Shown: positions 1-64,000, numbered from the stretch's first letter. The stretch is DNA of 64,000 bases from an uncultured delta proteobacterium (GCA_963785725.1 CAWAWS010000007.1:704001-768000), one strand, 5' to 3'. Numbers and translations: made by a program. The notes: generated by a model not told the origin, from the sequence alone.

Positions 1-451
1 TGGAGTGGCTGACGTCGCGATGGATGATGCCGAGCGGTCGTCCTTCGCCGTCGCTGAGCGCGTGCAGATAGCCGAGGCCGCGACAGAGGTCGCGCACCGT
101 CGCCAGCGCGAAGCCGATCGGCAGCGGCGCGCGGCCACGATTGAGCCGCCCGAGGTCGATGCCGTCGACCAGCTCCATCGCGATGTACGGCTGCGCCGCG
201 ACGACGCCGACATCGAGCGTGCGCACGACGTTGGGATGCGCCAGGCTCAACGCCAGCCGCGCTTCGTACAAGAACATCTCGACGACCGGCAGCTCGTCGC
301 ACAAGTGCGGCAGGATGCGCTTGACGGCGACGGCGGTGGTCGCGCCGTCGTCCCCGATGGTGAAGCCGCGCCAGACTTCGGCCATGCCGCCGTGCCCGAG
401 CGACTGCACGAGCCGATAGCGACCAAACGGCGTGCCGGGCTGCGCGTCCAT
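1..451 (-). CDS. Ser/Thr protein kinase (N-terminal part; runs off window start)
   Basis: Manual translation of the minus strand from ATG 451: MDAQPGTPFGRYRLVQSLGHGGMAEVW...VAVKRILPHL...HPNVV...YIAMELVDG...GIIHRDVSHS (Hanks subdomains I-VIb). Absent from the ORF track because it has no stop in the window. Confidence 0.9.
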   Translation of the reverse strand, partial: MDAQPGTPFGRYRLVQSLGHGGMAEVWRGFTIGDDGATTAVAVKRILPHLCDELPVVEMFLYEARLALSLAHPNVVRTLDVGVVAAQPYIAMELVDGIDLGRLNRGRAPLPIGFALATVRDLCRGLGYLHALSDGEGRPLGIIHRDVSHS

Positions 452-546
452 CACCAAGTCCCTGTCGACGATGGTATGCAGTCCGCGCGACGCGAGCAAG
501 CGACGCCGTTCCCACGCCCGTGGGCTTGCGTTACAGTCGAGCGTCG

Positions 547-1155
547 ATGTCGCTGCGGTCGCTGCTCCTCGTCGTCATGCTGCTGAGCTCGGCGAGCGTC
601 GCGCGCGGTGATTCGGCCGGCCACTCGGCGCGCGAGGCGCGCGCGCATCTCGCCGCCGCCGATCGCGCGTTCAAGAAGGCGCGCTACGACGAGGCCTTGG
701 CGCAGGTGCAAGCCGCCTATGCGATCGATCCGCGCCCCGAGTTCTTGATCGTGTTCGCGCAGATCTATCGCGCCATGGGGCAGCCGCGTCGCGCCGTCGA
801 GGCGTGCGAGCTCTATCTGTCGACCGCGCCCGATGGCGCACGCGCCGCAGAGGCGCGCGCGCTCGCCAAGGCCGCCGCCGACGAGGTCACCGCCGCCAAG
901 CCGGCCGAGGCGACCGCGGCGGCGCCGGCGCCGGTCGCGCCCACGCCCGTCGCCGAACCGGTCGCCGCCGTAAGCGTTCCGCCGGCCGCGTTGGCGGTCG
1001 CGACCGCGCCGGCGCCGCGTCGGCGCCGCACCGGGCTGTACGTCGGCGTCGCCATCGGCGCGGCGGTCGTCGTCGGCGCGGCGCTCGGCCTGGGCCTCGG
1101 CTTCGGCCTGCACCACGGCTTGCCGCACGTCTCGTTCGATCCGCCGCCGCACTAA
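547..1155 (+). CDS. Exported TPR protein with Pro/Ala linker and C-terminal TM helix
   Basis: Signal peptide MSLRSLLLVVMLLSSASVARG; TPR-like AFKKARYDEALAQVQAAYAIDP; C-terminal GLYVGVAIGAAVVVGAALGLGLG. Confidence 0.75.
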   Translation: MSLRSLLLVVMLLSSASVARGDSAGHSAREARAHLAAADRAFKKARYDEALAQVQAAYAIDPRPEFLIVFAQIYRAMGQPRRAVEACELYLSTAPDGARAAEARALAKAAADEVTAAKPAEATAAAPAPVAPTPVAEPVAAVSVPPAALAVATAPAPRRRRTGLYVGVAIGAAVVVGAALGLGLGFGLHHGLPHVSFDPPPH

Positions 1156-2030
1156 TTCAAAGCGGCGCCGGGCTCGACCCGCCGAAGAAGCGGAACAGCG
1201 TCAGAATCGAACTGGCTCTTGACGTTGCGGATGATGCTGTCGCAATCGGCCAACGGCACGCGCAGCCGCTGCATGAGGTGCGCGCGCGTGCGCTCGAGCA
1301 GCCGTTCGCGCGCGGCCACGAGCCAGCGCGCCGTCGTCGTGCGATGCGCGCGATAGAGCGAGCCCAGCTGATCGATCGACAGACCGTCGAGGTAATGCTG
1401 CCGCAGTAAGTTCTTCTCGCGATCGTCGAGGCTCGTCAGCGCGGCGCCGAACGCCTCGGTGAACGCCGCGCGATGGCGCTGCTTGGCGCTCGCCTCGTGG
1501 TCGTCGTCGCGGGTCGTGATGCGCGCCAGCTGCTCGTCTTCGCTGGGCTGCTCGCGGCTCTCGCGCGTGATCAGCTTGTAGGCCGAGCGCACGGCGCTGA
1601 CCGCCAGCCACGAGCCGAGCGTGCCGCGCCCGCGAAACTGCGTGATGCGCAGCTGCCCGCCGACCTGATCGACGAACAGGTAAACCCGTAGTCGCTGTAG
1701 CAGCTCGTCGATGTCGTGGGCGTCGAGCCGCATGGCCAAGAGCGCGACGCGGGCCTTCGGCATGTAGTGCAGCTCGAACAGCCTGAGCGCCTCCGCGTCG
1801 CCATGGGCACAGGCGCAGGTCAAGTACAGCTCCTCGATCGCCAGCGACTGCGCGGTCACGACCATCGGCGCCCGCTCGGCCAAGAAGGCAGCGAACAGCG
1901 GCGCCGGCAGCGTGAACGACGACCAGCGCGCCTGCGCCTCGAGGTAGCGCCGGCGCAGCGGGTGCGCGGCCGTTACGTCGCGAAATGCGTCCAGAATCTG
2001 CTGAGTGGAGGAGTCCACGGATGTCGTCAC
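1152..2030 (-). CDS. RNA polymerase sigma-70-like factor, Myxococcales family (TIGR03001-like)
   Basis: ELYLTCACAHGDAEAL, FRGRGTLGSWLAVSAVR (region 2), LRQHYLDGLSIDQLGSLYRAHRTTTARWL (region 4 HTH). GTG start at 2030 is inferred. Confidence 0.85.
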   Translation of the reverse strand: MTTSVDSSTQQILDAFRDVTAAHPLRRRYLEAQARWSSFTLPAPLFAAFLAERAPMVVTAQSLAIEELYLTCACAHGDAEALRLFELHYMPKARVALLAMRLDAHDIDELLQRLRVYLFVDQVGGQLRITQFRGRGTLGSWLAVSAVRSAYKLITRESREQPSEDEQLARITTRDDDHEASAKQRHRAAFTEAFGAALTSLDDREKNLLRQHYLDGLSIDQLGSLYRAHRTTTARWLVAARERLLERTRAHLMQRLRVPLADCDSIIRNVKSQFDSDAVPLLRRVEPGAALN

Positions 2031-2084
2031 AGCAACGTTCGTGCCCGGTGTGCGGGCGTGGCGGCAGCGCCGATCCCGGCATGC

Positions 2085-2100
2085 GCATGGGGCGTGCCAA
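2085..2100 (-). promoter_or_regulatory. Putative sigma54 (-24/-12) promoter of the sigma-70-like gene
   Basis: Minus strand TTGGCACGCCCCATGC, exact GG-N10-GC spacing, about 55 nt upstream of the inferred start. Confidence 0.6.
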
Positions 2101-2174
2101 CCCAGGTGTAAAGTGGCGCGTGACAGCCTCGCTCTTGCCGGCGACGCGGCGGCAGTCGATGATGAGGTCGCAGC

Positions 2175-3830
2175 ATGAGCTCTTGCCTCAGCGACAGCGC
2201 CATCGCCGAGTTCATCCAAGGCGTGGCGACGGCCGAAGAGGCGCAGCTCGTCGAGGCGCACGTCGCCGACTGCCCGCTGTGCCGCAAGCTGGTGTCGGAT
2301 TTGGCGCCGGTGCTGCTGGCGCCGCCGTCGTCGTCGCCGTCGTTGCGGATGGCGCTGGCCGCGCCGGCGCGCGCGTCGCGTTGGCGCCGGCCGTTGGCGT
2401 TGGCGCTGGCGGCGTCGCTGCTCTTGGGCGGCTACGGGCTATATGCGTTGCGGCGGTCGCCGTCGTCGCTGGCGATCGTCGAGCGGGTGAGCGGCAGCGG
2501 CGACGGCGTGACGTTCGCGCTCGCCGAGCGGCTGCGGGTGACGCTGGCCGGCGCGCGCATCCGCGTCGTGCCCGGCGACGTCGTCGCGACGGCCGCGCAA
2601 GATCTCGGCGCGGCCGCCGACGAGCGCGCGTGGCGAGCGCGGCTGGGCGTGGCGCACGTCGGGTTCGTGGCGACCGAGACCGACGCGCGCGGGCAGATCG
2701 CGGCCACGCTGCAGCTCGCCGGCGCGCCGCCGATCACGGAGGCCGCGAACGATCTCGACGCGCTCGCCGATCGCTTGGATGCGCGGGTGCGCGCGCGGCT
2801 GCACGCGCCGGCCCTCAGCGACGCCGCGCGGCAGTCGGCGACGCGGCTGCTGCCGTCGGTGGCCGCCGAGACCGACTACGGCGAAGGCGTGGCGCGGGCG
2901 CGACGCGGCGACGCGGCGGGCGCCATCGCGCCGCTGACGCGCGCCGCCGCCGCCGACGCGCAGTCGCTCCTGCCGACGCTGCTGCTCGCGGAGACGCAGG
3001 CGGCGCTAGGGCTTCGTCAGGACGCCCGACAGACGGCGGCGCGCGCGCGATCGATCCTGAGCGCGACGCGCATCGAGGATGACGCGTTCATCGCGCGCAC
3101 GCTCGGCCTGTCGTCGCCGGCGGAGGCGGTGTCGGCGTTGCAGCGGCAGTGGCGGCGTTCGCCGGAGGCGTTCGAAGTCGGCGTGCAGCTCGTCGACGCG
3201 CAGCGCCGCTCCGGCGACGTGGCGGGCGCGGCGGCGACGCTCGCGGCCGTGCGCGCCGCCGCCGCCCACGCGCCGCCGGCGGCGGCCTCGGCGATCGCGC
3301 TGGCCGCCGCGCGCGTGGCGCTGGCCGCCGGCGACGCCACCGCCGCGCGCCGCTTCGCCGACGGGGCCACCGCGACGGCGACGGCAATCGGCGCGACGAG
3401 CACAGCCGTCGCCGGCCGGCGGCTCGCCAGCGCCGCCGCGCTGCTCGCCGGCGAAGTGGCCGGCGCGCGTGCCGCCGCTGCCGACGCCGTCACCCGCGCT
3501 CACGATCGCGTCGGCGCCGACGACTGGCTCGCGCTCGGCCTCGCGCAAGCCGCCGGTGATGCGCCCGAATTCGCCGCCGCGCAGCTCAGCTTCACGCACG
3601 CGTTGACGGTCGCCAAGGCGCACGAGCAGCGCGATCGCATCGCCCGCAGCCTCGACGATCTGGCGACGCTGGCGCTGCGGCAGGGCCAGCGCGCGCAGGC
3701 GGCGACGTGGCTGAACGAGCTGGTCGCGCTCAGCCAACGCGCGGGGGAGCCCGGCGCCGAAGCGGCGGCGCGGCGTCTGTTGGCCGCCAACGCCGCCCCC
3801 CCGACACCGCCGAACGCCGCGTCGCCGTAG
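2175..3830 (+). CDS. zf-HC2 anti-sigma-like domain, TM helix and Ala-rich TPR-like region
   Basis: N-terminal CLSD...EAHVADCPLCR (HxxxCxxC); TM LALALAASLLLGGYGLY; helical repeats; divergent from the sigma gene. Confidence 0.65.
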   Translation: MSSCLSDSAIAEFIQGVATAEEAQLVEAHVADCPLCRKLVSDLAPVLLAPPSSSPSLRMALAAPARASRWRRPLALALAASLLLGGYGLYALRRSPSSLAIVERVSGSGDGVTFALAERLRVTLAGARIRVVPGDVVATAAQDLGAAADERAWRARLGVAHVGFVATETDARGQIAATLQLAGAPPITEAANDLDALADRLDARVRARLHAPALSDAARQSATRLLPSVAAETDYGEGVARARRGDAAGAIAPLTRAAAADAQSLLPTLLLAETQAALGLRQDARQTAARARSILSATRIEDDAFIARTLGLSSPAEAVSALQRQWRRSPEAFEVGVQLVDAQRRSGDVAGAAATLAAVRAAAAHAPPAAASAIALAAARVALAAGDATAARRFADGATATATAIGATSTAVAGRRLASAAALLAGEVAGARAAAADAVTRAHDRVGADDWLALGLAQAAGDAPEFAAAQLSFTHALTVAKAHEQRDRIARSLDDLATLALRQGQRAQAATWLNELVALSQRAGEPGAEAAARRLLAANAAPPTPPNAASP

Positions 3831-3946
3831 CGGTTTGCAGCGCGCGCTGGTGATCGCGCAGAAATAAATGCGACAGGTCGGCAAGTCCGGCTCTACCTGG
3901 CGGCGAAGCGCTCAACGCTCGCCGCCACCCGAGCCAGGAGAGCTTC

Positions 3947-6028
3947 ATGTTCGCTGCTTCCGCCTTCGTCTTTCGCCGCCGCGCTGCCTGCTTGGGCGCG
4001 GCCTTCGCCGCCTTCGTCGCCGCCGGCTGCACGTCGCCGGCGGAGGATGCGTCGTCGCTGCCGCTCGACGCCAAGGCGTCGCACCTCGTGACCTTGCGCG
4101 TGCTGGCGAGCGGCCACTACGTGCGCGCGGTGAACGGCGGCGGCGGCGACGTCGATGCCGACAGCGCGACCGCGGCCGCCGACGAGACGCTGCGGCTGTA
4201 TGACACGGCGAACGACGCCACGATCGCCGACGGCATGAAGGTCGTGCTGCAGGCGCCGAACGGCGATTACGTCGGCCTGACGTCGCACAAAGGCACGGCC
4301 GTGGACGCGACGAGCAAGTCCACGAGCTCCGAAGATCGCTTCGTGCTCGTCGATCTGACGCATCCGAAGGGCGCGGTCGTGACCGGCGATCAGGTGGCGT
4401 TCGCGACGACCAAGAGCCTGTATCTGTCGGCGGCGACGGCGAGCCCGATGAGCGGCGACGCCAAGTCGATCGGCGCGACCGAGACGTTCGTCGTCACCTT
4501 CGCCGACGCCGCCACGCCGAGCGGCGACATGGGCGCAGGCGCAGACGGCGGCAGCGCCGGCGGTGGCGGCGCGGGCGGCGGCGGCGGCGCCGGCGGCAGC
4601 GGCACCGTCGTGGGCGCGCGCGATCCGTCGGGCTTCTTCCATCCCGGCGTCGTCGTGACCGCGGGCGGGCTCGATTCGGTCAAGGCGCGCCTCGCCGCCA
4701 ACGATCCCGACTTGACGGCGGCGTTGGCGGCGCTCTTGCGCGATCTGAACGACACGACGCTGCCCGCGTGCCCGGCCGAGGACGCGTCCGGCCGCTGCCA
4801 CCTGCCGACGACGCCGGCGGCGCCGAGCGGCCACGTCACGGTCACGTGCGGCTCGCACTCGGCCGCGCCCGCCGGCGACACCTCCTGCGACGACGAGAAG
4901 TCGAACGCGCTCGCCGCCTACACGCATGCGCTCGCCTGGTACCTGCAAGGCGACGAGACGGAAGCGCAGACGGCCATCACGTTCCTCGATGCCTGGAACA
5001 ACGTCACCACGCACACCGGCTACACGTTGAACGGCACCTACTCCGACAACTCGCCCTTGCAGTGCGGCTGGACGGGCACGTTGTGGGCGCGCGCGGCCGA
5101 GCTCATTCGCTACACCTATCCGTCGACGAAGTACGCCAAAGGCTGGTCGGAGACGCAGGCGACGGCGTTCGGCGCCATGTTGACGCGCGCCATTCGGCCG
5201 TACGTCATCACGCCGGCGACGGAGAACGGCAACTGGGAGCTGAGCCAGGCCGACGCGCTCATGCAGATCTCGGTCTACAACGATCAGCTGGCCGACTTCA
5301 AAACAGCGGCCAAGAACTGGCTCCAGTTCATCAAGTACTACGTTTATCTGCAGGCGGACGGCAAGACGCCCAAGGCCGGCAACGACGTCTTCGAGTGCAC
5401 CAAGAACGGCAAGTCGTCGAGCGGCTGCGGCGTCGATTATTGGTGGGGCTTGGCCAATGCCAGCGGCTTGGCCGACGGCACGGCGCAGGAGACCTGCCGC
5501 GACCTCGAGCATGTGCAGTACGGCCTCGGCTCGGCGGTGAACGCGGCGGAGACGGCGGCGATTCAGCAGATCGCGGGCGTCGATCTGTACGGCGACACCT
5601 CGGTGCAAGGCGGGCAGCGCCTCTACGCGGCGCTCGAGTTTCAGGCCGGCCTGTTGAAGGGGCGCAGCAACTACGACATCGGCGCCGACGGCAAGAACGC
5701 GGACATGGCGCTCGTGCCCGCGCCCAGCCTGGCCTACAGCTGCGACGGCACCAACGGCTTCACCAAGGAGTCGACGGGGGCGACGCCGGCGCAGATCGCG
5801 GTGGTCGACTATGACGCGACGAAGCAGTCGAGCTATCCGGTGCAACCGATGTGGGAAGAGGGCTACAACTACTTCGTCAACGTGGCCAAGAAGCCGATGC
5901 CGAACACGGCCGCGCTGCTCACGCCGACGGCGAGCTTCAAGGGCAATCGGCCGACGCTGGCGTCGCATCCGCTGGCGTGGGAGACGCTGACGAAGCTGGG
6001 CGTGGGCGCGATCGGCTTCCCGCAGTAA
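3947..6028 (+). CDS. Lipoprotein: fascin-like beta-trefoil, Gly linker, alginate-lyase-family (alpha/alpha toroid) domain
   Basis: Lipobox VAAGC; fascin-like LASGHYVRAVNGGGGDVDA; FFHPGVVVT, NGNWELS and QETCRDLEHVQYGL motifs; RBS AGGAG at 3936. Confidence 0.7.
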   Translation: MFAASAFVFRRRAACLGAAFAAFVAAGCTSPAEDASSLPLDAKASHLVTLRVLASGHYVRAVNGGGGDVDADSATAAADETLRLYDTANDATIADGMKVVLQAPNGDYVGLTSHKGTAVDATSKSTSSEDRFVLVDLTHPKGAVVTGDQVAFATTKSLYLSAATASPMSGDAKSIGATETFVVTFADAATPSGDMGAGADGGSAGGGGAGGGGGAGGSGTVVGARDPSGFFHPGVVVTAGGLDSVKARLAANDPDLTAALAALLRDLNDTTLPACPAEDASGRCHLPTTPAAPSGHVTVTCGSHSAAPAGDTSCDDEKSNALAAYTHALAWYLQGDETEAQTAITFLDAWNNVTTHTGYTLNGTYSDNSPLQCGWTGTLWARAAELIRYTYPSTKYAKGWSETQATAFGAMLTRAIRPYVITPATENGNWELSQADALMQISVYNDQLADFKTAAKNWLQFIKYYVYLQADGKTPKAGNDVFECTKNGKSSSGCGVDYWWGLANASGLADGTAQETCRDLEHVQYGLGSAVNAAETAAIQQIAGVDLYGDTSVQGGQRLYAALEFQAGLLKGRSNYDIGADGKNADMALVPAPSLAYSCDGTNGFTKESTGATPAQIAVVDYDATKQSSYPVQPMWEEGYNYFVNVAKKPMPNTAALLTPTASFKGNRPTLASHPLAWETLTKLGVGAIGFPQ

Positions 6029-6036
6029 CTCCGTAG

Positions 6037-6152
6037 AACCTGCGCGAGCGGTCCGAGCGCAAGGCGGAGCGAGCACCGGAGCGGAGCAGCCTCTCGGGCT
6101 GTGAGCACCGGAGCACAGCGACAACGCTGCGATCGGACCGCTCGCGAAGGTT
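6037..6152. repeat. REP/MITE-like palindromic element between convergent genes
   Basis: 25-bp inverted arms 6037-6061 and 6128-6152 with 2 mismatches; internal direct repeat GAGCACCGGAGC twice. Confidence 0.65.
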
Positions 6153-8200
6153 TAGCGCAGGAAGTAGCGGCGCATGAGCCGGCCTGCCAACAGCGCCAAG
6201 CCAATCGCCAAGAGCGCCGAGATGACGAGGCCCGCCTGTTCGCCTTCGAGCTGGCCGAGCAGCGTCGCCGGCACCACGACGACGGCCACGATCGCCAGCG
6301 CCGTCTCCAGCTGCGGCTGATGCCCGCCGCGCGCCATGCGCGCCAACAGCGCGCCGACCGTCAGGCAGCCGAGCGCCACCGTCGGAATGAGGCCGAGGCC
6401 GACGCGGAAGCTCAAGTCGGGATCGGCGCTCACCGGCCGATGCGTCAAGATCTGCCACACCAGATCGAGGTGGCCGGGGCCGCAGAACACCGCGCCCAAG
6501 ACGACGATGCCGACGGCGAGCGCCGCCGCGCCCAAGCCGACGAGCCGCCAGCGCACCGGCAGCCCGCCGCGCGAGCGCGCCGCCAAGCCGAGCACGAGCG
6601 CGATGACGAGGCACAGCCCGCCGAACCATTCGCCCAGTCGCGCGTAGAGCTTGAACGGCTGCATGACGGCGACCGGCTCCAGCAGCGTCAGCGCCGGCGC
6701 GATGTGCTCGTCATCGGGATCGAACGATGGGCCATGCTTGTACAGCTTGCCGGTCGCGTCGACGTAGGCGCTGACGCCGGTGTTGACGGCGCGCACCAGG
6801 TCGAGCCGCGACTCGACCGCGCGATAGACGGCCAGCGCCAAGTGCTCGTACGGCTCCGACGTCTTGCCGAACCAGGCGTCGTTGGTGATGTTGATGAGCA
6901 CGTTCGGGTCGCGCATCGTCAAGCGGCGGCCGAATGACGGGAAGATGTCCTCGTAGCAGATCATCGGGCCGATGCGCACCGTCGAGCCGTCGGGGCGCAC
7001 GAGCGGAAAGATGGCGACGTCGGTCCCGCGCGCGAAGTTCGACATCTCGGGGAAGCTCTTCAGGATCGGCAAGAGCTGCTCGTAATAGGGCACGTATTCG
7101 CCGAACACCATGAGGATGTTCTTGTCGAAGGTGCCGCGAATGTCGGACTTCTCGTCGAGCAGCAGCGCCGAGTTGTACGGATAGGGCGTCGACGCGCGGT
7201 TCTCGGCGATCGTCAGCGTGCCGAACAGGAGCGGCGTGTGGAAGCCGACCTTGACCTCGCGCGCGTCACCGACGGGCCAATCGTGGGTCTGCTCGCGGAA
7301 GAAGTGATACGGATAGGACGACTCGGGCCACAAGATGAGGTCGGCGCCGCGCTGCTCGAGCTCGCGGGCGAGCTGCTGATGAATCTGCAGCTGCTGGCGC
7401 GCCAATTGCGGCTGCCACTTCTCGTGAATGCCGATGTTGGCTTGCACGAGCCCGATATTGAGCTTTGGCGCCGCCGCGCGCGCCTTCGACACCTGATGAA
7501 TGCGCACGGCGCCGTAACCGAACGAGAACGACAAGACGGCGAGGGCCAGCGCCAGCCGACGCAGCGGCAGCGGCCGCTTCAGCCGGCGCGCCTGCCAGGC
7601 GTCGAAGATGGCGCCGTTCGACAGCACGAGGATGAACGAGACGCCGAGCGGGCCGGTCAAGTCGGCGATCTGAATGACCGGCCGCACCCACGCTTGCGTG
7701 ATCGCGAGGTACCACGGAAACACGAACGGTACGACGAGCTCGAGCGCGACATAGATGACCGGCGCGATGAAGGCCATTCCCGAATCGGGAAAACGATTAT
7801 TCAATTTGCGAATACAATATGCGAAAGCGGTGAAGGTAATCGCTTGATAGCTGACCAGTAAGAGGAAGATGGGGATGGCGGCGACGATCGGCAGGTGGCC
7901 GAAGCGTTGCAGGAAGCCGACGATCCAGTAGAAGCCGCCGCCGTTGGCGAAGAGGCCGCAGACGTAGCCGTAGAACGCCGGGCGCTTCGTCGTCGGATGC
8001 AGCGCGACGGCGATGAGCGGCACGAGGGCGAACCAGGTCAGCGGCCAGATGTCGAAGTCGGCGCAGCTGAGGAATAAGAGCGTGCCCGAGAGCACCGACA
8101 GCAGCGTCTTGACGAGGTGCTCGCGGGTGACGCGCGGCGTGCGGTCGGCTTTGCGACGCGCGCCCAAGTCGATGACGTCGGACTTCGACTTCTTGGCCAC
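6152..8200 (-). CDS. lnt: Apolipoprotein N-acyltransferase with C-terminal TM extension
   Basis: N-terminal TM bundle; VQANI, WPES, DKNILMVFGEYVP, ICYED (E-K-C triad), NITNDAWFG, RAVNTGVS. Confidence 0.93.
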   Translation of the reverse strand: MAKKSKSDVIDLGARRKADRTPRVTREHLVKTLLSVLSGTLLFLSCADFDIWPLTWFALVPLIAVALHPTTKRPAFYGYVCGLFANGGGFYWIVGFLQRFGHLPIVAAIPIFLLLVSYQAITFTAFAYCIRKLNNRFPDSGMAFIAPVIYVALELVVPFVFPWYLAITQAWVRPVIQIADLTGPLGVSFILVLSNGAIFDAWQARRLKRPLPLRRLALALAVLSFSFGYGAVRIHQVSKARAAAPKLNIGLVQANIGIHEKWQPQLARQQLQIHQQLARELEQRGADLILWPESSYPYHFFREQTHDWPVGDAREVKVGFHTPLLFGTLTIAENRASTPYPYNSALLLDEKSDIRGTFDKNILMVFGEYVPYYEQLLPILKSFPEMSNFARGTDVAIFPLVRPDGSTVRIGPMICYEDIFPSFGRRLTMRDPNVLINITNDAWFGKTSEPYEHLALAVYRAVESRLDLVRAVNTGVSAYVDATGKLYKHGPSFDPDDEHIAPALTLLEPVAVMQPFKLYARLGEWFGGLCLVIALVLGLAARSRGGLPVRWRLVGLGAAALAVGIVVLGAVFCGPGHLDLVWQILTHRPVSADPDLSFRVGLGLIPTVALGCLTVGALLARMARGGHQPQLETALAIVAVVVVPATLLGQLEGEQAGLVISALLAIGLALLAGRLMRRYFLR

Positions 8201-8201
8201 G

Positions 8202-9131
8202 TTACGTCCGCGCGCGCACGTTGAGCGCGCCCGGCAAGAGCTCGAACGTCGCCGGCAAGCGGCCCGGCTGCTCGCCGTCGACGTCGAGCAGGACTTCGGC
8301 GCCGTTGGTCGCGCGCGCTTCGATCTTGCGCGCGCGAACGACCGAGACTTTGGGGTTCTGCAGGTGCTTGCCGGTGTAGACGTCGAGGCCGCGCAGGAGC
8401 ATGTCGCCGAAGTTGAAGTCGCCCAAGGTGACGACGTCGAAGTAGCCGTCGTCGAGCGCGGCGTCGGGCGCTATTTTCATGCCGCCCCCGAAGTAACGGC
8501 CGTTGGCGACGGCGACGTTGTAGATGCGTCCCTCTTTGGCGCTGCCGCCGTCGTAGCGGATTTCACAGCTGACGTTCTTGTAGCTGGCGCCCGCTTTCAA
8601 CGTCGCGATGGCGAACGAGAGCGTGCCGCCGAGCGCCTTCGACGACTGGTTGGCGTAGCGATCGACCAGGCCGCCGATGCCGAAGCTGGCGATGTTGATG
8701 AAGTGGCGGACCGCCTCGTTGCCGTCGTTGCCGACGTAGCACAGGCGGCCGACGTCGATGGCGCGGGCCGGTGACCGCAAGGCGGCGGCGGCGGCGGCGG
8801 TGTCGCGCGGCACCGACAGCGTCTTGATGAAGTCGCCGCCGGTTCCCGCGGGCAGGATGCCGAAGGCGGCGGCGGGGTTGATGGCCGCGTCGCCGTCGAA
8901 AAACCCGTTGACGACCTCGTTGATGGTGCCGTCACCGCCGACGGCGACGATGAGCTCGGCGCCGTCGCGCAAGGCCTCGCGCGTCACGCGGATGGCGTCG
9001 CCGTGGCCGCGCGTGAAGCGCTCTTCGAACGGGCCGTAGGCTTCGTGGATGATGGCGCGGAGCTGCGGCCAGCGACGCTCGGTCTTGCCGCCGGCGGACT
9101 GCGGATTGATCACGAGCACGGTTCCCGACAT
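8202..9131 (-). CDS. Diacylglycerol kinase family (YegS/DgkB-like) lipid kinase
   Basis: INPQSAGG, GGDGTINEVVNG, PAGTGGDF, NGRYFGGG, DVDGE. Confidence 0.92.
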   Translation of the reverse strand: MSGTVLVINPQSAGGKTERRWPQLRAIIHEAYGPFEERFTRGHGDAIRVTREALRDGAELIVAVGGDGTINEVVNGFFDGDAAINPAAAFGILPAGTGGDFIKTLSVPRDTAAAAAALRSPARAIDVGRLCYVGNDGNEAVRHFINIASFGIGGLVDRYANQSSKALGGTLSFAIATLKAGASYKNVSCEIRYDGGSAKEGRIYNVAVANGRYFGGGMKIAPDAALDDGYFDVVTLGDFNFGDMLLRGLDVYTGKHLQNPKVSVVRARKIEARATNGAEVLLDVDGEQPGRLPATFELLPGALNVRART

Positions 9132-9171
9132 GCCGCGCACGATATCACGCGACGGCCAGCCACGACGACGG

Positions 9172-10251
9172 CTACGGTGACTCGGTGACGGCTTGGGCGA
9201 GGACTTCGATGAGGTCGAGCGCCTGCACGCCGTCGCGGTTGAGACGGCGGGTGCAGGTCGGGCAGGAAGAGACGACGGTGGAGGCGCCGGCCTGTTTGAC
9301 CTCGGTCAAGCGCGCCTGTGCGATGGCGTCGGCCGTCTCCGGCATCGTCGCCGGCAACAGGCCGCCGCCGCCCGAGCATTCGGACTCGTGGCGCGACCGC
9401 GAGAACTCGCGCACGTCGTCCATCGTCTTGCGCAGGAGGCGCCGCGGCGGCTCGTAGACGCCCATCCAGCGGCCGAGGTGACAGGGGTCGTGATAGAACG
9501 TCGGCTCCCGTCGCTGCTTGACCGGCAGGCGCTCGACGAAGCTCTCCAGGAACTCGCTCGAATGCTCGACGCGCGGCTTCAACGGCACGCCGAAGGCGCG
9601 ATATTGCGTCTTCATCGCCCACGCGCAGGCCGGGCAGTGCACGACGACGCGCGCGTAACCTTCGAGCTGCTTGGCCATGCGCTCGGCGTGCAGGCGAAAC
9701 GCGTCGTGCAGACCGCCGGCGAAGAGCGGATAGCCGCCGCAGCCGTGGTCGCCCGCGGTCACGCCCACGTAGTCGGCGCCGATGCGATCGCACAGCTGCA
9801 GCATCGTCGTCGCCAGCTCCGGCTTCTCGCAGCCGGGAAAGAAGGCCACTTGCGCTTCGGTCGGCCGCTTGTGCGCGGGCACGAGCGCGCGCGTCTTCGC
9901 CGCCGCCGCCACCGACTTCGCCTGCATGCGCGGCAAGAGCTGGCGCAGCGCCGGATGGCCGCGTCCGTCGCGCTCGGCCTCGGCGCGACCTTGCATGAGC
10001 GCGATGCCGGGCTCGACTTTGTGTTGGCAGGCGTCGGTGCAGGCGCCGCAGCCGCTGCAGCCGTAGAGCGGCGTGGTTTGCTCGATCGTGGCCGGCAGCT
10101 CGCCCAGCTGCAACGAGCGCATCGTCGCCATCTTGTCGCGCGGCGTCAGCGATTCGTTGGCCGTCGCGTTCGACACCGGGCAGGTATGGCGGCACAGCTT
10201 CGGGCAATACGTGCAGTACGACAGCGACGTCTGCAGATCGGGCGGCGACAT
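9172..10251 (-). CDS. GlcF/GlpC-like Fe-S protein (ferredoxin plus two CCG domains)
   Basis: CTYCPKLCRHTCP, CSGCGACTDAC, FFPGC, HCPAC, HDPCHLGR, CSGGGG, SCPTC. Confidence 0.88.
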   Translation of the reverse strand: MSPPDLQTSLSYCTYCPKLCRHTCPVSNATANESLTPRDKMATMRSLQLGELPATIEQTTPLYGCSGCGACTDACQHKVEPGIALMQGRAEAERDGRGHPALRQLLPRMQAKSVAAAAKTRALVPAHKRPTEAQVAFFPGCEKPELATTMLQLCDRIGADYVGVTAGDHGCGGYPLFAGGLHDAFRLHAERMAKQLEGYARVVVHCPACAWAMKTQYRAFGVPLKPRVEHSSEFLESFVERLPVKQRREPTFYHDPCHLGRWMGVYEPPRRLLRKTMDDVREFSRSRHESECSGGGGLLPATMPETADAIAQARLTEVKQAGASTVVSSCPTCTRRLNRDGVQALDLIEVLAQAVTESP

Positions 10252-10254
10252 GTC

Positions 10255-11289
10255 TTAGGCTCCGGGCCAGGCGGCGAAGCGGCGATCGGGATCGAGCCGC
10301 CGTTTGAGCGCGTTCCACAACGCGTGCGGCGCCGCCGGCGGCTGCGCCGGGCGCTCGACGTCGACGACACAGGCGCCGCCGACGTGCCAGCCGACGACGC
10401 GCACGGCGTCGCCGACGAGCGCGCCCGCCGGCACTTCGGAGTCGATCGTCTCCAGCGCCACCGCGCGTTCGTACGGCGGCTTTTGCGCGCGCGGCGGCGG
10501 CGCGAACGACACCGTCGCGCCGTCGTGGGCGCGCACGATCGACTCCGCCAGCGCGCGCTCGGCCTGCACCAGCGGCTCGGGCCCGTCGACCTGCAGCGAC
10601 AAGATGCCGGTCGCCAGCACCGTCAGCTCCGCCGGACGACCGCCGCGCACGATGAGCTCACGCGCCGCCAGCAGCGCCGCCTTCAGCGACGGCAAGCGGA
10701 ACGACGTCTCGAGCTGCGTCTCCTGCCGCCGCTGCACGCGAATCGTCGCCGACGTGATGAGGCCGAGCGTGCCGCGGGCGCCGATGATGGCGTGCATCAA
10801 GTCGGGCCCGGTCGCTTTGCGCGGCGCCAGGCGCGTCGTGATTTCGGTGCCGTCGGGCAAGATGGCGGCGATGCCGGCGCATTGGTTGACGAAGCGGCCG
10901 TGGCGCGGCGACGCCTCCGACGCGCGTGGCGCCGCCAACAGCGCGCCCAGCGTGCGCTCGCGCGACCACGGCGGCAGCGGGCCCAGCGTCATGCCGCGCT
11001 CGGCGAGCAGCCGCTCGAGCGCGTCGACGGTCACGCCCGCCTGCGCCGACACCAACAGCGACGTCTCGTCGACGTGCAAGACGTTGTGCATGCGCGACAG
11101 GTCGAGCGTCACCGACTCCGCCGCCGGCACGACGACGCCGACGAGCGCACCCACTTCGGCCGCGATGCGCACGACGTCGACGATCTCGGCCGGCGCGCCC
11201 GGCTTGACGACGACGCGCCCGCCGTCGCTGGCGACGTTCGCCGCGCCGACCGCGTGCGCCAGTCGATCGGACCAAAAGGGCGTGTTCAT
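10255..11289 (-). CDS. Short FAD-binding oxidoreductase, GlcE-like
   Basis: ATG 11289 overlaps the upstream stop; LDLSRMHNVLHVDE, AQAGVT, RKATGPDL, GARGTLGLIT, LKRRLDP; no C-terminal HG motif. Confidence 0.8.
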   Translation of the reverse strand: MNTPFWSDRLAHAVGAANVASDGGRVVVKPGAPAEIVDVVRIAAEVGALVGVVVPAAESVTLDLSRMHNVLHVDETSLLVSAQAGVTVDALERLLAERGMTLGPLPPWSRERTLGALLAAPRASEASPRHGRFVNQCAGIAAILPDGTEITTRLAPRKATGPDLMHAIIGARGTLGLITSATIRVQRRQETQLETSFRLPSLKAALLAARELIVRGGRPAELTVLATGILSLQVDGPEPLVQAERALAESIVRAHDGATVSFAPPPRAQKPPYERAVALETIDSEVPAGALVGDAVRVVGWHVGGACVVDVERPAQPPAAPHALWNALKRRLDPDRRFAAWPGA

Positions 11290-12884
11290 AGCCCCATCTT
11301 CCCCGGGTTCATGATGCCGCCGGGATCGAGCACGTCTTTGAGCGCGTGATAGATGCTCATCGCCTGCCCGTGCTCGTCGGGCATGAACGGCGCCTTCGAC
11401 AAGCCGACGCCGTGATGGTGCGAGATGGTCGCGCCCACGCGCGTCACCGCCGACAAGCCGGCGCGCCAGATGTCGTCGTACTTCTTGGCGGCGTCCGACG
11501 GTGAATGGCCGCGCGCGGCGAACGTGAAGTAGATCGAGCAGCCGTCGGCGTAGGCGTGGGAAAAATGCGCCATGATGAAGGCCAAGGGGCCGACGGCCTC
11601 GCGCACCGCGCGGTAGAGCTCGAGCAGCTTGTCCCAGCTCGTGGCCACTTCCATGGTGTCGACGAAGGCGCCGGCGTCGAACACCTTGGACATGCGGAAG
11701 CTGACGGAGTAGCGATGGTCGAGCCAGCGCTGGCCGGGACCTTCGCCCAAGTCGCGGCCGCCGGCGCGCGTCAGCTCGGCCGTCGCCGCCCGCGCTTCGG
11801 CCTCGGTCAGGCCACGATCGCCCTCGAAGCCGACGATGAGCAAGCAGCCGTTCTGCGCATACGGCAACAGCTTCGCGGCAAACTTGTTGATCAGCTCGGG
11901 ACGCGTCAGCGCCGCCGCCATCGCGCGCTTCTTCCACTCGGCGATGACGCCTTTGCCCGACGGCCTGAGCAACGACAGCCAATTTTCCATCGCTGCTTCG
12001 GGCGCCGCTTCCGGATCGGCCTGTGGCGCGTCGCCGTGATCTTTTTCGCCGCGATGCAGGAACGAGTCGAGCTCGTCGTAGAGCCGCACGCACGCCGGCC
12101 GCAAGTTCCGCTGCAGGAGCCGCCGAATCGCCTCGCAGCCGGCGGCGACGCGCGGAAACGCCCAGCCGCGATAGTGCCGCGTCTCCGGCAGCGGCCGCAC
12201 CGTCACCGTCGCGCGCGTGATGATGCCGAGCGTGCCTTCGGAGCCGACGAGCCACTGCGCGATGTCGGGCGTGGCGCCGGCGGCGACGTCGTGCACCTCG
12301 CCGCGGCCGTCGACGAACGTCAGCCGCCGCACCATGTCCTCGATCTTGCCGTACTTCGTCGAGAACTGACCGGCCGAGCGCGCCGCCAGCCAGCCGCCGA
12401 ACGTCGAGCACATGATCGACGACGGGAAGTGGCCGAGCGTCAACCCGCGGCGATTGAGCTCGTGCTCGAGGTGCTCGCCCAAGATGCCCGCTTCCACCGT
12501 CGCCGCGCCCGCTTTGACGTCGACGTCGACAATCGCGCGCATGCGCTTCAGATCGACGACGAGGCCGCCGTGAATCGGCAGCGTGCCGCCGCAGACGCCG
12601 GAGCCGGCGCCGAACGGCACGATCGGCGTCGCCGTGCGCGCCGCCGCTTTGATGATGGTGACGACTTCGTCCGTGGTCGTCGGCCACACGACGGCGTCGG
12701 GCGGATGCACGGCGGGATTGCCGCCGGTGGCGACGATGAGCCCGCGCGGCCAGAGGTCACGCGCGTAGGCGACGCAATCGGGCGGCGTCGTGGAGACGCG
12801 GCCGGGCAGGGCGCGCGTCAGCTCTGCGACGAGCTCGACAGTGCGCGCGGCGACGGGCGGCATGGCTGGCAGAGTATCACTCAT
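11286..12884 (-). CDS. Alkyl-dihydroxyacetonephosphate synthase-like FAD protein
   Basis: PFGAGSGVCGG, GHFPSS, STFGGW, STKYGKIED, GSEGTLGII, DTMEVA, SHAYADGCSIYFTF, ISHHHGVG, DPGGIMNPGK. Confidence 0.85.
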   Translation of the reverse strand: MSDTLPAMPPVAARTVELVAELTRALPGRVSTTPPDCVAYARDLWPRGLIVATGGNPAVHPPDAVVWPTTTDEVVTIIKAAARTATPIVPFGAGSGVCGGTLPIHGGLVVDLKRMRAIVDVDVKAGAATVEAGILGEHLEHELNRRGLTLGHFPSSIMCSTFGGWLAARSAGQFSTKYGKIEDMVRRLTFVDGRGEVHDVAAGATPDIAQWLVGSEGTLGIITRATVTVRPLPETRHYRGWAFPRVAAGCEAIRRLLQRNLRPACVRLYDELDSFLHRGEKDHGDAPQADPEAAPEAAMENWLSLLRPSGKGVIAEWKKRAMAAALTRPELINKFAAKLLPYAQNGCLLIVGFEGDRGLTEAEARAATAELTRAGGRDLGEGPGQRWLDHRYSVSFRMSKVFDAGAFVDTMEVATSWDKLLELYRAVREAVGPLAFIMAHFSHAYADGCSIYFTFAARGHSPSDAAKKYDDIWRAGLSAVTRVGATISHHHGVGLSKAPFMPDEHGQAMSIYHALKDVLDPGGIMNPGKMGL

Positions 12885-12962
12885 GGCTGCGCCATGAGCA
12901 GACCATCGATTGGCTGGCCCTCCGGGCCGGACGCTCACGCTCGCTCGCTCTGCGCGCTCGCT

Positions 12963-14610
12963 TCAGCGACGGAACATGCGGGTCCGCGCGACGACGCCGC
13001 GATAGTGCTCGACCTCGGCCTTGACGCGCGCCTCGTCCCAGCCGAGCTTGGGCGCCATGCGCTTGGCCACGCGTTCGGCGCAGCCGAGCCCTTGATCGCG
13101 GCCGCGCAGGATGAGCTGCACGCGCCGGCCGAGCACGTCCTCGACCGACAGCGCCTGCTCCTCGTCGACGGCCACGTCTACTTGCGCCTCGATATAGGGC
13201 AGCTCGGGATCGAGCCGGCGACCGGCGGACACGTCCGCTTTGACGCGCGCCACGACCGACGGCGCCCGCGCGCCATACGTCGACGCCAGCTGCTTGGCCA
13301 CCGCGCCGTCGACGCTGCCTTCGGCCGCGATGTCGTCCTGCAGCTTGGTGACGCCCGCGTAACCCGCTTCGTACACGGCGCCGGCCGCGCCCGGCAGCGG
13401 CCGATCGGCGGTGCGCGCAGGGCGCGATCTCGCCGAGCTGCTTGCCCGCGTGCTCGACGACTTCCGCGGCCATGCGGCGATAGGTCGTCAGCTTGCCGCC
13501 GGCGATGGTCACGAGGCCCGGCCGCTCGACGATGCTGTGCTCGCGCGACACATCCGACGCCGTCTCGGTGTCGCTGTCGGGCTTCAAGAGCGGCCGCAAG
13601 CCGGCCCACGTCGCCAACACGTCTTCGGATTTTAGTTTCGCTTCCGGGAAATAGTTGTTCGCCAGCGCAAGTAAGTAGTCGACGTCGTCCTGATCGGTGT
13701 GCACGTCTTCGGGCTTGCCGTCGTAGAACGTGTCGGTGGTGCCGATGACCGTGCGATCGCCGCCCCACGGAATGCAAAAGACGATGCGCTTCTTCTGCTT
13801 CATCACGACGGCGTGGCGCGGGTTGAGCCGCGCGGCGTCGACGACGAGGTGCACGCCTTTGGACGTGTGCAGGATGCCGGCGTCGCCGGCGAGCGCGCGG
13901 ATCTCGTCGCACCACGGCCCGGTGGCGTTGATGGTGACGCGCGCGCGGATCGGCAAGGTCGCGCCTTCGCCTTCGACGGCTTGCACCTCGGCGCCGGCGA
14001 TGCGGTCGCCGTCCTTGATGAGCTTGACCGCGCGCGTGTAGTTGACGATGGCCGCGCCCAGCGCCCGCGCGTCGAGGACGTTCTCCATCGTCAGCCGCGC
14101 GTCGTCGGTGGCGCAGTCGTAGTAGAGCAGGCCGCCTTCGAGCGCGTCGAGCTTGAGGCCGGGCTCGAGCTTCGCCAGCGGCCCGGCGCGCACCGTGCGA
14201 TGCAGCTTCGGCGACGAGAACTTCGACATGCCGTCGTAGATCCACAAGCCGACGTCGAGCACGAACAGGCCCGGCTTGTCGGCTTTGTAGACCGGCAGCA
14301 GGAACTCGAGCGGACGCACCAGATGCGGCGCCACCTTCATGAGCAGCGCGCGCTCGTTGGTGCCTTCGAACACGAGCCGAAACTGCGCGTGCTCCAGGTA
14401 GCGAAAGCCGCCATGCACCAGCTTCGACGACTTCGACGACGTGCCCGACGCGAAGTCGCTCTTCTCGACGAGCGCCACCTTCAAGCCGCGCAGCGCCGCG
14501 TCGCGCGCGATGCCCACGCCGGTGATGCCGCCGCCGATGACCAGCACGTCGAACTGCTCGGACGAGAGTCGCCCCAGCGTCGCCGCGCGCGCTTGCAGTG
14601 CCGAAGTCAT
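12963..14610 (-). CDS. glpD: FAD-dependent glycerol-3-phosphate dehydrogenase/oxidase (one apparent +1 frameshift near 13413)
   Basis: IGGGITG, DFASGTSSKSSKLVHGGFRYL, NATGPW, GTTD, WAGLRPL, GGKLTTYR; C-terminal domain (EEQALSVEDVLGRR) continues in the next frame to the stop at 12963. Confidence 0.9.
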
Positions 14611-14619
14611 GATGAACGC

Positions 14620-16468
<1,849 letters not shown>

Positions 16469-16568
16469 GGGGCGCAATATAACGCAGCCCGTTAGGCAAT
16501 CAACGCGCTCTTCTAATAGGTACGCTAGCGTTGACGTTCGTGAGGCAAAGATTGTACGCTGGCACGGC

Positions 16569-17540
16569 ATGCGGATTGTCCCGGCGACTTGCCCGATGTG
16601 TGGCGGTGAATACGACCCGCTGCGTGCCCGGGCGACCCTCGTCGTCGACGGTAAAGTGCGCGCGTACTGCTCGGCGGCGTGCAAGGAAAAGGCGTCGCGT
16701 CCGCCTCCGGACTTGCCGATCGGCGAGGTCGACGAAGCCCCCGAAGAGCCGCATCACATTCCGTCGCTTTTCAAGCGCCTGTCGTGGCGTGGCACGGCCG
16801 GGCTCGCCGCCGTCGGGCTCATCGTGCTCGCCTGCGGCGGCAAGCTGATCGGCTCGGCGCCGCCGGCGCTGGCGTCGATCGCGCCCGCCGTCAAGCTGCC
16901 GCCGCCCAAGCCCGTGCCGACGGTGGACGACGCGATGGCGATGCTCGCGTCCGCGCCCACGCCCACCGAGCGCGATCTCTGGTTCCATCCGCTGCCGGGG
17001 CCGAAGCGCATGCTGCCCGAGCGCGACACCCGCCGCTTTGGCGCCGCGCGTGAAGGCATGCGCCCCGAAGAGTGCGCCGGTGGCCACTGCGGCGTCGACA
17101 TCGGCACCGTCGAGGGCATGATCGTGTTGGCGGCGCACGACGGCGTCGTCGAGCGGGTCGAGCGCGACGCCGAGGTCGGCGGCCGTCGCGGCAACGAAGG
17201 TCGCTTCGTGCGCATCAACCACAAGGGCGGCACCGTCGTCACCAGCTACATCCACTTGGAAGCGATCCGCGAGGATCTGAAGCCGGGCATCCCGGTCAAA
17301 GCCGGCGAAGCCATCGCCACCGTCGGCGCGACCGGCGTGCAGCACTCGGGCCCGCACCTGCACTTCGCCGTCAGCGTGCGGCCGAGCGCCGACGGTCCCG
17401 AGCTGTACATCGATCCCGAGCCGCTGTTGCATCTGTGGCCGCTGGCGCCGCGGCCGGCGGCGACGCTGCACGCCATGTCGTCGGCCTCGCCCAAGCATCC
17501 CAAGACCGCGCAGATCGACGACGCCGGCTCCGATCTCTAG
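16569..17540 (+). CDS. M23 metallopeptidase with N-terminal Cys metal finger and TM helix
   Basis: CPMC...YCSAAC; TM; HCGVD (HxxxD), SYIHL, GPHLHF (HxH), IDPEPLL. Confidence 0.88.
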   Translation: MRIVPATCPMCGGEYDPLRARATLVVDGKVRAYCSAACKEKASRPPPDLPIGEVDEAPEEPHHIPSLFKRLSWRGTAGLAAVGLIVLACGGKLIGSAPPALASIAPAVKLPPPKPVPTVDDAMAMLASAPTPTERDLWFHPLPGPKRMLPERDTRRFGAAREGMRPEECAGGHCGVDIGTVEGMIVLAAHDGVVERVERDAEVGGRRGNEGRFVRINHKGGTVVTSYIHLEAIREDLKPGIPVKAGEAIATVGATGVQHSGPHLHFAVSVRPSADGPELYIDPEPLLHLWPLAPRPAATLHAMSSASPKHPKTAQIDDAGSDL

Positions 17541-17613
17541 TATCTAAGTATCCAGTATCTGTCGGCTTTGTGGATTCTACTGAAAACCGGCCGGTGATGG
17601 TTACTATACAGCC
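17541..17613 (+). promoter_or_regulatory. AT-rich promoter region of cysC-cysH
   Basis: AT-rich spacer; AGTATC repeated three times (17539-17559); TACTAT/TATACA -10-like box just before the ATG. Confidence 0.4.
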
Positions 17614-18171
17614 ATGACGAAGGGGTTCGCGTTGTGGCTCACGGGCATGTCGGGCGCGGGCAAGTCGACGCTCTCGCAGCCCGTCGCCGCGCGCTTGAAG
17701 GAGCTCGGCCATCGCGTCGAATTGCTCGACGGCGACGTCGTGCGCACCAACTTGTCGGCCGGCCTCACGTTCAGCAAAGAAGATCGCGACATCAACGTGC
17801 GGCGCATCGGCTTCGTCGCCAACTTGCTGGCGCGCAACGGCGTCGTCGCCATCACCGCCGCCATCTCGCCCTATCGCAGTGTGCGCGACGAGGTGCGCGC
17901 GCTCGTCACCGGCGACGGCTCCGGCTTCGTCGAGGTGTTCGTCACCGCGCCCGTCGAAGTGCTCGCCAAGCGCGACGTCAAAGGGCTGTACAAGAAGGCG
18001 CTGGCCGGCGAAATCGGCAGCTTCACCGGCGTCAGCGATCCCTACGAGCCGCCGCTGGCGCCCGAGGTCGTGGTCGATTCGTCGTCGGAGACGGTGGAAG
18101 CGGGCGTGGAAAAGGTGCTGGCCAAGCTGCGCGAGCTCGGCTACGTGAGCGCCGGCAGCGTCGCCGCATGA
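17614..18171 (+). CDS. cysC: Adenylyl-sulfate kinase
   Basis: [54 protein letters not shown]. Confidence 0.97.
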
Positions 18172-18860
18172 ACGTCGCCGACGCTCGCGCCGCGCTCGCC
18201 GGCCGCACGCCCGAAGAAGTCCTCGGCTGGAGCTTCGCGCAATTCCCGCGCATCGCCATCTCCACGGCGTTCGGCCCCGAAGGCTGCGCCTTGGTCGCGA
18301 TGGCGGCGAAAATAAAACCCGATATCAAAGTCTTCACGATCGATACCGATTTCCTGTTTCCCGAATCGATCGCGCTGCGCGAAAAGTTCGTGGCGAAATA
18401 TGGGATTCAGCTGGAAGTGATGCGCGGACGAGTGACGCTCGCGCAGCAGAACGCGCGCCACGGGCTCGATTTGTGGCAGCGCGACACCGACCAATGCTGC
18501 GCGCTGCGCAAGATCGAGCCGACGGAGCGCGCGCTGCACGGCCTCGACGCCTGGATCGCCGGTTTGCGCCGCGATCAAGGCGCGTCGCGCGCGGGAATCG
18601 ACGTCGTCGAAGAGTACGATCGCTCCGAAGGCGTCCTCTACAAGATCAATCCGCTGTTGAATTGGACGCGCAAAGATACGTGGGATTATCTAATTAAGAA
18701 CGACATTCCCTATAATCCGTTATTGGACCAGGGATATAAATCGATCGGCTGCTGGCCGTGCACCAAAGCGGTCGGCGCCGACGCCGACGAGCGCGCCGGC
18801 CGCTGGGGTGGTCAAAAGAGCGAGTGCGGCATTCACACGTTCATGGCGCGAAAGGCCTAA
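18168..18860 (+). CDS. cysH: APS/PAPS reductase, Fe-S type
   Basis: [49 protein letters not shown] overlap with cysC. Confidence 0.95.
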
Positions 18861-18879
18861 GCCAACTATATTGAAAGCC

Positions 18880-19737
18880 GTGAAGATCGCGCATTTCTCG
18901 GACGTACACGCGCTGTCGCTGACCGGCGCGCGGCCCTGGCACTTTTTCAACAAGCGGGCCGCAGGGTTCATGAACTTGAAGCTGCATCGCGGCGAGAAGC
19001 ATCCGGTGCGGCTGTTTCGCGCGATCGTGGCCGATCTGAACGCGTCGCCCGTCGATCACATCATCTGCACCGGCGATCTGACGAACCTCTCGCTGACGGG
19101 CGAGTTTTCGCTGGCGCGCGAGATCCTCGACGGCATCGCGCTCGGCCCGCACGGCGTCACCGTCGTGCCCGGCAATCACGACGTGTACACGTGGGGCGTG
19201 CAGCGCCGGCAGCCGTTCCACGCGCAGTTCGCGCCTTACGCGACGTCGGACGGCGCGGCGACGGTGGAATTTCCGTCGCTGCGCGTGCGCGGTGACGTCG
19301 CCGTCGTCGGCTTGTCGACGGCCGTGCCGTCGCCGCCGCCGTGGGCCGACGGTCGGCTGGGCCCGGCGCAGCTCGACCGGCTGGAGAGCGCGCTGACGAA
19401 GCTCGACGGTAAATTTCGCATCGTGGCGCTGCATCACCCGCCGTACACGAACCGGCACGCGGTCTTGCGCGGCTTGCGCGATCGCGAGGCGCTGCAGGCG
19501 ATCTTGGCGCGCGTCGGCTGCGAGCTGGTGCTGCACGGCCACGAGCACCGCGACCTGCGCAACGAGCTGCCGGGGCCGCGCGGGCCGATCCCCGTCATCG
19601 GCGTCGGCTCGGGCACCTACGACGACCATCGGCCCGAGCGCCGCGCGCGCTACAACGTCTACACGATCGAAGACGGCCGCCTCGTCAACGTCGAGACGCG
19701 CATCCACGACGCCGCCTCCGATCGCTTCGCCGCGTAA
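18880..19737 (+). CDS. Calcineurin-like metallophosphoesterase
   Basis: SDVH, TGDLTN, PGNHD, LHHPP, HGHEH. Confidence 0.9.
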   Translation: MKIAHFSDVHALSLTGARPWHFFNKRAAGFMNLKLHRGEKHPVRLFRAIVADLNASPVDHIICTGDLTNLSLTGEFSLAREILDGIALGPHGVTVVPGNHDVYTWGVQRRQPFHAQFAPYATSDGAATVEFPSLRVRGDVAVVGLSTAVPSPPPWADGRLGPAQLDRLESALTKLDGKFRIVALHHPPYTNRHAVLRGLRDREALQAILARVGCELVLHGHEHRDLRNELPGPRGPIPVIGVGSGTYDDHRPERRARYNVYTIEDGRLVNVETRIHDAASDRFAA

Positions 19738-19747
19738 TCCGTAGCGA

Positions 19748-20569
19748 TCAGTCGATGGCGATGGCGGCGTAACCGACGACGCGGTCGCGCTCGCCGAAGG
19801 TGTCACCCGAGGTGCCGTACGCGATCAGCGTGCCGCGCGTCGCGCCGCGCGCCGTCGCGTAGGCCAGCGCCACCGTCGCCGGCAGCACGCCGCACATGCT
19901 GATGTCCTCGGCTTCGACGACGGCGTAGAGCTGCGCGGCGTCGCAGGCGAGCATGGGCGCGATGGCGCGACGATCGATCGCGCGCGTCATGTCGTCGGGC
20001 AAATAATGGCTCATGTCGCTCGAGGCCACGACGAGCACGTCCTCGCCGAGCGCGGTCACGACGGCTGCGAGCGCGCGGCCGAGCGCGATACAGGCGTCGC
20101 CGTCGATGCCGCCGACGATCACCGGCGTCACCTGCAGCTGCGGCTGGCGCGCCAACAACAGCGGCAGCTCGACCTCGAGCGCGTGCTCGGCGCGATGCGC
20201 CTCGTGGTCGGCGACGAAGCCGGCGCCGCTGGCGATGAGCCGCGCCGCCAAGTCCTCGTCGACGGGCACTTCGGCGCCGGGCAGCGCGAAGGCGCCGCGC
20301 GGCCACACGGCGACGCGTTGGCCGCGGCCGGTGTGATTGGGCGCCAGCACGACGACGCGACGGGGAACCGCCGTGGCCGCGAACACGCTGCCGGCGATCG
20401 CGCCCGAATAGACGTAGCCCGCGTGCGGCGCGACGACCGCGAGGTGGCGCGCGCCGGCCGCGGGCGCGGCGCCGAGACAGCGCGCGACCTCGAGCGCCAG
20501 CTCGTCGGCGCGGCCGGGATAGAAGCGACCGGCGACGGCCGGCGGTCGAATGTCGAGGCTGCTCGCCAT
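19748..20569 (-). CDS. amrB: AmmeMemoRadiSam system protein B (MEMO1 family)
   Basis: IRPPAVAGRFYP, PHAGYVYSG, PNHTG, EHALEVELP, ASSDMSHY, SMCG, VVGYA. Confidence 0.93.
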   Translation of the reverse strand: MASSLDIRPPAVAGRFYPGRADELALEVARCLGAAPAAGARHLAVVAPHAGYVYSGAIAGSVFAATAVPRRVVVLAPNHTGRGQRVAVWPRGAFALPGAEVPVDEDLAARLIASGAGFVADHEAHRAEHALEVELPLLLARQPQLQVTPVIVGGIDGDACIALGRALAAVVTALGEDVLVVASSDMSHYLPDDMTRAIDRRAIAPMLACDAAQLYAVVEAEDISMCGVLPATVALAYATARGATRGTLIAYGTSGDTFGERDRVVGYAAIAID

Positions 20570-20665
20570 CTCGCCTTCATCTTAAGCCCTACTAGGGCGC
20601 CGAGCGCAGCAGCGACGGTCGTCGCGGCTGTCAGCCGTCGAGCGGGCGGGCCCTGCGCTCGGCAG

Positions 20666-20681
20666 TGGCACATCGGATGCT
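20666..20681 (+). promoter_or_regulatory. Putative sigma54 promoter of the RimK-KGG operon
   Basis: TGGCACATCGGATGCT, exact GG-N10-GC spacing, intergenic, about 110 nt upstream of ATG 20790. Confidence 0.65.
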
Positions 20682-20789
20682 TTGTTCCTGCGTGTCGGTT
20701 CGCGTCGCACCGCAAGCCTCGTGTTTGCCGCCGCGGTGGAACCCGAACGGATCGAAAAGGAAACGAGGCGATCAAATCGGTCGAGACCC

Positions 20790-21707
20790 ATGCGGAGAAT
20801 CGGAATCATATCGGCCTGTCACGACGAGGACTGGCACGCGCAGCGGTTCGCGCTCGCCGCCGCCGGCCACGGTCGCGTCGACGTCGTCGCGCCGACCGCC
20901 TTCGCGGCCGCCGTCGGCGCCGGCGCGCCGCGCGTCACCATCGACGGCGTCGACAGCCGCGAATACGCCGTGCTGTTCACGCCGCGCGCGCTCGGTGACG
21001 ACGGCAATGCCGACGTCCAGCTCGAGCTCTACCGCGTCTTGGCCGCCTCGGGCGCGCGCCTGATCAACCCGATCGGTCCGCTGCTCGTCGCCATCGACAA
21101 GTTTCGCACCAGCTGGGAGTTGGCCGCGGCCGGCGTGCCCACGCCCGCCGCGCGCGTCGCGCAGACGGCGACGCAAGCGCGCGCCGCGCTGGCGGCGCTC
21201 GGCGACTCCGTGGCCAAGCCGCTCTACGGCTCGCTCGGTATCGACGTCGAGTCGCTCACCGAAAATGACGGCGCCCGCGCCGCGGCGCTCGTGGCCGAAC
21301 GGGGCGCGCTCTACCTTCAAGCGCGCGTGCGCGACGTGCAGCGCGATCTGCGCGTCTTCGTCATCGGTGCGCGGGTCGCGGCGGCGCTGGCGCGGCGACC
21401 GCGCGCGGGCGACTTCCGCGGCAACGTCGCGCGCGACGCCGAGCAGCGGCTCACCCAGGTCGACGCCGACGTGGCGCGCGTGGCCGTCGCCGCCTGCCGC
21501 GCGGTCGGCCTCGACTACGCCGGCGTCGATCTCGTCGTCGGCGCGCGCGGACCCGAGGTGCTGGAGGTGAACGGCACGCCGTCGTTTCGCGCCATCTACG
21601 ACGCCAGCGGTCGCGACATGGCTGAGGCGATCGTCGCGTACGCGCTGGATGCGCCCGGAATTTACGCAGTCAACGGAGAGGGTGAATGGCTAAGGCCGGC
21701 AACATGA
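20790..21707 (+). CDS. RimK/MptN/LysX-family ATP-grasp ligase
   Basis: DKFRT, VPTP, AKPLYGSLG, YLQ, DLRVFVIG, FRGNV, AGVDL, LEVNGTPSF. Confidence 0.88.
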   Translation: MRRIGIISACHDEDWHAQRFALAAAGHGRVDVVAPTAFAAAVGAGAPRVTIDGVDSREYAVLFTPRALGDDGNADVQLELYRVLAASGARLINPIGPLLVAIDKFRTSWELAAAGVPTPAARVAQTATQARAALAALGDSVAKPLYGSLGIDVESLTENDGARAAALVAERGALYLQARVRDVQRDLRVFVIGARVAAALARRPRAGDFRGNVARDAEQRLTQVDADVARVAVAACRAVGLDYAGVDLVVGARGPEVLEVNGTPSFRAIYDASGRDMAEAIVAYALDAPGIYAVNGEGEWLRPAT

Positions 21708-21934
21708 GCGTGCGTGAGGCGGGACGAAAAGGCGGCGAGAAGGGTGGCCAGACCACCAAAGCTCGCTACGGCTCGGACTACTACCGCGAGATCGGCCGGC
21801 GCGGCGGCGAGGCCGTGCGCGCGGCGCGCGGCCCCGAGTTCTACGAGGAAATTGGACGAAAGGGCGGCCAAAAGGTCAGAGCGCTGATCGCGGCCGCCAA
21901 ACGATCGATCGAGCAACCCCCTGCGAAGGAGTAG
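21686..21934 (+). CDS. KGG-repeat (GsiB/Em-like) stress protein 1
   Basis: MSVREAGRKGG, YYREIGRRGG, FYEEIGRKGG 20-aa repeats; RBS GGAGAGGG. Confidence 0.88.
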   Translation: MAKAGNMSVREAGRKGGEKGGQTTKARYGSDYYREIGRRGGEAVRAARGPEFYEEIGRKGGQKVRALIAAAKRSIEQPPAKE

Positions 21935-21937
21935 CGA

Positions 21938-22222
21938 ATGCCCGATGAGAAGAAGAGCGGCGGAATGACCGTCCGCGAGGCTGGTCGCAAAGGCGGACAA
22001 AAAGTCCGCGATGAGCGGGGCCACGCGTTTTACGAAGCCATCGGCCGCAAAGGCGGCGAGACCGTACGCGATCAACGTGGCCACGAGTTCTACGAGGAGA
22101 TCGGCCACAAAGGCGGCCAGAAGGTCAAAGAGCTGATCGCCGCCGGCAAGAAGCGCGCGGCCGAGGTCGCCGAGGAGGCGTTGAAAGCGCCGGCCAAAGA
22201 GGGCGGCGAAGGCAGCAAGTAA
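21938..22222 (+). CDS. KGG-repeat (GsiB/Em-like) stress protein 2
   Basis: MTVREAGRKGG, FYEAIGRKGG, FYEEIGHKGG; RBS AAGGAG. Confidence 0.88.
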   Translation: MPDEKKSGGMTVREAGRKGGQKVRDERGHAFYEAIGRKGGETVRDQRGHEFYEEIGHKGGQKVKELIAAGKKRAAEVAEEALKAPAKEGGEGSK

Positions 22223-22234
22223 CCGGCAGACGAC

Positions 22235-22344
22235 ATCGCGAATGGACCGTGTAGTCGGCCGTGGAGCCGCCGATACACGCTGCCATTCGGCGATTTAGCG
22301 ATAACCAGGACGACGCTCGTCGCGCGAATCGGCGCGAGCGAGCG
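22235..22344. terminator. Two GC-rich hairpins between convergent genes (terminator or structured RNA)
   Basis: ATCGCGAATGG-CGTGTA-TCGGC pairs with GCCGA-TACACG-CCATTCGGCGAT (22235-22294); second hairpin 22314-22344. Confidence 0.45.
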
Positions 22345-22360
22345 CTTGCGGCCGTTGTGT

Positions 22361-23002
22361 TTACGCGGCTTCCGCTTTGCGACCGAGGTGCTCGGCCAGC
22401 CGCGCCAGCGGCTCTTCAATCTCCGCGCACAACGACTCGGGCACGATCTTGTCCGCACGCGCGTGCGCCAAGAGCTCCATCAGTCGATTGATCGTCGACG
22501 TCATGCTCGTCAGGCGCTTCTCGTTCTGCTCCTCCGAAGGCACGGGAAACAGCGCTTCTTTATAGAGCCGCGTGATCTTCGGCAGCGTCGCGCCTTCGTC
22601 GAGCACGTGGCGGCGCAGCTCGGTCAACGTCTCGGGCGGCGCCTCCGTCTCCTCTTCGGCGCGGCGGAGAAAATCGACCGACTGCCAGCTCGGGATCGGC
22701 GCGTCACGCCCGTCGCGCTTCAAGATATCGGGCGCTTTGTTGCGCAAGAACGCGAACGAGCCGGTCAGCTTCTCGGCCGTGTCGCGCTTCAAGTGCAGCT
22801 CCTTGGCGCAATAATCCTCGAAGCTGCCGTAGCCCCACCGCTTGAAGTTGTCGCCGCGCTTGACCTCGACCAGCGCCTCGCCGAGCTCGAACCAGCTCGA
22901 CTTGAAGCGCCGAACGCGCGCGATCATCTCCGCCCGCTGCGGATCGTGCGCGTGGTGAATTTCCGAAGCGGCCAACACGTCATCGGTCTTGGTCCGTGCC
23001 AT
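22361..23002 (-). CDS. Hypothetical helical protein, possibly DNA-binding
   Basis: Coding-like composition; RRFKSSWFELGEALVEV...WGYGSFEDYCAKELHL. Confidence 0.75.
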   Translation of the reverse strand: MARTKTDDVLAASEIHHAHDPQRAEMIARVRRFKSSWFELGEALVEVKRGDNFKRWGYGSFEDYCAKELHLKRDTAEKLTGSFAFLRNKAPDILKRDGRDAPIPSWQSVDFLRRAEEETEAPPETLTELRRHVLDEGATLPKITRLYKEALFPVPSEEQNEKRLTSMTSTINRLMELLAHARADKIVPESLCAEIEEPLARLAEHLGRKAEAA

Positions 23003-23166
23003 TGGCGGGGGAAGATACACGACTGCGGTCGCCGGCTGTGTATGCGAAAAAACATCAGTGCCGGCGCTTACGGGACGGCGCCAACCTGTAATGTGAGCGC
23101 GGTCATTCCCGTGCGTTTACAAGATGGCGATGCTGCGTCATAATTTGGAGCTGCTGAGCGAGCGGA

Positions 23167-24942
<1,776 letters not shown>

Positions 24943-24967
24943 GACCTTGGCTTACGAGGGAGGGAAC

Positions 24968-25762
24968 ATGCGGGTGCGTAGCTTCATAGCGACGGTGACG
25001 TGTCTGGCGTTTACGGCGATGGTGGCGTGGCCGTATCGCGTCCACGCGCAGGAGGCCGCGCCGCCAGCCGCCGCGCCCGCCAACGACGACGCGACGATGG
25101 CGCAGGCCAAGCAGCACTTCGAGGCCGGCCGCAGCGCCTACAACGCCGGCGATTACGCGGGCTCGATTCGCGAGTTCAAGCAGGCCGAGGCGCTGCGTCC
25201 GTCGCCGGTGCTCGACTACAACATCGGGCTCGCCAACGAGAAGCTGGGCAAGCGCCGCGTGGCCGTGAAGTACTACCGGCACTACTTGGAGCTGCAGCCC
25301 AACGCGCCCAACAAAGACGAGGTGCAAGGTCGCATCACGTCGCTGGAAGCGGCCATCGCGCAGCAGCCGCCGGCGGCGCAAGGTCAGCCCGGCGGCAACG
25401 CGCCGCAGGCCGAAGAGGCGCCCGGCGACATGCCGCCGCCCGACGTCAACGCGCCGCAAGCGCAACAGGCGCAGGCGGCGAGCTACGATCCGTACGCGTC
25501 GGCGGCACCGGGACAAGCGCCGATCGTCAAGAAGAAGCACAGCTACTGGTGGATCTGGCTCATCGTCGCCGGCGGCGCGGCGCTGACGATCGGCCTCATC
25601 GTCTACGTCGCGCTCGTGGCCGAGTCGACGACCAGGAATTTCAACACCGTCGACGCGCTGCCCACGCGGTCGCCCGGCAGCGCGCTCAACCCAGCGCAAG
25701 GCAGCTCGATCGATCGGCAGCAGAAGCCCAGCTTCAACGGCGTCACGCTCTTCCACTTCTAG
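24968..25762 (+). CDS. Exported TPR protein with C-terminal TM helix
   Basis: Signal peptide ending VHA; AKQHFEAGRSAYNAGDY...YNIGLANEKLG...YLELQPNA; WWIWLIV TM. Confidence 0.8.
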   Translation: MRVRSFIATVTCLAFTAMVAWPYRVHAQEAAPPAAAPANDDATMAQAKQHFEAGRSAYNAGDYAGSIREFKQAEALRPSPVLDYNIGLANEKLGKRRVAVKYYRHYLELQPNAPNKDEVQGRITSLEAAIAQQPPAAQGQPGGNAPQAEEAPGDMPPPDVNAPQAQQAQAASYDPYASAAPGQAPIVKKKHSYWWIWLIVAGGAALTIGLIVYVALVAESTTRNFNTVDALPTRSPGSALNPAQGSSIDRQQKPSFNGVTLFHF

Positions 25763-25982
25763 TCTCGCCTCGTCGCCGCGTTTCCTCGCAGGATTCCGTG
25801 TAAACAGCCGCGTTCCGCTGTAACTGCGCGCTTTGCCGCTGTCGAATCGTTCCCCACCGGCGCACACCGCAAGTGTGCGACAAGGCGTACCTGCGCGGTC
25901 CCTCAAGGCTGGTCTCGGCTCTGCACTGTCGCGAGCTCACCAGAAGCTTCACCACTCCTTTCCGAAGGCATAGGGGACCGAG

Positions 25983-27764
25983 ATGAGAGTCGTCATTCGA
26001 TCGCTGATGAGCGTGATGTTCGCGGCCACCATCGCCGGCTGCGGGGGCAGCGGCGCGACGGGCAGCGCGGGCGGCAGCGGCAACGCCGGCGGCACGCTCG
26101 GCAACGCGGGCGGCAGCGGCAACGCCGGCGGCGGCGATCCGACCGGCAACGCGGGCGGCAGCGGCAACGCCGGCGGCGGCGACGCGGGCGGCGGCGGCGA
26201 TCCGACGGGCAACGCCGGCGGCGGCGGCACGACGACGAGCGGCCCCGGCTGTGGCGCGACCGTGTGGATGATGAACACGCAGTACGCCGTCGGTGCGATC
26301 GTCTTCTACACGCCGAACGGCATGTATTACATCGCGACCAACGCGAATCCCGGCTACGATCCGACGGTCAGCACCTGGTTCTGGAGCCCGTACACGTGCA
26401 CGACCGGCGCCGGTGGCGGCGGCGGCAGCGCGGGCGGCGGCGGCACGGCCGGCGGCGGCGGAACGGCTGGCGGCGGCGGCAGCGCCGGCGGCGGCGGCAC
26501 GCCGGTCGGCGGCAACACCGGACCCTACGATCGCATCGGCTACTTCGCGCAGTGGGGCATCTACGGCCGCAACTTCCCGGTCAAGAGCGTCGTCGACACC
26601 GGCGAAGCCGACAAGCTCACCGTCATCAATTACGCGTTCGAGAACATCGACCCGGTCAACTTCACCTGCCTCATGGCGACGAAGGCTTCAGGCACCGACG
26701 GCAACGATCCGTCGCAAGGTGACGGCGCCGGCGATCAGTTCGCCGATTACACGAAGTCGTTCGACGCGACCACCTCCGTCGACGGCGTGGCCGACGTCTA
26801 CTCGCAGACGCTCAAGGGCAACTTCAACCAGCTCAAGAAGCTGAAGGGGAAATATCCCAACTTGAAGGTCGTCGTCTCGCTCGGCGGCTGGACGTTCTCC
26901 AAGTTCTTCTCCGACGTCGCGGCCACGGACGCGTCGCGCAAGAAGTTCGTCGCGTCGTGCATCGACATGTACATCGCCGGCAACATTCCCGTGTCCGACG
27001 GCGCCGGCGGACCGGGCACCGCTGCCGGCATCTTCGACGGCTTCGACCTCGACTGGGAGTGGCCGGGCGGCGACACCGGCCATCCCGGCAACCACTACAG
27101 CGCCGCCGACAAGACCAACTATGGCCTGCTCATGACCGAGTTCCGCACGGAGCTCGACGCGCTCGGCAAGCATTACCTCCTGAGCGCGTTCTTGCCGGCC
27201 GATCCGGGCAAGATCTCGGCGGGCATCGACTTGCCGACGGTGTTCAAGGCGCTCGACTACGGCGACGTGCAGGGCTACGACTTCCACGGCGACTGGGAGC
27301 CGACGCAGACGAACCATGGCGCGGCCCTCTACGATCCGGCGGGCGACCCGTCGACGTCGAAGTTTTCGGGCGACATCGCCATCAACGCGTACTTGTCACA
27401 AGGCGTGAAAGCGAGCCAGATCACGCTCGGCCTGCCGCTCTACGGCTACGGCTGGACCGGGGTCACCGCCGGCAGCAACCACGGCTTGTGGCAGCCCGCG
27501 ACCGGCCTCGCCAGCGGCGTTTGGGTGCCCGGCACCAACGACTACAAGGTCCTAAAGCCCATGTTCGCGACGGTCTACCACGACACGACGGCGATGGCGG
27601 CCTGGGGCTACGACGGCACCAACTTCTGGACGTTCGACGATCCGTGGGTCTTCGGCCAGAAGGCGGCGTACATCAAGGCCAAGCAGCTGCGCGGCGCCAT
27701 GGTCTGGGAGCTCGACGGCGACGACGGCTCGCTCATGACCGCGCTCGACGCCGGCCTCAAGTAG
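25983..27764 (+). CDS. GH18 chitinase lipoprotein with CBM5/12 module and Gly-rich linkers
   Basis: Lipobox IAGC; WMMNTQYAVGAIV...WFWSP (CBM); GYFAQWGIYGRNF, SLGGWT, FDGFDLDWEWP, YDFHG, GAMVWELDGD. Confidence 0.95.
   Translation: MRVVIRSLMSVMFAATIAGCGGSGATGSAGGSGNAGGTLGNAGGSGNAGGGDPTGNAGGSGNAGGGDAGGGGDPTGNAGGGGTTTSGPGCGATVWMMNTQYAVGAIVFYTPNGMYYIATNANPGYDPTVSTWFWSPYTCTTGAGGGGGSAGGGGTAGGGGTAGGGGSAGGGGTPVGGNTGPYDRIGYFAQWGIYGRNFPVKSVVDTGEADKLTVINYAFENIDPVNFTCLMATKASGTDGNDPSQGDGAGDQFADYTKSFDATTSVDGVADVYSQTLKGNFNQLKKLKGKYPNLKVVVSLGGWTFSKFFSDVAATDASRKKFVASCIDMYIAGNIPVSDGAGGPGTAAGIFDGFDLDWEWPGGDTGHPGNHYSAADKTNYGLLMTEFRTELDALGKHYLLSAFLPADPGKISAGIDLPTVFKALDYGDVQGYDFHGDWEPTQTNHGAALYDPAGDPSTSKFSGDIAINAYLSQGVKASQITLGLPLYGYGWTGVTAGSNHGLWQPATGLASGVWVPGTNDYKVLKPMFATVYHDTTAMAAWGYDGTNFWTFDDPWVFGQKAAYIKAKQLRGAMVWELDGDDGSLMTALDAGLK
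26067..26500 (+). repeat. Coding tandem repeats in the chitinase linkers
   Basis: GNAGG six times (about 26079-26225) and GGGG(S/T)A 18-bp units (about 26415-26500). Confidence 0.8.
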
Positions 27765-27882
27765 TCGATTCACCCGATAGATCTACAAGCAAATCACGTC
27801 TGTTTTCCCTCCAGCTCAGGTTGACGGGAGCCCGCGAACGAGGATAAGAGGTGGCATCCCTCATCCTGGGCTGGAGGAATAG

Positions 27883-29289
27883 ATGTCCCGTTCGTTGTCG
27901 TTGGTTTCGTGGGCGGCGCTGGTGCTGCTGGCGGGTTGCGTCGAGCAGCAGAACGACATGCCGAGCGAGGAGGACGTCAAGGCCGCGCACGAGAACGTCC
28001 TGGCGACGGCGCCGGCCAAGATTCAGCATCCCAACGACGGCGTGCTCGACGACAAGCTGGAGTATCTCGGCGTCGACGTCGATACCGATACGGTCACGCC
28101 GGGCAAGGCGTTCACGCTCACCCATTATTGGCGCGTGCTGGCGCCGGTGGGCGACGACTGGAAGCTGTTCGTTCACCTCGAGACGCCGGACTCGAAGAAG
28201 AACCACTTGAACGCCGATCACGTGCCGATCGGCGGCAAATATCCGCTGGCGCTGTGGAAGAAGGGCGAGATCATCCGCGACATCCATCGCGTCTCGGTGC
28301 CGCAGTCGTGGCCGGGCAGCGAGGTCGACATCTATGTCGGCGCTTGGAAGGGCCCGCTGCGCATGAAGCCGACCAAAGGGCCGCACGACACCGAGAATCG
28401 TATCCTCGCGGTCAAGCTGCCGGTGCAGTCGGCGACGCCGGTCGTCGAGAAGAAGCGGATCATCGCGCGCAAGATCAAGAACGGCGCCATCAAGCTCGAC
28501 GGCAAGCTCGACGAAAAAGAGTGGGCCGACGCGGCGTCGACGGGCGACTTCGTGCGCTCGATCGATGGGCAGCCGGCCGAGCAGAAGACGTTCGCCAAAG
28601 TGCTGTACGACGACAAGAATCTCTACGTCGCGTTCCAGAACAGCGACACCGACGTGTGGACGACGCTCGACAAGCACGACGACAAGCTGTGGACGCAGGA
28701 AGCGGACGAGCTGTTCATCGACGCCGACGGCGACGGCAAGTCGTACATCGAGCTGCAGGCGAACGCCAAGGGCGCGACGTTCGATTCGTATTTGCCGACC
28801 TATCGCCAGAACCAGAACGACTTCGAGTCGGGGCTGAAGGCGGCGGCGCACGTCGACGGCACGCTCAACAAGCGCGACGATCAGGACAAGGGCTGGACGC
28901 TGGAGCTGGCGTTCCCGCTCGAGTCGGCCAAGGGCAAGGAGAAGGAGATGAAGAACGTGCCGCCGAAGCTCGGAACCGAGTGGCGCGTGAACTTCTTCCG
29001 CATGGATCAGCCGACCGGTCGTCCGCAGGCGGGCACGGCTTGGTCGCCGCCGATGGTCGGTGACTTCCACTCGCTCGACAAGTTCGGCATCCTCGTGTTC
29101 GGCGACGACAAGGGCAAGGCGCCCACGCTCGTCGTGCCGGCGGCGCCGAACGCCGACAAGAAGGCCGATGCCACGCCGCCCGCCGCGACGCCGCCCGCCG
29201 CGCCGGCGACGCCGCCGTCGGGCGCTTCGGCCGCGCCGACGAGCGGCATCAAGATGATGCACGCGCTGCGTAAGCCCCTCACGCAGTAG
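27883..29289 (+). CDS. Lipoprotein with carbohydrate-binding family 9-like (DOMON-fold) domain
   Basis: Lipobox LAGC; IKLDGKLDEKEW, LYDDKNLYVAF, ELFIDADGDG, WTLELAFP, WRVNFFR, WSP. Confidence 0.85.
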   Translation: MSRSLSLVSWAALVLLAGCVEQQNDMPSEEDVKAAHENVLATAPAKIQHPNDGVLDDKLEYLGVDVDTDTVTPGKAFTLTHYWRVLAPVGDDWKLFVHLETPDSKKNHLNADHVPIGGKYPLALWKKGEIIRDIHRVSVPQSWPGSEVDIYVGAWKGPLRMKPTKGPHDTENRILAVKLPVQSATPVVEKKRIIARKIKNGAIKLDGKLDEKEWADAASTGDFVRSIDGQPAEQKTFAKVLYDDKNLYVAFQNSDTDVWTTLDKHDDKLWTQEADELFIDADGDGKSYIELQANAKGATFDSYLPTYRQNQNDFESGLKAAAHVDGTLNKRDDQDKGWTLELAFPLESAKGKEKEMKNVPPKLGTEWRVNFFRMDQPTGRPQAGTAWSPPMVGDFHSLDKFGILVFGDDKGKAPTLVVPAAPNADKKADATPPAATPPAAPATPPSGASAAPTSGIKMMHALRKPLTQ

Positions 29290-29298
29290 TCTTTCGTC

Positions 29299-30396
29299 AT
29301 GAACGAGGTCGTCGACGTCCTCCTGCATCCGTCGCGCTGGGGCGCCGACGCCGACCAACTTCGCCCGCTCACCCGCGTTTACCTCGCGTTCCTCACGCTC
29401 CTCGTCACCTTCGGCTGCTCGATCATCGCCGGCTGGCTCGGCGCGCGCTGGGCCCATCGGCGCACCCAAGACGCGACCAGCGAGCGCAACGAGGTGACGA
29501 TCGTTCGGCTGCGGCGCGAGTTCGTGGCCATCGTGCTCTTCATCGGCGGCTATCTCGCGGTGGAGATGGCGCCGCTGCCGCTCAAGATCGAGCGCATCTT
29601 GGCCGGGGGCACGTTCGTGCTGGGCGCGTTCGTGTGCGCGCAGCTGGTCATTCGGCTGGTCGCGCTCTTACTGACGTCGTCGGTCACGCACGTCAACGGG
29701 CACGAGCGCTCGCGGCTCGAGCGCGAATATGTGCCGCTGGCCGAGAAGGTGACGTGGCTGGCGGTGACGCTGATCTACGTCGCCGTCGTCGCCAAATATT
29801 TCGGCAAGGACGTCTCGTCGCTGGTGGCGGCGCTCGGCGTCGGCTCGCTGGCGATTGGTCTCGCGGCGCAAGCGACGTTGGGCAACATGTTCGCCGGCTT
29901 CATCCTGCTCGTCGATCGGCCGTTTCGACCGGGCGATCGCATCAAGCTGGCGACGGGCGAGTCGGGCGAAGTGTCGGAGATAGGCGTGCGCTCGACGAAG
30001 ATCGTGATGGGCGACAGCAACCTGCTGGTCGTGCCCAACAGCGAGCTGGCCAACACGCGGGTCGTCAACTACGCGCTGCCGACGTCGGCGACGCGCGGCG
30101 AGGTCAAGGTCGTCGTCGTGCCCGAGTCCGACATCGATCGCGCGACGGCGATCTTGCTGGCGCTGACGGCCACGGACGAGCGCATCGCCAAGGCGCCGGC
30201 GCCGCTCGTGCGCGTGTCGGCGTTGACCGAGCGCGGCGTGGAGCTGGCGCTCGGCTTCAACGTCAACTCGCACATCGACGGCGGGATGGTCGAAGAGTCG
30301 CTGCGGCGCGGGTTACTGAAGAAATTTCGCAGCGAGAAGATCGAGATCGCCTACTACAAGTCGTCGCAAGGCGTGCCCAGCGGCTCGCCGGTATAA
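29299..30396 (+). CDS. Small-conductance mechanosensitive channel (MscS family)
   Basis: LGVGSLAIGLAAQATLGNMFAG, DRPFRPGDRI, IGVRST, VPNS. Confidence 0.93.
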   Translation: MNEVVDVLLHPSRWGADADQLRPLTRVYLAFLTLLVTFGCSIIAGWLGARWAHRRTQDATSERNEVTIVRLRREFVAIVLFIGGYLAVEMAPLPLKIERILAGGTFVLGAFVCAQLVIRLVALLLTSSVTHVNGHERSRLEREYVPLAEKVTWLAVTLIYVAVVAKYFGKDVSSLVAALGVGSLAIGLAAQATLGNMFAGFILLVDRPFRPGDRIKLATGESGEVSEIGVRSTKIVMGDSNLLVVPNSELANTRVVNYALPTSATRGEVKVVVVPESDIDRATAILLALTATDERIAKAPAPLVRVSALTERGVELALGFNVNSHIDGGMVEESLRRGLLKKFRSEKIEIAYYKSSQGVPSGSPV

Positions 30397-31166
30397 ACGC
30401 CGAGGTCGGTGTAAATGAGGACGTGGTTGTCGTCGATCGGCACCCACGTCAGCTTCGTCGGCTTCGAGTTCTGAATCCAGCTCGTCTCCTGCTTGCCGAT
30501 GATGAGCCGCAATTCGCCGTGCTTCGTCGAGAAGATGTCGCCTTGCGAATCGGAGACGACGTTGACCATCTTCTGCGGCTTGAGCGCGCCTTTTTGGCCG
30601 GCCCACAAGCGGAAGCTCTTGGAATCCTCGGGCTCGCGCTGGCGGTCGACGTAGTAGTACTTGCCGGTGTTGTCGCGCGCCAAGGCGTAGGCGCGATGCT
30701 GCCAGCGGCTCTTGTAGAACGTGGCCGCGCCGATCATCGTCTTGGCGTCGGCGTCGGACGACTTGGTGAGCGCGGTCTTGCGCTCGTTACACTGGACCTC
30801 GAGCGCGGCCGGCTTGCCGTCCTTGTTCTTGTAGTCGAGGCTGGCTTGGTAAGGCGCGTTGACGCGCGGCTCCCAGAACGTGCGGTCGAGGCTCTTCAGA
30901 TCTTTGTCGTCGCCTTCGGAGCCGCCGCCGCCGATGCGCAGCTGGTAGAAATTCTTGCCGTCGTTGGACCAGAAGACCGGCGAGTCACTGTTGGTCGTCA
31001 ACGCCAGCGCGACGAAGTGCTTCTTGCCGTCGCTCCAGATGGTCAGCGCGTCTTTGACGGCGGTCACGTCGACAGTCGCCGGTTTCGGGTCGGCCGGCAG
31101 CGGCGCAGCGACGGCAAATTGGGGTACCGCTAGTGCCAGCACGACAGAGAATAGGTGGCGTCTCAT
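30354..31166 (-). CDS. Exported hypothetical protein
   Basis: Signal peptide; strong GC3 codon bias; ALARDNTGKYYYVD, IYTDLGVYTGEPLGTPCD. Confidence 0.8.
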   Translation of the reverse strand: MRRHLFSVVLALAVPQFAVAAPLPADPKPATVDVTAVKDALTIWSDGKKHFVALALTTNSDSPVFWSNDGKNFYQLRIGGGGSEGDDKDLKSLDRTFWEPRVNAPYQASLDYKNKDGKPAALEVQCNERKTALTKSSDADAKTMIGAATFYKSRWQHRAYALARDNTGKYYYVDRQREPEDSKSFRLWAGQKGALKPQKMVNVVSDSQGDIFSTKHGELRLIIGKQETSWIQNSKPTKLTWVPIDDNHVLIYTDLGVYTGEPLGTPCDDL

Positions 31167-31190
31167 GGTGGCACTATACTACGCAGGTCC

Positions 31191-32728
<1,538 letters not shown>

Positions 32729-32732
<4 letters not shown>

Positions 32733-34306
32733 AGCGCGCTCCGCTGCTGTGCTTGGCGCTGCTGTTGCCGTCGCTGGCGCGCGCCGCGGGTGCCGCCAAC
32801 GATCGCTATGACGAGCCGCCGCCGGCCGCCGCGCCGTCGCCGCTCGTGGCGCGCATCGACGAGCTGGTGGCGAAGCTGGCCAAGGCGGCCCATCGGCCCG
32901 TGCCCGTGCGTGACGCGCGGCTGGACGCGGCCGCCGACGAGATCGCGCGCATCGTGCCCGATCGCGCGCCGCCGCCGAACGAGCTGGTGCAAGGCGCGTT
33001 GTGGCTGCACGGCATCGTCGAGCCGCCGCCGCAGCTCTTGTTGACGACGATGGGCGAGCACGAGGACGACGCCTTCTTGGCCCGTCTGGCGAGCGACCTG
33101 CCGTCGGTGTTGGCGCAAGGCCGCTACGCGCGCGTCGGCGTCGGCCTCGAGCCGCTCGGCAACGGCGAGACGCGCGTGCTCGTGGCGCTGCAGGAGTCGT
33201 TCGTGACGATCGCGCCCTTGCCGCGCTCGCTGCCGGTGAACGCGGTCGTGCAGCTGAAGGGCAAGCTGCGCGGCGACTTCCGCAATCCGGAGGCGTTCGT
33301 CACGGCGCCCGACGGCAAAGTGTTGACGCGCATGCCGTTGCGCGGGCGCACGGCGGCGTTCCTCGGCAGCTTCAAGTGCGGTCCCCAAAGCGGCCGCTAC
33401 CAAGTCGAGATCACCGGCGACGACAGCTTCGGCCCCACGGTGCTCGCCAATTTTCCGTTATGGTGCGGCCAAAAGGCGCCGCGGACCTTGCGCGACGTGG
33501 CGCCGCCCGGCGGTCACGACGAGGAGTCGGCGACACCGACCATCGCCGAGCAGACGGCGTTCAGGCTGCTCAACGCCGATCGCGCCCACGCCGGCCTGCC
33601 GCCGCTTATGTGGGACGAGGCGCTGGCCAACGTCGCGCGCGGCCATTCGGTCGACATGATGACGCACGACTTCTTCGGTCACGTCTCGCCGACGACCGGC
33701 TCGGCGCAAGATCGCGTGCGCAAAGCGGGCGTCGACGTGCAGCTGCTCCTCGAGAACGTCGCGCGCGCGTTCACGGCCGGCGAGGCGGAGCGCGGCCTCA
33801 TGAGCTCGCCCGGCCATCGCGCCAACATCCTCAACGGCGACGTCACCCATGTCGGCATCGGCGTCGCCATCGAGAAGGAGTCGCGCGAGCTGCTGGTGAC
33901 GCAGCTGTTCTCGCTGCCGCCCGAGCCGTTCAACGCGCACAGCATCGACGACGTGCGCCGGCAGATGGACGAGCTGCGCCGCGCGCGCAAGCGCAACCCG
34001 CTCGTGCACGAGCCGGCGTTCGACGAGATGGCGCAGGCGATGGCGGCGCAGCTGGCGGCGGGCAAGCTGACGTCGGCCGAGGTCTCCAAGCGCATCGGCG
34101 ACACCATCGGCCACGACGCCGCGCGCTGGCGCGAGGTGCGCAGCCTGGTCGCCGTGGTCGGCTCGCCGTCGCAGGTGGTGCCGACGGCCAAAGACACGCT
34201 AGCCGATCCCAGCGTCACGCACGTCGGCGTCGGCATCGAGCGCGGCCCGCGACGTGAGGGAGGTCACGGCCTTTTCGTGGTCATCATCCTCGTCAGCCAC
34301 CGGTGA
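32729..34306 (+). CDS. Exported CAP (SCP/Tpx-1/PR-1) domain protein
   Basis: GTG overlaps the kinase stop (GTGA); LNADRAHAGLPPL, ARGHSVDM, FFGH, ENVA, MSSPGHRANIL, VGIG; degenerate CAP-like repeats flank it. Confidence 0.88.
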
Positions 34307-34397
34307 CGGCTGCTATTTGGCGGGGAAGCTTTTATCGGTACGTTCGTACATTGAATTTGGCGCACGAGCGTCTTAGCCTTTGTAGACGGAGGGCAGT

Positions 34398-34883
34398 ATG
34401 GCCGGACAGTTCGTGGTCACCCGCGGCGGACGCGACAATTTCTGCACCGAGGCCGAGCTGCGCTCGCTGGCGGAGCGTGGCCTCGTCGACGCGGGCGATC
34501 TCGTGTACCACCCCGTTCTCGGCCGCTGGCTCTACGCGCGCGAAGTCGAGGAGATCCGCGCGCCCATGACGGCGCTGGCGACGCTGGGACGCTCGCCCGA
34601 AGCGCTGGCGCTCATCGGCAAGCCGGCGTCCGGCCTGCAGCCGGTGCCGGCCAACGGCGAGGCGGTGGCCGGCTTCATCCTCGGCATCATGGGTCATCTG
34701 CCGCTGCTCGGCTTCTTCTGCTGCTTGGCCGGCGTCTACTTCTCGTCGCGCGGGTTGAAGCGCGCGGCGGCGCTGGGCCAGCAGGGTCACGGCCTCGCCG
34801 TCGCCGGCATGGTGTTGTCGATCGTCTTCCTCGTGCCCGCGACCGCCTTCAGCGCGCTGCTCCTCGCCACGTTCCTCGGGTAA
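34398..34883 (+). CDS. DUF4190-like membrane protein
   Basis: NGEAVAGFILGI...GHGLAVAGMVLS; RBS GGAGG. Confidence 0.7.
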   Translation: MAGQFVVTRGGRDNFCTEAELRSLAERGLVDAGDLVYHPVLGRWLYAREVEEIRAPMTALATLGRSPEALALIGKPASGLQPVPANGEAVAGFILGIMGHLPLLGFFCCLAGVYFSSRGLKRAAALGQQGHGLAVAGMVLSIVFLVPATAFSALLLATFLG

Positions 34884-34893
34884 GGACCCGCAT

Positions 34894-35205
34894 ATGCAAA
34901 CGACTGAGACGCCCGCGAAGCGCTGGACTCCGCCGCCGTTGGCTTTCTTTATTCCGGTCTTCTGCTGGCCGTTCTTCAGCGGCTGGCTCAATCGTCAACA
35001 CGCGCTCGGCATGTTCGCGCGAATAGCGTCGATGGCGCTGTTGAGCGCGGTGACTTATGCGCTGATGTTCGTCGTCGTCCGTCGCATTGGTCGCGATCGG
35101 CCGTGGCGGCCGCCGTCGGAATGGTCGATCGGGCTGCAGTTCGTGGGACTCGCTGTCGGGTGCGCGCTCGCCGAGGTCGCTGCTCACGCAATCTTTCCGC
35201 GTTAG
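34894..35205 (+). CDS. Small hypothetical membrane protein
   Basis: Three hydrophobic segments; RBS AAGGA; fills the gap to the convergent kinase. Confidence 0.55.
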   Translation: MQTTETPAKRWTPPPLAFFIPVFCWPFFSGWLNRQHALGMFARIASMALLSAVTYALMFVVVRRIGRDRPWRPPSEWSIGLQFVGLAVGCALAEVAAHAIFPR

Positions 35206-35208
35206 CGA

Positions 35209-37260
35209 CTAGGGTTTGACGAGCGCGGCCAGCTGCGCGCGGTCGTCGTCGACGGTGGCGGCGCCGGGGCGACGGCCGGCGACGAGCAGCGTCGGGCCGT
35301 GCTCCTCGAGCACCACCGCGTCGGCGATGTTGCCGTGCGCGACGCCGGCCGCGTGCAAGGGCGCCAGCGCGCGCACGAGCAGCGCCTCCTCGCGCGCCGT
35401 CAGCGTCGGCGGCCGCGGCGTGCGACCGGCCACCGCTTCGTAGACCACGCGCAACAGGCCGTCGCCGATGGGCTCGAGCCGCAAGACGCGCTGCAGCCGC
35501 GCGCCGCCGAAGCGCGCCAGCGCGCGCAGCCACGGCACGTGCGGCGCGTCGGCGGCGACGGTCTCGAGCACGACCTCGCGGCCGAGGCGCGTGTCGGTCG
35601 CCTGCGTGAGGCCGCCGGCCAGCGTCGCCGTGACGACGTAGCGCTCGCCCGCTGCACCGCTGGCGACCGGCTCGGCGCTGGCCGCGATCGTCGCCGAAGG
35701 TGCGGGCGCGGTTGCAATCGGCACGGCGCGGACGGCGTTGCGCAGCTCCTCCAGCGACGAGAAGCGCTCGTGCGGCACCTTGGCCAGCGCGCGCGCGACA
35801 ATCGCATCCCACGGCGCAAGCTCGCGCGACAGCGACGACGGCGCCGGCGGCCGCTCGCTCAGATGTTGCCCGACGAAATCGGGGCCGCCGAACGGCAAGC
35901 GACCGGTCAGCGCCTGAAACAGCGTCACGCCGAGCGCATAGACGTCGGCCGCGAAACCCAAATGCGCGCCCGTGATCTGCTCGGGCGACATATACGCGAG
36001 CGTGCCGATGAATCCGGCCGTCTGCGTCGCGCCCAAGTCGACCAGGTGGGCCACGCCGAAGTCGCCCAGCTTGGCCTCGCCCGACGCCGCGAAGAAGATG
36101 TTCTGCGGCTTCAGATCGCGGTGGATGACGCCGTGCGCGTGCGCGGCTTCGAGGCCGGCGAGGACTTCGAGCGCCCAGCTGCGCACGCGCGCCGGCGCCA
36201 TCGGCGTGGGCGTTCCCAGGCGATCGGCGAGCGTGCCGCCGGCCATGTATTCCATCGCCAAGAGGCCCAAGTCCTCGTGCGACGCGATGACGGAGACGAT
36301 GTTGGGATGGCGCAACGCGCTCACGACGCCGGCCTCGCGCAGGAAGCGGCGGTAACCCTCGGCCGAGCGCGCGTCGACGGGCGGCGCGACCACTTTGACG
36401 GCGACGTCGCGGCCGCTGAACTCGTCGCGCGCCAAGTAGACGCGGCCCATGCCGCCCGAGCCGAGCAGCTTGGCGACGCGATAGCGGCCGCCCAAGCGCG
36501 CGCCCGAGTCCGTCGCGGCGGCGCGCTTTTCGAGCGCCACCAGCGCGTCGAGCGGCGGCAGGCTGGGATCGGCGGCGCGCAGCGGATCGAGCACGGCGCG
36601 CGCGGCGTCGCGATAGCCGAGCGCCGCCAGCTCCGCGACCAGCAGTCGCTTGGCCCGCGTCGCCGCCGCGTCATCGACGACGACGGGCGCATCGTTCGGG
36701 GCGACCGGCGGCACCAGCGCCTTTTGCAGGTGGCGCGCCGCTTCGTCGTGACGGCCGAAGCCGGCCAAGATGCGGCCTAACGCCAAATGCGCGCGCGGCG
36801 CGTCGGCCGAGTCGGGCTCGCTCGCGAGCAGCTTCTCGTAGGCGATGCCCGCTTCGCGCACACGACCGAGCGTCTCGTCGAGCCGCGCGGCTTCGAGCGG
36901 CTGCTGCGCCTGCACGTACAGCACGCGCGCCTTTTCCAGCTGACCCAGCCGTTCGCGCAGCGCCGCCGCCTCCGCCCACATGCGCCGCCGCTCGTACGTC
37001 TCGGCGCCGCGCTCCTGCTCGACCGGCGTGCCCGCGTGCAGCGACTCGCCGACGACCGCCGCCTCCGTGAAGTCGCGCGCCTCCAAGAGCAGCCGCAACA
37101 GCTCGGGGCGATCGCCGCGCTGCCGTGCCACCGCCGCCGCGCCGCGCCAGTCCCAAATGCGCTCGTACAGCTGCTGCGCGCGTGCCAGATCGCCCAGCCG
37201 CAGCGCTTCGGCCGCTGCCTCCGCGTACTTGCCGTTTGCGATCAGCTGCTCGATGTCCAT
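35209..37260 (-). CDS. Cytoplasmic Ser/Thr kinase with N-terminal TPR/helical repeats and a C-terminal degenerate kinase-like domain
   Basis: GSGGMG, VAVK, HRDLKPQN, DFG, GTLAYMSPEQ; C-terminal ERY...ATDTRLGREV...LHAAGVAHGNI. Confidence 0.9.
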   Translation of the reverse strand: MDIEQLIANGKYAEAAAEALRLGDLARAQQLYERIWDWRGAAAVARQRGDRPELLRLLLEARDFTEAAVVGESLHAGTPVEQERGAETYERRRMWAEAAALRERLGQLEKARVLYVQAQQPLEAARLDETLGRVREAGIAYEKLLASEPDSADAPRAHLALGRILAGFGRHDEAARHLQKALVPPVAPNDAPVVVDDAAATRAKRLLVAELAALGYRDAARAVLDPLRAADPSLPPLDALVALEKRAAATDSGARLGGRYRVAKLLGSGGMGRVYLARDEFSGRDVAVKVVAPPVDARSAEGYRRFLREAGVVSALRHPNIVSVIASHEDLGLLAMEYMAGGTLADRLGTPTPMAPARVRSWALEVLAGLEAAHAHGVIHRDLKPQNIFFAASGEAKLGDFGVAHLVDLGATQTAGFIGTLAYMSPEQITGAHLGFAADVYALGVTLFQALTGRLPFGGPDFVGQHLSERPPAPSSLSRELAPWDAIVARALAKVPHERFSSLEELRNAVRAVPIATAPAPSATIAASAEPVASGAAGERYVVTATLAGGLTQATDTRLGREVVLETVAADAPHVPWLRALARFGGARLQRVLRLEPIGDGLLRVVYEAVAGRTPRPPTLTAREEALLVRALAPLHAAGVAHGNIADAVVLEEHGPTLLVAGRRPGAATVDDDRAQLAALVKP

Positions 37261-37290
37261 CGCCGCAAAAGTATGCTACGCAAGCGCCCG

Positions 37291-38157
37291 ATGCAGCGCA
37301 CAATCGGAGTCATCGGCGGCTCGGGCCTGTACGAAATCGAGGGGCTGACCGCCATCGAGCGGATCGCGCTCGAGACGCCGTTCGGCACGCCGTCGGACGA
37401 GTTCATCGTCGGCCAGCTGGGCGACGCGCGGCTCGTGTTTTTACCGCGTCACGGGCGCGGACACCGCATTTTGCCGCACGAAATCAACTTCCGCGCCAAC
37501 ATTTGGGGCATGAAGAAGCTGGGCGTCGACTGGATCTTGTCGGTCTCCGCCGTCGGCTCGCTCAAGGAAGAGATCGCGCCCGGCCACATCGTCATCGTCG
37601 ACCAGTTCATCGACCGCACCAAAGCGCGCCAGTCGTCCTTCTTCGGCGAGGGCGTGGCCGGTCACGTCGGCTTCGGCGATCCCATCTGCGGCGACTTGGC
37701 GGCGCACGTGCTCGCCGGCGCGAAAGCCGCCGGCGCCAAAGTCCACGACGGCGGCACCTACGTCGTCATGGAAGGTCCGATGTTCTCGACGCGCGCCGAG
37801 TCGAACCTCTATCGCAGCTGGGGCGCGAGCGTCATCGGCATGACCAACCTGCCCGAGGCCAAGCTCGCCCGCGAAGCGGAAATTTGCTACTCGACCATCG
37901 CCTTGTCGACCGACTACGACTGCTGGCACGAGTCGGAAGACGACGTCACCGTCGAGCAGGTCGTGGCGATCGTCAAACAGAACGTCGCGCTCGCCAAGCA
38001 GATCGTGAAGAACGCCATCGAGCGCATCCCCGCGGAACGTGTTTGCAAATGCAAGGACGCGGCCGCGCACGCCATCATGACGGCGCCCGAAGCCATTCCG
38101 GCCTCGGCGCGTGAACGACTCGGCATCATCCTCGATAAATATTGGAGCGCGCGCTGA
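37291..38157 (+). CDS. mtnP: S-methyl-5'-thioadenosine phosphorylase
   Basis: IGVIGGSGLY, TPFG, PRHGRGH, SAVGSL, DQFIDRT, EGPMFSTRAES, IGMTNLPEAKLAREAE, TDYDCWH. Confidence 0.95.
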   Translation: MQRTIGVIGGSGLYEIEGLTAIERIALETPFGTPSDEFIVGQLGDARLVFLPRHGRGHRILPHEINFRANIWGMKKLGVDWILSVSAVGSLKEEIAPGHIVIVDQFIDRTKARQSSFFGEGVAGHVGFGDPICGDLAAHVLAGAKAAGAKVHDGGTYVVMEGPMFSTRAESNLYRSWGASVIGMTNLPEAKLAREAEICYSTIALSTDYDCWHESEDDVTVEQVVAIVKQNVALAKQIVKNAIERIPAERVCKCKDAAAHAIMTAPEAIPASARERLGIILDKYWSAR

Positions 38158-39089
38158 TGACTGCGCATGGACACAACGGACTCGTCGTCGTCGGCTCGGT
38201 GGCGCTCGACTCGGTGGAAGCGAACGGCGCGGTGCACGACGACGTGCTCGGCGGCTCGGGCTCGTTCTTCTGCACGGCGGCGTCGCACTTCGCGCCGGTC
38301 AAGCTGGTGGCGGTCGTCGGCGAGGATTTCCCGCCGCAGCACCTCGAGTTCTTGAAGAGCCGCGGCGTCGATCTCGGCGGCGTCGAGAAGCGTCCGGGCA
38401 AGACCTTCCGCTGGAAGGGCCGCTACTCGGCGGATCTGGCGTCGCGCGAGACGCTCGACACGCAGCTGAACGTGTTCGCCGACTTCAAGCCGGTCTTGCC
38501 GGCCGATTGGCGCGACGCCGAGTTCTTGTTCTTGGGCAACATCCATCCGACCTTGCAGCTCGACGTGTTGCAGCAGCTCAAGCAGCCGCGCTTGGTCGCG
38601 ATGGACACGATGAACTTCTGGATCGAAGGGCAGCCGGCGGCGCTCGCCAAGGTGCTCGAGAAGGTCGATCTGCTCGTCATCAACGACGAAGAGGCGCGTC
38701 TGTTGTCGCGCGAGCACAACCTGCCGAAGGCGGCGCGGGCGATTCGCGCGATGGGGCCGAAGACGGTCATCGTCAAGCGCGGCGAGTCGGGCGCGCTCTT
38801 GTTCCACGAGCACGGCGTGTTCGCGGCGCCGGCGTTTCCGCTCGAGCAGGTCGTCGATCCGACGGGCGCGGGCGACACGTTCGCGGGCGGCTTCGTCGGC
38901 TACTTGGCGCGCGTGCGCGACTTGTCGCCGCAGGCGGTGCGGCGCGCGATGTTCTACGGCAGCGTCATGGCCAGCTTCTGCGTCGAGGATTACTCGCTCG
39001 ATCGGCTGCGCACGCTCGTCGAAGGCGATGTCGAAGGCCGCTACCGCGCGTTCCGCGATCTGACGCACTTCGAAGACGTCCGCCTCTAA
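38157..39089 (+). CDS. PfkB-family sugar/nucleoside kinase
   Basis: VGSVALD, LGGSG, DTMNFWI, INDEEA, VKRGESG, DPTGAGDTFAGG; start overlaps the mtnP stop. Confidence 0.92.
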   Translation: MTAHGHNGLVVVGSVALDSVEANGAVHDDVLGGSGSFFCTAASHFAPVKLVAVVGEDFPPQHLEFLKSRGVDLGGVEKRPGKTFRWKGRYSADLASRETLDTQLNVFADFKPVLPADWRDAEFLFLGNIHPTLQLDVLQQLKQPRLVAMDTMNFWIEGQPAALAKVLEKVDLLVINDEEARLLSREHNLPKAARAIRAMGPKTVIVKRGESGALLFHEHGVFAAPAFPLEQVVDPTGAGDTFAGGFVGYLARVRDLSPQAVRRAMFYGSVMASFCVEDYSLDRLRTLVEGDVEGRYRAFRDLTHFEDVRL

Positions 39090-39106
39090 ATCCCAGCGCT
39101 GTTCAT

Positions 39107-40627
39107 TTAGCGGTTCGCGAGCGTCAGCCGCACCTCCGGCGGCAGCGCGCGCGCGTACTCGCGCAGCCGCGCGCGCGCTTCGGCGGCGGTGGCCGCGTCG
39201 CGCGTCCAAATCTGCACCGTCGGCACCGGCAGCACGAAGTTCGTCGTATCCACCGTCAAGTCGGCGACGTGCAGCCAACCTTGGCCCGTCGTCAGCGCAT
39301 TGGGAAACGCGTAGATCGCCGCCAGATCGACGTGCTCGCGCTGCGCCAGCGCGACCAGCTGCGGCGCGGCCGCGGGCGACGTGAGCGCGCGCCGCGCCGT
39401 GTCGCTGCCGAGGCCGAGCAGGTCGAGCACGTAGGCGTCGGCGCCGAGGCTGGCCAAGCCGAGATCGTCGATGGCGACCGGCCGCCGCCAGAGCTGCCGC
39501 GTAAAGCGCGCGACCTCCGCCGGCTGCAGCATGATGTCGTGCGAGGCGATGGGAAAGCCGACCAGCGGCAGCGTGTAGATCGTCGCCAGGATGCCGCCGC
39601 CGTACAAGAGCGCGCGCCGCGACCGCAGCGCCGGCAGCGGCCCGCGCGCGAGCAGGACGCGGCACGCGTCGGGAAACAGCGCCGGCAACAGGCCGAGCAC
39701 GTACAAGAACAGGAAGACCTCGTAGCGACCGTACCAGGCCACGAAGATCATCTGCGTCGCGTAGACGATCACCGTCGCCACCGGCAGCACGAACGGCAGC
39801 GCGCGGCGCGGCGCGGCGCGCAGCCGCCACGCCGGCCGCAGCGTCGGCAACAGGCAGACGACGATGACGACCGGCACGCTGTGCTCGACGAAGCTGCGCG
39901 GCAGCCGCGTCGCGATCTTCACCAGCACCGACGACGGCAGCGGCGGCAGCCCATGGCGCATGAGCCACGCGCCGAAGGCGACGACGCCGAGCCCGCCGAG
40001 CGCGAGCGGCACGAGCGTGATCGGCCGGCCGCGCGACCAGGCGAACGCCACCGCCGACAGCGAGATGAGCGCGCCTTCGAAGCGCACCAGAGGCAAGAGC
40101 GCGATAGCGACGAGCAGCCAGCGGTCGACTTGGGGCTTTGGCTGGTCGTCCCGCGCGAGAATGAGGAGACCGCGCACAATCAATAGCGTCAGTAGGCCTT
40201 GCAGCGAATGCTCGAGCCCGGTCAGCGCCACGCCGACGACGTTGCAGCAGACAATGATGACGATCGTCAGCGAAACCGGCCGAGCGCGCGGCTCGCCCGG
40301 CACCGAAAGCGCGCGCTCGAGGATGGCGTAGATGAGCGCCGTCTCGCCGAGCACGAGCCCGATATCGAGCACGAAGGGCACGAGCACGAACGCGCTGAGA
40401 GGCAGCCACGCGAACGGCGCGAGCAGGAACGGCCACAGCACGCTCGACGACGGCGACGAGAATTCGCCGGCGTTGATGCCGTAGCCGCCGCGCGCGATCT
40501 GCTGGGCGACGCGCAGGTGAATGTAGGGGTCGTCGAGCGGGTAGAAGAAGTGGCCGTGATTGCGCGCCAGCATGAGCGCGGTGGCGATGGCGACGATGAG
40601 CGCACAAGCCGCGACCGAGCGGGCCAT
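39107..40627 (-). CDS. Polytopic membrane protein, GT-C glycosyltransferase-like
   Basis: DDPYIHLRVAQQIARG, SSSVLW, GLEHSL, VRFEG, DLLGLG; many TM segments. Confidence 0.7.
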   Translation of the reverse strand: MARSVAACALIVAIATALMLARNHGHFFYPLDDPYIHLRVAQQIARGGYGINAGEFSSPSSSVLWPFLLAPFAWLPLSAFVLVPFVLDIGLVLGETALIYAILERALSVPGEPRARPVSLTIVIIVCCNVVGVALTGLEHSLQGLLTLLIVRGLLILARDDQPKPQVDRWLLVAIALLPLVRFEGALISLSAVAFAWSRGRPITLVPLALGGLGVVAFGAWLMRHGLPPLPSSVLVKIATRLPRSFVEHSVPVVIVVCLLPTLRPAWRLRAAPRRALPFVLPVATVIVYATQMIFVAWYGRYEVFLFLYVLGLLPALFPDACRVLLARGPLPALRSRRALLYGGGILATIYTLPLVGFPIASHDIMLQPAEVARFTRQLWRRPVAIDDLGLASLGADAYVLDLLGLGSDTARRALTSPAAAPQLVALAQREHVDLAAIYAFPNALTTGQGWLHVADLTVDTTNFVLPVPTVQIWTRDAATAAEARARLREYARALPPEVRLTLANR

Positions 40628-40696
40628 CCGCGGCGACGATAACATGCGCCGCCGAAGGCTGTCGACGACGACGCCGCCGCGCGGTACACCTCGGCC

Positions 40697-41188
40697 ATGA
40701 CCCCAGCGGCGCTGCCCGAGCTGCAGCATCGGTTCGCGACGACCTCGGCCGACGAGACGCAGGCGCTCGCCGAGCGGCTCGGGCGATTGGCGGCGGCCGG
40801 CGACATCATCGCGCTCGCCGGCGACTTGGGCGCGGGCAAGACCGCGTTCGTGCAAGGCTTGGCGCGCGGCCTCGACGTGCGCTCGGCGCGCGTGGCCAGC
40901 CCCAGCTTCACCATCGTCAACGAGCACGCCGGGCGCTTGCCGCTCATTCACGCGGATCTGTACCGCCTCGCCGATCCCGAAGAGCTGGAGGAGCTCGGTT
41001 TTCGCGACTATCTCGGGCGCGGCGCCGTCGTCGCCGTCGAGTGGTTCGAGCAGGCGCCCGCTGCGCTGCCGTCAGAGCGACTAGAAGTTCGGCTCGTGGC
41101 GACGGCGCCGGAGACGCGCGAGATCGACGTGCGCGCCATCGGTGTGACGGCGATCGAGCGGCTGCGCGCCTGGATCGGCCCGGCCTGA
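40697..41188 (+). CDS. tsaE: tRNA t6A biosynthesis ATPase
   Basis: GDLGAGKTAF, VASPSFTIV, HADLYRL, VEW. Confidence 0.95.
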   Translation: MTPAALPELQHRFATTSADETQALAERLGRLAAAGDIIALAGDLGAGKTAFVQGLARGLDVRSARVASPSFTIVNEHAGRLPLIHADLYRLADPEELEELGFRDYLGRGAVVAVEWFEQAPAALPSERLEVRLVATAPETREIDVRAIGVTAIERLRAWIGPA

Positions 41189-41200
41189 TAAGATGACGGC

Positions 41201-42313
41201 ATGCGCATCCTTTATGGCGTCGTCGGCGAGGGCATGGGCCACGCCACCCGCAGCATGGTCATCCTGCGTCACCTCGTCGATTCGGGCGCGCACGAGATCG
41301 AGATCGTCGTCTCCGGTCGCGCGCACGCGTTCTTGCGCAAGGCGTTCCCGACGCTGAAGGTGCACGAGATCGCCGGTCTGACGATGGTCTACGAAGACAA
41401 CGAAGTGCAGCGACGGAAGACGGCCTTCGACATCTTCAAGAAGCTGCCGGCGTTCGCGGAGAACTTCGAGACCTTCACGCGGCTGGCCGAAGGCTTGCGG
41501 CCGGAGCTCGTCATCAGCGACTTCGAGAGCTTCGCCTATTTGTTCGCCAAGAAGCACGAGCTGCCGGTGATCAGCATCGACAACATGCAGATCATCAATC
41601 GCTGCGCGCTCGAGGTCGAGATTCCCGTCGAGGAAGAGGCCAGCTTTCAGATGGCCAAGGCGATCGTCAAAGCGAAGCTGCCGCACTGCGATCACTATCT
41701 GATTACGACGTTCTTCTTTCCGCCGCCGCGCAAAGAGCGGACGAGCCTGTTTCCGCCGATTCTGCGCGACGGCGTGCTCGACGCCGTGCCGTCCGACGGC
41801 GAGCACGTGCTCGTCTATCAAACCTCGGACAGCTTCCACGATCTCGTGCCGACGTTGCAGCGCCTGCCGGGCAAGTTCTTCGTCTACGGCCTGAAGCGCG
41901 ACGAGCAGCTCGGCAACGTCACGCTCAAGGGGTTCTCCGAAGACGGCTTCGTGCGCGATTTGGCGTCGGCGCGCGCGGTCTTGGCCGGCGGCGGCTTCTC
42001 GCTCATGGGCGAAGCGGTCTATCTGCATAAACCGCTATTGGCGGTGCCGCTCAAAGGGCAGTTCGAGCAGACGTTGAATGCGCTCTATCTGCAGAAGCTC
42101 GGCTACGGCGAATATCACCGCGAGCTCGACGAAGCGCGCATCAAAGCGTTCCTCGATCGCACGCCGGAATATGCGCGCAATCTGCAGGCGCATAAGCAAG
42201 ATCGCAACCGCGCGATATTGGCGAAACTGGATTCATTGATCGCGGAAATAAAGGTCAAAGGCCGATTGGTATCGCGCGGCGCCGAGCCGCGTGAGGACGA
42301 AATCGAGGAGTGA
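41201..42313 (+). CDS. MJ1255/VC2487-family glycosyltransferase (GT-B fold)
   Basis: MRILYGVVGEGMGHATRS, ISDFE, SIDN, GGGFSLMGEA, GQFEQTLNA. Confidence 0.88.
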   Translation: MRILYGVVGEGMGHATRSMVILRHLVDSGAHEIEIVVSGRAHAFLRKAFPTLKVHEIAGLTMVYEDNEVQRRKTAFDIFKKLPAFAENFETFTRLAEGLRPELVISDFESFAYLFAKKHELPVISIDNMQIINRCALEVEIPVEEEASFQMAKAIVKAKLPHCDHYLITTFFFPPPRKERTSLFPPILRDGVLDAVPSDGEHVLVYQTSDSFHDLVPTLQRLPGKFFVYGLKRDEQLGNVTLKGFSEDGFVRDLASARAVLAGGGFSLMGEAVYLHKPLLAVPLKGQFEQTLNALYLQKLGYGEYHRELDEARIKAFLDRTPEYARNLQAHKQDRNRAILAKLDSLIAEIKVKGRLVSRGAEPREDEIEE

Positions 42314-42334
42314 GCGAGGGCCGCGGCCGCGGCT

Positions 42335-42739
42335 TCAGCCGCCGAACTGCGCCTTGAGCTTGTCGTCCCATTCGTCGGCGACGCGGGCGACGGTGTCGAG
42401 CATGTCGACGAACTCGTCGAAGTCGAGCGACTCGAGCGAGCGCAGCGCGCGCAGATAGACGCGGCCGGTCTCGCGATCGATGGAAAACGCGCCGTCTTCC
42501 GTCGCCAGATAGTTCAGCTCGAGCAGCCGGCGATAGAGATCTTCGCGATTGCGCTCGGGCACGTCCATGATCGGCGCCAAAAAGAGGATGAACCCTTTCT
42601 GCTCGACCACGTTGATTCCGACGGTGGCCGAGCCGCGCGCGACCTGCGTGAAGCCGTCTTTATCGAGCGGATCGATCGTAACGCCGATCAGCTCGGCGAA
42701 CCGCTGGATGTACTCTGCCACCCGCTTGACGTCGGCCAT
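42335..42739 (-). CDS. YbjN/CesT chaperone-fold protein
   Basis: Small acidic protein; LYRRLLELN...GAFSID...ADEWDDKL; RBS GGAGG. Confidence 0.8.
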   Translation of the reverse strand: MADVKRVAEYIQRFAELIGVTIDPLDKDGFTQVARGSATVGINVVEQKGFILFLAPIMDVPERNREDLYRRLLELNYLATEDGAFSIDRETGRVYLRALRSLESLDFDEFVDMLDTVARVADEWDDKLKAQFGG

Positions 42740-42758
42740 GTGGCCCTCCGAGCCCTTA

Positions 42759-44334
<1,576 letters not shown>

Positions 44335-44479
44335 TCCTCACAGTGTAGTCACCACGCCACTGGTTGCCATTTGGAAATGAGTTACGGTAGTTACGGATCG
44401 CCGATCGGCGGCGATAAACGCGTTCCATTGGCGATTTCGCGGAAGCTGAAACACGTTCTATTTTGGGTGACGACCGCCG

Positions 44480-47345
44480 CTAATAGACGGTGAGCTCGGC
44501 GATCGACCACCAATTGGCGGCGCTGCCGGTCTGCACGATCTTGAAGTAGCGCGCGGTCGTCGGCGTGAACGCGATGTCGACGACGTTGGTCGTGCCGGTG
44601 CCGCTGGCGATGGCGCTGCCCCAGCTCGTGCCGTCGCTGGAGACGAACAGCTGGTAGCCGCGCGGATAATCGCCGGCGCTCGTGCCGTCGTCGAGCGTGA
44701 TGAGCGAGATCGTCTTGGCGGCGAGCATGTCGACGGTGAACGTCTGGCCGCTGGTCTGCGCGACGCCGGTCGTCCAGCGCGTGGCGATGTTGCCGTCGAT
44801 GGCGTTGCCGACGACGTCGGTGGTCGAGCTCGGCGACGCTTTGAGCGCCCAGCCGGTCGGATCGAGCGACGCGACCGCGTAGACGTTGAGCTCGCCGACG
44901 GACCACCAGCTGGCGCCGGTGCCGGTCTGCACGATCTTCAAGTAGCGCGCGGTCTCGGTCGCGAAGCGGATGGTCGTGAGCGCCGACGTGCCCGAGCCGT
45001 TGGCGATCGACGTGCCCCAAGTCGTGCCGTCGGTGGAGACGTAGACTTCGTAGCCGCGCGGATAGTCGTTGGTGCTGCTGGTGGCGTTGAGCGTGACCTC
45101 GGCGAACGTCTGCGGCTTCTGCATGTCGATGACGAGCTGCTGGCCGGCGGTCTGCGCGGCGCCGGTCGTCCAGCGCGTCGTCGGGTCACCGTCGAGCGCG
45201 TTGCCGGCCGAGGCCGAGCTGGCCGCGGGCAATGCGGCGGCGGTCCAACCGGCGCGCGACAGCGGCGCCGCCGAAGCGGCGATCGAGCCCAAGTCGGGCG
45301 ACGACGTGACCGCGAAGTCGGCGGGCTTGGTCGGCGGGCTCAAGTCGGCAGGCACGCTCAAGTCGGCGCCGACGCTCATGTCGGCGGGCGGCGGCGCGAT
45401 GCCGGTGCCCGACGGCGAGTCGTAGACGTTGAGGTCGTCGATGGAGAACCAGCTGGAGCTGCCGGCGGTCAAGACGATGCGCAGGTAACGCGCCGTCGTC
45501 GTCGGCAGCAGAGATCGACCAACTTTGGTTCGTGGCCGCGCCGCTGACGATCGGGCTCGACCAGGTTTGCCCGTCGTTCGAGGTCACGAGCTGCCAGCCG
45601 GCCGCGTAGTCGCCGTTGCCGCCGGCGAGCACGCCGACCTCGTTGAACGTCTGTGGCGCGCCGAGGTCGAGCTGGAACCACTGCCCGGCCGCTTGCGGAA
45701 CGCCGGTCGTCCAGCGCGTCGTCAAGTCGGCGTCGATGGCGTTGGCCGGCGGCGAGCCGTTGGCGCTCAGCGACGCCGACGCCACCCAGCCCGTGCGCGA
45801 CAACACCGGCGCCGGATCGAGGCTATACGCCGTCAGCTGCGCGCTCTCGTCGAGCACGTAGAGGATGCCGTTGGCGACGACCGGGCTCTCCCAATGGATC
45901 TTGCCGATGGTGCCGTCGCTCCACAGCTGCGCGCCCGTCGTCGGTGACAGCGCGTAGACTTTGTTGGTCGTCGAGTAATAGAGGACGTTGTTGGCGAGGA
46001 GCGGCGAGCCGCCGCCGGTGTCGAATTGCCACATCGTCTGCAAGGACGGATTGCCCGAGCCGTCGATGAGCAGCTTGAACGCGGCCAAGCCGTTGGTCGG
46101 GCTGGCGACGAACGCCCAGGTCGAGTTGTCGGCCGGGTTGACCCACGTCGGCACGGCGTTCTGCACTTGACCGCCTTGCGGCAGCGCCATCGAGAAGAGC
46201 TCGCCGGCGACGTGGCCGGGACCACCCTGACCGCTCATGTTGTCGAGGTTGATGATGCGCAGCATGGCGTCTTTGCCCGACTGCAGCGCGATGTGCGGAT
46301 ACTTCGACCCGCTGTTCAACAGGAGCGCCGGCGCCGTCGAGCCCAAGTCGAGATCGGCGTTCTGCAGCGTCTGATAATTGGTCGGCGTGTAGCTGTCGAG
46401 CGGCTGCCCTTGGCCGTTGCCGGTGCCGTCGGGATTGAGCGCGAGCAGCGAGTCGCCCCAGGTGAACGTGGCCGGGTTGAACGTGCCGTTGCCGGTGCCG
46501 GCGAGGATGCGGTTGGAGTCGGAGTCGTAGACGATGCCGACGCGCGCCCACAGCGCCGACTGGATGATCGCGCAGTCGCCCGCGCCGCCGTTGACGAAGT
46601 GGACCGGGCGATTGCTGCAGGCGGCGTTGAAGACGTTCTGCGCGCCGGTGTTCAGGTTGACGGTGGTCAAGTGGCCTTGATAGGTGCCGCCGTCGCCGAT
46701 GAAGGCGCTCGTGGCCATGTACAAGTAGTTGACGCCGTTGGCGGTGGCGGTGGCGATGGCGGAGCTGCCCTTCTCGATCGTCGGCTTGAGGGTGACGAGC
46801 TGCGGGAAGCCGGTGGTCTTGAGCTCGTTGCCGGTGGCGACGTCGAACTTGTGCACGTAGCCGTCGACGCCGTAGCTGTAGACGAACGCGCGCGACGGAT
46901 CGACCGCCGCCGACGACGACGTAATCTGCGTCGCCGTCGCCGGCTGCGCCGACCACACGGTGGCGCCGGTGTGCGCGTCGAGCGCGACGATGTGGCCCGC
47001 TTTCGTCGTCACGAACGCGAGGTCGCGCACGCCGCCGGTGGCGGTCTGCGCGGCCGTCAAGATCGCGGGCGCGCCGTCGCCGACCGCGGGCAAGGTGACG
47101 CGAAAGATCTGCTTCAAGCCGCTGACGTTGCTCGGGCTGATGCGGCTCTCGAGCGTGTTGTTGCCGCTGCGCCGGACGTCGCCGTAGAACTGCAGCCAGT
47201 CGTAGTTGGCGGCGAGCGCCGACAAGCGACGCTGGGCATCGCTGACGCCGGAGCCGTGATTGTCGGTGCGAGCACAGCTGCCGAACGTGAATGCGAGGGC
47301 GAGCGAGAAGCTGCAGGTGCCGAGCCGGCGGGCGCGTGAATGCAT
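44480..47345 (-). CDS. Secreted PQQ-like beta-propeller protein with three F5/8 type C (discoidin/CBM32) domains (apparent +1 frameshift near 45511)
   Basis: Lipobox-like FGSC; DWLQF, DAHTGATVW, DLDLGSTAP, SPVVANG; three NAID...TRWTTG...Q...RY...W(F/W)S modules; RBS GGAGG. Confidence 0.85.
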
Positions 47346-47481
47346 TCCATCCTCCATCGAGGACGAGACTCTAAGCACTCGATCGTGTCGTCGCCGTGAT
47401 TTCACGATCGACGCGCTGCTCTGCAAATCACGACGCGGAGATGCGCGATCCGCTAGCGGAAAGTCTGAGCCGCAGCGACGG

Positions 47482-48843
47482 CTACTCGTCGACGTTGGCG
47501 ATGCCGTACTTCTTGATCAGCCGGTGCAAATACACGCGGTCGAGGCCACCTTCGCGCGCCGCCTTCGACACGTTGCCGCCGGCGCGCCGCAAGAGCTGCA
47601 CGACGTAATCGCGCTCCCACGACGCGATCAGCCGCTCTTTGGCCTCGCGGAAGCCTTCGTTGCCGACGGTCGGCCAAGCGTGCGCGCCCGAGCCGTGCGT
47701 GTTCGGCGGCGCCTCCAAACCGAGCAGCGACGGATGCAGCACGCGATTTTGCCCCATCAGCGACAGGCCGCGGTCGATGACGTTCTTCAGCTCGCGCACG
47801 TTGCCCGGCCAGTCGTATTCGGTGAACAGCGCCAGCGTCTCCGGCGGAATCTCGACGTCCTTGCCGTGCAGGAAGCGGCCCACGAGCGCCGGGATGTCCT
47901 CTTTGCGCTCGCGCAAGGGCGGCAGCGTCACGCGCACGACCGCCAGCCGATGGTAGAGATCGTCGCGAAAACGGCCCGCCTTGGCCTCTTCGCGCAGGTC
48001 GCGGTTGGTGGCCGCGATGACGCGCACGTCGACGTCGCGATAGTGCGCCGCGCCCACGGGCTTGATGCGCCGCGACTCGAGCGCGCGCAAGAGGCGCGGC
48101 TGCATGTCGAGCTCGAGCTCGCCGATCTCGTCGATGAAGATGGTGCCGCCGTGCGCCTGCGCGAACGCGCCTTCGCGATCGCGGTCGGCGCCGGTGAACG
48201 CGCCGCGCACGTGGCCGAACAGCTCGGACTCGATGAGCGAGCGCGACACGCCGGCCAGATCGCAGACGACGAACGGCCCTTTGGCGCGCGGCCCGGCGGC
48301 GCGAATCGCCTCCGCGCACAGCTCCTTGCCGGTGCCGGTCTCGCCTTCGATGAGCACGGCCACGTCGGACTGCGCCACCAGCTCCAGCATGGCGAACACT
48401 TCGCGCATCTTCAGCGACGGGCCGTCGAGCGCGCCGAAGCGTTCGCGCGTCGACGGCAAGATCGGGTGCGAGCGCTCGGTCGTGGCCAGCTTGAGCTCGC
48501 TGCCGCCGACGGTGACGACCGCGCCCGGGCCGACCGTCACCTCGTTGAACTGCGCGCCGCCGAAGAAGCTGCCGCTGGTCGAGCCCAAGTCTTTGACGAC
48601 GACGCCGCGCGCGCCCATCTGCAGCTCGAGGTGCTGGCGCGACACCGCGCTGTCGCTGAGCACGAGGTCGCAATGCGGCGCGCGCCCGACGAAATAGGTG
48701 CCGCGCTCGAGCTCCAGCTGCTTGCCTTGATCGGGCCCCGACAGGACGATGACGCGCAGCTTCTCCGGCACCACCGGCGCCTTGCCGGGCGCGGCGATGT
48801 CGGTGCGCGGCACCGTATTGGGGTCCCAGTCGTCCGGCGTCAC
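47482..48843 (-). CDS. Sigma54-dependent enhancer-binding protein with N-terminal FHA domain
   Basis: VGR...SRQH...DLGSTSG (FHA); GETGTGKE, GAFTGA, FIDEIGE, WPGNVREL; C-terminal HTH. Confidence 0.95.
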   Translation of the reverse strand: MTPDDWDPNTVPRTDIAAPGKAPVVPEKLRVIVLSGPDQGKQLELERGTYFVGRAPHCDLVLSDSAVSRQHLELQMGARGVVVKDLGSTSGSFFGGAQFNEVTVGPGAVVTVGGSELKLATTERSHPILPSTRERFGALDGPSLKMREVFAMLELVAQSDVAVLIEGETGTGKELCAEAIRAAGPRAKGPFVVCDLAGVSRSLIESELFGHVRGAFTGADRDREGAFAQAHGGTIFIDEIGELELDMQPRLLRALESRRIKPVGAAHYRDVDVRVIAATNRDLREEAKAGRFRDDLYHRLAVVRVTLPPLRERKEDIPALVGRFLHGKDVEIPPETLALFTEYDWPGNVRELKNVIDRGLSLMGQNRVLHPSLLGLEAPPNTHGSGAHAWPTVGNEGFREAKERLIASWERDYVVQLLRRAGGNVSKAAREGGLDRVYLHRLIKKYGIANVDE

Positions 48844-48921
48844 TGCGGCTACGTTAGCACCCAACCTCGCGTGCGGCAGCCTAAACCGCCGCCGTCGCCA
48901 AGTCGGATCACGAGCGAGCGG

Positions 48922-49383
48922 TCAGGATTTTATGTGCAGCGGCTGGTGCCGTTCGAGCGCGGCGGTGGCGCCGTTGAAGAAGATCTTCCACGCCTGGCGC
49001 AGCTGCTCGGCGAGGATCTTTTGATCGTCGTCGTAGCTGTCCTCGTCCTCTTCGCTCTCTTCCTCTTCCTCGTCCAGCTCGTCCTTGAGCTCGTCGAGCA
49101 CTTCCAGGAGCAGCGGCAAGGAGCCGATGCGCAGCTCGGCCACTTCGAAGATGCCGTCGAACTCGACGGGCAGGTAGATGTCGGCGGCGGTGTCGTGACC
49201 CTCCAGCCAATCCATGAACTCGGAGAGCGCGGTGTCGTCGAGCCCTTCGGCGACGTGCGCGGGCGCCGAATCATCGGCGCGCGGAAGCTGTGGAGCGCCC
49301 GCCTTCTCGAGGTGCGCCGCTAGCTCGGCGATCTCGTCGTCATTGAGGCGATCGGTCAGGGGGGCGATGTCGATCTCGGCCAT
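48922..49383 (-). CDS. Acidic hypothetical protein
   Basis: Coding-like codon bias; DIYLPVEF; poly-acidic tract; divergent from glnD. Confidence 0.75.
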   Translation of the reverse strand: MAEIDIAPLTDRLNDDEIAELAAHLEKAGAPQLPRADDSAPAHVAEGLDDTALSEFMDWLEGHDTAADIYLPVEFDGIFEVAELRIGSLPLLLEVLDELKDELDEEEEESEEDEDSYDDDQKILAEQLRQAWKIFFNGATAALERHQPLHIKS

Positions 49384-49464
49384 GCACGATCGCCTAACGG
49401 ATTTGCCGCTCGCTTGTCAATGTCGCGCACACGAAGTTTGACATCCTGCGCTACACTGGAGTCG

Positions 49465-52146
49465 ATGAACGTCGCTAGGGCCCTGTCGCCGCTCGTCGGT
49501 CAAGCGCGCAGCCAGCAGGCCGAAGCCTGCCGCGCCTTTCTGGACGCCGCCCACGCGCGCTTACGCGAGGCGCACTTTGCCGGCGCGCCCGGCGACGAAA
49601 CGGCGCGTGACTGGGCTTACGCCGCCGACGAAGTGGTGCGCGCGCTCTTCCGCGCCGCGCTGGCCGAGCAGCCGGATCTGCCGGTGGCGCTCGTCGCCGT
49701 CGGTGGCTATGGCCGCGCCGAGCTCTGCCCGTACAGCGATCTCGACCTCTGGCTGCTCGTGCCGACGAACGACAAACGCGCGCAGCTATTGGCGGAAGCG
49801 ATCTTGTACCCGCTCTGGGACTTGAAGCTCGAGGTCGGTCACGCCGTGCGCACGGTCGATGACGCCATCAAGCAGGCCAAGGGCGATCTGACGGCCGCGA
49901 CTTCGCTGCTCGACGCGCGCTTCCTCGACGGCGATCAGGCGATTTGGGCCGATTTCTTGCGCGCCGTGCCCAAGCTGTTCGAGCGCGACGTCAACGATGT
50001 CATCAAGAAGCTGGCCAAGGAAAAGGCGGAGCGTCAGGCGCGCTTCGGCGAGACCGTCTACCTGCTCGAGCCCAACGTCAAGAACGGGCAGGGCGGCTAT
50101 CGCGACCTCCTGGTCGGCTTGTGGGCGGCCAAGGCGCGCTATCGCGTCGGCGATCTGCCCGATCTGGTCGGCGCCGGCTTGTCGTCGCAGCGGCAGGCGC
50201 AGGCGCTGGTGGCGGCGCGACGCTTCTTCTTGGAGATCCGAACGGCGGCGCACTTCGCGGCCAAGCGGAAGCAAGATCGGCTGACCTTCGAGATCCAAGA
50301 GGCGATCGGGCCGCGGCTGTTTCCCGAGCCGCGGCCGTCGTCGCACGAGGGCGTCGAGAGCGCAGTCGAGCCGTCGGTCGAGGCGCTGATGCAGCACTAT
50401 TTCGTGCACGCCAAGACGGTGCAGCGCGAGACCGATCGCATCTTGGCGCGCTGCCTCGTCGAGCCGCAGAAGAAGCCGACCCTGCGGCCGATCGACGCCT
50501 CGTTCACGCTCTTCAACGGCAAGCTGGCGCTGACCGATCCCGACGTCTTCAAGCGTCGTCCGTCGGAGATGCTGCGCATTTTCAACGTCGCGCTCGACTC
50601 CGGCGCCGAGATCTACGGCCATACGCAAGATCTCATCGTCGAGCAGGTGGCGCAGGCGACGTTGACCGACGATCCGCTGGCCGGGCGCGAGCTCATGAAG
50701 CTCATCGCCGACGACCGCGACAAGCGCAACCCGTCGCTGCTCGAGCAGGCGCACGATCTCGGGCTCTTGGCCGCGGTCATGCCCGAGTTCGCGCCCTGCA
50801 CCGGCCGCGTGCAGCACGACCTCTACCACGTGTTCACCGTCGACCAGCATCAGCTGTACGCGGTCGGGCGGCTCAAAGCGTTGGCGCGCGGCGAGCTCGG
50901 CGAGGAGATGCCGACGGTGACGCAGGCGATGTCGGAGGTCAAACGGCGCGCGCCGCTCTATCTCGGCACGCTGCTCCACGACGTCGGCAAGCCGCTCGGC
51001 AAAGGGCACTCGGAGACGGGCGCGCGACTGGCGGTCGCGATCGCGACGCGGCTCGGCCTGTCGCCCGAAGACGTGTCGCAGACGGAATTCCTCGTGCGCA
51101 AACACCTCCTGCTCTCGCATCTGTCGCAGCGCCGCGACTTGAACGACGTGGCGATGATCGCGAATTTGGCGCAGGAGCTGACCGACGAAGAGACGCTGCG
51201 CGAGCTGTATCTGCTGACGGTGGCCGACATGTCGATGGTGGCGCCGGGCAACTTGACCGAGTGGAAAGAGCAGCTCCTGCGCGAGCTGTACACGCGCACG
51301 CTCGGGTTTTATCGGCGCGGCCCGGACTTGGCGGGCCACGGCGGCGTCGACGAGCAGGCGGCGCTGGTGGCGCGGCGGCGCAAGCGCGTGGCCGAGCTCA
51401 TGGGCACGAGCGAGGACGAGCTGGCGAGCTGGTTCGCGTCCTTGCCCGATCGCTACGTCACGCTGACCCAGCCGCGGCAGATCGCGCGCCACGTGCAGCT
51501 GTCACGCCGTCGCAAGGGCCCGGTGGCGATCGAAGTCGTGCATCGGCCGCGCAAGGCGGTCAGCGACTTCACCGTCTGCGCCGACGACGCGCCGGGCCTC
51601 TTGGCGAAGATCGCCGGCGTGCTCGTGGCCCATCGCGTCGACGTCTTGCAGGCGCAGATTCACACCCGCGTGGTCGACGGCGTGGTCGTCGAGGCGCTGG
51701 ACACGTTCATGACGCGCGATCGCTACGGCCGGCCGATCACCGATCCGGCGCGCTGGCAGCGCGTCGAGGCCGATCTGACGCGCGTGCTCGGCGGCTTGGC
51801 GACGGTGGCGCAGGTGATCGACGAGCGGCGCGAGAAGTCGTCGCTGCCCGAGCGCGTCGTGCCGCAAGTGCGCACCGAGATCACCGTCGACAACGACGTC
51901 TCGGCCGACTTCAGCGTCGTCGACGTCTACACGCACGATCGCTTGGGCGTCTTGTATACGATCACGCAGACGCTGGCGCAGCTGAAGCTCGACATTCAGC
52001 TGTCGAAGGTCTCGACCGAGGGCTCGCGCGCCGCCGACGTGTTCTACGTGCGCGAAGGCCACGGCGGCAAGCTCGACGCCGAGCGCGTCGACGAGGTGAA
52101 GCTGGCGCTGGCCGAGGCGATCGGCCACTTGCAGTCGCGCGCCTGA
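49465..52146 (+). CDS. glnD: [Protein-PII] uridylyltransferase
   Basis: AVGGYGR, SDLD, LEPNVKNGQGGYRD, QHDLYHVFTVDQH, LLHDVGK, two C-terminal ACT domains. Confidence 0.96.
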   Translation: MNVARALSPLVGQARSQQAEACRAFLDAAHARLREAHFAGAPGDETARDWAYAADEVVRALFRAALAEQPDLPVALVAVGGYGRAELCPYSDLDLWLLVPTNDKRAQLLAEAILYPLWDLKLEVGHAVRTVDDAIKQAKGDLTAATSLLDARFLDGDQAIWADFLRAVPKLFERDVNDVIKKLAKEKAERQARFGETVYLLEPNVKNGQGGYRDLLVGLWAAKARYRVGDLPDLVGAGLSSQRQAQALVAARRFFLEIRTAAHFAAKRKQDRLTFEIQEAIGPRLFPEPRPSSHEGVESAVEPSVEALMQHYFVHAKTVQRETDRILARCLVEPQKKPTLRPIDASFTLFNGKLALTDPDVFKRRPSEMLRIFNVALDSGAEIYGHTQDLIVEQVAQATLTDDPLAGRELMKLIADDRDKRNPSLLEQAHDLGLLAAVMPEFAPCTGRVQHDLYHVFTVDQHQLYAVGRLKALARGELGEEMPTVTQAMSEVKRRAPLYLGTLLHDVGKPLGKGHSETGARLAVAIATRLGLSPEDVSQTEFLVRKHLLLSHLSQRRDLNDVAMIANLAQELTDEETLRELYLLTVADMSMVAPGNLTEWKEQLLRELYTRTLGFYRRGPDLAGHGGVDEQAALVARRRKRVAELMGTSEDELASWFASLPDRYVTLTQPRQIARHVQLSRRRKGPVAIEVVHRPRKAVSDFTVCADDAPGLLAKIAGVLVAHRVDVLQAQIHTRVVDGVVVEALDTFMTRDRYGRPITDPARWQRVEADLTRVLGGLATVAQVIDERREKSSLPERVVPQVRTEITVDNDVSADFSVVDVYTHDRLGVLYTITQTLAQLKLDIQLSKVSTEGSRAADVFYVREGHGGKLDAERVDEVKLALAEAIGHLQSRA

Positions 52147-53195
52147 TGTCGTCGGCGCCGCCCAGCCGCGCGAGCGAAGAGCCGCGGCGCGCGCCGATTC
52201 CCGGCCACTGCCTCAACTGCGACCGGCCCGTCACCGACAACTTCTGCGCCCACTGCGGGCAGGAGAACAGCGACTATCGCGTGTCGTTGAAGCGCCTCAT
52301 GGGCGATCTCTTCGACGAGCTGTTTCAGCTGGAAGCGCGGGTGTGGCGCTCGCTCATGCACCTGTTCCGCCATCCGGGCCGCTTGACCGCCGATTACAAC
52401 GACGGCCGCCGCGTCCGTTACACCTCGCCCTTGCGGCTGTATTTGATGGCCAGCGTCACCTACTTCTTCGTCGCGGCGCTCATGCCGCCGAGCGCCTCGG
52501 ACGTGAAGATCGACTTCGGCGACGGCGAGCAGACCTTCAAGGAGCTGGGCGCGCCCAAGAGCGGCTTCGACCGCTTCGTCCGCGACCGCCTCGGCCTCCA
52601 CGACGGCATGCAGCTGCGCGACGTGCAACGCCACACCAACGAAGTGCTGCTGGCGAACGCGCCCAAAGTCATGGCCGTGCTCGTGCCGCTGTGCGCGCTC
52701 CTGACGCTGGCGCTGTTTCGCCGGCCGCGCCGCTACTTCGTCGAGCATTTGGTGCTGGCGCTGCATCTGCACGCGGTCGCGTTCTGGCTGCTGCTGGTGG
52801 CGCTGCTGACGCGTTGGGAGCACGCCTCGATGCTGGCGCTGCTCTTGGCCGGCGTCTGGATGCTGCTGGCGTTGCGCGCGCTCTTTTCGCAGCCGTGGTG
52901 GCTCACCATCTTCAAGAGCGGGCTCATGGCGACGATCTACCTGACCTTCGTCGCCATCGGCATCGTCGTGGCGCTGATGATTCAGGTCTTCTCGATCGCG
53001 CGCTTGAGCTCGGCGGCGTCGGCGAAGCGCTTGGCCGGCTCCTTCTCGAGCGCCTGCAAGATGACGCGCTCGAGCGGCTCGGGCAGCTCGGGACGCAAGG
53101 AGCGCGGCGCCCGCGGCGGCTCCGACACGTGCGCGAAGCCAATCGCGATCGGCGTCTCGCCGGCGAACGGCGGCCGCCCGGCGAAGATGTGGTAG
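52146..53195 (+). CDS. DUF3667 domain membrane protein (3' end uncertain)
   Basis: CLNC...FCAHCGQ, PGRLTADY, RYTSPLRLYL, EHLVLALH; membrane part ends near 52990 but the frame stays open to 53195. Confidence 0.85.
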   Translation: MSSAPPSRASEEPRRAPIPGHCLNCDRPVTDNFCAHCGQENSDYRVSLKRLMGDLFDELFQLEARVWRSLMHLFRHPGRLTADYNDGRRVRYTSPLRLYLMASVTYFFVAALMPPSASDVKIDFGDGEQTFKELGAPKSGFDRFVRDRLGLHDGMQLRDVQRHTNEVLLANAPKVMAVLVPLCALLTLALFRRPRRYFVEHLVLALHLHAVAFWLLLVALLTRWEHASMLALLLAGVWMLLALRALFSQPWWLTIFKSGLMATIYLTFVAIGIVVALMIQVFSIARLSSAASAKRLAGSFSSACKMTRSSGSGSSGRKERGARGGSDTCAKPIAIGVSPANGGRPAKMW

Positions 53196-54154
53196 CCGAG
53201 CGCGCCCAGCGAGTAGACGTCGGTGCGCGCGTCGCACGGCAGCCCGCGCACCTGCTCGGGCGCCATGTATTCGGGCGTGCCGACGATGAGCCCGGTCGCC
53301 GTCATGCCGGCCATGAACGTCGCCTTGGCCAGCCCGAAGTCGATCACTTTGGCCCGCCGCTCGGCGTCGAGCAGCACGTTCGACGGCTTGAGATCGCGGT
53401 GCACGACGCCGGCCGCGTGCGCCGCCGACACGCCGTCGCAGATCTGCGCCATGAGCAGCCGCGCCTCGTCGATGCGCAGCACGCTCACGCGCTGCAGATA
53501 GGTCGCCAGCGTCATGCCGTCGACGAACTCCATCGACAGCAGCAACAGCGCGCCATCCTCGACGAGATCGTGGATGCGGATGACGTTGGGATGCGTGACT
53601 TTGCGCGCCGCCGACACTTCGCGGCGAAAGCGATCGGCGGCCGCCTCGGCGTCGACCGCCATCGCCGAGTTGATGATCTTGAGCGCCACGCGCTCGGCCA
53701 GCTTCTCGTCGGCGGCCAAGTAAACCGCGCCCATTCCGCCGCGGCCGAGCTCGCGCTCGATCGTGTAGCGGCCGGCGATCTTTTGCCCCGGCTGCAGCGC
53801 CGTCGCCAACAAGGAGCCGCGCGCGATCGCCAAATTTTCCGGCAGCGCCTTGCCCGCCGTGGCGCCACCGATGGGCGGCAGCGCGCCGATCGACGACTGC
53901 GCCGCCAACAACTTATTGAGCCGCGCGTTGAGCTCGAGATCGACCGAGCAGACGATGCTCTCCAAGTTCTGCACGCGCGCCTCGAGCTGCTTGCGCTCCT
54001 CGCGCTCTTTTTCGCGCGCTTCGAGCTGCTTCGGATCGTCGCGACCTCCCTTGAGCAGCGTCTGCTTTTTGAAGCGGAGGTAGCTGGCGAAGCCGGCGAA
54101 GCCGAACGTGCTGCCGAAGACGATTGCCACGACCAGCACCGTCGTAAAATCCAT
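52982..54154 (-). CDS. Ser/Thr kinase with N-terminal TM helix and coiled coil
   Basis: GRGGMG, VALK, HRDLKPSN, DFG, GTPEYMAPEQ; N-terminal TM then LEARVQNLESIV. Confidence 0.93.
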   Translation of the reverse strand: MDFTTVLVVAIVFGSTFGFAGFASYLRFKKQTLLKGGRDDPKQLEAREKEREERKQLEARVQNLESIVCSVDLELNARLNKLLAAQSSIGALPPIGGATAGKALPENLAIARGSLLATALQPGQKIAGRYTIERELGRGGMGAVYLAADEKLAERVALKIINSAMAVDAEAAADRFRREVSAARKVTHPNVIRIHDLVEDGALLLLSMEFVDGMTLATYLQRVSVLRIDEARLLMAQICDGVSAAHAAGVVHRDLKPSNVLLDAERRAKVIDFGLAKATFMAGMTATGLIVGTPEYMAPEQVRGLPCDARTDVYSLGALGYHIFAGRPPFAGETPIAIGFAHVSEPPRAPRSLRPELPEPLERVILQALEKEPAKRFADAAELKRAIEKT

Positions 54155-54176
54155 ACCGCGTGATACCGTACGCGCC

Positions 54177-55193
54177 ATGCGCAAGCAAGCCTTGGTGCCG
54201 GCACTCCTCCTCGTCGCTGCCGTTGCTCATGCCGCCGCCCCCGATGACGCGCTCGTCGACGAAGGCTCGCAGAAGCTGCAAGCGGGCGACGTCGCCGGCG
54301 CGCTGGCGCTGTTCGACAAGGCGCAAAAGCAGGCGCCGCGCGACCCGCGGCCGCACTATTTGGCGGGCGTGGCGCTGCAGAAGCGGAACGACGGCGTCGG
54401 CGCCGAGCGCGAGCTGCGCGCGGCGTTGATGCTCGATCCCAAGCTGCCCGAAGTGCGCAACGAGCTGGGCGCGCTCTTGAACGAGCGGCGCCGCTTTGCC
54501 GATGCCGCCGTCGAGCTCAAGCGCGCCGTCGCCGAGAAGCCGGACCTGGCCGAGGCCTGGTTCAACTTGGGGCAGGCGGCGCTGATGACCAAAGACTGCG
54601 CGACCTCGCTCGACGCCTATGCGCGCGCGGTCAGGCTGTCACCGTCGGACGGCGACGGCTACATCAGCCAGTCGGTGGCCGCGCGGCGCTGCAAGAAGCT
54701 CGACGTCGCGACGCAGTCGGCGCGCATGGCGGTCAAGCTGGCGGCGTCGAACCCGGCCACTCACTTGAACTTGGGGCTGACGCTGGAAGCCGCCGGCAAG
54801 CTCGACGACGCCGTCGCCGAATACACGCTGGCGACGCGCATCAAGCCCGACTACGCGACGGCCTGGTGGAGCCTCGGCCTGTGCGAGCTGCAGCGCAAGA
54901 AGCCCGACGCCGCCATCGTCGCGCTCGAGAAAGCGCGCAATTTGTCGCCGACGGCGGCCCGCATCGCCGACTTGGGCGTGGCCTATCGCGACAAGGGTGA
55001 CTTGAAGCGGGCGCAGTCGCTGTTCGCCGAGTCTTTGGCCAAAGATCCCCGCTATGTGCCGGCGCATTGGCATATGGCGCAGGTGCTCTCGGCCCAGCAT
55101 CAGTGTGGCGAGCTACGGAAGGAATTGGCGAAGCTGCCCGCCGAAGACGCGCAGGGCGAAGCGGCACGAAAATTGACCAGCGAGTGCAAATGA
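54177..55193 (+). CDS. Exported multi-TPR protein
   Basis: Signal peptide ending AHA; repeated TPR units (AEAWFNLG, PATHLNLG, ATAWWSLG). Confidence 0.9.
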   Translation: MRKQALVPALLLVAAVAHAAAPDDALVDEGSQKLQAGDVAGALALFDKAQKQAPRDPRPHYLAGVALQKRNDGVGAERELRAALMLDPKLPEVRNELGALLNERRRFADAAVELKRAVAEKPDLAEAWFNLGQAALMTKDCATSLDAYARAVRLSPSDGDGYISQSVAARRCKKLDVATQSARMAVKLAASNPATHLNLGLTLEAAGKLDDAVAEYTLATRIKPDYATAWWSLGLCELQRKKPDAAIVALEKARNLSPTAARIADLGVAYRDKGDLKRAQSLFAESLAKDPRYVPAHWHMAQVLSAQHQCGELRKELAKLPAEDAQGEAARKLTSECK

Positions 55194-55220
55194 AACCTGC
55201 TAGTCTCACGCGGTAACACG

Positions 55221-58224
<3,004 letters not shown>

Positions 58225-58225
<1 letters not shown>

Positions 58226-58650
58226 TGCGGCGAGTGGGGTTGGCAGGTGTGGCGTTGGCCGTCGGCTGCTTTGGCGGCATGGCGTTTCGCGAGGTCGTCT
58301 TCCCGGCGCGCGCGGCGAGCGGCCCGACGTTCGGCTACAAAGTCGTCACCGCCGCCGATCTCGTCGAGACGGTGCGCAAGCGGAATCCGGCGTTCGCCGA
58401 CGCCGACAAGCGCACCGCGCTCGAGGAGGGGTTGGCCGGATTCGGGCGCGCCGGTTGGCGTTACGCCGGCTGCTTGCAGAACGGCGCGTTCGGCGGCATG
58501 TACGGCATTCCCGGCGGCTTCATGTGCGATCAGCTCATCTTCGAGCAGGGCGCCGCCGCGGGATCGCCGCCGATCGTGTCGAGCGCGGCGACGTCGGTGG
58601 CGCCGACCGCGATCGAGCCGCCGACGCCGAATCCGGCGATGCATCATTGA
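58225..58650 (+). CDS. Small exported DUF4177-like protein
   Basis: GTG overlaps the guaB stop; hydrophobic N-terminus; YKVV...LEEGLAGFGRAGWRY pattern. Confidence 0.55.
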
Positions 58651-58660
58651 TGGGCGCGGG

Positions 58661-59452
58661 ATGAGCCTGCCCGACTATCGCGTCTCGGCGGCCGCGACGA
58701 ACGAGGCCATGGCCGTCGCGGCGCGAGTGCGCGCCTGGCAGGCGCAGCGCGGCGTCGAGGGCACGGAGCTGGCGCGGCTGCACGCGTGGATGCGTCACGC
58801 GGTCGTCTATCACTCGAACGCGCTCGATGTGTTCGGCGAAGACGCGCTGACCGAAGTCGAGACCAAGACCGTGCTCGTCGACGGACGCACGGTGCCGAAG
58901 TCGCTGCGCCAGCATTTGTGGGCCGTGAACATGTCGGTGGCCTGCGATCGCGTCGAGAGTTGGGGACAGGACGCGGCGCCGATCGACGAAGCGCAGCTGC
59001 TCGCGCTCAACGGCATTCTCTTGCGCGGCATCGACGAGGCGGGCGCGGGCAGCTATCGCACCGTCGCCGTCTACTTGACCGACGCCGCGTTCGAGCCGCC
59101 GCCGGCCGAGGAAGTGCCGCGGCAGATGCGCGCCTTCGCCGCTTGGCTGCGCGAGCCGCACACGACGGCGAGCGACAACGCGCTCGTGCAGGCGGCGCGG
59201 CTGCACGCCTGGTTCGAGACGATTCACCCGTTCGTCGACGGCAACGGGCGCGCCGGCCGGCTGCTGGTCGACTTGTGGCTGCTCAAGCACGGCCTCTTGC
59301 GGGCGCTCGTGCGCGCCGAGTCGCGCGGGCGTTATCGCGAGGCGCTGCGCGCGGCGCAGGCGACGGGCGAGCTGTCGCTGCTGGTGCAGCTGTTCACCGA
59401 GAGCGTAGGCATGATGCTGGCCGAGCACGAACGCGCCAGCCAACCGAGGTAA
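58661..59452 (+). CDS. Fic domain protein (class II-like)
   Basis: [12 protein letters not shown] canonical motif; GSYRTVAV; N-terminal YHSNALDV at the inhibitory-helix position. Confidence 0.92.
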
Positions 59453-59462
59453 AACAACGTCC

Positions 59463-61022
59463 ATGAGCAGTCGTGAGCTGGTCCTCATCCTCGATTTCGG
59501 TTCGCAATACACGCAGCTGATCGCGCGCCGCATTCGCGAGCTGAAGGTCTATTGCGAGATCCATCCCTTCGACATTTCGATCGAGAAGATCCGCATGATG
59601 TCGCCGCGCGCCATCGTGCTGTCGGGCGGTCCGTCGTCGGTCTACGAAGCGGGCGCGCCGACGGTGCACAAGGCGCTGTTCGAGCTCGGCCTGCCGACGC
59701 TCGGCATCTGCTACGGCATCCAGCTCATGGCCAAGCTGCTCGGCGGCAACGTGCAGCCGGCCGACAAGCGCGAATATGGCCGCGCGCACGTGCGCATCAA
59801 CGAAAAGGGCGCCCGCTCGCCGCTCTTCCACGGCTTCGCGGCCGGCGAGGATCTGGCGGTGTGGATGTCGCATGGTGACCGGGTCGAGTCGCTGCCGCAC
59901 GGCTTTACGCTCATCGGCGAGAGCGACAACGCGCCCAACTGCGTGACCGCCGACGACGATCGGCGCATGTACGGCGTGCAGTTCCATCCCGAGGTCGCGC
60001 ACACGCCGCGTGGCGGCGAGATCTTGTCCAACTTCCTCTTTCGCGTCTGCCAGCTGTCGCCGACGTGGACGATGGCGTCGTTCGCCGAGGAAGCGGAGGT
60101 GCACATTCGGCAGCAGGTCGGGCCCAAAGGGCGCGTCATCCTCGGCCTGTCGGGCGGCGTCGACTCGTCGGTGGCGGCGAAGCTGCTGTTGAACGCGATC
60201 GGCGAGCGGTTGACCTGCATCTTCGTCGACAACGGCCTGTTGCGGCAGGGCGAGCGCGCGGGCGTCGAGGCGCTGTTCGCGGGCGCGTTCAAGGCCGATC
60301 TGCACGTCGTCGACGCCGAGGCGCGCTTCTTGTCGGCGCTGGCCGGCGTCACCGATCCCGAGCAGAAGCGCAAGATCATCGGGCGCGAGTTCATCGCCGT
60401 CTTCGACGAGGAGGCCAAGCGCATCGACGGCGTGGAGTTCTTGGCGCAAGGCACGCTCTATCCCGACGTCATCGAGAGCGTGTCGCACAAAGGGCCGTCG
60501 GCGACGATCAAGTCGCACCATAACGTCGGCGGTTTGCCGGCGCACATGAAGCTGAAGCTGGTCGAGCCGCTGCGCGAGCTGTTCAAGGACGAAGTGCGCG
60601 AGCTCGGCGCCGAGCTGGGCTTGCCGCGGCCGGTCTTGTGGCGCCAGCCGTTTCCCGGCCCGGGTCTGGCCGTGCGCATCCTCGGCGAAGTCACGAAGCT
60701 GCGCTGCGACCTGTTGCGCCGCGCCGACGCCATCATCGACGAGGAGATTCGCGCCGCCGGCTTGTACGACAGCATTTGGCAGTCGTTCGGCGTCTTGTTG
60801 CCGGTCAAGTCGGTGGGCGTGATGGGCGATCAGCGCACCTATGCCGACGCGTTGGCGTTGCGCGCCGTGCACTCCAAAGACGGCATGACCGCCGATTGGG
60901 TGCCGCTGCCGTACGAGCTGCTCGGGACGATCAGCCGCCGCATCATCAACGAGGTGCACGGCATCAATCGCGTCGTCTACGACATCACGTCGAAGCCGCC
61001 GGGAACGATCGAGTGGGAGTGA
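59463..61022 (+). CDS. guaA: GMP synthase (glutamine-hydrolysing)
   Basis: [55 protein letters not shown]. Confidence 0.98.
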
Positions 61023-61396
61023 GCCTGCCGGCGCTGGTGTTCGTCGCGTTCGCGGTGCCGACGGCGGTGGCGCGCACGGGCGCGACCTACGACGCCGACG
61101 CGCACGTGTTGACGGCGAGCGGCGCGGCGGCGGCGGATCTGCGCGCGCCCACGGCGGCGATCGCGCGCGTCAAGGCCGAGCGGCAGGCGCGTACGCAGGC
61201 GGAGAAGAAGATCGTGGCCGCGCTCGTGGAGTTGGGCGACGCGGCCGACTTGGAAGGGCTGAACAAGCAGGTCGCGGACGCGAAAGTGGGCGACGAGCGC
61301 TATGGCTCCGACGGCTCGGTGCAGCTGACGCTGACGCTGGCGACGGATGAGCTGCCGTTGAAGCGGGCGAAGAAGCACAAGCAGCACGCGGAGTAG
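61019..61396 (+). CDS. Hypothetical protein (LPP20-like segment)
   Basis: GTGA overlap with gua[11 protein letters not shown]...[10 protein letters not shown]. Confidence 0.6.
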
Positions 61397-61453
61397 CGGC
61401 GGCGGCCGGCCGCGCGGGGCGGACGACGCTGGGAAAGCCGGGCGGCGGCTGAG

Positions 61454-61473
61454 AAGTAAACGGGTGTTTACTT
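61454..61473. promoter_or_regulatory. Perfect AT-rich palindrome, operator-like
   Basis: AAGTAAAC-GGGT-GTTTACTT. Confidence 0.5.
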
Positions 61474-61722
61474 AGGGCTGCGACGGCGTGGCGGGCTCGC
61501 GCGTCGCGCCCGGTGGGCGCGCGCGAGGCCGCTCCGTCGGGCCGGCCAGCGGTCGATCGCGCAACAGCGCGCGCGGTTTATCGCGGGCTCGGTCTCGCAG
61601 CGCCGACGTTCGCCCCCAGCTTCCGAAGCGAGCGGGACTGCGGCGGCGGTTGGCAGAAAAACGATCATGTCTGTCACTCCTGCCATCGCCGACGGGTGTC
61701 TATTCGGCGACAGGAGGTTCCC

Positions 61723-61872
61723 ATGAAACGATCGTGCGCTTGGCGCGTCGTCGCCGACGACCTCTTCATCATCCTCAAGCCCTTGTCGCGCGGCACGCAC
61801 ACGCTGACGACGCACATCGTGAACACCGACGGCGACGTCTTCGACCGCACGCGCACGATCACGTCCGACTGA
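61723..61872 (+). pseudogene. 49-aa ORF, possible internally deleted gene remnant
   Basis: Strong RBS AGGAGG; MKRS followed by VADDLFIILKPLSRGTHTL, a motif usually found at the end of longer secreted proteins. Confidence 0.4.
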
Positions 61873-62059
61873 GCGTTCGCGTCCGGGGCTGTCACTCGTG
61901 CGGGACGCGGCCAGCGGCAAACCGGCAAGCGGACCAAGCCGTCGCCGGCGCGGCGTCGTTCCGTGATCAAGGGGGACCCTATTGGCTGTTCCAGTAGGGC
62001 GGCACGGAACGTCGGTCAGGCCAGGCTCTGGCTCGGGAATTACGGCAGTGATTCCCGAG

Positions 62060-62407
62060 TCAGAGCGGGCAGGGCGAGGTTTTGCCGCAGCAGAGCGTGC
62101 CGCAGCCGCTGCCGTTGGGCAGGACGGGGCCGCCAGTCGCGCACGTGTTGCCGTCGGTGCAGGCGGCGGTCGTGCCGCAGCGACAGGTGGTGGTCTTGGC
62201 GTCGCAGAACTCGCCGGCGCCGCAGCAGACGCTGCCGCAGCAGGCGCCGCTCGTGCATTGGCTGCAGGTCGACTTGCAGACGAGGCCGCCCATGTCGTCG
62301 CTGCCGCTGCTGCCGCCGCCGCCGGCGGAACCGCCGTCGCCGCCGTGCGGCAACGTGCTCGCGCCACAGCCGCCCAAGAGCACCAAAAGTAGGATCCCCA
62401 AGCGCAC
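62060..62407 (-). CDS. Small Cys-rich lipoprotein
   Basis: Lipobox LGGC; Gly linker; dense Cys array (CKSTCSQC...CC...CC...CCGKTSPC). Confidence 0.8.
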   Translation of the reverse strand: MRLGILLLVLLGGCGASTLPHGGDGGSAGGGGSSGSDDMGGLVCKSTCSQCTSGACCGSVCCGAGEFCDAKTTTCRCGTTAACTDGNTCATGGPVLPNGSGCGTLCCGKTSPCPL

Positions 62408-62429
62408 GCTTCATTGTAACGTGCCGCGC

Positions 62430-64000
62430 ATGAATGTGCTCGCCCGCCTGACCGCCACGCCCGCCCGCCGCACGGCGCTGGCGCTGGCCGGCCTGATGGC
62501 GCTGGTCGTGTTGCCCTTCGCCGGTAGCTTCGGGCTGTGGGATCCGTGGGAGACCCATTACGGCGAAGTGGCGCGCCAAATGCTCGCCCGTAACGACTTC
62601 ATCAGCCTGTGGTGGCCGGGCTCGCCGATCGACCACGTGCCGCGCGGCGAATTTTGGTCCAAGCCGGTGCTGACGTTCTGGCTCGAAGCGATCTCCATGA
62701 AGCTCTATGGCTTCGAATGGGCCAACGCGCGCGCCGACGAGCTGGTGACGTCGTGGCGCGCCGAGTGGGCGATTCGCACGCCGGCCATGCTGCTCAGCTT
62801 TTGCACGATCGGCGCCGTGTTCGCGCTCCTCCAGCGCATCGCCGGACGACGCGCGGCGGCCATCGGCGGCGTGGCGCTGCTGACGTCGCCGCAGTGGCTG
62901 CTGATCACGCGCCAAGGCATGACCGACATGCCGTTCGCGTCGATGATGACCATCGCGCTCTGCCTCGCCGCGCTGGCGCTGCTGGCGCCCGACGAGACGC
63001 CGCTGCCGCGTCGCGGCGCCGGCACGCTGTCGTGGCCGCACGCGCCGGCGTTCTACGGCTTTTTGGCGCTGTTCGTCGTGGCTGCGCTGCCGCAGCTGCT
63101 CGTCGACTGCATTCAGCTGCGCGCCTTCGTGCCGCTCGGTCGCCGCCAAGTCGTGGTGCCCGGCATCGTGCCGATGGCGCCCTATGTCGCCGGCTTCGTC
63201 GTGGCGCTGTGGTGGTGTGCGCGCGCGACGACGAAGCGGCAGCTCTACCTCATGTCGGCCTGGATCTTGTGCGCGCTGGCGTCGCTGGCCAAAGGTCCGG
63301 CCGGCCTGGCGCTGCCGGCGATCATCCTCGGCCTGTACCTCGTCTGCGCCGGCCGCTGGCGCGACATCTTGCGTCTGGAAATCCTACGCGGCGCGCTGCT
63401 CTACATCGTCGTCGCCTTCCCGTGGTGGCACGCCAATCTCATCCGTCACGGCGCGCCCTTTTGGAACGAGCAGATCGGCGACAACTACATGAACCGCGCC
63501 ACCGGCCGCAACGGCGACCGCGGCATGTTCGACTACTACTGGCAATACCTGGGCTACGGCATCTTCCCGTGGACGGGACCGGCGCTGCTCGGCTCGCTGG
63601 CCGCGTTCTTCCGCCCGGCGACGGCGCGACAGGCGTTGGCGCGCTTCGCGCTCGTGTGGATGGCCGTCGACGTCGTCACCATCACGCTCGTCAACACCAA
63701 GTTCCACCACTACGTCCTGCCCGCGCTGCCGGCGGCGATCATCTTGGCCGCGCTGTTCCTCGACGACGTCTTGACCGCGCCGCGCCGCTGGCACGCGGCG
63801 GCGTTGGCGCTCGTCGCCGCGCCGCTGACCTTCGCCGCCGGCCGCGACCTGTCCGCGTTTCCGCCGCGCTTTCTGTTCATGTTCGACTACGACTACGTGC
63901 TCAACCCCGGCGTCGGGCGTCCGTGGCCGACGGGCGCGCAATACGGCGGGCGCTTCGAATACGGCACGCCGCTCATGCTCTTCGCCATCGCCGGCGGGCT
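62430..64000 (+). CDS. ArnT/PMT-family (GT-C) glycosyltransferase (runs off window end)
   Basis: Manual translation: GLWDPWETHYGEVARQM, FWSKPVLTFW, MTDMPF, LAKGPAG, TKFHHYVLPALP; many TM helices. Confidence 0.88.
   Translation, partial: MNVLARLTATPARRTALALAGLMALVVLPFAGSFGLWDPWETHYGEVARQMLARNDFISLWWPGSPIDHVPRGEFWSKPVLTFWLEAISMKLYGFEWANARADELVTSWRAEWAIRTPAMLLSFCTIGAVFALLQRIAGRRAAAIGGVALLTSPQWLLITRQGMTDMPFASMMTIALCLAALALLAPDETPLPRRGAGTLSWPHAPAFYGFLALFVVAALPQLLVDCIQLRAFVPLGRRQVVVPGIVPMAPYVAGFVVALWWCARATTKRQLYLMSAWILCALASLAKGPAGLALPAIILGLYLVCAGRWRDILRLEILRGALLYIVVAFPWWHANLIRHGAPFWNEQIGDNYMNRATGRNGDRGMFDYYWQYLGYGIFPWTGPALLGSLAAFFRPATARQALARFALVWMAVDVVTITLVNTKFHHYVLPALPAAIILAALFLDDVLTAPRRWHAAALALVAAPLTFAAGRDLSAFPPRFLFMFDYDYVLNPGVGRPWPTGAQYGGRFEYGTPLMLFAIAGG

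Follow-up and report, generated by a model that had tools for sequence, protein, structure and literature searches.

The question raised by this locus is what a flavoprotein of the alkyl-DHAP synthase family (ADPS, or AGPS) does when its gene lies in one run with genes for a ferredoxin-CCG protein, a glycerol-3-phosphate dehydrogenase and a lipid kinase. Our preferred answer, to which we assign a probability of roughly 40%, is that three of the encoded proteins (A, B and C) form an ADPS-derived flavin/iron-sulfur dehydrogenase that cleaves alkyl-DHAP oxidatively and so completes the breakdown of alkylglycerols. Its parts differ in strength: we are fairly confident that A, B and C form a complex with redox wiring, consider a DHAP-lipid the probable substrate, and propose the entire pathway, from kinase through GlpD to ether cleavage by A-B-C, only tentatively. 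A literature search returned no published description of such a system.

An earlier note on this DNA had described six genes of one direction following aspS. All six are found on the minus strand of the window, that is, the whole stretch of 64,000 nt that was analysed:

12963 to 14610, minus strand: glpD, FAD glycerol-3-phosphate dehydrogenase (DAO and DAO_C domains), with one extra base near 13420.
11286 to 12884, minus strand: subunit A, flavoprotein of the ADPS/AGPS family, 532 aa; FAD loop 88-99, R267, insert 270-346, R391-Y392, D409-T410, Y452, H489-H491.
10255 to 11289, minus strand: subunit B, most likely a decayed ADPS-fold duplicate, 344 aa, with a PRKATGPD loop and without the FAD-binding loop or HHH.
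9172 to 10251, minus strand: subunit C, ferredoxin and CCG protein, 359 aa.
8202 to 9140, minus strand: lipid kinase of the YegS/Rv2252/BmrU family, starting at GTG 9140 or ATG 9131.
6152 to 8200, minus strand: Lnt, apolipoprotein N-acyltransferase, 682 aa, extended at its C terminus by a hydrophobic stretch.

As had been noted, the stop codon of A overlaps the start of B (ATGA) and that of B lies 3 nt before the ATG of C. The other spacings are 10 nt from aspS to glpD, 31 to 40 nt from C to the kinase gene and 1 nt from there to lnt. A scan for promoters and terminators gave two promoter-like sites (0.7 expected) and five terminator-like sites (5.9 expected), too little to be of use. Both flanking lipid genes score above their family cut-offs (kinase, TIGR00147, 169.6 bits against 118.65; Lnt, TIGR00546, 270.9 bits against 132.9).

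The GlpD assignment stood with regard to its Pfam domains, DAO and DAO_C, but the reading frame from 14610 to 12877 is not a whole GlpD: the frame shifts near 13420, and the C-terminal DAO_C domain continues in another frame to end at 12963, about 80 nt before A. By themselves, the N-terminal 396 aa score 331 against a cut-off of 360. The extra base is probably an assembly error, because a near-identical soil contig lacks it and because aspS of the same stretch carries indels of the same kind. In three of four relatives of the same genus glpD is intact (551 to 561 aa), the fourth relative being broken in many genes; together with the soil contig and the aspS indels, this disfavours a true pseudogene. 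All five motifs of the glycerol-3-phosphate site are present and ordinary, and a search of the genome found no second glpD. For these two reasons, and because few of the other loci have GlpD or GlpA beside A (counts below), glpD may simply serve glycerol-3-phosphate.

Subunit A had been read as a member of the ADPS family and not of GlcD/Dld, and here sequence, fold and tree agree. ISHHHGVG begins at residue 487 and CSIYFTF at residue 449 of its 532 aa, while GEHG is absent. In phmmer comparisons with solved structures, A scores 224 bits to 2uuu, 181 bits to 4bby and 118 bits to D-lactate dehydrogenase. The best solved relatives by Foldseek are likewise ADPS enzymes (TM 0.79 to 4bca; 25 to 27% identity in the fold search), and in the tree A joins the ADPS family, separate from GlcD/Dld (SH-aLRT 100). 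For the roles of individual residues in ADPS we relied on a review legend and printed alignments. Among 101 aligned A orthologues, R267 (Arg352/419 of ADPS) is kept in all, Y452 (the catalytic Tyr508/578) in 100 and the HHH motif in 99, the remaining two sequences lacking that region. By contrast, the position of Arg447/515, which mutagenesis marks as important for ADPS catalysis according to the review legend, is residue 398 in A; it is M, Q, L or W, never Arg (0/101), with Met in the protein studied here. The adjacent position 397 is R or K in 84/101. Four residues, R391, Y392, D409 and T410, are invariant and specific to the clade, of which R391 may or may not stand in for the missing arginine. 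Finally, the helical insert at the ADPS gating region measures 51 to 110 aa in A, compared with 40 to 42 aa in AGPS-type proteins and 16 to 23 aa in FGGY-linked relatives.

Subunit B had been described as GlcE-like. Profile scores and tree speak against descent from GlcE: the B profile gives GlcE 32 bits as against 133 to 229 for A-clade proteins, B itself scores 38 bits with the NCBIfam glcE model (cut-off 284), and the tree places B inside the ADPS family (94/96), although an AU test leaves a grouping of B with GlcE/GlcD/Dld unrejected (p 0.276). Judged by its sequence, B most likely arose by duplication of A and then decayed, losing the FAD-binding loop, and for want of that loop it probably does not carry electrons. 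The two proteins have also traded a loop, in that B keeps the PRxxxGP loop lost by A, which counts as one evolutionary event (one pair in an independent-pairs test). B would take the place of the second copy in the ADPS homodimer, as a structural partner of A that supplies this loop. In 26/103 loci the two are fused. The stages, which run from one gene through a duplicated pair and a pair with one decayed member to the fused form, make a clear case of pseudo-enzyme evolution. A phylum search with the B profile hit 242/301 genomes but could not tell B from FAD oxidases of other kinds, and was set aside.

Subunit C carries the cysteines for two [4Fe-4S] ferredoxin motifs (C13/16/20/24 and C65/68/71/75) and two CCG domains. 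Its best solved relative is 9ojn (E 4.5e-43), and it stays under the cut-off of all ten NCBIfam models that it matched. It had been called GlcF-like; the domain set is indeed that of GlcF, but at 35.6 bits against a cut-off of 333 C is not a GlcF orthologue. These scores bear on a reading in which A-B-C is a 2-hydroxy-acid dehydrogenase of the GlcDEF/Dld type and the lipid genes are bystanders. Such an enzyme would share the layout of a catalytic, a degenerate and a ferredoxin-CCG subunit, TIGR00387 (glcD) is the top NCBIfam match of A, and the AU result for B leaves it room. We nonetheless hold it to be very improbable: A reaches 170 bits against the glcD cut-off of 568, B and C also fall well short of glcE and glcF, A has HHH in place of GEHG and branches with ADPS, and separate GlcD- and Dld-like genes lie elsewhere in the genome.

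For the pair A and C, complex prediction returned a score of 0.85, the best of three controls scoring 0.00, from a job run on trimmed chains without cofactors and with custom alignments, outside the calibration in which 116/157 solved pairs and 2/215 mismatched pairs attained the docking mark. At least 96% of contacts agreed between runs, and partner pLDDT was at least 88. The model predicts that the ferredoxin domain of C docks on the FAD domain of A, with residues 8-77 of C contacting residues 31-159 and 392-403 of A, respectively. Conservation adds little signal, being only slightly higher at the predicted interface than elsewhere (0.63 against 0.57; 0.52 against 0.48). Of the multimer of all three subunits that had been proposed for modelling, the job scored the A-C pair. 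A search for solved relatives of C returned no flavoprotein-CCG complex. C is reduced in some lineages to 177 to 285 aa, its first CCG domain decayed.

Gene order and co-occurrence likewise tie A to a dedicated ferredoxin-CCG protein. A is present as a single copy in 142/301 genomes of the phylum (Myxococcota), and C in 105/301, of which 97 have A at threshold and the other eight on inspection. Of 45 genomes with A only, 14 were checked, and each of these carries a divergent C downstream; nine of ten divergent sequences that were read show both ferredoxin motifs. C adjoins A in 94/119 loci with room for it, and in genomes without an adjacent C an orthologue was found elsewhere in 5/5, ruling out that loci of the Polyangiaceae type have lost it. 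The conserved unit is the three genes A-B-C, adjacent across many families beyond chance. The six-gene run as a whole is not that unit: GlpD or GlpA lies beside A in 14/99 loci and Lnt in 20/101, and Lnt is probably a loosely linked passenger. The YegS-type lipid kinase accompanies A in 59/110 loci. No match to a fatty-alcohol reductase (FAR) was found beside A in the loci, nor to an FGGY kinase or ETF; acyltransferase matches occur at L115 and L128 only, on the opposite strand. Beside some copies of A lie a thioesterase gene (8 loci) or a PAP2 gene, and in G271 the displaced C is 1.2 kb from elbD.

Could C instead be the electron carrier of GlpD, that is, a GlpC, with A and B as neighbours only? 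GlpC is the second-best NCBIfam match of C (100 bits, cut-off 278), and glpD belongs to the same gene run. Yet C follows A and not glpD, is predicted to bind A, and is found separately alongside a full GlpABC in L089 and L098. We regard this as the least probable of the readings weighed and reject C as the GlpC of the neighbouring GlpD.

Returning to our preferred reading, oxidative cleavage of alkyl-DHAP, we infer substrate and direction as follows. The lipid kinase would phosphorylate 1-O-alkylglycerol, and GlpD (GlpABC in other lineages) would oxidise the alkyl-glycerol-3-phosphate to alkyl-DHAP. As in ADPS, Tyr452 would take the C1 proton, the carbanion would add to flavin N5 and the alcohol would leave. 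Attack by water rather than by a second alcohol would then give hydroxypyruvaldehyde phosphate and reduced flavin, from which electrons would pass onward via C, probably to quinone. Because C has no membrane anchor, we only infer the link to quinone. Hydrolysis of such a flavin iminium yields an aldehyde and reduced flavin. Reduction of the ADPS flavin by acyl-DHAP through an N5 adduct is described in PMC3509576, which gives nitroalkane oxidase as precedent. The YegS-type kinase, the lack of FGGY and ETF matches at the loci and the long insert of A all point to a lipid substrate.

The absence of Arg447/515 from all 101 orthologues means that this substrate may not be alkyl-DHAP. A less likely but serious reading is therefore that A-B-C is a flavin/iron-sulfur dehydrogenase acting, without cleaving any ether, on another phosphorylated glycerol derivative, such as acyl-DHAP or a lysolipid released as membranes are turned over, or else a small substituted DHAP. 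The four clade-specific invariant residues would fit, as would the thioesterase and PAP2 neighbours and the fact that other ADPS-like proteins adjoin sugar-type kinases and ABC/MFS transporters. Here, though, the linked kinase is of YegS type, the long insert resembles that of lipid-acting AGPS, and for an acyl ester a lipase should suffice, leaving a flavin/iron-sulfur enzyme unneeded.

The opposite direction, ether formation, had also been allowed for and is disfavoured by context. On this account A is a true synthase, which may provide the step that is missing from the ElbD route, formation of the ether bond, and is fed with acyl-DHAP by the kinase and GlpD, while C only re-oxidises flavin left reduced. 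We think it unlikely, though several observations favour it: A is widespread and single-copy; this genome has ElbD, no MXAN_1676-type gene was found in it, and C lies near elbD in G271. Section 6 of PMC9131029 calls the step by which the ElbD route forms its ether unknown, and ADPS is described as needing oxidised flavin and forming an oxygen-stable reduced species. A and ElbD do not track each other, with both in 64, A only in 78 and ElbD only in 31 of 301 genomes, and one family having ElbD in 10/11 and A in 0/11; such poor co-occurrence also gives no support to A as an obligatory ElbD partner. Added to this are the lost arginine and the large cost that a multi-cluster partner, kept in all lineages checked, would represent for mere flavin repair. 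The direction of breakdown is favoured since no FAR match was found beside A, whereas mammal-like AGPS adjoins a FAR-acyltransferase.

If our reading of A-B-C as an oxidative etherase holds, an AGPS-family enzyme would carry out net redox chemistry, alkylglycerols would be broken down without a monooxygenase, ether lipids would turn over by a route that needs no oxygen, and the GlcDEF layout would have been re-invented independently. About half of the sampled Myxococcota may, tentatively, possess such an oxygen-independent enzyme on an AGPS scaffold, made up of A, its decayed duplicate and a ferredoxin-CCG carrier, and supplied with alkyl-DHAP by kinase and GlpD. Databases often label A orthologues 'alkyldihydroxyacetonephosphate synthase', and surveys infer ether-lipid production from agps homologues; the A clade may do the opposite. 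Work on a myxobacterial origin of plasmalogen synthesis left the AGPS phylogeny unresolved (PMC13012113).

Among known systems, AGPS/ADPS itself (EC 2.5.1.26; PDB 2uuu from Dictyostelium, 4bby from guinea pig) has in common with A the fold, the FAD loop, HHH, Tyr508/578, Arg352/419 and a large insert in the gating region. A differs in lacking Arg447/515, in its two partners (B, the decayed duplicate, and C, the ferredoxin-CCG protein), and in having no FAR neighbour. The MXAN_1676-1674 type of Myxococcus xanthus, represented by L065 and L068 as assigned by context, belongs to the same family and phylum, but keeps the arginine, stands beside a FAR-acyltransferase and forms a separate clade with 572 bits to 4bby; A is therefore not an MXAN_1676 orthologue.

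Mycobacteria reportedly cluster glpD1, an ADPS-like flavoprotein and a DAG kinase. A mycobacterial match, on a plasmid, lists neither a glpD nor a kinase gene within 4 kb, and the grouping was found in other actinobacteria: Streptomyces and Tsukamurella combine GlpD, a TetR protein, an ADPS-like flavoprotein and a YegS-type kinase much as here, and the stretches that were read contain neither B nor C. The Streptomyces flavoprotein is of another subfamily, with the arginine kept and a 24-aa insert, and a literature search found no characterisation of the cluster. The ygcU cluster of E. coli (ygcNOP, ygcQRSUW, ygcE) follows a parallel logic: its ADPS-like protein has HHH, and the neighbouring genes are annotated, as putative only, for a kinase, a dehydrogenase, a pair of flavoproteins and a 4Fe-4S protein. 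Its kinase, however, is of sugar type, the insert is short and CCG is absent; its carriers are presumably of ETF type.

EtfD/EMO, HdrBC and GlpC share the domain set of C, which lacks the membrane/heme part; EtfD passes electrons from a flavoprotein to menaquinone, according to PMC13083937. Alkylglycerol monooxygenase (AGMO), a protein unrelated to A, breaks 1-O-alkyl bonds oxidatively, giving a product at the hemiacetal level, as A-B-C would; it needs O2 and tetrahydrobiopterin and was called the only known enzyme of alkylglycerol breakdown in PMC7911779. AGPS, in turn, serves as a standard example of a flavoenzyme without net redox change (PMC3509576), and an AGPS relative with a dedicated iron-sulfur partner would alter both statements. 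GlcDEF of E. coli, a glycolate dehydrogenase, offers a parallel in layout: its catalytic subunit is of VAO type and is joined by a shortened paralogue and by a subunit with ferredoxin and CCG domains. There the shortened partner keeps a pre-GxEG loop lost by the catalytic one, as in A and B. GEHG there contrasts with the HHH and Tyr of A, and since B scores with the ADPS family and not with GlcE, the common layout appears to be convergent.

The six genes that follow aspS all lie on the minus strand, and their motifs and spacings agree with the earlier note, which had read them as a candidate ether-lipid operon of GlpD, a flavoprotein of the alkyl-DHAP synthase (ADPS, or AGPS) type, GlcE-like and GlcF-like subunits, a lipid kinase and Lnt. 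Going by the labels of the closest homologues, the source assembly looks like a Polyangia-type myxobacterium.

14621-16468: aspS, which this assembly breaks into four frames
12884-11286, minus strand: subunit A, nearest solved relatives Dictyostelium and guinea-pig ADPS
11289-10255, minus strand: subunit B, ADPS-like by a small margin, without the FAD-binding loop or HHH
10251-9172, minus strand: subunit C, two ferredoxin motifs and two CCG domains

We find that A, B and C are a real, conserved three-subunit system with an ADPS scaffold in a GlcDEF-like layout, and put the probability that they form a redox complex at roughly 0.8. The system is apparently uncharacterised so far: no description of it was found in the literature searched, mainly the main texts of open papers. 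AF0868 is called a putative D-lactate dehydrogenase in PMC3949148.

glpD is indeed part of the run, but not in a single frame, an extra base lying near 13420 and the true end at 12963. We treat this frameshift as an assembly error, because one of the closest soil contigs available lacks the base and because aspS contains several such indels. Three same-genus relatives have a whole aspS (613-616 aa), near-identical contigs are free of its extra bases, and glpD is whole in 3/4 same-genus relatives, the fourth having many broken genes. The gap between glpD and A (window 12885-12962) is about 80 nt, with none in close soil contigs; one relative (L032 and L073) has an inserted gene (9225-9716 in L032). 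Upstream of aspS, positions 16467-21707 of the window hold M23 peptidase, APS kinase, metallophosphoesterase, Memo-like and RimK-like genes and, by eye, a PAPS-reductase-like ORF. The 693-aa product of 3947-6028 is predicted to begin like a lipoprotein and has weak DUF7910 and alginate-lyase matches. Positions 520-3830 encode a TPR protein, an ORF resembling an ECF sigma factor (without a Pfam match) and, possibly as the anti-sigma factor of the latter, a zf-HC2/TPR protein.

Among solved structures, A scores best with ADPS (Dictyostelium 224 bits, guinea pig 181, D-lactate dehydrogenase 118); against 2uuu, positions 7-514 of 516 are covered by the profile, and its predicted model (pLDDT 88) is closest in fold to AGPS (TM 0.79). 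A quick tree of 70 proteins, built without eukaryotic sequences, set A apart from GlcD and Dld, upholding its placement in the ADPS family, and also from the mammal-like type adjoining a fatty-alcohol reductase (FAR)-acyltransferase. The 103 orthologues collected, 101 of which (>430 aa) were aligned, conserve R267 (Arg352/419 of ADPS) in 101/101, Y452 (Tyr508/578) in 100/101 and HHH in 99/101. R352, Y508 and R447 are listed as important in a review (PMC3509576). The Arg447/515 position, retained by the mammal-like and Streptomyces types, is Arg in 0/101 A orthologues, among which R391, Y392, D409 and T410 are invariant. Given this loss, its own invariant residues and its separate place in the tree, A is built on an ADPS scaffold yet should not be classed as AGPS.

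For B, a profile made from 55 proteins without the FAD-binding loop and HHH gave 133-229 bits for A-clade proteins, 146 for YgcU, 63 for GlcD and 32 for GlcE. In the FAD-domain tree, 17 short B proteins grouped together (96/98), and their clade fell within the ADPS family (94/96). Both results argue against the GlcE-like label originally attached to this gene, although an AU test did not reject its grouping with GlcE/GlcD/Dld (p 0.276). B (predicted to fold well, pLDDT 90) forms a graded series in relatives: 8 loci lack it, 4 have it as an intact duplicate and 4 as a duplicate whose HHH has decayed; in others it is shortened to roughly 250-475 aa, as in the window, reduced to stubs of 150-200 aa, or fused to A (26/103, with at least five changes on the tree). 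A retains the PRxxxGP loop known from AGPS at 16/16 loci where B is missing or long, but at only 2/78 where B is short or fused; B itself has it in 82/83. This loss from A and retention in B, a pattern that counts as one evolutionary event, suggests a heterodimer in which B would supply the loop. A like division is seen between E. coli GlcD and GlcE.

C conserves its ferredoxin motifs and CCG domains among 60 aligned copies. Its nearest solved relative, 9ojn, has the same length as the EtfD of PMC13083937, which is described there as a wire between flavoprotein and menaquinone; another report (bioRxiv 10.64898/2026.08.18.745454) calls the function of C-type domains in GlcF and GlpC less defined. 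Just one other CCG protein was found in the genome, an open frame of 737 aa similar in size to EtfD/FadF (L244, G000:C2:264889-267099).

The tie between A and C is borne out by neighbourhood conservation, C adjoining A in 94 of the 119 loci with enough sequence (133 distinct loci overall). Across a phylum sample of 301 genomes (E up to 1e-150 for A, one match each; up to 1e-62 for C), A was detected in 142, C in 105 and both in 97; we give no p-value, since related genomes are not independent. All 8 C-only genomes proved on direct reading to have A, and 14/14 checked among the 45 A-only genomes have a divergent C downstream. Both ferredoxin motifs were present in 9 of 10 divergent copies read out, the gene call of the tenth (L207) beginning past the first motif; some copies are shortened to 177-285 aa. 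Where C lies away from A, it was found elsewhere in 5/5 genomes. At L207-L209 and L215-L218, A is fused with a B stub, and C (177-285 aa) retains its ferredoxin part with a decayed first CCG domain; these lineages are minimal versions fit for structural work. At L124, L137, L116, L132, L136, L141 and L144, a ferredoxin-type gene (138-206 aa) resembling a cut-down GlpC directly precedes A, with glpAB present or absent.

Modelling of the three subunits together (A 22-532, B 57-190, C 5-357, C being the scored partner) gave C a score of 0.85 against 0.00 for the best control; the mark is met by 116/157 solved and 2/215 mismatched pairs, a calibration that fits roughly, three chains and custom alignments being used here. 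At least 96% of contacts agreed between runs, with partner pLDDT at least 88. In the model, the first cluster region of C (8-77) contacts helix 392-403 of A and its FAD domain (31-159, with 91-95 and 155-159 among the residues touched). The model thus supports binding of C to A; no C-B contact is among those listed. Conservation at the predicted interface is raised only slightly.

The six-gene run as a whole is less constant than its core. A YegS-type kinase lies within the module in 59/110 loci, but Lnt in only 20/101 and an upstream GlpD or GlpA in 14/99 (GlpB too in 5); FAR, FGGY kinase and ETF had no match in module loci. L089 and L098 retain C despite a full GlpABC. L120, L145, L146 and L147 have two tandem ADPS-like genes, each with HHH, Tyr and Arg; in three of these loci C and glycoside-hydrolase-like genes come next. 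Loci labelled Archangium or Myxococcales (L085, L092, L094, L100, L103, L107, L111, L114, L117, L129) have a metallo-beta-lactamase-fold gene divergent from A and, in eight, a thioesterase after the kinase.

What might such a complex do? In ADPS, according to PMC3509576, Tyr takes the C1 proton and the carbanion adds onto flavin N5; once the leaving group is expelled, an alcohol adds onto the iminium. With acyl-DHAP alone the flavin ends reduced. The N5 adduct is also reported in PMC7662398. Were water to replace the alcohol, an aldehyde and reduced flavin would be expected, and the reduced flavin of A would need an electron outlet, namely a dedicated Fe-S partner. Nitroalkane oxidase yields aldehyde and reduced flavin by water attack, and oxidative cleavage of a methyl ether is carried out by vanillyl-alcohol oxidase, which shares the ADPS fold family. 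Taking the Fe-S partner together with the lipid kinase, GlpD and the long insertion that A has in the ADPS gating region, our best reading is that A-B-C would cleave alkyl-DHAP oxidatively in alkylglycerol breakdown, both substrate and direction being putative; the pathway as a whole is tentative, at somewhat less than even odds.

A was also tested as the ether-forming step of the myxobacterial ElbD route, since that step is given as not known in PMC9131029. ElbD was found in 95/301 genomes, 64 of them with A; 78 genomes have only A and 31 only ElbD, which agrees poorly with an obligatory partnership. The ElbD of the source genome (FAR, ACS, ACP, acyltransferase) carries a fused epimerase-family domain and is 1842 aa long (L241, G000:C2:123666-129191); an MXAN_1676-type gene, encoding mammal-like AGPS, was not found there at 88% completeness. 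In a single case (L245, G271:C1:1663857-1673100), a displaced C and elbD are divergent and about 1.2 kb apart, with a YegS-type kinase after elbD. M. xanthus uses alkylglycerol lipids as stores (PMC9131029); the A-B-C module is known here from other myxobacteria.

Related arrangements recur outside this phylum sample. Another ADPS subfamily, in Streptomyces and Tsukamurella, is likewise grouped with glpD and a YegS/DAG kinase, and shorter relatives are grouped with sugar-type kinases, in two cases also with glpD. One Streptomyces copy has an acyltransferase next to it. E. coli ygcU neighbours a kinase, a dehydrogenase, flavoproteins and a 4Fe-4S protein. By gene content, the recurring order of logic is a kinase, then a glycerol-phosphate dehydrogenase, then an ADPS-like enzyme with a predicted electron outlet.
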